Shown: in pieces, positions 1 through 32,000 of the stretch | How the letters are laid out: every line of letters begins with the position of its first letter | Position numbering within the stretch: the first letter of the stretch is position 1 | Assembly: GCA_047651235.1 (NCBI GenBank) | Contig: CP178758.1 | Location: 2,370,001-2,402,000 of the forward strand | Source of the DNA: Candidatus Electrothrix yaqonensis | GTDB taxonomy: Bacteria > Desulfobacterota > Desulfobulbia > Desulfobulbales > Desulfobulbaceae | Reading direction: 5' to 3' | DNA: 32,000 bases | The notes under the pieces: model-generated | Seen by the model: the letters and a program-made list of their open reading frames with translations, nothing else | Database searches by the model: none | What the model was told of the DNA's origin: nothing | Translations under genes and position numbers: made by a program

Positions 1-139
1 GAATTTTATAAGATTACAAAATGTTCATTCTGGAGTCAAATAAAAAACGACTTTGGTCGATTTTCTGTTTTTCCTGGGCAATATTCTGGAAGGAAAGGTA
101 AACAGCAGGATACGAAAAGATCAGGAAAGAAAGGAGAAA

Positions 140-166
140 GGAATGATAAGTGATTCTGATCATTCC
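140..166 (-). terminator. Candidate rho-independent terminator downstream of the CooC-like gene
   Basis: An 8-bp inverted repeat, GGAATGAT (140-147) and ATCATTCC (159-166), has an 11-nt loop. On the minus strand it is followed by a T/C-rich run (TTTCTCCTTTCTTTCC). It lies about 93 nt after the stop at 259. The T-tract is interrupted, so the call is weak. Confidence 0.3.
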
Positions 167-258
167 TCCTCTATTCTGTCGTTGCGGTGAACAGGTTGCG
201 ACCGGAATATACTCATGTCGCGTCCCGGAGCAAACAGGAGAAAGTTTGTTCGGCGGGT

Positions 259-1020
259 TTATTCCGTCCCTGTCAGCAGGGTGTTCAGCAGCTGCTCCGG
301 CGCATTATTCAAATTTTCCTGCACCGTAATAATTGTCTGCTCCGCCCGTTCTGCCCGGCGCACCGCAGCAGAATCCGGGAAAAAAGCCACCGGACGCTCG
401 CCCAGTTCCTGTTCAAGAAACTCCTGATCTTCCGCATTCTGAACCAGGTTGCCGACAAAATAAATGCGGGGAATCCGAACATCCTCGGCCATTTTCCTGA
501 TTTTCAGGGCGGTCCGGATACCTGAGCGGGAGGGGATCACCACGATCAGCAGACAGTCAACCCCGGCCACTGTGCCCCGGCCCAGATGCTCCACCCCGGC
601 CTCCATATCCACCAGCACGGTTTCACCTGCGGTGAGCAGCATTTTTTTGAGCATCTTGCGTAGAACATGATTTTCCGGACAGGCGCAGCCGCCTTCGGCT
701 GTCTGCACAGCCCCCAGAATCATGAGCCGGATACCGTCCTGTTCCAGCGTAAAATCCCGCAGCAGGTCATTGACCTCCGGGTTGAGGTTGTAGAACGGTG
801 ACCCCTGAGTTTTCCCGGCCCGTTCAGCCAGCAGTCTCCCCATTTCGGCAATGGGCCTGACCTTTTTCGCCGCAGTAATCCCCAGGGTTTCCGCCATGTG
901 CGGACTGGGATCGGCATCAATCACCAGGACTTTCCTGGCCTGTTTCTGCAGCTCCCCGGCCAGCAGGGCCATGATGGTTGTTTTTCCGACGCCGCCCTTG
1001 CCGCTGATTGCTATTTTCAT
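259..1020 (-). CDS. cooC: CooC/AcsF-type P-loop ATPase (Ni-insertion accessory protein family, MinD/ParA class)
   Basis: The N-terminal deviant Walker A is MKIAISGKGGVGKTT. An internal GGCACPEN contains the CXC metal-binding motif typical of CooC. The length is 253 aa. An AGGAGAAG Shine-Dalgarno sequence lies just upstream of the ATG at 1020. Confidence 0.8.
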   Translation of the reverse strand: MKIAISGKGGVGKTTIMALLAGELQKQARKVLVIDADPSPHMAETLGITAAKKVRPIAEMGRLLAERAGKTQGSPFYNLNPEVNDLLRDFTLEQDGIRLMILGAVQTAEGGCACPENHVLRKMLKKMLLTAGETVLVDMEAGVEHLGRGTVAGVDCLLIVVIPSRSGIRTALKIRKMAEDVRIPRIYFVGNLVQNAEDQEFLEQELGERPVAFFPDSAAVRRAERAEQTIITVQENLNNAPEQLLNTLLTGTE

Positions 1021-1159
1021 GGCATCTTCTCCTGAATTTCTTGCCTTGTTCCGGCAGAGTGGTTACAGTATTCAAAGATGGCTGGAGTGCCACGGGCGTG
1101 TCATATCTTCACGTCAAGCGGGCAATTCCGTAAATTCTATCAGGAGGAGACTATACAAT

Positions 1160-1873
1160 ATGCAGACAAACTATGCGAGCACTACTGCTGTTGATGCCAG
1201 AGCGCGGCAGGAGGCTTCAACGATTTTTCTGGCCAAGGTGTTTAACTGGATGGCTGTCGGGCTGGGGCTGACCGGGGCTGTTGCCTGGCTGACCGCAAAT
1301 ACCAGTCTGGCATCTGCCATTGCAAGTAGCGGGCTGTATTGGATACTGTTTCTTGTTGAAATAGGAATGGTTTTCTATCTGTCCGCCCGCATCGACAAGA
1401 TGGCACCGAGCACAGCTACCGGACTGTTTTTCGGCTATGCTTTTCTCAATGGCCTGACGCTGTCGATTATTTTTCTGATCTACACCAAAGAATCCATTGC
1501 CGGAACCTTCCTGGTTACTGCTGCGATGTTCGGGGGCATGTCGGTATACGGCATGGTGACCAAACGGGATCTCTCCGGTTTTGGCTCCTTTCTGTTTATG
1601 GGGCTGATCGGCATTATCCTTGCTTCGATCATCAACATCTTCATGCAGAGTTCAACCCTGTACTGGGCGATTTCCTTTATCGGGGTGGGAGTTTTTGTCG
1701 GCCTGACCGCCTATGATGTGCAGAAGATTAAAATGATGGGCGAGCAGGGAATTATGAGTCAGGGAGAAGGTGCTGTTCAGAAAGGAGCAATTATGGGTGC
1801 CTTGGCCCTGTACCTGGATTTCATCAACCTGTTTCTCATGCTGCTACGGTTCTTCGGCGGCGGGCGTGACTGA
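1160..1873 (+). CDS. Bax inhibitor-1/YccA family inner-membrane protein
   Basis: The 340-aa ORF (851-1873) overlaps cooC antisense. An in-frame ATG at 1160 is preceded by AGGAGGA (1143-1149). From that ATG the product (MQTNYAS...FLAKVFNWMAVGLGLTGAVAW...) is a polytopic membrane protein of about 237 aa with the BI-1/YccA N-terminal signature and a charged C-terminus. Confidence 0.85.
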   Translation: MQTNYASTTAVDARARQEASTIFLAKVFNWMAVGLGLTGAVAWLTANTSLASAIASSGLYWILFLVEIGMVFYLSARIDKMAPSTATGLFFGYAFLNGLTLSIIFLIYTKESIAGTFLVTAAMFGGMSVYGMVTKRDLSGFGSFLFMGLIGIILASIINIFMQSSTLYWAISFIGVGVFVGLTAYDVQKIKMMGEQGIMSQGEGAVQKGAIMGALALYLDFINLFLMLLRFFGGGRD

Positions 1874-2116
1874 CCGGAGAGAAAGCCTTTTGAGCGCAAA
1901 CGCCCGGAGTGCTGCTCCGGGCTGCCTCCACATGTCGCAGCATTTAACATTTAAGAAGCTGTTTTAAAAACCTCGCCGGAACTGCGGCCCCTCGCGGGAT
2001 GTTTCTCGGCGGGTATTTCTGCAGATTGTTGATTTCAGATGGGATCATCCGCTTCAGAAGCTGTTTGAAAAACATGCTTCTAACCTTTGTGCTGTTCTGC
2101 CTGCCCTGTAGACCTC

Positions 2117-5100
2117 TCATCGTCTTCCGCTCTCTGCCCAGTCCCGTGTCTCCCAGAGCGGGCAGTGCATGCGGATGCATTCCCGATTCGTCTGATACTG
2201 TGAACAGCGGACAGCTCTGTTCGCCGGAAGTTCGATACCGAAAAACTCTCCGGAAAGTCGGGCGACCTGAGTCAGGGCCAGCCAGGCTTCCCGCTGGCAG
2301 CAGCGGGCCCCGTTTATCCGGGCAATTTCCGTCATGATCCGGGCTGTAAACACCAAGGACTTCTGTCGGGCATCCGGGGCCAGAGGAGTACCCTCCAGGA
2401 TAAGGGAAGCGGCAATGCCTGCGCCGACAGCTGCGCCGCAGGTTCCCCAGAAGCCGCAGGCCCCGCCGGGTACGTTGCTGCCCCGGTCGATGCCGGTGGC
2501 GACCACATCACGGGATATTCTACCGCCGTTATTGCGGTAGGCCGTCAGAATAATACCGGGAACCATGCTGTGATGCTCCGGCCCGTGCATGGGCACAGCC
2601 GGATGACTGCGGATCAGGCTGAACAGACCGAGCAGGTCTTTTTCTTCGCTGTTCAGACAGATATTGCGGATAACGTCAATCCCTCCCTGCTGATGACAGG
2701 CATCACAGATAAAATGCCCGTTCACGCAGAAACAGCCTGTCATCCTGCTGCAGTCGCAGAAATGACAGCTTTTTTCCTCCTCCCGGTCACTCAGGTACTC
2801 CAGCTCGCCGCCGCAGACCATACAGTCGCTTAAATGACGGCTCAGCAGATTAACTGGGATAAGCGGGGCAATAGGCGGGGCAGAAACCTTTTTTTCCTGC
2901 GGCTTTGTTTCCGGGGCAGCACAGCAGCAGGAATCCTGTTCCACATTGAGGACTGTACCGGCATCATCAAGAACAAAGATCTGATCTCCCAGTGCCGCTG
3001 CTATTTCCGCAGGAAGCTCAACAGTACGGCCCCGTTCCAGCCGCTCACCAGAGGCGGTTTCCAGGATCGGTGACGGCCCCCGGTAGATGCAGCGCACCGG
3101 CTGTTTTTTTTCATAGTCATCGATCACTGCCGCTTTGCCAGCTTCATAGGTCAGAGAATAAAAACGGCTGCCGTCAAGCTCCCGGTACGGCGCGCGTTTA
3201 TGGAGAAAGACAGAGGAAAAACCGCAGTCTTCCAGCATGACGATCAGGTCGTCCTGCTGCATGGCCCCGCCCAGACACTCGCCCCGATACCTCCTGCTAT
3301 TTCTGACTGCTGCGGAAACCGGTCCGTCCGTGACCACATCCGCAACCACCAGACGGCCTCCGGGCTTGAGGACCCGCAGGATTTCCAGATAGGTTCTGCG
3401 CTTGTCCGGGCTGAGGTTAATGACGCAGTTGGAAATGACTACATCCGCTGCGGCATCATTCAGGGGGATTTCTTCCAGATAGCCTTTGTGGAACTCGATA
3501 TTATCGAATCCCAAATCCTTCACTACATCCCGTTTCGATTTGCGGGCAAGGTCCAGCATGGCATCGGTCATGTCAATGCCGTAGACCCGTCCGGTCGGCC
3601 CCACTGCAGCAGCAGCCAGAAAGCACTCCACCCCGCTGCCTGAACCGAGGTCCACCACGGTCTCTCCGTTCTGCGGCGCAGCATCTTTCACCGGACTGCC
3701 GCAGCCGTATGATTTCTGTTTTGCCTCTTCCGGGATATAATGCGCCGTATCAGCAGCAGGGGCAAAGGGATTGATGATTTCTTCATTGGCGCTGCGCGCT
3801 GCAGCACTGTAGAACTCCCGCACTGAAGCATGTCCGTCATGATCGGCCAGGGAGAGCAGGCAGTTGCAATGAGTCAGCCCGACCGAGCCGTCGGAGCCGT
3901 TTTCCGTGTCCGGGCAGTCATGGCGCACATCGCCCATGCGCAGGCGGAACAGGCCCTGATCCGGAGACTGCGTTGCCTGCTCAACAAGGAGCTGCAGGGC
4001 AAGCTGCTCATACAGAGCAAGATACGGATCATGCCCGGTCAGGCTGTGCCCTGTTGTCCAGGAATGATCCGGATCGCCGCCGCCAGTAATCAACGACAGG
4101 GGGCGCTGGTCCCAGCCCTGCACATCTTTCAGGCTGGCGGAACGGATATTTTTCAGGGTGACGTTGTTCTGCCAAACCTCGTCCAGCCCCTGTTCCAGAC
4201 TGCCGCAGACCAGTTCTTCACTGCCGATCAGGGCCGGGGAAGGATAAATTTTTCCATCAGGGCCGACAGCAAGGGATTCCCAGCCCATATTGCTCAGATC
4301 AAACCGGGTTCCGGGCACGGCAAAGACCTGGGCCTTCATGGCCTCCAGATTATCCATTTGCAGACTCAGCTCCCGGCACACCTCTGCTGTCCGAAGAATG
4401 CCGGTAAAAAGACGGAGAACCGGGACAAACTGCTCTGCCGTCCCTTTTCCCCGGATAAAATGATAGAGCAGATGTAGCCCGCCTGCTCCCAGAGCATGGG
4501 CCTGCCGGGCAGTCTCCTCCAGCCTGCTGATATTCTCTCTGTTGACAGCCACTGACACGGTGAACTGCAGGCCTTCCTGTGCCGCTGCCTGAAGATTTTC
4601 GCACAGTTTTCTGTAGGAACCCTGTCCCCGGAGGGCATCGTGCTCTTTCTCCGGCCCGTCCAGACTGACCTGCAGGTGCAGCCGTTCCGTATCCAACCGT
4701 AGCAGCTCGTGCATCTGCTCCTGCAGGAGCAGACCGTTGGTCAGCACGGCCACATGATGGGCCGGATTCTGTTCCAGGATATATTGCATGATCCGGCAGA
4801 AATCAGGATAAACAAAGGGCTCGCCGCCGGTAAACGAAAAAAGACGGCTGCCCAGCGCCGCTGCCTGATCAATAGCAGCATAGAGCTGCTGCGGTTCCAG
4901 TGCGTTTTTTTGTGCCGGAGAGGAAGAAAAAAGGCAATGCCTGCAGGCGAGATTACAGGTGTCGGTCAGGTGAAACCAAATTTCCTTCAACGGGCCGGGG
5001 CGCAGATAATGCGCGCGTCCGAGATACGGCGCTGGTTCTTCGCGGTAAAGGAGATGCTGCAGCCGCCGGAGGTCACGCCAGACCCGGTCCGGTTCTTCCT

Positions 5101-5284
5101 GTGCCTGACAGCAGAAATCCGCCACTGCAGCCGCCTGATCATTATGTTGCCGGCAGGCCCTGAGCAGCTGGTCAGTCCGGGAAGAGGGAACAAACCAGTC
5201 AGGTCGTGCCTGATCAACATAAACCGGCAGTCCGGCGTGTTCCAGCCGGTGCAGGCGGGTGAGCCATCGCATGGAGGTGTTCAT
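2117..5284 (-). CDS. Three-module fusion protein: radical SAM domain with a Cys-depleted SPASM-like region, an ArsM/AS3MT-like SAM methyltransferase module, and a Cys/His-rich DUF5714-like C-terminal domain
   Basis: Residues about 95-440 carry HLTDTCNLACRHCLF (CX3CX2C at C110/C114/C117) and FTGGEPF. Residues about 485-790 align by eye along the whole of AS3MT/ArsM: VREFYS...SYGCGSP...VVDLGSGSGVECF...GRVYGIDMT...VVISNCVINLSPDK...LKPGGRLVVADV...RGECLGGA...RFYSLTYEA...VRCIYRG, followed by a CCC tail. Residues about 815-1045 carry CMVCGG..CHFCDC..CFCVNGHFICDACH..MHGPEHH..VPGGACGFWGTCGAAVGAG..RCCQRE..ECIRMHCP, which I recognise as the DUF5714 pattern. The whole is a single uninterrupted 1055-aa ORF. 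Confidence 0.85.
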   Translation of the reverse strand: MNTSMRWLTRLHRLEHAGLPVYVDQARPDWFVPSSRTDQLLRACRQHNDQAAAVADFCCQAQEEPDRVWRDLRRLQHLLYREEPAPYLGRAHYLRPGPLKEIWFHLTDTCNLACRHCLFSSSPAQKNALEPQQLYAAIDQAAALGSRLFSFTGGEPFVYPDFCRIMQYILEQNPAHHVAVLTNGLLLQEQMHELLRLDTERLHLQVSLDGPEKEHDALRGQGSYRKLCENLQAAAQEGLQFTVSVAVNRENISRLEETARQAHALGAGGLHLLYHFIRGKGTAEQFVPVLRLFTGILRTAEVCRELSLQMDNLEAMKAQVFAVPGTRFDLSNMGWESLAVGPDGKIYPSPALIGSEELVCGSLEQGLDEVWQNNVTLKNIRSASLKDVQGWDQRPLSLITGGGDPDHSWTTGHSLTGHDPYLALYEQLALQLLVEQATQSPDQGLFRLRMGDVRHDCPDTENGSDGSVGLTHCNCLLSLADHDGHASVREFYSAAARSANEEIINPFAPAADTAHYIPEEAKQKSYGCGSPVKDAAPQNGETVVDLGSGSGVECFLAAAAVGPTGRVYGIDMTDAMLDLARKSKRDVVKDLGFDNIEFHKGYLEEIPLNDAAADVVISNCVINLSPDKRRTYLEILRVLKPGGRLVVADVVTDGPVSAAVRNSRRYRGECLGGAMQQDDLIVMLEDCGFSSVFLHKRAPYRELDGSRFYSLTYEAGKAAVIDDYEKKQPVRCIYRGPSPILETASGERLERGRTVELPAEIAAALGDQIFVLDDAGTVLNVEQDSCCCAAPETKPQEKKVSAPPIAPLIPVNLLSRHLSDCMVCGGELEYLSDREEEKSCHFCDCSRMTGCFCVNGHFICDACHQQGGIDVIRNICLNSEEKDLLGLFSLIRSHPAVPMHGPEHHSMVPGIILTAYRNNGGRISRDVVATGIDRGSNVPGGACGFWGTCGAAVGAGIAASLILEGTPLAPDARQKSLVFTARIMTEIARINGARCCQREAWLALTQVARLSGEFFGIELPANRAVRCSQYQTNRECIRMHCPLWETRDWAESGRR

Positions 5285-5548
5285 AAACAGCCTGTTGTTA
5301 GCGAAATATTAAGGTGCGGTGCAGCTACTCTCAGCCTTTGCCGAACTGACAGAGCTGCGTATTTATTTCAGTATTTATTCTATAATCATGTCCGTATTGT
5401 ACGGGTTTTGTCCAGCTGCCCGCAACTCTATTTCCTGAATTCGTATAGTACGACTTGTTCCTATATAATTTTGCAGGCCCATTTTCGTTTTTTAAGTGGT
5501 TGTTATTGGGAGCTTGGAAGCTATTTAGGAACAACTATAGTAAAAAAG

Positions 5549-5689
5549 ATGTCGTGTACCGAGGAACAGCAACATCTGACAGAACAAGCAATCATGCGAG
5601 TAGCCAACCCAATATACGACGTTGTTTTCAAATTCCTGATGGGCGACATGCGCATTACCAAACTCTATGCTGACAGCTTCGGCGGCTGA
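5549..5689 (+). pseudogene. Possible 46-codon remnant of a PD-(D/E)XK-nuclease-family (transposase-like) gene N-terminus
   Basis: The short ORF MSCTEEQQHLTEQAIMRVANPIYDVVFKFLMGDMRITKLYADSFGG* contains ANPIYDVVFKFLM-D-RI. From memory this resembles the conserved N-terminus (ANPIYDxxFKYLMED-R-AK) of a widespread PD-(D/E)XK family. It ends after about 30 residues of similarity, has no clear RBS and sits in an AT-rich intergenic region. Confidence 0.25.
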
Positions 5690-5792
5690 TTTTTTTCGAT
5701 TTTTTTTCGGAAGGTATCTTTCGGGGGAGCAGCGGGCGGTCTGTAGAACTGGCCGCATTATTTTACAGATCAGATTGATCCTATCCTCAAAC

Positions 5793-5830
5793 AAAAACGG
5801 CAGCCTGACTTTGGTCGGGCTGCCGTTTTT
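5793..5830 (-). terminator. Rho-independent terminator after the symporter operon (bidirectional architecture)
   Basis: A 10-bp perfect stem, AACGGCAGCC (5796-5805) and GGCTGCCGTT (5818-5827), is flanked by an A-run on one side and a T-run on the other. It lies 35 nt downstream of the symporter stop at 5863. Confidence 0.8.
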
Positions 5831-5862
5831 GTCTCTCTTCTTAGAAGAAAACGAAACAGATT

Positions 5863-7617
5863 TTACCGCTTGACGATACCGGGCACTCGGATGTCTTCAA
5901 CCAGATGCTGAATATGCTCAGGCGGCTCCGGAGTAATGCGGGAGACCAGATACGCAACGGCAAAGTTCACCACCGCACCGACTGCACCGAAGGCTTCCGG
6001 TGAAATTTCGAGGAACCAGTTTTCAGCAATATTTTCAGCCATTGCAGTTCCAGGGATAAAGAACCAGCCTTTGAACCAGAAAATATAGACTAGGGTGATG
6101 CCCAGACCGGACAGCATTCCGCAGACTGCGCCGATGTTGTTGACCCGCTTGACAAAGATCCCCATCATCAGAGCCGGGAAAATAGAGGAAGCAGCCAGGC
6201 CGAAGGCCAGAGCCACAACCTGAGCGGCAAATCCCGGAGGATTGAGGCCGAAATATCCGGCCACGGCAATGGCACCGGCCATGGCAATCCGACCGGCCAG
6301 CAGCTCGGACTTATCGCTCATATCTTTCATGACAATGCCCTTGAGCAGATCATGGGAGATGGAGGAAGAAATGGCAAGGAGCAGGCCCGCAGCCGTAGAC
6401 AGGGCTGCGGCAATACCACCGGCAGCTACCAGGGCGATAACCCAGTTGGGCAGTTTGGCGATCTCCGGGTTGGCCAGAACCATAATATCCCGGTCTACTT
6501 TGACCATTTCATTTTCCGCACCGGCATAGTTAGGGCCGACATACTGAATTCTGCCGTCGCCGTTTTTGTCCTCATGTTGCAGCAGACCGGTTTTTTCCCA
6601 GTTCTTGAACCATTGCGGACGATCCTCATATTTGATCCACTCTCTCTCGTTCTGCTGGGCAGCCTGAGCTGTTTTGGTGGGACGAATAGTTTCCATCAGG
6701 TTCAGTCGCGCCATAGCACCGACCGCAGGAGCCGTGGTGTAGAGGATGGCGATAAAGACCAGCGACCAGCCCACGGAAGAGCGGGCATCCTTTACCTTGG
6801 GCACCGTAAAAAAACGGGTGATAACGTGGGGAAGACCGGCTGTACCGATCATTAAGGTCATGGTGTACAGAAAAATATTCAGAGTGGTGCCCTTCTGCGC
6901 CGTATACTGACCGAAACCGAGATCAACCAGAGTCTTGTCCAGTTTATCCAGCAGGAACATACCAGAGCCGTCGGTCATTTCCGCGCCCAGACCGAGCTGG
7001 GGCAGCGGATTACCGGTGAGCTGCAGCGAGATAAAGACCGCAGGTACGGTATAGGCAAAGATCAGCACGCAGTACTGGGCAATCTGGGTATAGGTAATGC
7101 CCTTCATTCCGCCCATAACCGCATAGACAAAAACAATGACCATGCCTACGCCCAGCCCTACTTCATACTTCAACTCAAGAAAGCGGGAAAAGGCCACGCC
7201 GATACCCTTCATCTGACCGATAACATAGGTCAGCGAGGCCACGATCAGGCAGATGACCGCAACAACACGGGCGATGTTGGAATAATAACGGTCACCGATA
7301 AATTCGGGCACAGTGAACTTTCCGTACTTCCGCAGGTAGGGGGCCAAAAGCATGGCCAACAGGCAGTAACCGCCGGTCCAGCCCATCAGGAACACAGAGG
7401 CGTCATAGCCCCCGAAGGCGATCATCCCGGCCATAGATATAAACGAGGCAGCAGACATCCAGTCAGCACCGGTGGCCATACCGTTGAGCACCGGATGCAC
7501 ACCCTTGCCGGCAACGTAGAACTCACCCGTTGAACCGGCCCGAGCCTTGATGGCAATAAAGATATACAGGGCAAAGGTGGCGCCAACCACCAGGTAGGTC
7601 ATTAATTTTAAGTCCAT
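5863..7617 (-). CDS. Sodium:solute symporter family permease, large subunit (ActP-like, VC_2705-type subfamily)
   Basis: The product is a 584-aa polytopic membrane protein. Its N-terminus, ...GEFYVAGKGVHPVLNGMATGADWMSAASFISMAGMIAFGGYD, is typical of SSF/ActP-like carriers. It lies immediately downstream of a DUF4212 small-subunit gene. Confidence 0.85.
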   Translation of the reverse strand: MDLKLMTYLVVGATFALYIFIAIKARAGSTGEFYVAGKGVHPVLNGMATGADWMSAASFISMAGMIAFGGYDASVFLMGWTGGYCLLAMLLAPYLRKYGKFTVPEFIGDRYYSNIARVVAVICLIVASLTYVIGQMKGIGVAFSRFLELKYEVGLGVGMVIVFVYAVMGGMKGITYTQIAQYCVLIFAYTVPAVFISLQLTGNPLPQLGLGAEMTDGSGMFLLDKLDKTLVDLGFGQYTAQKGTTLNIFLYTMTLMIGTAGLPHVITRFFTVPKVKDARSSVGWSLVFIAILYTTAPAVGAMARLNLMETIRPTKTAQAAQQNEREWIKYEDRPQWFKNWEKTGLLQHEDKNGDGRIQYVGPNYAGAENEMVKVDRDIMVLANPEIAKLPNWVIALVAAGGIAAALSTAAGLLLAISSSISHDLLKGIVMKDMSDKSELLAGRIAMAGAIAVAGYFGLNPPGFAAQVVALAFGLAASSIFPALMMGIFVKRVNNIGAVCGMLSGLGITLVYIFWFKGWFFIPGTAMAENIAENWFLEISPEAFGAVGAVVNFAVAYLVSRITPEPPEHIQHLVEDIRVPGIVKR

Positions 7618-7628
7618 CAGTTCTCTCC

Positions 7629-7886
7629 TCAGTCTTCCTGAACACCGAATTTACGATCCAGCTGATTCATACGCCACGCATAAAAAAAGATGAGTATGAC
7701 AAAGCTGTAGATTGAGCCCTGCTGGGCAAACCAGAAACCGAGCGGATATCCTCCCAGGATATGAATACTGTTCAATACCGGAGCCAGGAGTATCCCGCAA
7801 CCGTAGGACACGATAAACCAGACAATGAGACATCCGATCACCAGACGGATGTTCGCTTTCCAGTATGCCTGCGAATTCTTGTTCAT
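7629..7886 (-). CDS. DUF4212 small membrane subunit of the sodium:solute symporter
   Basis: I start the gene at the internal ATG (MNKNSQAYWKANIRLVIGCLIVWFIVSYG...GFWFAQQGSIYSFVILIFFYAWRMNQLDRKFG), which is preceded by GAGGAGG. The product has two TM helices and its stop lies 11 nt before the large-subunit start. The upstream extension to 7922 is unlikely. Confidence 0.8.
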   Translation of the reverse strand: MNKNSQAYWKANIRLVIGCLIVWFIVSYGCGILLAPVLNSIHILGGYPLGFWFAQQGSIYSFVILIFFYAWRMNQLDRKFGVQED

Positions 7887-8195
7887 ACAACCTCCTCTGT
7901 TTGTTATTTTGATGGACAGCAATGCTGTCTGGACCTCAGGGTCAGTCCCGTAGGTCTTCTGCAGCTTCAGGGACGGAGCAGTGTTTATTCGTCTGTTATT
8001 GTTGTTTACGATTTTTTCTCAGAAGGGACACATAGTAGGGTTTTGTTACCCGCCTGCATTCCGGAGTTTCACTCTATTTCTACAAGATAGACCCGAAACA
8101 GACAACACGCTCCGCAGAAAACGTAACAGCTTTTATACTTTTCCCGCAGGCTGCTGTCAAGACGGAAGGTGAGAAAGTAACAGCTCAGCTGCTGT

Positions 8196-8900
8196 TCAGC
8201 TGCGGATACGACCGGCCCGATACAGGTCCCTGAGGGTATTGATTCCGCCGTATCGGAATTTTTTCAGCAGGTATAAAAAAAGATAGGCTGTCTGCAGAGC
8301 ATCTTCCAGAGCGTCATGGGGTTTAAAGACCGGCAGACCGAATTCCTGGCTCAGAGCATCAAGGGTATAGGAGGATGCCTGATCATGATGGCCGTAATGA
8401 TCGGTTATTCCGCTATCCTGATATCTGCGGGCGAGCCGCATGGTATCGATACTGGGATTGGACAGTATCCCGCTGAAAACTCTGCAGGCTGTTTTATTGA
8501 GGAAATGCATATCCAGACCGACAAAATGGCCCACCAGCAGACTGTCGCTGCAGAATTCGATAAACTGCGGCAGTACTTCTTCTGCCGGAGCTGCCTGTTT
8601 GAGCTGCTCCGGGGTAATCCGATGCACCAGGGTGGCCTTGTTGGGCTGGATATCAGCAGGCCGGATATGCCGGTGAAAGGTCTGATCAAGCTCGATCTGC
8701 AGATTGACAAGCCGGACCGCGCCGATGGAGATGATTTCGTCCTTGCGTCTGTTCAGGCCGGTCAGTTCGGTGTCAAAAACTACAAAGGTATAGCTGTTCA
8801 GCGGACGTCCCTGATCAAAACCGGAAAATAGTTCCCGGTTTTTGCGGAGAGCAGGATGGAGAGGAGAGGGAGAAAAAAAGCGCCGGAAAATATTCAGCAT
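8196..8900 (-). CDS. DEDDh 3'-5' exonuclease (DNA polymerase III epsilon-like domain protein)
   Basis: Exo I is FVVFDTELTGL, Exo II is VGHFVGLDMHFLN and Exo III is HDALEDALQTAYLF. It lies 12 nt downstream of the DUF294 gene. Confidence 0.8.
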   Translation of the reverse strand: MLNIFRRFFSPSPLHPALRKNRELFSGFDQGRPLNSYTFVVFDTELTGLNRRKDEIISIGAVRLVNLQIELDQTFHRHIRPADIQPNKATLVHRITPEQLKQAAPAEEVLPQFIEFCSDSLLVGHFVGLDMHFLNKTACRVFSGILSNPSIDTMRLARRYQDSGITDHYGHHDQASSYTLDALSQEFGLPVFKPHDALEDALQTAYLFLYLLKKFRYGGINTLRDLYRAGRIRS

Positions 8901-8912
8901 ATTGTACTTTGC

Positions 8913-10838
8913 TCAGGCAGCCGGAAACATTGTTTTCAGGACGCCGTGCAGCCGGTCAATGACCTCAAAGGCATCCCGGAGCATCTGTTTTTCCAGCCCT
9001 GAGAGTTTATCCGGAGAAATATGGTTGTCCGGCTGCAGACCCGCCTCAAGCTGGTGGAGCTGATGAATAATCCGGAGCAGCATCTGCATTTCATAGGCAT
9101 CAGCCGCCTCGGCCCAGAGTTCTTCATGGAGAATATTTTCCTGGGCAAGCACATGCAGGCGGGCCAGGGTATTGGTCTCCCGGACGTTGTAGCGCAGGGC
9201 CAGAACCCGGGCAAAATTGACAAAAGGCGTCAGCCCCTGCAGTTTGATATCCAGCTTATTCTTATGTTCACCGTCCTTTTCCACAATGAAATTTCTGAAA
9301 AAGGACAACGGCGTCCTGTTGGCCAGACATTGATTGGCCAGATGCAGCAAATACACTTCCTCCCGCTCCGTGAGGGCGTTCAGATACTGACGCAGTTCAT
9401 CGGCAAGGCAGGCCCTGCCGAATCCGGCCCGGAAATCAAAAAAGATAGCAGCATTCAGTAGTTCCTGCGGATCAGGGGTAGAAACCCAGGCGTCAAAATA
9501 TTTTCTCCAGACAGAAAACGGCTGACACCATTTCGGGTTGACCGCCATGATTTCTCCCGGACAGAGCGGGTAGCCGCATTCCACCAGATGATCAATGGCC
9601 TTGCGGGCAAAGCAGGCAAAATACTCTTCAGCAGCCCGGCGCTGCTGTTCATCTGCCGGGTCTTCGTACAGGATCGCATTATCCTGGTCGGTTTTAAAGG
9701 TCTGCTCCCGCCGCCCCTCGGATCCCAGAAGAAGCCAGCAGTACGGAACCGGCGGTTCCCCCAACTCCATCTCAAGCAGGGTCAGCAGCCGTTCCAGAAT
9801 TTGATCGTTGAGAATGGAAATCATCCGGGAAATATTGCCCGCCTTGGCTCCTTCCTTGATCAGATTGCGGATGATTCCCGGAATCTTTCTGGAAAGCGGA
9901 TACAGCCCGGCAATTGTCCGCTGTTTGCCGATTTCCTTGAACAAGGAATAGGGGGAAATCCCCTGCAGCAGAGCAATGTCATGCGAGGTGACGATTCCTG
10001 TAATCTTTCCACGCCGCTCCACGGCAATATGGTGGATGGAGGAGGACATCATCTTCAGCAGGGCGTCAAAACAAGTTGACTGGGACAGCAGCGTGCAGAC
10101 CGGTGAGGACATGATCCGGGAAACCGGTTCGGTATACGCAAGCCCCGGAGCAAGCACTTTGCCGGTCAGATCCCGGTCCGTGATGATGCCGATAATATTT
10201 TTCGTATCATCAGGTTGGTGAATAAGTAGGGAGCTGATCCGGAATTCAGCCATCTTCTGGGCAGCCTGCTGAATGGTGCTGTCTGCGGGAATTGTCCGCA
10301 GAGGTTTGTTGATGACATCACCGACCTGCATGGAAAACAGATAAAGATTTTCCTCGCCGCGACGGGTCATTTTATGCCTGCGCAGTTCCGCATACGCGTT
10401 GACCACGAATTTTTCCGAGAAACTTTTCAGGTAATACTGGGAAAAGCCGGGCTGCGTATTGATCAGGTCAAGAAAGACAGCTTTGGGCAGGAGAAAGCAA
10501 AAGGTATCTTCGACGGTTTCAACATGCAGAGTGGCTTTGGTGTCCCGGATCAGACCGAGCGCCCCGATATAGTCTCCTTCGCCCCGGTAGTCTTTCAGCG
10601 TAACTTCACCTTCGTCGTCAACGATAAAGGATTTTGCTCCGCCCTGCTGAATAAGATATAGGTGGGTAATTTCGGTTTCACCGGCATGGAGCATCCGGGT
10701 TCCTTTCGGAAAAAAATCCACTTTCACGTGCCGAGCTACCCTGCTGAGGGTCTCGTGATCAAGCTCGTTAAACGGCATGATCTTCGCCAGAAATTCGATG
10801 ACGATCTCCGGCGCCGGTGAATGTACGTCTGCTGTCAT
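8913..10838 (-). CDS. Cyclic-nucleotide-binding / tandem CBS / DUF294 putative nucleotidyltransferase protein
   Basis: The N-terminal cNMP-binding-like beta-roll is FFPKGTRMLHAGE...LYLIQQGG. Two CBS-like segments follow (...IITDRDL..., ...GIVTSHDI...). The nucleotidyltransferase core is LLGSEGRREQTFKTDQDNAILY, followed by a helical substrate-binding-type C-terminus. The length is 641 aa. Confidence 0.8.
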   Translation of the reverse strand: MTADVHSPAPEIVIEFLAKIMPFNELDHETLSRVARHVKVDFFPKGTRMLHAGETEITHLYLIQQGGAKSFIVDDEGEVTLKDYRGEGDYIGALGLIRDTKATLHVETVEDTFCFLLPKAVFLDLINTQPGFSQYYLKSFSEKFVVNAYAELRRHKMTRRGEENLYLFSMQVGDVINKPLRTIPADSTIQQAAQKMAEFRISSLLIHQPDDTKNIIGIITDRDLTGKVLAPGLAYTEPVSRIMSSPVCTLLSQSTCFDALLKMMSSSIHHIAVERRGKITGIVTSHDIALLQGISPYSLFKEIGKQRTIAGLYPLSRKIPGIIRNLIKEGAKAGNISRMISILNDQILERLLTLLEMELGEPPVPYCWLLLGSEGRREQTFKTDQDNAILYEDPADEQQRRAAEEYFACFARKAIDHLVECGYPLCPGEIMAVNPKWCQPFSVWRKYFDAWVSTPDPQELLNAAIFFDFRAGFGRACLADELRQYLNALTEREEVYLLHLANQCLANRTPLSFFRNFIVEKDGEHKNKLDIKLQGLTPFVNFARVLALRYNVRETNTLARLHVLAQENILHEELWAEAADAYEMQMLLRIIHQLHQLEAGLQPDNHISPDKLSGLEKQMLRDAFEVIDRLHGVLKTMFPAA

Positions 10839-10862
10839 AGATGTGTTACAAGGATCTGTTGT

Positions 10863-12308
10863 TCATGTGTGCAGACCGGTTCTCTTCCGGATCAGCATCT
10901 GCAGGAAATTCTGGAATGTTCCGATATTCCTGTACCTGGCGCTCATAGCCCGGCTGACGTTGTTGTAGTTGACCGGAATCTCCACCACTCGCATCCTGTG
11001 ATTGAGCATTTCCAAAATCATTTCCGCAGAAAACTCCGGTCCGGCAGCAGTCAGCCGGGGGCGGACAGCGTCATACGATGTCCGCCAGACCGCCCGGAAT
11101 GTACAGCCGACATCTGTAAAACGCCCTTCAAAACGCCACCAGAGCAGTTCCATGAGTTTGGCAAGAAAAACATTGGCCAGCCGGACAGGACCCTCCAGAT
11201 CAGTCCGCTGCTCCATCATCTGCCGGGTGGTCCGGGTGCCGACAACCATATCCGCCTCTTTCATATAGGCAAGGAGCTTGTCCAGATCCCTAGCCGGAAA
11301 AGCATAATCAGCTTCTGTCAGGATCAGGATATCAGCCTCTGTCCGGTCAAAGGCGTATTTGATTTTTTCTCCGTACAGATCACATCCCCGAGGGCAGCGG
11401 ATGATCTGAATACCATGCCGTTCCCCGATTTGTTCAATCGTATTCTTTTCAGGGACAATGAGATACATATCGTCCAGCTGCTGTACCGCCTTCCTGTACC
11501 GTTCAATTGCAAAGCCCACATTTTCCTCAGTGCCTTCACTGTAGATCAGCAGAGCCTTTCTCTGTCGGCTGAACTGAGAGCTGCGCTCGTAGAATTTGGC
11601 CCGGCTCAGGGAGTCCCGGTCATTAATGTTGACATAGCTGCCGCTCAGCCGAAACGGCAAAACAGTTCTGCCCTCTCGGCACTGCCCGTCGAGGAAGGAA
11701 ACAAATTCAACATATTCTTTTTCAGCTTGTCTGAATTCCTCCTCAAGCAGGGGGAAAATCTCCGGCGAAAAGACAAAGGTGCCGCAACCGAGGATATCGT
11801 TGTCAATCTGCGTCGGTTTTTCAATGAGTTCTGTTATCCTGTCATCCTGAACCCGGACGGCATAGTTTTTCCGGATCAGTTCCCTGTCATCCACCTGTTT
11901 CAACGCACAGACCGCAAACGCCTCCCTGAAATTAACCGCTTTCAGCTGCTGGTGATTGGAATCCACATAGCATTCATCAGAGAGGATTACACAGAAATAA
12001 TCATCAATGATTTCCTGGCCCAGGAGGATTGACCAAGCCAGCCCCTTGTCCAGCTCTGTATTATGGATATAATGCAGCGTGACACCGAGTTGTTCGCCGC
12101 TGCCGAAAGTCTCCCTGATTATCCCGGAAAGATATCCTGTTATGATAACAATCTCGGTTATGCCGAGCTGATCACGCATCAGCTCAATATTCCGCTGCAG
12201 ATTGGGCACACCGTTGATCTGCAGCATGCTTTTGGGCAGCGCCTTGGTGTACGGTCTGGCACGGGTGCCTTTACCGGCCGCCGGGATAAGACCATAAAGT
12301 TTACTCAT
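10863..12308 (-). CDS. Bifunctional sugar-phosphate nucleotidyltransferase / family-2 glycosyltransferase-like protein
   Basis: The N-terminus, LIPAAGKGTRARPYTKALPKSML, is the G-x-G-T-R NTP-transferase signature. The C-terminal half (...ILILTEADYAFPARDLDKLLAYM...VVGTR...FTDVGCTFRA...) resembles a GT-A/GT2 fold. Its start overlaps the stop of the upstream GT2 gene (12305-12308). Confidence 0.7.
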   Translation of the reverse strand: MSKLYGLIPAAGKGTRARPYTKALPKSMLQINGVPNLQRNIELMRDQLGITEIVIITGYLSGIIRETFGSGEQLGVTLHYIHNTELDKGLAWSILLGQEIIDDYFCVILSDECYVDSNHQQLKAVNFREAFAVCALKQVDDRELIRKNYAVRVQDDRITELIEKPTQIDNDILGCGTFVFSPEIFPLLEEEFRQAEKEYVEFVSFLDGQCREGRTVLPFRLSGSYVNINDRDSLSRAKFYERSSQFSRQRKALLIYSEGTEENVGFAIERYRKAVQQLDDMYLIVPEKNTIEQIGERHGIQIIRCPRGCDLYGEKIKYAFDRTEADILILTEADYAFPARDLDKLLAYMKEADMVVGTRTTRQMMEQRTDLEGPVRLANVFLAKLMELLWWRFEGRFTDVGCTFRAVWRTSYDAVRPRLTAAGPEFSAEMILEMLNHRMRVVEIPVNYNNVSRAMSARYRNIGTFQNFLQMLIRKRTGLHT

Positions 12309-13000
12309 GTTTTCTTTTCCGAAGCCGGAATTGTCACGGCATACCAGATCAGCAGGCCGAGATACTTCACTGTTTCGCCAAGATGACGCATTTTGGACTG
12401 CCCGGTTTGTCGGGGACGGAAATCCACCGGGATTTCATGGATGGTTATTCCCTTTTTCGCTAGGCGGGCCGCGACTTCAAGAACATGCTCAAAACCGTTC
12501 CGTTCCATGGGCAGCCCGCTGACAACCTGTCGTCTGAATCCTTTGGAACCGGTGTACAAGTCTGTAACCTGCTGGCGAAAAAGCAGATTAAATGCCCCGG
12601 ATATTATTTTATTGCCCAGCATTTTCATGTATCCCATCCTGTCCCGGTTGCGGTCGTCAAGAAAGCGAGAAGTGTACACAACCTCATGTCGGTCAAGTTC
12701 CTGGACAAGAAGGGGAATCGCCTCAGGAGGATATTCGCAGTCAGCATCAATGATGATAATTTTCCCGGCCCGGGCAGCACGGATGCCGTCCCGCAACGAG
12801 GCCCCGTATCCTTGGTTTGTTTCATGCCGGATAATCGTTACCTCCTTGAAGTTCTCTATAATTTCAAGGGAATTATCCGTAGAGGCATTATCGATAAAAA
12901 TAAGACGGTACTCCGGGCCAAGCGCAGTGACCCGTCTGTGGAATTCATGCAGCCCGTCCTGTTCGTTAAATACCGGGACAATAATATCCGTAATATCCAT
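12305..13000 (-). CDS. Glycosyltransferase family 2 (Dpm1/polyprenyl-phosphate sugar transferase-like)
   Basis: Motifs are IIVPVFNEQDGL, LIFIDNASTDNS, IIIIDADCEYPPE and a C-terminal basic/amphipathic end. The length is 231 aa. Confidence 0.8.
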   Translation of the reverse strand: MDITDIIVPVFNEQDGLHEFHRRVTALGPEYRLIFIDNASTDNSLEIIENFKEVTIIRHETNQGYGASLRDGIRAARAGKIIIIDADCEYPPEAIPLLVQELDRHEVVYTSRFLDDRNRDRMGYMKMLGNKIISGAFNLLFRQQVTDLYTGSKGFRRQVVSGLPMERNGFEHVLEVAARLAKKGITIHEIPVDFRPRQTGQSKMRHLGETVKYLGLLIWYAVTIPASEKKT

Positions 13001-13095
13001 AATGTCAGGTGTATATTTATCCTCTGTCAGCCCACGTTGTCGGTTGCAGTTCTATCCGATATCCTGCCCGGTATCGGCATAATCTGACTGAAGAT

Positions 13096-14064
13096 TCACT
13101 CCGGTTCATTCTTTCGCCCGGTTTGTTTTTTACCGGTTTTGCTTCCTTGGCTTTTCGCCTTGTTCGGGGTCTGGCGGGAAACCGGCTTTGCCGCCTGCCA
13201 CTGTTCTTCGGTCATCATCAGTTCGCCTTTCTCGCGGGAGATGGCCAGCACCTTGCCCTGCAGGGCAAAGACCCGGACCACCCGGTACACTTCCCCCTCA
13301 TAGTTCAGCAGGCGCCCGACACGGGGCATTTCCCGTTTTATCGCCTTGTAGTTCTCCACCTCATAGGTCAGGCAGCAGAGCAGACGGTTGCAGACACCGG
13401 AAATCTTGGCCGGGTTCAGGGGTAGATCCTGGGTTTTTGCCATTTTGATGGAAACAGAATCGAATTTGTGCAGAAATGAGCTGCAGCACAGCTCCCGGCC
13501 GCAGGCCCCGATCCCGCCGGTCATCTTGGTTTCATGGCGCACGCCGATCTGCCGCATTTCCACTCTGGTCCGGAACTCCTGGACCAGGTCTTTGACCAGC
13601 TCCCGAAAATCCACCCGGTGTTCCGCAGTGAAATAAAAGATGACTTTGGAGCCGTTAAAAAAGCGTTCTACCCGCACCAGATGCATGCTCAGGCCATGTT
13701 GTGCAATACGTTTTCTGCAGAAGGCCGCAGCCTGCTGCTCTTGCACCGGCAGATAGGCATATTTTTTCTGTTCCTCGGAAGTGGCCGGACGGATAATGGT
13801 ATAGGAACAGCCGCGTTCCATGTCCGGTTCAACAGGCCCTGCCGCACGACTGACAATGGCCGCAGGCTCAGGACAATGGTCTGTTTCGACCAGCACCACA
13901 TCTCCTCCGGTCAGATCAGCGATATTGCTCCGGGCAGTGAATTCCGGCCCCTGCTCGCGGAAGCGGAGCCGATAATAATACAGCCTGCTCTCTGCCTGGT
14001 TGCCCTTTTTCTGCTGCCCGCTGGAGGCTTCTTTTTCATGTTGCTGTTCTTTTGTTTCAGTCAT
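13096..14064 (-). CDS. PSP1 domain protein (YaaT/RicT-like)
   Basis: The PSP1 C-terminal signature is GACGRELCCSSFLHKFDSVSIKMAKTQDLPLNPAKISGVCNRLLCCLTYE. Its position directly after holB matches the Bacillus holB-yaaT arrangement. Confidence 0.85.
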   Translation of the reverse strand: MTETKEQQHEKEASSGQQKKGNQAESRLYYYRLRFREQGPEFTARSNIADLTGGDVVLVETDHCPEPAAIVSRAAGPVEPDMERGCSYTIIRPATSEEQKKYAYLPVQEQQAAAFCRKRIAQHGLSMHLVRVERFFNGSKVIFYFTAEHRVDFRELVKDLVQEFRTRVEMRQIGVRHETKMTGGIGACGRELCCSSFLHKFDSVSIKMAKTQDLPLNPAKISGVCNRLLCCLTYEVENYKAIKREMPRVGRLLNYEGEVYRVVRVFALQGKVLAISREKGELMMTEEQWQAAKPVSRQTPNKAKSQGSKTGKKQTGRKNEPE

Positions 14065-14149
14065 TATCTATCTTATAATATTTACAAAAAAGAAGCAGAG
14101 ATGTCTGATGTCAACTTGTCGCTCTGTTTTCATCTGCCAAAAGAGGCTG

Positions 14150-15145
14150 TCACCCGCAGAACAGCTCCAGCAGCAGGACTTCGCAGACTAGGGCCCGGTT
14201 GCAGTTCCGCGCCAGTTCCCGGCGGGCGGCGTCAACTGCATCCACCATAGCAGAAAGCTGTTGCAAACTCCAGCGTTCTCTTGCTGCCGGATATGCAGCT
14301 GAATCTGCAGCCGAATCCGCACCTATCTGCTCCTTGGTACAGAGAACAGAGATCATGATTTCTTTAAAATATAAAGCCAGCAGATCAAGAAACTGGTGCA
14401 GGCCGTCTTTCAGCTCAGCCATCTGCCCGGCCAGATAAAGCGCCTCCTCCACGGCCTGAGCCTGCGTCCGGGTCTCCTGGAGCAGGGCACGGATGCATTC
14501 TTTATGCAGCTGCAGCACCTCATCATTATGCAGGGTGTCGGCCAGTCCCGGACAGCCGCCGGTCAGCTCGGCTAGGCTCCGCACCTCTTCCGGGGAAAAA
14601 TCCGGATGATTCCGGCGGATGACCTCGGCGGTCTGTTCCATATTCAGCGGCACAAAGGGGATGACCTGGCACCGGGAAAGAATGGTTTCCAGCAGAGGCT
14701 CCGAGTCTGCCGCCACCAGCAGGAGCAGGTTGTCCGGTGGTGGTTCTTCCAGAATTTTGAGCAGACTGTTGCCTGCCTCCCTGCCCATGGTCTGGACATC
14801 TTCCAGTATCACCACCCGCAAGTCGCCTGCAAAAGGGGGAAAGGACAGGCTTCTTTTCAGCTCCCGGATCTGGTTGATTTTGATCCCGGCCCCGTCCGGT
14901 CGGACAGCAAGGAAATCCGGATGATTACCGGAGGAAAATTTGATACAGTCACTGCAGTGGCCGCAGGATGAGGTGTCCTCTGTTGTCCGGCAGAGCAGGC
15001 GGGCTGCCAGGGCGCGGGCCGCTGTCGCCTTGCCCACCCCTTCCGGGCCGAGAAAAAGATATCCATGCGCCAGACGGTTGCTCTGCAGAGCGCGGCTCAG
15101 CAGCTCCACTGCCTTTGGCTGACCGATAAGCGTTGAAAACGGCAT
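14150..15145 (-). CDS. holB: DNA polymerase III subunit delta'
   Basis: Motifs are RLAHGYLFLGPEGVGKATAARALAARLLC, a Zn-module-like CGHCSDC, LRVVILEDV and LLKILEEPP. The length is 331 aa. Confidence 0.9.
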   Translation of the reverse strand: MPFSTLIGQPKAVELLSRALQSNRLAHGYLFLGPEGVGKATAARALAARLLCRTTEDTSSCGHCSDCIKFSSGNHPDFLAVRPDGAGIKINQIRELKRSLSFPPFAGDLRVVILEDVQTMGREAGNSLLKILEEPPPDNLLLLVAADSEPLLETILSRCQVIPFVPLNMEQTAEVIRRNHPDFSPEEVRSLAELTGGCPGLADTLHNDEVLQLHKECIRALLQETRTQAQAVEEALYLAGQMAELKDGLHQFLDLLALYFKEIMISVLCTKEQIGADSAADSAAYPAARERWSLQQLSAMVDAVDAARRELARNCNRALVCEVLLLELFCG

Positions 15146-15213
15146 GGAGTTTTTCAGTTCTTGCGCAGTTTTTAAAGGGAGTTCAGCAGGTTTGTATTGT
15201 ATATTAACCGGGC

Positions 15214-15242
15214 AGCATACCGAACAGAGAATGGATGGTCAA
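15214..15242 (-). promoter_or_regulatory. Candidate sigma70-type promoter for holB
   Basis: On the minus strand, TTGACC (15242-15237) is followed by a 17-nt spacer and TATGCT (15219-15214), about 70 nt upstream of the holB ATG. This rests on a sequence match only. Confidence 0.3.
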
Positions 15243-15324
15243 CGGATTTGCCCTGCTGTGCTGCAAGCCGCTGCTGGAAAAACGAATACCGTGTAAAAGA
15301 GTAAAAGCTGGATTCAAGTTATAA

Positions 15325-16310
15325 ATGCGAATTAGGAGTTGAAAGCCGGTGTCAGCATCAGCATTGCGGCAGCTAATTTCCCGAAGACATGAACAAGAAG
15401 TCCCTGCGTTGACCTGACCTTTGAAGCAGTCTGTATGCCGGTTTTCTCCTCGATCCAGTTGAATAATGATTCAATCGGCTGCCTGACCTGACTGATTGCT
15501 GTCGACAGAATTTCTTCAGCCATACCGAGCTGTTCTCCTTTTTTCTTTTTTACCGGCGTGTTCAGGGGCGAATCCTGTTCCGCGAGAAGAAATTCCAATG
15601 TTTCACTGGTATAAGCTTTGTCCGCATAAACGGGAGTGTCGTACAGGTCGTCGGCAATTTCTTTCAACATGTTGATATCAGCCTCATTCGCGGCTGTAAT
15701 TCCGATGTAATCAGGCAGGGGAAGCCGGCCGTTCCTCCTGACGGCGAGAACGTGGAGCTTGAGGCCGTAAAAGTACGTTTTCTTTGTTGAATTATATCCT
15801 TTGGCGGCGATTTCACGGGCAACTTTCGCGTTGCCGCTGCGCTGAGCCTTTGCGATCATAATCGGCATGGAGTCGATCAGCCGAATCAATTCCGATCCGT
15901 TCGGCAACGTAAAATCATTCTGTATCCGGGGAAGCAGGTGAGCAAAAACGGAACTCAGGCGGTTCAGCCGCTGAATATATGTCGCATATGCCGGTATATC
16001 CTGAAACCATTCGGATAAGTGATTCCGTGCGTATTTATGAGCAGCTTTAATTTTTCGGTGTCCGTTCATAATCCCCCATAAATAAACAGTTATCAGCTCG
16101 GGATCACTGAATTTCGGACTGCTGTTATTGCTCATTCTTTCGGAATATATAAAGAGTTCGGAGTCGTAACGCTTGGTTACATACAAAAACAGTGCTATAA
16201 GTCTTTCCTGCCAATCCATCTTTTTTTCCTGCGGTCAATGTCGGTAAAGGTGGTGCTTCACCGGCCTATTGTACAGGAATGATGGATTGGCTTTAACTCC
16301 TAATTCGCAT
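15325..16310 (-). mobile_element. IS982-family insertion sequence (986 bp) with terminal inverted repeats and a 5-bp target-site duplication
   Basis: The left end is ATGCGAATTAGGAGTTGAAAGCC (15325-). The reverse complement of the right end is ATGCGAATTAGGAGTTAAAGCC (-16310). The first 16 bp are identical, followed by one indel. The element is flanked by direct TATAA at 15320-15324 and 16311-16315 and contains a single 295-aa transposase ORF. Confidence 0.85.
15332..16219 (-). CDS. IS982-family DDE transposase
   Basis: The 295-aa product has SDPELITVYLWG, IPAYATYIQRLNRL, LIDSMPI, GYNSTKKTYFYGLKLHV, VYADKAYTS and RQPIESLFNWI. These match the conserved blocks I associate with IS982-family transposases. 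Confidence 0.8.
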   Translation of the reverse strand: MDWQERLIALFLYVTKRYDSELFIYSERMSNNSSPKFSDPELITVYLWGIMNGHRKIKAAHKYARNHLSEWFQDIPAYATYIQRLNRLSSVFAHLLPRIQNDFTLPNGSELIRLIDSMPIMIAKAQRSGNAKVAREIAAKGYNSTKKTYFYGLKLHVLAVRRNGRLPLPDYIGITAANEADINMLKEIADDLYDTPVYADKAYTSETLEFLLAEQDSPLNTPVKKKKGEQLGMAEEILSTAISQVRQPIESLFNWIEEKTGIQTASKVRSTQGLLVHVFGKLAAAMLMLTPAFNS

Positions 16311-16402
16311 TATAAGTGCATAACTGTCGCGTCCCGTGTGATAATACACCTGCGAGAAGTTGGCCCTTGTTTCTTGCCCGTGAACGTATAACCGTTCTTT
16401 TA

Positions 16403-16783
16403 TCAGAACATAAACTGCCCGGTTCCAACTGCTCCACCGCCTTGCGCACCGCCATCACCCGCCACATGGCTGCAGGCCGGGGAAATCAGTGGTGCCAGCT
16501 CGTCCCCCAGAACCAAGGCCATTGCCTTGAGCACCAAGCTATCCCGTGCTGTCAAGATTTCCAGTCGTTCATCGGGAAAGCGGATTTCCAGTTGCGAGCT
16601 GAAGCAATAGGAATCGGTCAGAAGAAGATGCTGAAGCCGGGGTTTATCTTCTTCCCAATGCCGCCGCAGATTCCAGACATTGCTGTTGGGTGAATACGCT
16701 TGTCGCTGTTGGCAGAGCCAGGCATAGGCTTGGTCGATGTGAGGATGCAGCTCTCGTTTTATCATGATGGCAGTAGAAATCAT
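16403..16783 (-). pseudogene. N-terminal remnant (126 codons) of a stand-alone bacterial reverse transcriptase
   Basis: The sequence is ...IDQAYAWLCQQRQAYSPNSNVWNLRRHWEEDKPRLQHLLLTDSYCFSSQLEI......LTARDSLVLKAMALVLGDELAPLISPACSHVAGDGG... It matches the pre-finger/RT0-1 region pattern (W-x-LR-x-x-W, Y-x-F-S/P, a-x-D-x-LVLKA, C-x-H-x-x-G-x-GG) of non-intron, non-retron-type RTs of about 320-400 aa. The ORF stops before any palm motifs (no YxDD), 92 bp before the IS982 end. Confidence 0.5.
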
Positions 16784-16936
16784 GAGATCAACCCATCTAC
16801 TTCTGGCTGAAATATTTACCGGCTATGATTGAGCCATTCTTTGCCCAGCGATAAATCACTGGGATCTCTTCGGCAGTCCCTCCGGGACTATAGTTCCCGG
16901 ATATCCCCGCCCTGAAGGGACGCTGTTAAAAATAGA

Positions 16937-17488
16937 CTAACCCTCAAAACTATCCGCATACAACTTTTCAATAGCCTCCCTGCCCTCATCACTCAGATAT
17001 CGGGTGCCTGAACCGACATAGGTATCAAAGGAAATCTTCGGACTTTCCTCCTGCTGCCAGCTCTCATTCTTCCAGGTAAACCAGCTGTTGCGGTTCTGGT
17101 CGTACACATGCAGAGGCCGGTTGAACAGTTTAGCCAGCTCCACGGCCCAGCCGGTTCCGCCTTTCACCGAATTATCCTCAAGAATGGTGCCGACAACAAA
17201 TACTTGGTGGCCCTTGTTGACCATGTGAAAAATAGCCTGCAGAACCCGGCGGATTTTTTCGGTTTCATAATAGGTGCGGTTCATCATCCTTGAAGCGATC
17301 TCCATGCTGATGTCTCCCCGCTGCAGCTCCTCCTCGCTCAGGGAAACAGCGTTGCGGTCCCGGTTGAGACGATGACCTTCAAAGGTGAAAATCACCTCAT
17401 TAATCCCGTATTGTTCCGCATATTCGCCGAATACGCTCTCTGCCCCTTTGAGGCCGCCATGATATAATGTGCATTCTTCCGCCTTCAT
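16937..17488 (-). CDS. Hypothetical LOG/SLOG-superfamily Rossmann-fold protein
   Basis: The 183-aa product has an N-terminal YHGGLKGAESVFGEYAEQYG, which is glycine-rich loop-like. It also has VFVVGT...VKGGTGWAVELAKLFNRPLHVYD, which resembles the PGGxGTxxE / GGT...A...gkPv motif of LOG, DprA and YpsA-type SLOG domains. A GAGGTGA RBS precedes the ATG. The assignment is by motif resemblance only. Confidence 0.45.
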   Translation of the reverse strand: MKAEECTLYHGGLKGAESVFGEYAEQYGINEVIFTFEGHRLNRDRNAVSLSEEELQRGDISMEIASRMMNRTYYETEKIRRVLQAIFHMVNKGHQVFVVGTILEDNSVKGGTGWAVELAKLFNRPLHVYDQNRNSWFTWKNESWQQEESPKISFDTYVGSGTRYLSDEGREAIEKLYADSFEG

Positions 17489-17570
17489 ATGTCACCTCAG
17501 ATATGAATTGAGTTCATTGACTTATTTAATCTTATTTAACTTATGCAGTCTGTTCAGTCTGCTTCTTTTT

Positions 17571-18554
17571 TTATCGCCTCGTGGCCCGGAAAAAAATCCG
17601 CCGGGGCGCCGGATAGCCCTCTATTGTACGTTCGGGATTTTGTTTGTCAATAAAATCCTGATAGGATTCAAAAACCATCCACTCGGTTCTGCGTTGTTCC
17701 TCGCTGCTCATTGGATGTTCGCAGAAACACCGCACGTCAGCAAATCCCGCCCGCAGCAGCCAGTTATGGAGACATGCCGCAGTAGGTACGAACCAGGTTC
17801 CCGGCACCTTGGCATAGGTTTTTTCCGGAAACAGGGCTACTGAATCGTTTCCTGAAATGCCTTGGGATTCAAGGAGCAGCAGGCCGCCCGGTTTCAGGGC
17901 CGTATGCAGATCACGCAGGGCATCAATGGGGGACGGCCGATGGTAGAGAATGCCGAGGCAAAAGATCACATCAAAGCATTCCGGAAACAGGGGCAGATGC
18001 TCTATACCCAGCAGATCAATGCAGAGGTTGTCCAGCCCGGCAAAACGGTTCAGCGCAGTGAACGTATAATAATGATGGACATACGGCTCAAAACCCAGCA
18101 CCAGCTTTGGTGAACGGGCCGCCATGCGGAACATGTAGTATCCGTTGTTGCAGCCGATGTCAGCGATAATTTTTCCTTCCATATCAGGCAGCTCCGGCAG
18201 AAGCCGGTTCCACTTGCGCCAGCTCTGCCATTCCGCATCAATCTCAATGCCGAACACCGAAAACGGCCCTTTCCGCCAAGGCATGAAGTTTTTCAGGAGA
18301 TGCAGTGCCTGTTCATGTTCCTTTTCGCTGCAATCCTCACAGCGGCCGATACGGACCGCATCACCAGTCAGATCAAGCAAGGAAGCCCGGAGATGGGCGA
18401 CCTTTTCCAGCGGTTCCCGGTACCGGAGAAAGCCTTTTTTGGGCTGACTGATCCAGGCCTGCTGTTCCGCATGGTACTGGCAGACTGCATCATGCAGGGC
18501 ATTCGGCAGCCATTGCAGATAGAAGGGAGAGGGCTTTGGAGATCTTGCTTCCAT
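17571..18554 (-). CDS. cmoB: tRNA U34 carboxymethyltransferase CmoB
   Basis: The product is collinear with E. coli CmoB: NFMPWRKGPFSVFGIEIDAEWQSWRKWNRL, IADIGCNNGYYMFRM, GFEP, FCLGILYHRPSP, EEQRRTEWMVFES and EGYPAPRR. The ATG at 18554 gives 327 aa, against 323 aa for E. coli. An upstream GTG at 18650 with GGGAG nearby would give 359 aa and is an alternative. Confidence 0.85.
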   Translation of the reverse strand: MEARSPKPSPFYLQWLPNALHDAVCQYHAEQQAWISQPKKGFLRYREPLEKVAHLRASLLDLTGDAVRIGRCEDCSEKEHEQALHLLKNFMPWRKGPFSVFGIEIDAEWQSWRKWNRLLPELPDMEGKIIADIGCNNGYYMFRMAARSPKLVLGFEPYVHHYYTFTALNRFAGLDNLCIDLLGIEHLPLFPECFDVIFCLGILYHRPSPIDALRDLHTALKPGGLLLLESQGISGNDSVALFPEKTYAKVPGTWFVPTAACLHNWLLRAGFADVRCFCEHPMSSEEQRRTEWMVFESYQDFIDKQNPERTIEGYPAPRRIFFRATRR

Positions 18555-18843
18555 TTTTCGGTCAGGGCATGTTTCCGATTTTTCTTTTATCTTCCTGGCA
18601 AAAGATGGAGAAAGGCGTCCATTATACAGTTTCGGGCTGGAGAGTGCCACTCCTTACTCCCGAATTCCCGAACTTTTTTGCCAGCCCCCGGATTCGGTGA
18701 TTCCCTTTTAATGATCCCCTGATTAAATGTTCTCCTGTTGAACATCTTCCGACAATGCGGTAAAGAAAGAAAAGAGACTTCTGGTAATATCCTGAATACC
18801 CTGCTGTCTCCCCCCGCAAAATAAAACCGTACGACAAAAAAAC

Positions 18844-20484
18844 ATGCTCCTTCTGCAGCCGTTTATCCACAGTATCCGCAACCGTTTTTTTCGGGGCCGC
18901 GTCTCCCTGCGTTCCTTAGTGATTCTCGCCTTCGGCGCAGTTCTTTTTACTGCCCTGTACCTGATCAGCCTTCGGGTCATCGGCTATTTTCACCGCCAGA
19001 ATGAACTGGGCATCATCTTGAGTCTGAAAATTTTTCAGATGGCCTGGATGATCATGTTTGCCATGCTCCTTTTTTCTTCTATGGTCTCGGCGGTCTCATC
19101 CCTGTATCTGTCGTCAGACAACGAGATCATCTACAGCGCCCCGATTTATGACCGGGAGCTGTTCCGCATGCGCTTTCTCACCTCTTTTCTCTACACCTCC
19201 TGGATGATGGTTATTTTTTCTCTACCTGTCTTCGGGGCATACGGCACCATCTTTCATGCAGATATTGTCTATTTCCTGCTTCTTCTGTTTACCGTTCTGA
19301 GTACGGCCCTGACAGCAAACGGTATCGGGCTGGCTGCGACCATCCTGCTGGTCAGACTCTTTCCTGCTAAACAGACCAAGGATATTGCGGTCTATCTCTC
19401 GCTTCTCTTCGGTATTCTGCTCTATCTGGTCATCCGGCTCATGCGGCCGGAGGAGCTCGCAGACCCGGAAAAATTTCCTGATTTTGTCGAATATCTTTCC
19501 AGTCTGCAGACCCCGGCCCTGTCCCTGCTGCCTCCTGCCTGGGCCAATCAGCTGCTCAACGGCTACCTTCAGGAGCGCCTGATTGACTGGACCGCTGTCG
19601 GGCTGCTCCTGCTTACTCCGGTGGTGCTGTTCTGGGCAGGCGAATGGCTGATGGACCGATTTTTCTTCAGCGGCTTCAGCAAGGCCCAGGAATCATTCGG
19701 CGGCTTCCATCGCTTCGGCAAGAGGCCGTATCGCTCCTCGCCCCTGATGCATATTTTTCATAAAGAGGCAAAACTGTTCCTGCGCGATTCATCAGAGTGG
19801 TCCCAGATCTTTCTGGTCGGCGCTCTGATTGTCGTCTACCTGTATAACTTCAAGGCCCTGCCCCTGGAACGGTCTCCTATGCCGACAGAATACCTGACCA
19901 ACCTGATCGCCTTTGCCAATATTGCTTTGTCCGGCTTTCTGGCTACCTCACTGGCTGCCCGTTTTGTTTATCCCTCCATCGGCGCCGAAGGCATGGCCTT
20001 TGCTATGATCCGCTCTTCCCCTCTGACCATGCGGCGCTATCTGACCTGCAAATACCTTTTCTATTGTATTCCTTTTACCTTGGTCAATCTCTTTCTGATC
20101 ATCGCTTCCAACTCCCTGCTCCGGATCAGCGGCCCCATGTGGTGGGTCTCCATTGCCGTCAGTCTGGTGATCACCTGGGGGGCGCTGGCCCAGGCTCTCG
20201 GCTTCGGCGCCATGTATGCTGACTTTAAAATAGAAAGCCGGGCAGCAGTGCAGGGCAGTTTCGGGGCGGTTCTGTTTCTGTTCAGTGCTCTTGCTTTCGA
20301 ACTGCTGCTCCTTATCTTCAGCTTTATGGGCAACTACCGTCTGATGAAGTTCTGGCTCCGGGGCAATCATATTGACGGGCTCGGTGTTCTGCTCTCTGGT
20401 GTGAGCATTGCAGGACTCTCCCTGTTCACCTGTCTTTTTTCGCTCTGGTGTATACAGCGGGGGATCAGAACGCTTGAGCAGTAA
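18844..20484 (+). CDS. Polytopic membrane protein, putative ABC-exporter-like permease family (function unknown)
   Basis: The 546-aa product has about 12 predicted hydrophobic helices. The N-terminus, FIHSIRNRFFRG...SLRSLVILAFGAVLF, and the overall layout resemble 'putative ABC exporter' permeases. No cognate ATPase gene is adjacent. Confidence 0.5.
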   Translation: MLLLQPFIHSIRNRFFRGRVSLRSLVILAFGAVLFTALYLISLRVIGYFHRQNELGIILSLKIFQMAWMIMFAMLLFSSMVSAVSSLYLSSDNEIIYSAPIYDRELFRMRFLTSFLYTSWMMVIFSLPVFGAYGTIFHADIVYFLLLLFTVLSTALTANGIGLAATILLVRLFPAKQTKDIAVYLSLLFGILLYLVIRLMRPEELADPEKFPDFVEYLSSLQTPALSLLPPAWANQLLNGYLQERLIDWTAVGLLLLTPVVLFWAGEWLMDRFFFSGFSKAQESFGGFHRFGKRPYRSSPLMHIFHKEAKLFLRDSSEWSQIFLVGALIVVYLYNFKALPLERSPMPTEYLTNLIAFANIALSGFLATSLAARFVYPSIGAEGMAFAMIRSSPLTMRRYLTCKYLFYCIPFTLVNLFLIIASNSLLRISGPMWWVSIAVSLVITWGALAQALGFGAMYADFKIESRAAVQGSFGAVLFLFSALAFELLLLIFSFMGNYRLMKFWLRGNHIDGLGVLLSGVSIAGLSLFTCLFSLWCIQRGIRTLEQ

Positions 20485-20577
20485 ACAGTACCCTGTAAAC
20501 AGCCGACTGCAGACGCAGAAACGGACTCGCAACGTCTGTCCGATTTATCACCATCAATACCTTCCGTTTTGCCCCTT

Positions 20578-22275
20578 ATGAACATAACGACCGCACCAAA
20601 GACCGCATCACCTCTGGAACAGCCAGCCAGCCTCAACGAACTGATCGACATTGCCTGTACCAAATATGCCGACCATAAAGCCGTGGGGATGGCTCTGCAT
20701 GAGCCGATTACCTACCGGGAATTCCATGCCCGCATCCTTGCTCTATCAGCCAAGCTGCAGGAGGACGGCGTGCAGTTCGGGGACCGGGTGGCCCTGCTGG
20801 CGGAAAACTCCTGCAACTGGGTGACCGCCTACCTTGCAGTTGTCCGGCTGGGCGCAGTCTGTGTGCCGATTCTGCCGGACCTGCCTGAGGCGGATGTGCA
20901 GAATATTCTGTCTGAAATGGAGTGCAGCAGTATTTTTACCAGCAAACAGCAGATCAACAAAATCCTTGGTCTACAGGAAAAAATCAGCCTGCTGGTCACG
21001 CTTGATGATTATCAGGAGTTCGGCGGGCAGATTTGCAGCACACTTCCCTTTACCGAACTGCTGGCTGAGGCACAGGAAAGATTTGCTGCAGATCTGCCGG
21101 AATTCCCTGCAGTGGAAAGTACACATACAGCTTCCATCCTGTATACCTCCGGCAGCTCCGGCTTTGCCAAGGCCGTGGTGCTCAGTCACGGCAACTTCTG
21201 CGCCAATGCCGCAGCATCGGCCAGGGCCATCCCTCTTGCCCCCGGAGCAGTTTTTCTCTCCATCCTGCCTGTCTCTCACACCTTTGAATTCACGGTCGGC
21301 TTTCTTATGCCCATGCTCAAAGGCGCCTGCGTGTGCTATGCCGGTAAATCACCGACCCCGACGGTGCTGAAAAAGCTCTGTCGTCAGGAACGACCCCATC
21401 TCATACTGACCGTACCGCTGGTTCTGGAAAAAATCTATAAAAAGCAGGTGCTGCCGGCAGTGAAAAAAAACGGAATACTCTCTTTTCTCTGTCGTTTCTC
21501 CTTAGGACGCCGATTGATCTATCGCAGGATCGGCAAAAAACTGATGGCCTTTTTCGGCGGTCGGCTGGAGATGTTGGGCATCGGCGGGGCAGCTCTTAAT
21601 CCGGAGGTGGAGCATTTTCTCCGGGATGCCAGGCTGCCCTATCTGGTGGGTTACGGCATGACCGAGGCATCACCGGTTATTTCCGGAGGACCGGCAGGAG
21701 ACAGAAGCATCAGCCCCGATTCGGCAGGCAAACCGCTTGCCGGGGTGGAGGTACGCATTGAGGATGCCGACCCGACAACAGGTGTCGGTGAAATTCTGGT
21801 GCGCGGTCCCAATGTCATGCAGGGGTACTGGAATAAGCCGGACGAGACGGCAAAGACCATCGATGGACAGGGCTGGCTGCATACCGGTGATCTGGGCCGC
21901 ATTGACGAGCAGGGAAATGTCTGCGTTACAGGCCGGTCAAAATCCGTTATCGTGCTGGCAAACGGAGAGAATGTCTACCCGGAGGCGATTGAGCATAAAC
22001 TGAACAGCCATGCCTTGGTGGCTGAAGCACTGGTGGTTGAGCGGGATGGCGCCCTGGTCGCCCTGATTCACCCGGATTATGATCTTGCAAAGAAACAGAG
22101 CAAAAAGCAGGAACAGCAGACATACCTCACGGCGGAACTGGAACGGATACGTCGTGAGGTCAACGGACAGGTCGGTTCCAGCTCCCGCCTGGCCAAGGTT
22201 GCTGAACAGCAGGAGCCTTTTATCAAAACCGCTACCCATAAGATCAAACGGTATCTGTATGCGGAAGGTAGATGA
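20578..22275 (+). CDS. Long-chain-fatty-acid--CoA ligase (AMP-dependent synthetase/ligase)
   Basis: Motifs are AMP-binding ILYTSGSSGFAKAVVLSHGNF, GYGMTEASP, WLHTGDLGRIDEQGNVCVTGRSK, NGENVYPEAIE and a terminal KTATHKIKR. The ATG at 20578 is preferred. A TTG at 20569 is the ORF-track start. Confidence 0.85.
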   Translation: MNITTAPKTASPLEQPASLNELIDIACTKYADHKAVGMALHEPITYREFHARILALSAKLQEDGVQFGDRVALLAENSCNWVTAYLAVVRLGAVCVPILPDLPEADVQNILSEMECSSIFTSKQQINKILGLQEKISLLVTLDDYQEFGGQICSTLPFTELLAEAQERFAADLPEFPAVESTHTASILYTSGSSGFAKAVVLSHGNFCANAAASARAIPLAPGAVFLSILPVSHTFEFTVGFLMPMLKGACVCYAGKSPTPTVLKKLCRQERPHLILTVPLVLEKIYKKQVLPAVKKNGILSFLCRFSLGRRLIYRRIGKKLMAFFGGRLEMLGIGGAALNPEVEHFLRDARLPYLVGYGMTEASPVISGGPAGDRSISPDSAGKPLAGVEVRIEDADPTTGVGEILVRGPNVMQGYWNKPDETAKTIDGQGWLHTGDLGRIDEQGNVCVTGRSKSVIVLANGENVYPEAIEHKLNSHALVAEALVVERDGALVALIHPDYDLAKKQSKKQEQQTYLTAELERIRREVNGQVGSSSRLAKVAEQQEPFIKTATHKIKRYLYAEGR

Positions 22276-22411
22276 TACCTATGGCCCTTTTCATCTCGCT
22301 GTTTTTATCACAAATGTCCCTTGACTTCCTTTTGCTGATATTTTTATTCAAAAAATAATATCTGTACAATTATTTTTTAAACTAATTATTTGATATAAAA
22401 GATTTTTTTTC

Positions 22412-22440
22412 TTGCCTATCGCCCTGTTTTATTGTAAACT
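22412..22440 (+). promoter_or_regulatory. Candidate sigma70-type promoter for the small secreted-protein gene
   Basis: TTGCCT (22412-22417) is followed by a 17-nt spacer and TAAACT (22435-22440), within a strongly AT-rich intergenic region with upstream A/T tracts (UP-like). This rests on a sequence match only. Confidence 0.3.
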
Positions 22441-22460
22441 GAAACTAACAGATAATAATT

Positions 22461-22487
22461 ATTAAATCGATGGCCCATCGATTTAAT
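22461..22487. promoter_or_regulatory. Perfect 13-bp inverted repeat (operator-like palindrome or 5'-UTR hairpin)
   Basis: ATTAAATCGATGG-C-CCATCGATTTAAT has 13-bp perfect arms and a 1-nt spacer. It sits between the candidate -10 box and the GGGGGAAAG RBS of the 22511 gene. Confidence 0.5.
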
Positions 22488-22510
22488 CAATAAAGAAATG
22501 GGGGAAAGAT

Positions 22511-22888
22511 ATGAACCAGAAAGCATCATTATTTATAGGACTCCTCCTGGCAATACCATCCATAGTAAATGCAAATGAGGCTTATACTATACAATGCGAG
22601 ACAATGCCGGAAACGGAATGTACAGTAACATCAGCTAATCATATAAGATCCGTACGGGTTGAAATTTATCCCGGAGGGAATAACAGTCCGACTGCTCTCG
22701 TTGACAGAGAGTTCCGGAACTGTCCGACAGAAGTATCTGTCAGCTTGGATTCTATGGCACCAGGAGTAAAGTTCTTTGTGGAAACATGTGACGGGAGTAA
22801 TGGTATTAAGACGATAGGACCGGGATACCTCGCATGGGAAGTATCAGAACCGGCACAAGAGGTCTCCCTGATCAAGGATGTTCTCTAA
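22511..22888 (+). CDS. Small secreted hypothetical protein (signal peptide, 4 Cys)
   Basis: The signal-peptide-like N-terminus is MNQKASLFIGLLLAIPSIVNA/NE. The mature part of about 104 aa has 4 cysteines. A GGGGGAAAG RBS precedes the start and a terminator follows the stop. The gene is AT-rich: I counted 22 G+C in its first 60 nt. I recognise no family. Confidence 0.6.
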   Translation: MNQKASLFIGLLLAIPSIVNANEAYTIQCETMPETECTVTSANHIRSVRVEIYPGGNNSPTALVDREFRNCPTEVSVSLDSMAPGVKFFVETCDGSNGIKTIGPGYLAWEVSEPAQEVSLIKDVL

Positions 22889-22912
22889 GGTTCCCGCCTG
22901 TTGACAGCGCAT

Positions 22913-22942
22913 AAAAAACGCCCTGATGCCTGGGGCGTTTTC
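22913..22942. terminator. Bidirectional rho-independent terminator between convergent genes
   Basis: AAAACGCCC (22915-22923) pairs with GGGCGTTTT (22933-22941) around a 9-nt loop. An A-run lies upstream and a T-run downstream, so the hairpin can serve both the 22511 gene (+) and rlmB (-). Confidence 0.75.
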
Positions 22943-22980
22943 TGTACCGGGAGCGTGCTTTGCGCGTTACCCGGTTTTTT

Positions 22981-23772
22981 TTACGCTGCCTCCGGGATTC
23001 CAACCTGCCGAACAACCTCAAACATAATTAAAGCCGCAGCAACCGAGGCGTTCAGGGAGTCAAAATCCGTGGACATGGGGATGGTGACGAGCTGATCGCA
23101 GTGCTTGCGCACCAGAGGTCGGATGCCCTTGCCCTCGCTGCCGATGACCAGACCGAGTCGCCCGCTGAAGTCCGTGCGGTAAATGGACTGCGCCGATTTC
23201 TCCGCAACTGTGCCGTAAATCCAGAAACCATGTTCCTTGAGCAGGATCAGAGCAGCGGTTAGGTTGACGACTTGGGCGATATGGAGATGGGAGATAGCCC
23301 CGGCTGAAGTGCGGGCCACAGTCCCGGAAAGAGGGGCACTACGTTCACGGGTGAGCAGGACAGAGCGGAACCCTGCTGCCAGGGCCGAGCGGAGAATGGA
23401 ACCGAGATTACGGGGATCCTGAATCGAATCCAGAATCAGAATGCGGCCTGACCCAGCTGCAGCGCGCTCCAGCACCTCTTCCGGAGAAAACAGCCGGGCT
23501 TCGGTCTGCCGGGCAACAACCCCCTGGTGGCGGCAACTGCGGGGTATGCCCAAACGTTCCGGCGCCACAAAACGGACCCTGACCTTCTGCGCTCTGGCAA
23601 GATCGATAATCTCCTGCAGCCTGTCCCCGGCCTTGCCTTTCTCAATCAACACCTCGCTCAGGCTGCGGGCATTTCTGCGCAGGGCCTCGTGAACAGCATT
23701 TCTTCCCCACAGCAGATCATCATCTGTCTGCTCCGGCTGCTGCCGGACTGTTTTTTTTCGCATATTTTTCAA
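22981..23772 (-). CDS. rlmB: 23S rRNA (guanosine-2'-O-)-methyltransferase RlmB (SpoU/TrmH family)
   Basis: Motifs are LWGRNAVHEAL, ILILDSIQDPRNLGSILRSA, LVIGSEGKGIRPLVRKHCDQLVTIPM and SLNASVAAALIMFE. The length is 263 aa. Confidence 0.85.
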   Translation of the reverse strand: MKNMRKKTVRQQPEQTDDDLLWGRNAVHEALRRNARSLSEVLIEKGKAGDRLQEIIDLARAQKVRVRFVAPERLGIPRSCRHQGVVARQTEARLFSPEEVLERAAAGSGRILILDSIQDPRNLGSILRSALAAGFRSVLLTRERSAPLSGTVARTSAGAISHLHIAQVVNLTAALILLKEHGFWIYGTVAEKSAQSIYRTDFSGRLGLVIGSEGKGIRPLVRKHCDQLVTIPMSTDFDSLNASVAAALIMFEVVRQVGIPEAA

Positions 23773-23851
23773 GAAGAGGAGATGGGGAGAAGGAATGGAA
23801 AGAATGCCGGAAGAGGCCGGAAAATCTCAGTAAAGGAGAAACCTGCAGAAC

Positions 23852-24460
23852 TCAGGTGCGCGGCACCGTCCTGTTGACCGCAGCAGGATTCCGACGGTTG
23901 CGGCGTTCAGCCGCAATAATGGCCTGCAGATCGCGTATAGCCTGTTCCAGCTTATCATTGACAATCAGATAGTTGTACGAATCCGCTGCCTGCATCTCCT
24001 GTTCTGCGTTGGCAAGCCGGACAGCCAGCTGCTCCGGTGTTTCCGTGCCCCGTCCCCGCAGACGCCGCTCCAGTTCCTGCAGAGAAGGCGGGGTGATAAA
24101 CACTGTGACCGGTTCAGCGTTCCGCCTCACCTGTTCAGCGCCCTGAATGTCAATATCAAGAATGACATCCTTGCCTGCAGCGAGCTGCTCCTCCACCGTC
24201 TGCCGTGCAGTGCCGTAAAAATTGCCGTGCACCTCAGCCCATTCCAGAAAACTGGACGGCTCCTGATCACGGATTGCGGCAAATTCTTCTCTGCTGACAA
24301 AATGATAATCGCGCCCATCCCGTTCATTGAGCCGGGGCTGCCGGGTCGTGTGGGAGACGGAAAAGACCAGACCGGAAATATTCGCCATAACCTGCTGTAA
24401 AATGGTCGTCTTGCCGCAGCCGGACGGCGCGGAAATGACCAGCAGCATGCCTTCAGCCAT
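23852..24460 (-). CDS. gmk: Guanylate kinase
   Basis: I start the gene at the internal ATG at 24460, preceded by GGAGGAGG: MAEGMLLVISAPSGCGKTT...SVSHTTRQPRLNERDGRDYHFVS...FLEWAEVHGNFYGT. The 44-codon upstream extension of the ORF overlaps remA and has no homology-like content. Confidence 0.9.
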   Translation of the reverse strand: MAEGMLLVISAPSGCGKTTILQQVMANISGLVFSVSHTTRQPRLNERDGRDYHFVSREEFAAIRDQEPSSFLEWAEVHGNFYGTARQTVEEQLAAGKDVILDIDIQGAEQVRRNAEPVTVFITPPSLQELERRLRGRGTETPEQLAVRLANAEQEMQAADSYNYLIVNDKLEQAIRDLQAIIAAERRNRRNPAAVNRTVPRT

Positions 24461-24755
24461 TTTTTTCCTCCTCCGCGCGGTGCAGCAGGTGGCCGCAGTC
24501 TGCCCGATCCCTGTCCAACGCAGCCAGCCGCTGGTTAATGGTCTCCGGCTGGACCGAAGAAAGCACCAGATGGCCGCTGTCCAGAATGACAATACCCCTG
24601 GTACGTCGTCCCTCGGTCACGTCGATGAGACGATGTGCCTGCCGGGCCTCATCTTTGAGTTTTCTGATCGGCGATGAGCCGGGATTCACAACCGCAAGAA
24701 TCCGGCTGATTTTCACGGCATTGCCGAAGCCTATATTGACGAGTCTGTTATCCAT
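24453..24755 (-). CDS. remA: RemA/DUF370 family regulator
   Basis: The product is collinear with Bacillus RemA (YlzA): LVNIGFGN.V...RI.AVV.P.S.PI.+L..EA+....LID.T.GRRTR..++.DS.H++LS.VQPET. Its position immediately upstream of gmk is conserved. Confidence 0.85.
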   Translation of the reverse strand: MDNRLVNIGFGNAVKISRILAVVNPGSSPIRKLKDEARQAHRLIDVTEGRRTRGIVILDSGHLVLSSVQPETINQRLAALDRDRADCGHLLHRAEEEKNG

Positions 24756-24781
24756 AGTACCGGGTGGAGAGCTGTTCAGCC

Positions 24782-25663
24782 CTATTCAATATTCTGCACC
24801 TGTTCACGCAGTTTTTCAATCTCATTTTTCATCTCAACACCAAGATGCGCAATTGTAGAATTGGATATTTTCGAGGACAAGGTATTGACCTCACGCAAAA
24901 ATTCCTGGAGCAGAAAATCAAGCCGCCGTCCGACCGGCTCGTCGATTGCCAGAAAGCTGCGGAACTGGGCAATATGACTAGTCAGCCTGACCACTTCTTC
25001 GGTAACATCAGCCTTATCCGCCAGAATGGCCGATTCTTGGGCCAGCCGTGCCGGGTCAATATCCAGTCCGTCCAAGAGCTGACTGATCCTTTTATTCAGC
25101 TCCTGCTGCCGCTGTTCGAGAATCTGCGGGATCAGTTCGTCAATTTCCTGGACAATGCTGGCAAGATTATCCAGGCGGTTGAGGAAATCCTGTTTCAGGC
25201 TGTTGCCTTCCTGTTCCCGCATCCCGGCGCATTCGGCAAGGGCCGACTCCAGCGCCTGCTGCAGAAAAGGCCAGTCCTCTTCAATATCCGGATTTTCTTC
25301 CTGTACCGTGATGATACTCCGCAGCGTCAGCAGATCGCTGATTTGTATATCCGCATCAAGTTCCAGTTCGGCATTCAGCTGCTGCATGCAGGTGTAATAC
25401 TGCCGGGCCAGTTCCAGATCAAGACTGAGCAGTGCATTGCCTGCAGTCCCGCCCCGGAACGACACGCTGATGTCCACTCTGCCGCGTTCCTGCTGCTTGG
25501 CAACGCTTCTCTTGATCCGTTCCTCCAGAGCCGTAAAGGCGGCAGGCAGGATCACCCGCTGATCCAAAAAACGATGATTGACCGTGCGGATTTCCACAAC
25601 CCAGGACCGCCCGGCCTCACCCGATTCACCCCGGCCGAAGCCGGTCATACTACGTGGACGCAT
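24782..25663 (-). CDS. yicC: YicC/YloC family stress-induced protein (endoribonuclease-type)
   Basis: Features are an N-terminal SMTGFGRGE, EIRTVNHRFLD and C-terminal REVNTLSSK / KNEIEKLREQVQNIE. The length is 293 aa and it lies upstream of remA-gmk. Confidence 0.85.
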   Translation of the reverse strand: MRPRSMTGFGRGESGEAGRSWVVEIRTVNHRFLDQRVILPAAFTALEERIKRSVAKQQERGRVDISVSFRGGTAGNALLSLDLELARQYYTCMQQLNAELELDADIQISDLLTLRSIITVQEENPDIEEDWPFLQQALESALAECAGMREQEGNSLKQDFLNRLDNLASIVQEIDELIPQILEQRQQELNKRISQLLDGLDIDPARLAQESAILADKADVTEEVVRLTSHIAQFRSFLAIDEPVGRRLDFLLQEFLREVNTLSSKISNSTIAHLGVEMKNEIEKLREQVQNIE

Positions 25664-25696
25664 AAGCTGTTTTCAGATTGTACGTTGAAAAAATAA

Positions 25697-25724
25697 ACTG
25701 CCCCGTCCCTCGGGACGGGGCAGT
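25697..25724 (-). terminator. Rho-independent terminator after the DUF3786-heptose kinase operon
   Basis: ACTGCCCCGTCCC pairs with GGGACGGGGCAGT, giving a 12-13-bp GC-rich stem and a tight loop. On the minus strand it is followed by TTTATTTTTTC. It lies about 55 nt after the kinase stop. Confidence 0.85.
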
Positions 25725-25777
25725 AACCTCGATCTACGCAATAAACAACGGAAAAACGAAAATAAAAATCAGGGAAT

Positions 25778-26770
25778 TCAGGCAAGTGCAGATAGAAGCT
25801 CTTCGCGGCTGACCGAAGCAGTTCCTACTTTGCCCACCACAATCCCGGCCGCATGATTGGCCAGCACCGCAGCCTCGGTCATGGAGCAGCCAGCTGCAAG
25901 TCCGAGGGCCAAGGTGGCGGCAACCGTATCACCGGCTCCGGTGACATCATAGACCTCCTTGGCCGTGGTCGGAATGGTGACCAGTTCCTGATCTCCTTCC
26001 AGCAGGGCCATTCCGGCCTCGCCCCGCGTAATGAGCACTGCGCTGCAGGCGACCTTCTCCTGAATCCGGCGGGCAGCAGCAAGCAGGCTTTGCCCGTCGG
26101 TCATGTCCATGCCGCTGATTCTGGCCGCTTCAAAATTATTCGGCGTGATCACTGTACAAGCTCGAAACCGATGCAAATTTTCCGGCTTTGGATCAACAAT
26201 CAGGGGCAGCGGGCGCCCGGTCGAACGGCGACCTGCATCGAGCAGGCAATGCAGGTCGCTCATCAGCTCCTCATTGACCACCCCTTTGGCATAATCCGAA
26301 ACAACAACCGCATCAAATTCGGCAAGATGCGCGCGCAGATAGGCCAGCAGCCCCTTCAGAGTCCGACGTCCGGGCTGCCCGACCTTCTCCCGGTCATAGC
26401 GCACAACCTGCTGCCCTTGAGCCACCACTCTAGTCTTCAGGGTCGTGGGCCGCTCACCCAGAATCAGGCCGTCTGTCGGGGCGTTGACCTGAGCCATGAG
26501 AGCACACAGCTCCCTGCCCATTGCATCGTCACCGATAATGCCGCACAGGGCGCACTGACCGCCGAGCGAAATCACATTCCGCAGGACATTGGCGCTGCCG
26601 CCCAGCAGCAGTTCCTCGCGGGTGACGTTCACCACGGGGACCGGGGCTTCGGGGGAGATGCGGGAAACAGTGCCCCAGATGAACTGATCAACAATCACAT
26701 CACCGATCACCAGAATCCGGGCATCGGCAAAACGGGCAGTCTGTTCCCGCAGAACAGGGGAAAGGGGCAT
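25778..26770 (-). CDS. hldA: D-glycero-beta-D-manno-heptose-7-phosphate kinase (RfaE domain I / HldA, PfkB family)
   Basis: Motifs are ILVIGDVIVDQFIWGTVSRISPEAPVPVV, GGSANV and DVTGAGDTVAATLALGLAAG. The length is 330 aa, so it is kinase-only with no adenylyltransferase domain. Confidence 0.8.
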   Translation of the reverse strand: MPLSPVLREQTARFADARILVIGDVIVDQFIWGTVSRISPEAPVPVVNVTREELLLGGSANVLRNVISLGGQCALCGIIGDDAMGRELCALMAQVNAPTDGLILGERPTTLKTRVVAQGQQVVRYDREKVGQPGRRTLKGLLAYLRAHLAEFDAVVVSDYAKGVVNEELMSDLHCLLDAGRRSTGRPLPLIVDPKPENLHRFRACTVITPNNFEAARISGMDMTDGQSLLAAARRIQEKVACSAVLITRGEAGMALLEGDQELVTIPTTAKEVYDVTGAGDTVAATLALGLAAGCSMTEAAVLANHAAGIVVGKVGTASVSREELLSALA

Positions 26771-27618
26771 CAGCTGTCAAGCTCCAGCAGACGGTCGGCC
26801 AGGCGTTCGGCTGCAAAAACAAGGGATTCTAAGTCAAGAAACTCCAGGACATGCTGGTCAAACAAAATCTTCACACGGGCCTCGAAGCCATCCTCAGCAT
26901 CCTCATCCCAGAAGAGAAGATACAGGGGAACGTGGGGAAGAACAGGGATGATCAGGCCGATATCCGCGCTCTGCGTCTGCGCATCAGAATTTTCGGCTAT
27001 ACCGATCATGCGGCAGACCTCCGCCAGCCGCTCCGCCCGGCCGCTGAACCGCTCCGCCAGCCGCTGCTCGCAGTAGGTAGACAGAGTCCGTATCTTGGCT
27101 ATCGAATTCGGGAGGCTCTCCATCCCCACCCAAGTGTCGTCGGGAACATTGGAAGTATCGTTGCCGGAGCCGCCGCCAAAAGCAACATAATTATACAGCA
27201 GGATTTGGTCTCTGAGATCAGTAGGTTCCTGATCATTCAACACGACCTCAGCGCTGCTCAGGGAAACCTCCCGGCCAAGATAGACAAACCTGAGTTCCTC
27301 CGGCCTGTCAATCAACCAATCTACCCCCAGTCGCGGAGCGAGTTTCTGAAAGTCCAGAGGCTGCACCTTGGATTTCAGATGCGCAACCAGAGCCATATCG
27401 CGCTCGTTCTGCCCCCGGTCAACAGCATCAACTGCATCGAAGCCTGCTGTTTTCCCGGTGCCGAAATCTGCGGGCAACGCCTCTCTGTCCAGATACGGGC
27501 AGAGTTCAGGCGTGACACCGCCTTTGGTCACGGCAACAGCAAAGGCGAGGCAGGCTGCATAGCCGCACTTTCCGCAGTTGCTTGCCGGGATATATTTCAG
27601 AAATGCATGCGGCGTCAT
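26770..27618 (-). CDS. Fe-S-binding / DUF3786-like protein
   Basis: The N-terminus, NCGKCGYAACLAFAVAVTKGGVTPELCPY, gives CX2CX4CX16C, the [4Fe-4S] motif of RnfB/CFeSP-type N-terminal domains. The remaining roughly 230 aa resemble DUF3786 from memory. Its stop overlaps the hldA start (TGATG). Confidence 0.6.
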   Translation of the reverse strand: MTPHAFLKYIPASNCGKCGYAACLAFAVAVTKGGVTPELCPYLDREALPADFGTGKTAGFDAVDAVDRGQNERDMALVAHLKSKVQPLDFQKLAPRLGVDWLIDRPEELRFVYLGREVSLSSAEVVLNDQEPTDLRDQILLYNYVAFGGGSGNDTSNVPDDTWVGMESLPNSIAKIRTLSTYCEQRLAERFSGRAERLAEVCRMIGIAENSDAQTQSADIGLIIPVLPHVPLYLLFWDEDAEDGFEARVKILFDQHVLEFLDLESLVFAAERLADRLLELDS

Positions 27619-27700
27619 CTGCGCAGACTCTCAAGCTCATCGGGCAGGTTTCCGGAACACAGGAGAAAAACAGAACAAACAGGAATGTCCTGTTTGCAAT

Positions 27701-28258
27701 TTACATCTTGGCGTTCAGCGCCTTGGTGACATCCTCTGTCATATCCACGCTTGGATCAGAATACAGAACAGCGGTATTGGGCAGCATTACGGATATCCCC
27801 TTCTTGGTCGCCACATCTTTGACCACCCCTTCCAATTTTTTCATAATGGGCGCAAGATATTGCTCCTGCAGCTTTCTCATCTCTATGTTGGCATCATCTT
27901 GTTTCACGCGGAAATCCCGAGTTTTCCGCTGCATTTCAATACCCTTTTCCTGTTTTTTTTCTTCGCTCCAGGCAGAGGCTTTTTTCTTGATCTCGTCCTG
28001 CAGTGCCAGCAGAGCCTTTTTTTCCTTCTCAAGCTCTGCTTTGAGCTGTTTCATCTTTTTATCCATCTTGCTCTTGGCCGACATTCCGGCCTTGGATTTC
28101 TCCAGCACTTTCTGCAGGTTGACCACAGCAACACCGGAAGCGGCAGCAGCAGGCAGAACAAAACCTACAGCAAATATGAGAGAAATGCAGAACACAGCGA
28201 CCAGGCTACGTATTTTCACAATCAAACTCCTTTTTTTCTTTTTTCTGATAGGTTGCAA
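27701..28258 (-). CDS. skp: OmpH/Skp family periplasmic chaperone
   Basis: The product has a signal peptide, VAVVNLQKVLEKSKAG, a long Lys/Glu-rich coiled region and a C-terminal ...KKGISVMLPNTAVLYSDPSVDMTEDV. The length is 185 aa. Confidence 0.8.
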   Translation of the reverse strand: MQPIRKKKKRSLIVKIRSLVAVFCISLIFAVGFVLPAAAASGVAVVNLQKVLEKSKAGMSAKSKMDKKMKQLKAELEKEKKALLALQDEIKKKASAWSEEKKQEKGIEMQRKTRDFRVKQDDANIEMRKLQEQYLAPIMKKLEGVVKDVATKKGISVMLPNTAVLYSDPSVDMTEDVTKALNAKM

Positions 28259-28545
28259 AGCACTCCTTGCTCCTTGTTCGACAACTTTTTACACTCCTGT
28301 TATCCTAATCGAGCAGGGTAGGAATTCAAGATATTTTTGCTCATTTTCCGCTCAGGGCGGAATTCTCTTGCAAAACCATACCGGCCCATCTACTTTATGA
28401 GATAAAGTAACCTGATAAATTTCAGGAAACCTCCCTGAAAGGGAAGCAGGGAACCAGGTATCAATAAAGTACCAACAGAAACGAACTGCCCGGCAGTTTC
28501 GCAAGAACAGCAAGATAAGAAATATAAACAAGAAAAAGAAGACAT

Positions 28546-30852
28546 GTGCGGCCAGATGTCCATCTGTTTCCATCATGTTATCCCATCTATCCCATCAATC
28601 TGACGAGGCATCCGGCAACAGACGTGACCAGCAAAAAAATTGATATCAGGACGGCAGAGGAACTCACCTGTACCAATAAATTCGGTACATTTTTCGGCGT
28701 TTCCCAGCAGACTTTTGATCGTGTCTGGCAGCGGCTCAGCAGTCCGCAGAGAAACTCGGTCGTTTACATCTCCATGGAGATCGGCGCGGATCCGGATGTT
28801 TTTCATCCTGTGTTCGATTTTCTCCGGGAACGGGCATATACCGAAAGCAGAGACCGGAAGACCCAGGTACTGCTGGAAAGATACCTGAACGGTCCGCGGA
28901 AAATTCCCAACTACAGCGGCGGGCTCGGGGTTCTTGCCGGAGATACCCTGAAAAGCTTTGCTGATATGCATATCCCTGTTTTGGCCGTTTCTTTGCTCTA
29001 CCGGGAAGGATATTTTGCCCAGCTTGTTGACTCCAGAGTCGGTCAGATTGATCAGGCCATGAACTGGACCCCGGAGCATACGCCCACTCTGTTTCAGCTG
29101 CAGGATCCGGAATATCCGGGCGAGTCGCTGGAGATTACGGTCCCCTTTTTCAATGAATACGATCACCCGACCACAGCCAAGGCCCATGTCTGGATGAAAA
29201 TGGAGGTGAGTGAAAAGCTGGACTATTTTGTCCCTGAATTCCTTCTGGACTACTCCGTTCCTTCCTCTCCGCCCTGGGTACGGGAAGCCGGACTGCGGCT
29301 GTACAATGCTAAATCCGCCATCATGAAGGCGAATCAGCGCCGTATGCTCGGTTCAGGTATTCTGCCGCTGACCGAGGCGCTGGGATTGACACCGTCCACC
29401 CTGCATCTCAATGAGCAGCACGGTGTCACCGTGACCCTGCACCTGATTCTGCGCCAGCTTGAGGATACCCTGGGCAAAAATTATAAATACACCATGACGG
29501 AAAAGGATATCAGGGATGCGGCGCAGGAGGTTGCCCGGCATATCGTCTACACGATTCACACGCCGGTCAAGGCCGGACATGACCGCTTTGCCCGCTCCCT
29601 GTATACCGGCATCAGTCATGAAACCTGTCACCGAATCCTCAACCTGCTGGCTGCTGACGATGATTCTCCCCATGAGTACAACTTCACCGCCTTTGCCATG
29701 CGGGTCAACCGGGCAATCAACAGTGTCAGCCGCCTGCACCGGGATGTTACCAGAAAACAGTTTCCTGATGTGGCCGACAAAATCAAGGCCATCACCAACG
29801 GCGTCCATCATGTGACCTGGATCAGCGAAACACGGGCAGAGGTCTTTGATAAGACAAAAGCACTTGCCGGATGGCGCTGTGATCCCGGCGTCTTCGCCAG
29901 GGCTACGCTTGCAAAGGACAGTACGTTTTTGCAGGGGCTGCAGCGGGCCTGGGAGACGGACAACCGGGTTCTGGTCGATTATGTCAACAGGATGCTGTCG
30001 GAACATCGGACCCAGATGGATACAACCTGGCTGGATCCGCCTAATTATCTCTCCCACCTTCCGGATACTGATCAGGAAAAAAACCGTCTGCTTTCCGGTG
30101 TGTTCACCGTCGGTTTTGCCCGACGCTTTTCCACCTATAAACGGGCGGATCTTGTGTTCGAGAATATTCCGGCTCTGGCCAGAATTCTGGTAAAAAATGA
30201 CTGGAAGATCAATTTCCTCTTTGCTGGCAAGGCGCATCCCCAGGATGAACCGGGAAAATCCGTACTGAAGCTGATTTTAGATAATCAGGAGGAGCTGTAC
30301 CGCCTGAGTGAAGGACGGGCCCGGCTGGTCTTTATCCCGGGCTACGATATGCAGATCGCCAAAATGATGGTTGCCGGGGTGCATACCTGGCTCAATAGTC
30401 CAAAACGTCCGCTGGAGGCTTCAGGAACCAGCGGCATGAAGGCTGCCATGAACGGGGTGCCCAACCTGAGCGTTATGGACGGCTGGTGGGTGGAAGGATA
30501 TCATGAGGGAGCAACCGGCTGGAAGTTCGGGTATGATGGGCCGCTCAGGGCGGACAGCCTGAGTGAGCATCCGGACACCCTGCTCTATGCCGAGGATTCG
30601 CAGTCCTTTTACCGGCTGCTCCCCAAAGTCCTTGAGCTTTTTTACGCGCATCAGGAAAAATATCTGCAGATCGCAGTGAATAATTTACGGCTCAACGTTC
30701 CTATTTTCAACACCCACCGGATGGCAGCCGAGTATGTGCGTAAATACGATATCGAGCTGTCCCCTGAAACTGCTGCTCAGGTGGCCGGATTTCAGAAACT
30801 GTATCAGAGCGACATTGAAAGCGATACCGAGAGTAACACCGCTGATGCCTGA
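28546..30852 (+). CDS. glgP: Alpha-glucan family phosphorylase (GT35)
   Basis: Motifs are YISMEIG, NYSGGLGVLAGDTLKSFADMHIPVLAVSLLYREGYF, NGVHHVTW, FARRFSTYKR and EASGTSGMKAAMNGVPNLSVMDGWW (PLP-lysine region). The start is uncertain: it is a GTG at 28546 with no clear RBS. Confidence 0.85.
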   Translation: MRPDVHLFPSCYPIYPINLTRHPATDVTSKKIDIRTAEELTCTNKFGTFFGVSQQTFDRVWQRLSSPQRNSVVYISMEIGADPDVFHPVFDFLRERAYTESRDRKTQVLLERYLNGPRKIPNYSGGLGVLAGDTLKSFADMHIPVLAVSLLYREGYFAQLVDSRVGQIDQAMNWTPEHTPTLFQLQDPEYPGESLEITVPFFNEYDHPTTAKAHVWMKMEVSEKLDYFVPEFLLDYSVPSSPPWVREAGLRLYNAKSAIMKANQRRMLGSGILPLTEALGLTPSTLHLNEQHGVTVTLHLILRQLEDTLGKNYKYTMTEKDIRDAAQEVARHIVYTIHTPVKAGHDRFARSLYTGISHETCHRILNLLAADDDSPHEYNFTAFAMRVNRAINSVSRLHRDVTRKQFPDVADKIKAITNGVHHVTWISETRAEVFDKTKALAGWRCDPGVFARATLAKDSTFLQGLQRAWETDNRVLVDYVNRMLSEHRTQMDTTWLDPPNYLSHLPDTDQEKNRLLSGVFTVGFARRFSTYKRADLVFENIPALARILVKNDWKINFLFAGKAHPQDEPGKSVLKLILDNQEELYRLSEGRARLVFIPGYDMQIAKMMVAGVHTWLNSPKRPLEASGTSGMKAAMNGVPNLSVMDGWWVEGYHEGATGWKFGYDGPLRADSLSEHPDTLLYAEDSQSFYRLLPKVLELFYAHQEKYLQIAVNNLRLNVPIFNTHRMAAEYVRKYDIELSPETAAQVAGFQKLYQSDIESDTESNTADA

Positions 30853-30906
30853 CAATGTTCTGACAACAGGCAGAGGCAGATCAAAAGAAGGAGAGAAGGA
30901 GAACCC

Positions 30907-31326
30907 ATGGCCCGTCATATCAATCCGAGTCGATCCACCAACAAAGCCATTGACGCCCTTGACCGGAAACGGGAACGGGAACGCCGTTTTCTCCTGAACA
31001 CGGCCAGAGAGACTGCGCCGGAGCTGGCCGTCAAACTGGTGCAGCGGCTCCTGGATGAGCATATTATCGAAACCAACGACCTTCATGCCATTCAGCAGGG
31101 CGTTGAGCGGCAGCTGCGCGAACCGGCCGGGATGGATGAATTCGAAATCCGTCTGAAGATTGCTGATATCCGGACGCTTGTTCCTGACCCCAATATCCTC
31201 AGCCTGTACCTGACCGCCTATATCATTAATGAGCTGATTGATCATCCGAAAATTCAGGATGTTTTCGGCGATGACATGGACGTCTACACAGCTGTGAACT
31301 CTGTTCTCGGTGCCATCAAAAAATAA
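30907..31326 (+). CDS. Conserved hypothetical protein (possibly DUF507-like)
   Basis: The 139-aa ORF has a strong GGAGAGAAGGAGA RBS and normal codon composition. The product is a helical, acidic protein. A faint resemblance (..YLTAYIINELIDHPKIQDVFGDDMDVY..) to DUF507 is unverified. Confidence 0.55.
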   Translation: MARHINPSRSTNKAIDALDRKRERERRFLLNTARETAPELAVKLVQRLLDEHIIETNDLHAIQQGVERQLREPAGMDEFEIRLKIADIRTLVPDPNILSLYLTAYIINELIDHPKIQDVFGDDMDVYTAVNSVLGAIKK

Positions 31327-31384
31327 TAAGCAGGCTCAGACAGCGTCACACAAGGGAATCAGAGCAAAAAAGGCAGAGGGTGGG

Positions 31385-32000
31385 ATGGCTCCTTCAGCAC
31401 GTCGGACCAACCGGAAAGACAGCAGCAGGCCTGCTCTGCTCTTTGCCGACAGCAGCGGTGAAATCTTCGACTATGACGGTCTGCTCATGGCCGGAGCAGG
31501 GGGAGAGCATTTCTTCTGTCCGGAGCAGACAGAGCTGATTGAACTGCCTGAAGGGAGTGAACTGTTTGTCCTGCCCGGCAGACTGCCGGTGGGCATAGAA
31601 CCGGATACCGGAGAACCGGCGATGCTGGACTGTAATCCGTATACCGGTGAGCAAAATATATCCGCAGTGGCCGCCTTCATGGCTCCGGCTCATACCGCCG
31701 TGTATACAGCCGCCTACCAAAGCGGCCCTGATGCGCCTGTGCTGCCTCTGTTCGCCTATACAGCCGTGGGCTGGCTGGACGGCAAATTCTACGTGGCCGC
31801 CTTCCGCAGCGACCCGGATACCCGGCAGGATGCTGCCGAATTCGATCACGAGCGTATCCGCCGGAACACAGAAGAGCAGCTGAAGAACAACAGGAAAAAC
31901 CGCCTGATCCGGCATCTCGGTAAATGCTGCCTCACTTACGGCTGCCCGGCTGCCCGCAATTATTTTCTCGGCCGCTGGGAAGCCCCGCTGCCGACCTCGC
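31385..32000 (+). CDS. Radical SAM family protein, N-terminal part (runs off the window end)
   Basis: This ORF is not in the ORF track because it has no stop in the window. The ATG at 31385 opens a frame that reads to position 32000: MAPSARRTNRK..LLFADSSGEIFDYDGLLMAG...LPEGSELFVLPGRLPVG...AVAAFMAPAHT...LPLFAYTAVGW..GKFYVAAFRSD....NRLIRHLGKCCLTYGCPAARNYFLGRWEAPLPTS. From memory this is the conserved N-terminal region that precedes the CX3CX2C motif in a widespread radical-SAM family. The cluster motif itself lies beyond the window. Confidence 0.6.
   Translation, partial: MAPSARRTNRKDSSRPALLFADSSGEIFDYDGLLMAGAGGEHFFCPEQTELIELPEGSELFVLPGRLPVGIEPDTGEPAMLDCNPYTGEQNISAVAAFMAPAHTAVYTAAYQSGPDAPVLPLFAYTAVGWLDGKFYVAAFRSDPDTRQDAAEFDHERIRRNTEEQLKNNRKNRLIRHLGKCCLTYGCPAARNYFLGRWEAPLPTS

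Follow-up and report, generated by a model that had tools for sequence, protein, structure and literature searches.

The long reading frame on the minus strand of the 32-kb window (the whole stretch of DNA that was analysed) raises the question of whether a radical-SAM enzyme and an arsenite methyltransferase have been joined in one protein and, if so, what such a protein might make. In the arsenosugar pathway, for instance that of Synechocystis, ArsM takes As(III) to DMAs(III), to which the radical-SAM enzyme ArsS adds a 5'-deoxyadenosyl group to give DDMAA. The initial annotation described three modules in one frame here, and this was confirmed: the ORF listing gives 2117-5284 (minus strand) as a single unbroken frame of 1055 aa with an ATG start, and a script placed every motif that had been named, namely CNLACRHC at residue 110 and GGEP(F) at 153 in the N-terminal part; YGCG at 526, DLGSGSG at 545, SNCVINL at 618, GECLGG at 668 and CCC at 786 in the methyltransferase; and HGPEHH at 900, GACGFWGTCGAAVGAG at 941 and RCCQRE at 994 in the C-terminal part. 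The N-termini of homologues align with M5, which points to the ATG at 5272 as a possible true start. The parts of the protein are as follows.

2117..5284, minus strand: whole ORF, 1055 aa; stop codon 2117-2119; likely true start ATG 5272, residue M5
5000..5284, minus strand: RRE/PqqD-like domain, residues 1-95; three strands then three helices; PDW-x-V, invariant W30 on strand 3
4325..4999, minus strand: radical-SAM core, residues ~96-320; C110-x3-C114-x2-C117 (nt 4934-4957); GGEPF, residues 153-157
3830..4324, minus strand: degenerate SPASM-fold domain, residues ~321-485; 7/7 SPASM cysteines replaced; C457...H472-C473-N-C475 at its end
2921..3829, minus strand: ArsM/AS3MT-type methyltransferase, residues 486-788; lid VREFY, YGC528G, DLGSGSG, SNC620VINL, GEC670LGG, C-terminal beta domain, C786-C788 tail
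2837..2920, minus strand: disordered linker, residues 789-816; pLDDT <50; sequence and length vary among homologues
2687..2836, minus strand: zinc-ribbon-like Cys/His module, residues 817-866; conserved putative ligands C821, C824, C840, C843, C853, H857, C860, C863, H864
2120..2686, minus strand: DUF5714 helical domain, residues 867-1055; H900-GPE-H904-H905, C943/C949 (GxCGFWGxCGA), R994-C995-C996-Q-R998, C1027, C1036, C1041

The fusion is a real conserved protein and not an assembly artefact, and its carriers are relatives of sulfate reducers and cable bacteria. Its architecture is common to >115 protein clusters, 50-70% identical, from Desulfobulbales and other anaerobes, and is carried by about 20 (19-20) independent loci in several phyla; a split operon was also found, in which a 475-aa radical-SAM gene is followed after a gap of 16 nt by a 561-aa gene for Methyltransf_31 plus DUF5714, as were fusions of the opposite order (MT-rSAM-SPASM). 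The clusters, loci and split operon rule out an assembly chimera, and the family is widespread and conserved, not a one-off. Within Desulfobulbales identity follows taxonomy, so that the protein looks housekeeping-like and not like a mobile arsenic trait. A literature search found no publication on a radical-SAM/ArsM/DUF5714 fusion, in agreement with the earlier statement that it is not a described enzyme.

The N-terminal half begins with a domain of RRE-like secondary structure (AF2 model, pLDDT >90; strands 11-16, 19-24 and 29-33, helices 35-46, 50-61 and 65-79). In profile comparison its alignment with the StsB sactisynthase model starts at residue 23, and the PqqD Pfam profile gives no match; RRE-like domains are usually peptide binders. 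The core that follows matches Pfam Radical_SAM (PF04055) over residues 106-261 (E 6.6e-23, 82 bits, cutoff 29.5), as had been proposed from its motifs, and C110, C114, C117 and T152-P156 show no variation across 118 sequences; with CX3CX2C and GGEP invariant, it is active-looking. Alignment of the third domain against SPASM-intact relatives (P0301, P0287, P0296, P0319) places DLSN, YPSP, W..R and TGGGD at the SPASM cysteine positions. The motif C457...H472-C473-N-C475, which closes this domain, is family-specific; C457, H472 and C475 are kept down to 32% identity, C360 and C473 are not. The nearest solved structure to the N-terminal half found by Foldseek was the sactipeptide maturase CteB (target-normalised TM-score, TMt, 0.73-0.77 over 463-475 columns), and the best family-profile matches of this half were the MftC, StsB, AlbA and Scm maturases, all far below curated cutoffs. 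TIGR04167/ArsS was absent from its 25 best family matches, and the NF040542 (ArsL) model was not among the best. In its RRE-rSAM-SPASM fold the module is of the RiPP-maturase type, and all its auxiliary-cluster cysteines have been lost; its kinship with ArsS and ArsL, the examples cited in the initial annotation, goes no further than the superfamily. It shares with the SPASM RiPP maturases (CteB, SkfB, AlbA, MftC, PqqE) both architecture and fold over residues 1-480, but differs from them in its missing auxiliary-cluster cysteines and in having no detected precursor peptide gene.

The middle module could have been a generic methyltransferase of the UbiE/Methyltransf_11 kind. Pfam Methyltransf_31 covers residues 539-680 (E 4.5e-32), and in a phmmer search of the PDB the ArsM structures came top by far (5evj, 3.8e-37; CmArsM 4fr0, 9e-32), the best generic methyltransferase reaching just 1.4e-7; Foldseek matches to ArsM structures (E about 1e-18) take in the C-terminal domain. 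The As(III)-binding cysteines Cys72, Cys174 and Cys224 of ArsM have C528, C620 and C670 as their counterparts in the alignment; each of the three is unvaried, or kept in no fewer than 90%, across 118 homologues, and all persist down to 32% identity. A tree that included 63 stand-alone ArsMs grouped the fused modules in one clade, broken by one intruder. The module is a true ArsM-clade methyltransferase and not a generic one. It has the fold, the lid, the C-terminal domain, the YGCG/SNCV/GECLGG cysteines and the SAM loop of canonical ArsM/AS3MT enzymes (CmArsM, CrArsM, human AS3MT), but it differs from these in standing between two other modules, in forming its own subclade and in the replacement (I/V-N) of the Cys44 equivalent. 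Every curated ArsM cutoff exceeds its score (NCBIfam PRK11873, 224.8 bits against 263); with NCBIfam NF040538, residues 609-787 align to model positions 168-355 of 356. What had been called a full ArsM/AS3MT module is therefore not full: it falls short at the first canonical cysteine and at the PRK11873 cutoff. In CmArsM, Cys44 is needed solely when inorganic As(III) receives its first methyl group, and both Cys44 and Cys72 are dispensable for methylation of MAs(III) (PMC6138428).

The third module had been described as a DUF5714-like Cys/His domain, and a match to the whole of Pfam DUF5714 (PF18978; residues 872-1044, model 1-173/173, E 2.6e-59, 200 bits, cutoff 26.2) bears this out, with the correction that the module opens with a zinc-ribbon-like segment (C821...H864) of roughly 50 aa preceding the Pfam match. 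The AF2 model has short beta hairpins in this segment, whose Cys/His residues are invariant or nearly so in the fusions and in stand-alone DUF5714 proteins; the latter, of ~230-255 aa, comprise the zinc-ribbon plus DUF5714 unit with invariant Cys/His identical to those of the fusion. The DUF5714 domain is modelled at pLDDT 90.6, and Foldseek found no relative of it in the PDB. The match of the fusion to C_GCAxxG_C_C (PF09719/TIGR01909) is marginal (17-19 bits), and in MbdU (NF045648) the CC pair is C-Sec, whereas the fusion has no selenocysteine. No member of DUF5714, C_GCAxxG_C_C or MbdU with a described function was found in the literature, nor one with a solved structure by Foldseek against the PDB.

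The surroundings of the gene contain no ars resistance genes, as had been noted (0 of 20 neighbouring gene products scanned), and no arsenosugar glycosyltransferases were found in the 32-kb window, where the GT2 gives 44 bits to TIGR04283; neither kind of gene was found beside close homologues. The links to arsenic come from divergent family members. Genes of TIGR04283/TIGR04282, for which 'arsenosugar biosynthesis' glycosyltransferase is the NCBI name and a database label, lie in an operon with or adjoin the fusion at loci L010, L011 and L013, most of them above curated cutoffs; P0247 has TIGR04283 joined to its C-terminus, and the reversed-order fusion P0296 has TIGR04283 (249.8 bits) directly upstream and a C_GCAxxG_C_C gene alongside. 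Genes of C_GCAxxG_C_C also adjoin distant rSAM-MT fusions. Within 10 kb of the 64 stand-alone ArsM loci, by comparison, there was no TIGR04282/TIGR04283 gene. DUF5714 is in addition fused to ArsC-like LMWP domains with a CxxNSCRS loop. These ArsC-like fusions and the TIGR04282/TIGR04283 links give the arsenic idea independent support, of a kind that was not visible to the initial annotation.

From the observed domain identities, catalytic-residue conservation and fusion, split-gene and neighbourhood links, we put at roughly 45% the probability that the gene product is a self-contained organoarsenical synthase combining radical C-As bond formation with As-methylation; if so, one polypeptide does the radical-SAM and ArsM work that known pathways divide between separate proteins. 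Counted in favour were the ArsM clade with its kept cysteines, the active-looking radical-SAM core, modules that belong together and the arsenic-linked relatives. Counted against were the lack of ars or arsenosugar neighbours in the window and at close homologues, an ArsM score below all curated cutoffs, a radical-SAM half nearest to H-atom-abstracting peptide and cofactor maturases and equipped with an RRE-like domain, the taxonomy-tracking identity, and the status of the TIGR04282/TIGR04283 naming as a label. In such a synthase, trivalent arsenic, which we infer to be the substrate, would be caught by cysteine thiolates, candidate sites being the vicinal C995-C996 with nearby Cys/His of the zinc-ribbon/DUF5714 unit, the C787-C788 tail and C457/H472/C475. 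The radical-SAM module, with a single [4Fe-4S] cluster, would then cleave SAM reductively, and the radical released from SAM, most probably 5'-deoxyadenosyl by analogy with ArsS, would form the C-As bond. Next, C620 and C670 of the ArsM module would hold R-As(III) while a second SAM donates the methyl group, C528 being the redox partner; because the Cys44 equivalent is missing, the predicted substrate of this methylation is an already alkylated arsenical and not arsenite. DUF5714 may be where the metalloid is handed on, or it may work as an internal redox relay that reduces the catalytic disulfides again.

ArsS adenosylates DMAs(III) (PMC13598754). The ArsS and ArsM pair resembles the fusion in that radical-SAM and ArsM-type methyltransferase activities go together, and divergent relatives of the fusion share cassettes with the TIGR04282/TIGR04283 glycosyltransferases; the fusion differs in being one polypeptide with a radical-SAM module of another clade (RRE plus SPASM-fold), in keeping three of the four canonical ArsM cysteines, in its added zinc-ribbon/DUF5714 and, for the gene of the window, in having no adjoining glycosyltransferases. 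With ArsL and ArsM of arsinothricin synthesis the proposed order is the same, a radical C-As bond and then methylation, which suits a Cys44-less ArsM. ArsL binds As(III) via a C-terminal RCCLKC (bioRxiv 10.1101/2024.02.01.577332), and the fusion too has candidates for an As(III)-holding Cys motif outside the radical-SAM core (RCCQRE, C457/H472/C475, the CCC tail), but its RCC is embedded in the fold of the 190-aa DUF5714 domain whereas that of ArsL is in a short tail, and arsQML has an ars-operon context that the fusion gene lacks.

Other explanations account for parts of this evidence. It is rather unlikely that the protein is an arsenic or metalloid enzyme of other chemistry, in which ArsM methylates MAs(III)/As(III), for detoxification or to yield toxic MAs(III), and the radical-SAM module forms no C-As bond; the latter could instead break C-As bonds anaerobically (demethylation), thereby filling the role of the O2-dependent ArsI, or serve electron supply or regulation. 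Anaerobes are not known to have the oxygen-dependent C-As lyase. The conserved ArsM cysteine triad, the ArsC-like domains fused to DUF5714 and the demethylation that occurred in methanogenic paddy soil where arsI was not detected (bioRxiv 10.64898/2026.08.27.747368) agree with such an enzyme, but the enzyme has no counterpart of Cys44, on which the first methylation step of As(III) depends (PMC6138428), the fusion was never in ars operons among the loci examined, a methylase and demethylase in one protein would be futile, and the glycosyltransferase, flippase-like and rhodanese links of relatives point to biosynthesis and not to efflux-type detoxification.

The same glycosyltransferase links, together with the retention of the exact As(III)-binding cysteines of ArsM, needless for a peptide methylase, make it improbable that the fusion is a RiPP-like peptide or protein maturase with no arsenic role, whose RRE would dock a Cys-rich substrate (possibly its own linker, its own DUF5714 domain or an unlinked precursor) for modification by the radical-SAM module and S- or C-methylation by the ArsM-derived module. 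The superposition on CteB, the maturases as best family matches and the beta3-alpha3 RRE topology with its invariant W30 would all fit, but the SPASM cluster cysteines are gone, the PqqD profile has no match, and 20 loci showed neither a small ORF nor any other gene as a conserved neighbour. We think it similarly improbable that the Cys triad and DUF5714 form a scaffold for another soft element (Se, Te, Sb, Hg, Ni) or for metal-cofactor assembly, on which the two SAM chemistries build a ligand. DUF5714 is the core of MbdU, a predicted 'metal-binding double selenoprotein' with the CC pair as C-Sec; at L016 the two-module variant and a gene for a CobW-related G3E GTPase overlap at the variant's stop codon; rhodanese, Se_S_carrier, C_GCAxxG_C_C and CCG Fe-S proteins neighbour relatives; an acyl-CoA-dehydratase-type activase carries one DUF5714 as a fusion, and a Mo-hydroxylase operon includes a further, stand-alone copy. 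These links are all sporadic, however, triad-bearing ArsM-clade enzymes are known for arsenic, and close homologues have no conserved adjoining metallochaperone or cofactor pathway.

Whatever the product makes, the gene is set apart from its neighbours, and its convergence with the BI-1 gene (Bax1-I, 1172-1873, plus strand) and its AT-rich upstream region were both as first described. Upstream lie two features.

5285..5790, minus strand: AT-rich upstream intergenic region, GC ~0.42; presumed site of the gene's own promoter
5791..5832, no strand assigned: strong hairpin terminator with a 19-bp stem; end of the upstream actP gene, separating the fusion gene from actP

The intergenic stretch 5285-5862 has ~42% GC against about 57-60% within the fusion gene. 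An Rfam scan of the upstream region gave nothing at gathering score and otherwise chance-level matches, with no riboswitch or known RNA family, and one weak sigma-70-like match lies upstream of the gene at 5414-5385.

The three modules of the fusion gene lie in one uninterrupted reading frame, as an ORF listing confirmed, and a script located every motif quoted for it in the initial annotation: C110-x3-C114-x2-C117, GGEPF (153), YGCG (526), DLGSGSG (545), SNCVINL (618), GECLGG (668), CCC (786), HGPEHH (900), GACGFWGTCGAAVGAG (941) and RCCQRE (994). The gene and its immediate surroundings comprise the following features:

2117..5284, (-) strand: fusion ORF, 1055 aa, uninterrupted.
259-1020, (-) strand: gene for a MinD/ParA/CooC-type P-loop ATPase, ~1.1 kb past the 3' end of the fusion gene, beyond the convergent Bax1-I gene.
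5791-5832: hairpin following actP, its 19-bp stem flanked by T/A runs; a bidirectional terminator.
5863-10838, (-) strand: gene cluster encoding a sodium:solute symporter (ActP-like), a small membrane protein, an RNase_T-type exonuclease and a 641-aa protein.

Pfam recognised a Radical_SAM domain at residues 106-261 (6.6e-23), Methyltransf_31 and related models at residues 539-680 (4.5e-32) and a complete DUF5714 at residues 872-1044 (2.6e-59). The homologues begin level with M5, so that translation probably starts from the ATG at 5272. The convergent orientation with the Bax-inhibitor (BI-1) gene and the AT-rich upstream region (~580 bp at ~42% GC) are both as previously described; the terminator parts the fusion gene from the upstream actP gene, and no meaningful Rfam match to a riboswitch or leader RNA was found upstream of the fusion gene. 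An absence of ars genes nearby had also been remarked upon, and indeed none of the 20 other window gene products scanned was an arsenic-resistance protein.

A search of ~5.8 billion proteins, in which the top match was ~70% identical, yielded over 115 clusters that match at full length with 50-70% identity and the same Pfam architecture, from Candidatus Electrothrix, Desulfobulbus, Desulfocapsa, Desulfolithobacter and other Desulfobulbales. The clusters carry generic names only (‘DUF5714 domain-containing’, ‘methyltransferase domain-containing’). With these clusters, a further 19 loci of the same architecture and even GC and GC3 over all three modules, the suspicion that the gene might be an assembly chimera or the product of a frameshift is ruled out. 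A survey of species-representative genomes picked up the three-module gene in MAGs of Desulfobacteraceae, Eisenbacteria, Chitinivibrionales and Pirellulaceae and in two strains in culture, Hydrosulfovibrio ferrireducens CB1MN and Desulfogranum japonicum DSM 18378, with identity falling as low as 32%. With residues 1-485 as the query, an exhaustive HMMER search gave 119 representatives at E <=1e-30 which fall into three length groups: ~1000-1080 aa (three modules), ~780-850 aa (radical SAM and methyltransferase) and ~450-520 aa (stand-alone radical SAM). A split version also exists, a stand-alone 475-aa radical SAM gene followed after 16 nt by a 561-aa gene for Methyltransf_31 plus DUF5714, as do fusions in the reversed order methyltransferase-radical SAM-SPASM; fusion, fission and domain permutation thus link the three modules to one another.

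The canonical radical SAM core claimed for the N-terminal half is present, with CX3CX2C and GGE motifs and a PF04055 score of 82.1 bits against a gathering threshold of 29.5; C110, C114, C117 and G153-G154-E155 are invariant among 118 sequences, and residues 1-485 can be placed in the radical SAM superfamily by sequence criteria. The best 25 of the 89 NCBIfam matches to these residues are all to SPASM, MoaA or heme-type families (Rv1681, MftC, StsB, ScmE/F, AlbA, AhbD; E <=1.6e-15), all far under their cutoffs. Orthology with ArsS (TIGR04167) or ArsL (NF040542) was rejected, neither being among those best 25 of 89. In an AlphaFold2 model built from the 118 sequences (mean pLDDT 87.5, pTM 0.74), the N-terminus is predicted at high pLDDT to form three strands (11-16, 19-24, 29-33) and then three helices (35-46, 50-61, 65-79), which is the topology of a RiPP recognition element (RRE). 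The alignment to the StsB model begins at residue 23, and the PqqD profile gave no Pfam match to the N-terminal domain even at E up to 10; nor did the 20 loci share a conserved small ORF or neighbour that could supply a cognate leader peptide. With Foldseek, residues ~1-480 superimpose on the sactipeptide synthase CteB (5wgg/5why) with a target-normalised TM-score of 0.73-0.77 over 463-475 columns, followed by SkfB, SuiB, anSME and PqqE (~0.70-0.73 for the last two).

The model thus places a SPASM-type fold C-terminal to the radical SAM barrel. The SPASM motif, Cx9-15Gx4C ... Cx2Cx5Cx3C ... C, has seven cysteines that ligate auxiliary [4Fe-4S] clusters, and all seven are substituted in the fusion clade (DLSN, YPSP, W..R and TGGGD, with S, S, W, R, T and D in place of cysteine) when compared with SPASM-intact relatives (P0301, P0287, P0296 and P0319); the Pfam SPASM model PF13186 found no match on the fusion. 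Fold and substitutions together point to a SPASM fold without clusters. What is kept instead, down to 32% identity, is C457 ... H472-x-N-C475, just ahead of the ArsM lid. A twitch-like auxiliary cluster on C360, C457, C473 and C475 was considered and is weakened by C360 and C473, which are specific to the Desulfobulbales clade and vary outside it.

The middle module had been described as a full ArsM/AS3MT module, and this holds in part. Its closest sequence matches are solved ArsM structures (CrArsM, 5evj, 3.8e-37; CmArsM, 9e-32), some 30 orders of magnitude ahead of any other methyltransferase, the first of which appeared at 1.4e-7 in the same search; an origin as a generic UbiE/Methyltransf_11 enzyme was therefore discarded. 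Residues C528, C620 and C670 align to Cys72, Cys174 and Cys224 of CmArsM and are kept across the family. Foldseek again ranked ArsM/AS3MT structures first (5evj, 6cx6, 4fr0 and 8xt7; E ~1e-18, target-normalised TM-score 0.60-0.67), and the alignment to NF040538, the arsinothricin-ArsM model, takes in the C-terminal domain and extends as far as position 355 of 356, so that a three-domain ArsM fold including the C-terminal domain is predicted. However, the best family match, PRK11873, scores 224.8 bits and lies below its curated cutoff of 263 (those of other curated ArsM models are 240-575), and the equivalent of Cys44 is absent: the ‘CC’ at this position has become I/V-N in the fusion clade, whereas it is retained in distant relatives (L016, P0301 and P0282). 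In CmArsM, Cys44 and Cys72 are needed for the methylation of As(III) but not of MAs(III) (PMC6138428); by analogy, a module lacking Cys44 should prefer an arsenical that is already alkylated. Neighbour joining on the methyltransferase core gave a tree, without bootstrap support, in which a single bipartition parts the 37 radical SAM-linked modules from 63 stand-alone ArsMs, one intruder excepted.

Beyond the CC(C) tail, a disordered and variable linker (residues 789-816) leads into a zinc-ribbon-like segment (C821, C824, C840, C843, C853, H857, C860, C863 and H864) and a helical DUF5714 domain (H900, E903, H904, H905, C943, C949, R994-C995-C996, C1027, C1036 and C1041), and the residues listed are invariant in stand-alone proteins too. 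The DUF5714 likeness first suggested from the sequence proved to be a full-length match (PF18978, model positions 1-173 of 173, 200.1 bits against a gathering cutoff of 26.2). The unit of Zn-ribbon and DUF5714 matches 2068 protein clusters, most of them stand-alone proteins of ~230-255 aa from Firmicutes. In a few proteins (P0211, P0213 and P0232, ~358 aa, and P0186, 442 aa) the unit is joined to another domain: an ArsC-like low-molecular-weight phosphatase with a CxxNSCRS loop, which reaches 66 bits against arsenate reductase models and falls short of their cutoff, or, in a single protein, an acyl-CoA dehydratase activase (BcrAD_BadFG). At one locus (L091) a DUF2703 gene comes after the ArsC fusion. 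The same unit lies at the heart of the ‘metal-binding double selenoprotein MbdU’, a family defined by computation, for which the motif is listed as ‘CU’; membership of that family (NF045648), which calls for two selenocysteines, was rejected at 132 bits against at least 600, over model positions 5-272 of 468 and with no in-frame TGA. Membership of the C_GCAxxG_C_C family was likewise rejected (PF09719, 17.3 bits, cutoff 27; TIGR01909, 19.3 bits, cutoff 47.4), with only the GxCGxxGxCGA region matching. The unit was modelled at pLDDT 90.6, and Foldseek returned no structural relative in the PDB at E <1. Gene contexts of stand-alone DUF5714 proteins are heterogeneous (cysteine-desulfurase-like, acetyltransferase and Mo-hydroxylase neighbours) and give no functional clue.

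An all-versus-all comparison of ORFs at 20 loci revealed no conserved operon partner, precursor peptide or ars gene common to the close homologues. In divergent members at two loci (L010 and L011) the fusion closes an operon that also encodes TIGR04283 and TIGR04282 family proteins, at a third (L013) such a pair adjoins it divergently, and most of these proteins score above cutoff; a tandem rhodanese is also encoded at L011. In P0247 (L097, 6001-8844) a TIGR04283 domain replaces DUF5714 at the C-terminus of a radical SAM-ArsM protein, the contig ending inside the gene, and the reversed-order P0296 overlaps an upstream TIGR04283 gene (249.8 bits) preceded by C_GCAxxG_C_C, flippase-like and DedA genes. 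The SPASM-intact P0301 sits amid rhodanese, C_GCAxxG_C_C, CCG Fe-S and flippase-like genes. From these neighbour links a C_GCAxxG_C_C/DUF5714-type protein emerges as a recurrent partner of radical SAM-ArsM pairs.

Both glycosyltransferase families are named ‘arsenosugar biosynthesis glycosyltransferase’ by NCBI, and a literature search found no experimental work on either. The whole gene set overlaps a cassette that databases tie to arsenosugar synthesis. Of 64 retrieved loci with a stand-alone ArsM, none had either family within 10 kb. Both families are missing from the window and the close homologues, being adjacent or fused just in L010, L011, L013, P0247 and P0296, and it is the fusion itself which supplies the coupling to ArsM. 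Two candidates for these families in the window, a GT2 gene (12305-13000) and a nucleotidyltransferase, were discarded: the GT2 has 44 bits to TIGR04283 against a cutoff of 182, and tblastn gave no match. Distant SPASM-intact methyltransferase/radical SAM fusions at L099 (425-6014) and L098 (3378-5873) belong to cassettes that also contain C_GCAxxG_C_C, flippase-like (LPG_synthase_TM), DedA/UptA-like, rhodanese, CCG Fe-S and Se_S_carrier genes, which hints at a membrane-linked, sulfur- or selenium-related pathway, seemingly unstudied. In a Thermoanaerobaculia MAG (L016), a gene for a CobW-related G3E GTPase (12442-13593, (+) strand) overlaps the stop codon of a two-module radical SAM-ArsM member (843 aa) which retains a Cys44-like ‘LCCP’ motif.

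Taking the domain identities, residue conservation and gene links as directly established, we infer the substrate, radical type, order of steps and role of DUF5714, and the reading with the best support, at slightly less than even odds (about 0.45), is a one-protein organoarsenical synthase. As(III) would be held on thiolates, the radical SAM module would form a C-As bond with a SAM-derived radical, and the ArsM module lacking Cys44 would afterwards methylate the alkyl-arsenical. The model for the radical step is provided by ArsS, with 5'-deoxyadenosyl on DMAs(III) (PMC13598754), and ArsL, with an ACP radical on As(III) bound by an RCCLKC tail (bioRxiv 10.1101/2024.02.01.577332), both of which make the C-As bond with a SAM-derived radical. 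DUF5714 might be a metalloid hand-off site, through the vicinal C995-C996, or a redox relay that re-reduces catalytic disulfides, a role which would fit its fusions to ArsC-like and activase domains.

Arsenic might also be handled by some other radical chemistry, such as the anaerobic cleavage of C-As bonds, which we consider unlikely. The CteB-like fold and the RRE topology would suit a RiPP-like maturase of a peptide or protein, but the SPASM clusters appear to be lost, the 20 loci offer no precursor gene and the As-binding triad is intact, leaving such an enzyme quite improbable. To much the same low degree we entertain another soft element or a metallocofactor as the target, towards which the relationship to MbdU, the CobW-related GTPase gene that overlaps the end of the two-module gene at L016, and the rhodanese and Se_S_carrier neighbours all point. 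A bolder reading, which we consider unlikely, is that the Desulfobulbales, cable bacteria included, have vertically kept a single-polypeptide pathway to a new organo-metalloid product, through a cluster-shed radical SAM enzyme derived from a RiPP maturase and a Zn-ribbon/DUF5714 substrate scaffold that would be a new metal- or metalloid-binding fold. Such a product could be a new arsenical, for example an adenosyl- or alkyl-methylarsenical or an arsenolipid precursor, or even a peptide or cofactor modified with arsenic or selenium, whose role would lie in physiology and not in detoxification.

No published description of the protein came up in literature searches covering DUF5714, arsM in Desulfobulbales, and fusions between radical SAM and ArsM/arsenite methyltransferase, in agreement with the view that it is an undescribed enzyme. 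All C-As bonds of bacterial organoarsenical natural products are made by the SAM-dependent ArsM, ArsS and ArsL, of which the radical SAM enzymes ArsS and ArsL are each separate proteins beside ArsM (2025 review, PMC12159101). Compared with these systems, the fusion draws on a different radical SAM lineage and adds an uncharacterised third domain. If the family does make organoarsenicals, radical C-As chemistry would have arisen independently from a SPASM-type peptide-maturase scaffold, the large and otherwise unexplained DUF5714/C_GCAxxG_C_C group would gain its first functional anchor, and the candidate makers of complex organoarsenicals in anoxic settings, whose arsenic methylation and speciation are so far little understood, would come to include sulfur-cycling sediment anaerobes, cable bacteria among them. 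As all modules are in one gene, the idea can be tested directly with a single expression construct.

Elsewhere in the window, the P-loop ATPase gives just weak matches to ArsA/GET3 and NifH-like models, and the comparison of loci showed no conservation of it beside fusion homologues. The gene cluster at 5863-10838 appears unrelated to the fusion; its small membrane protein is DUF485/YjcH-like, judged by sequence alone, and its 641-aa protein CBS/DUF294-like, judged by eye. Within the AT-rich upstream region, a 46-aa reading-frame tail, MSCTEEQQHLTEQAIMRVANPIYDVVFKFLMGD... (~5550-5689, (+) strand), has no Pfam match, and we take it to resemble the start of Rpn/PD-(D/E)XK transposase-like proteins, at their N-terminus. 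Perhaps it is what is left of a former gene, and the AT-rich spacer could be explained in this way. Further along are:

15332-16219, (-) strand: DDE transposase gene (PF13612/PF01609).
16937-17488, (-) strand: ORF of 183 aa without a Pfam match at E up to 1e-5.
26770-27618, (-) strand: protein joining DUF3786 to an N-terminal Fe-S motif that resembles the one in the gamma subunit of the corrinoid Fe-S protein.
31394-31915, (-) strand: ORF of 173 aa, likewise without a Pfam match at E up to 1e-5.

The transposase gene marks an insertion sequence inside an otherwise housekeeping stretch.
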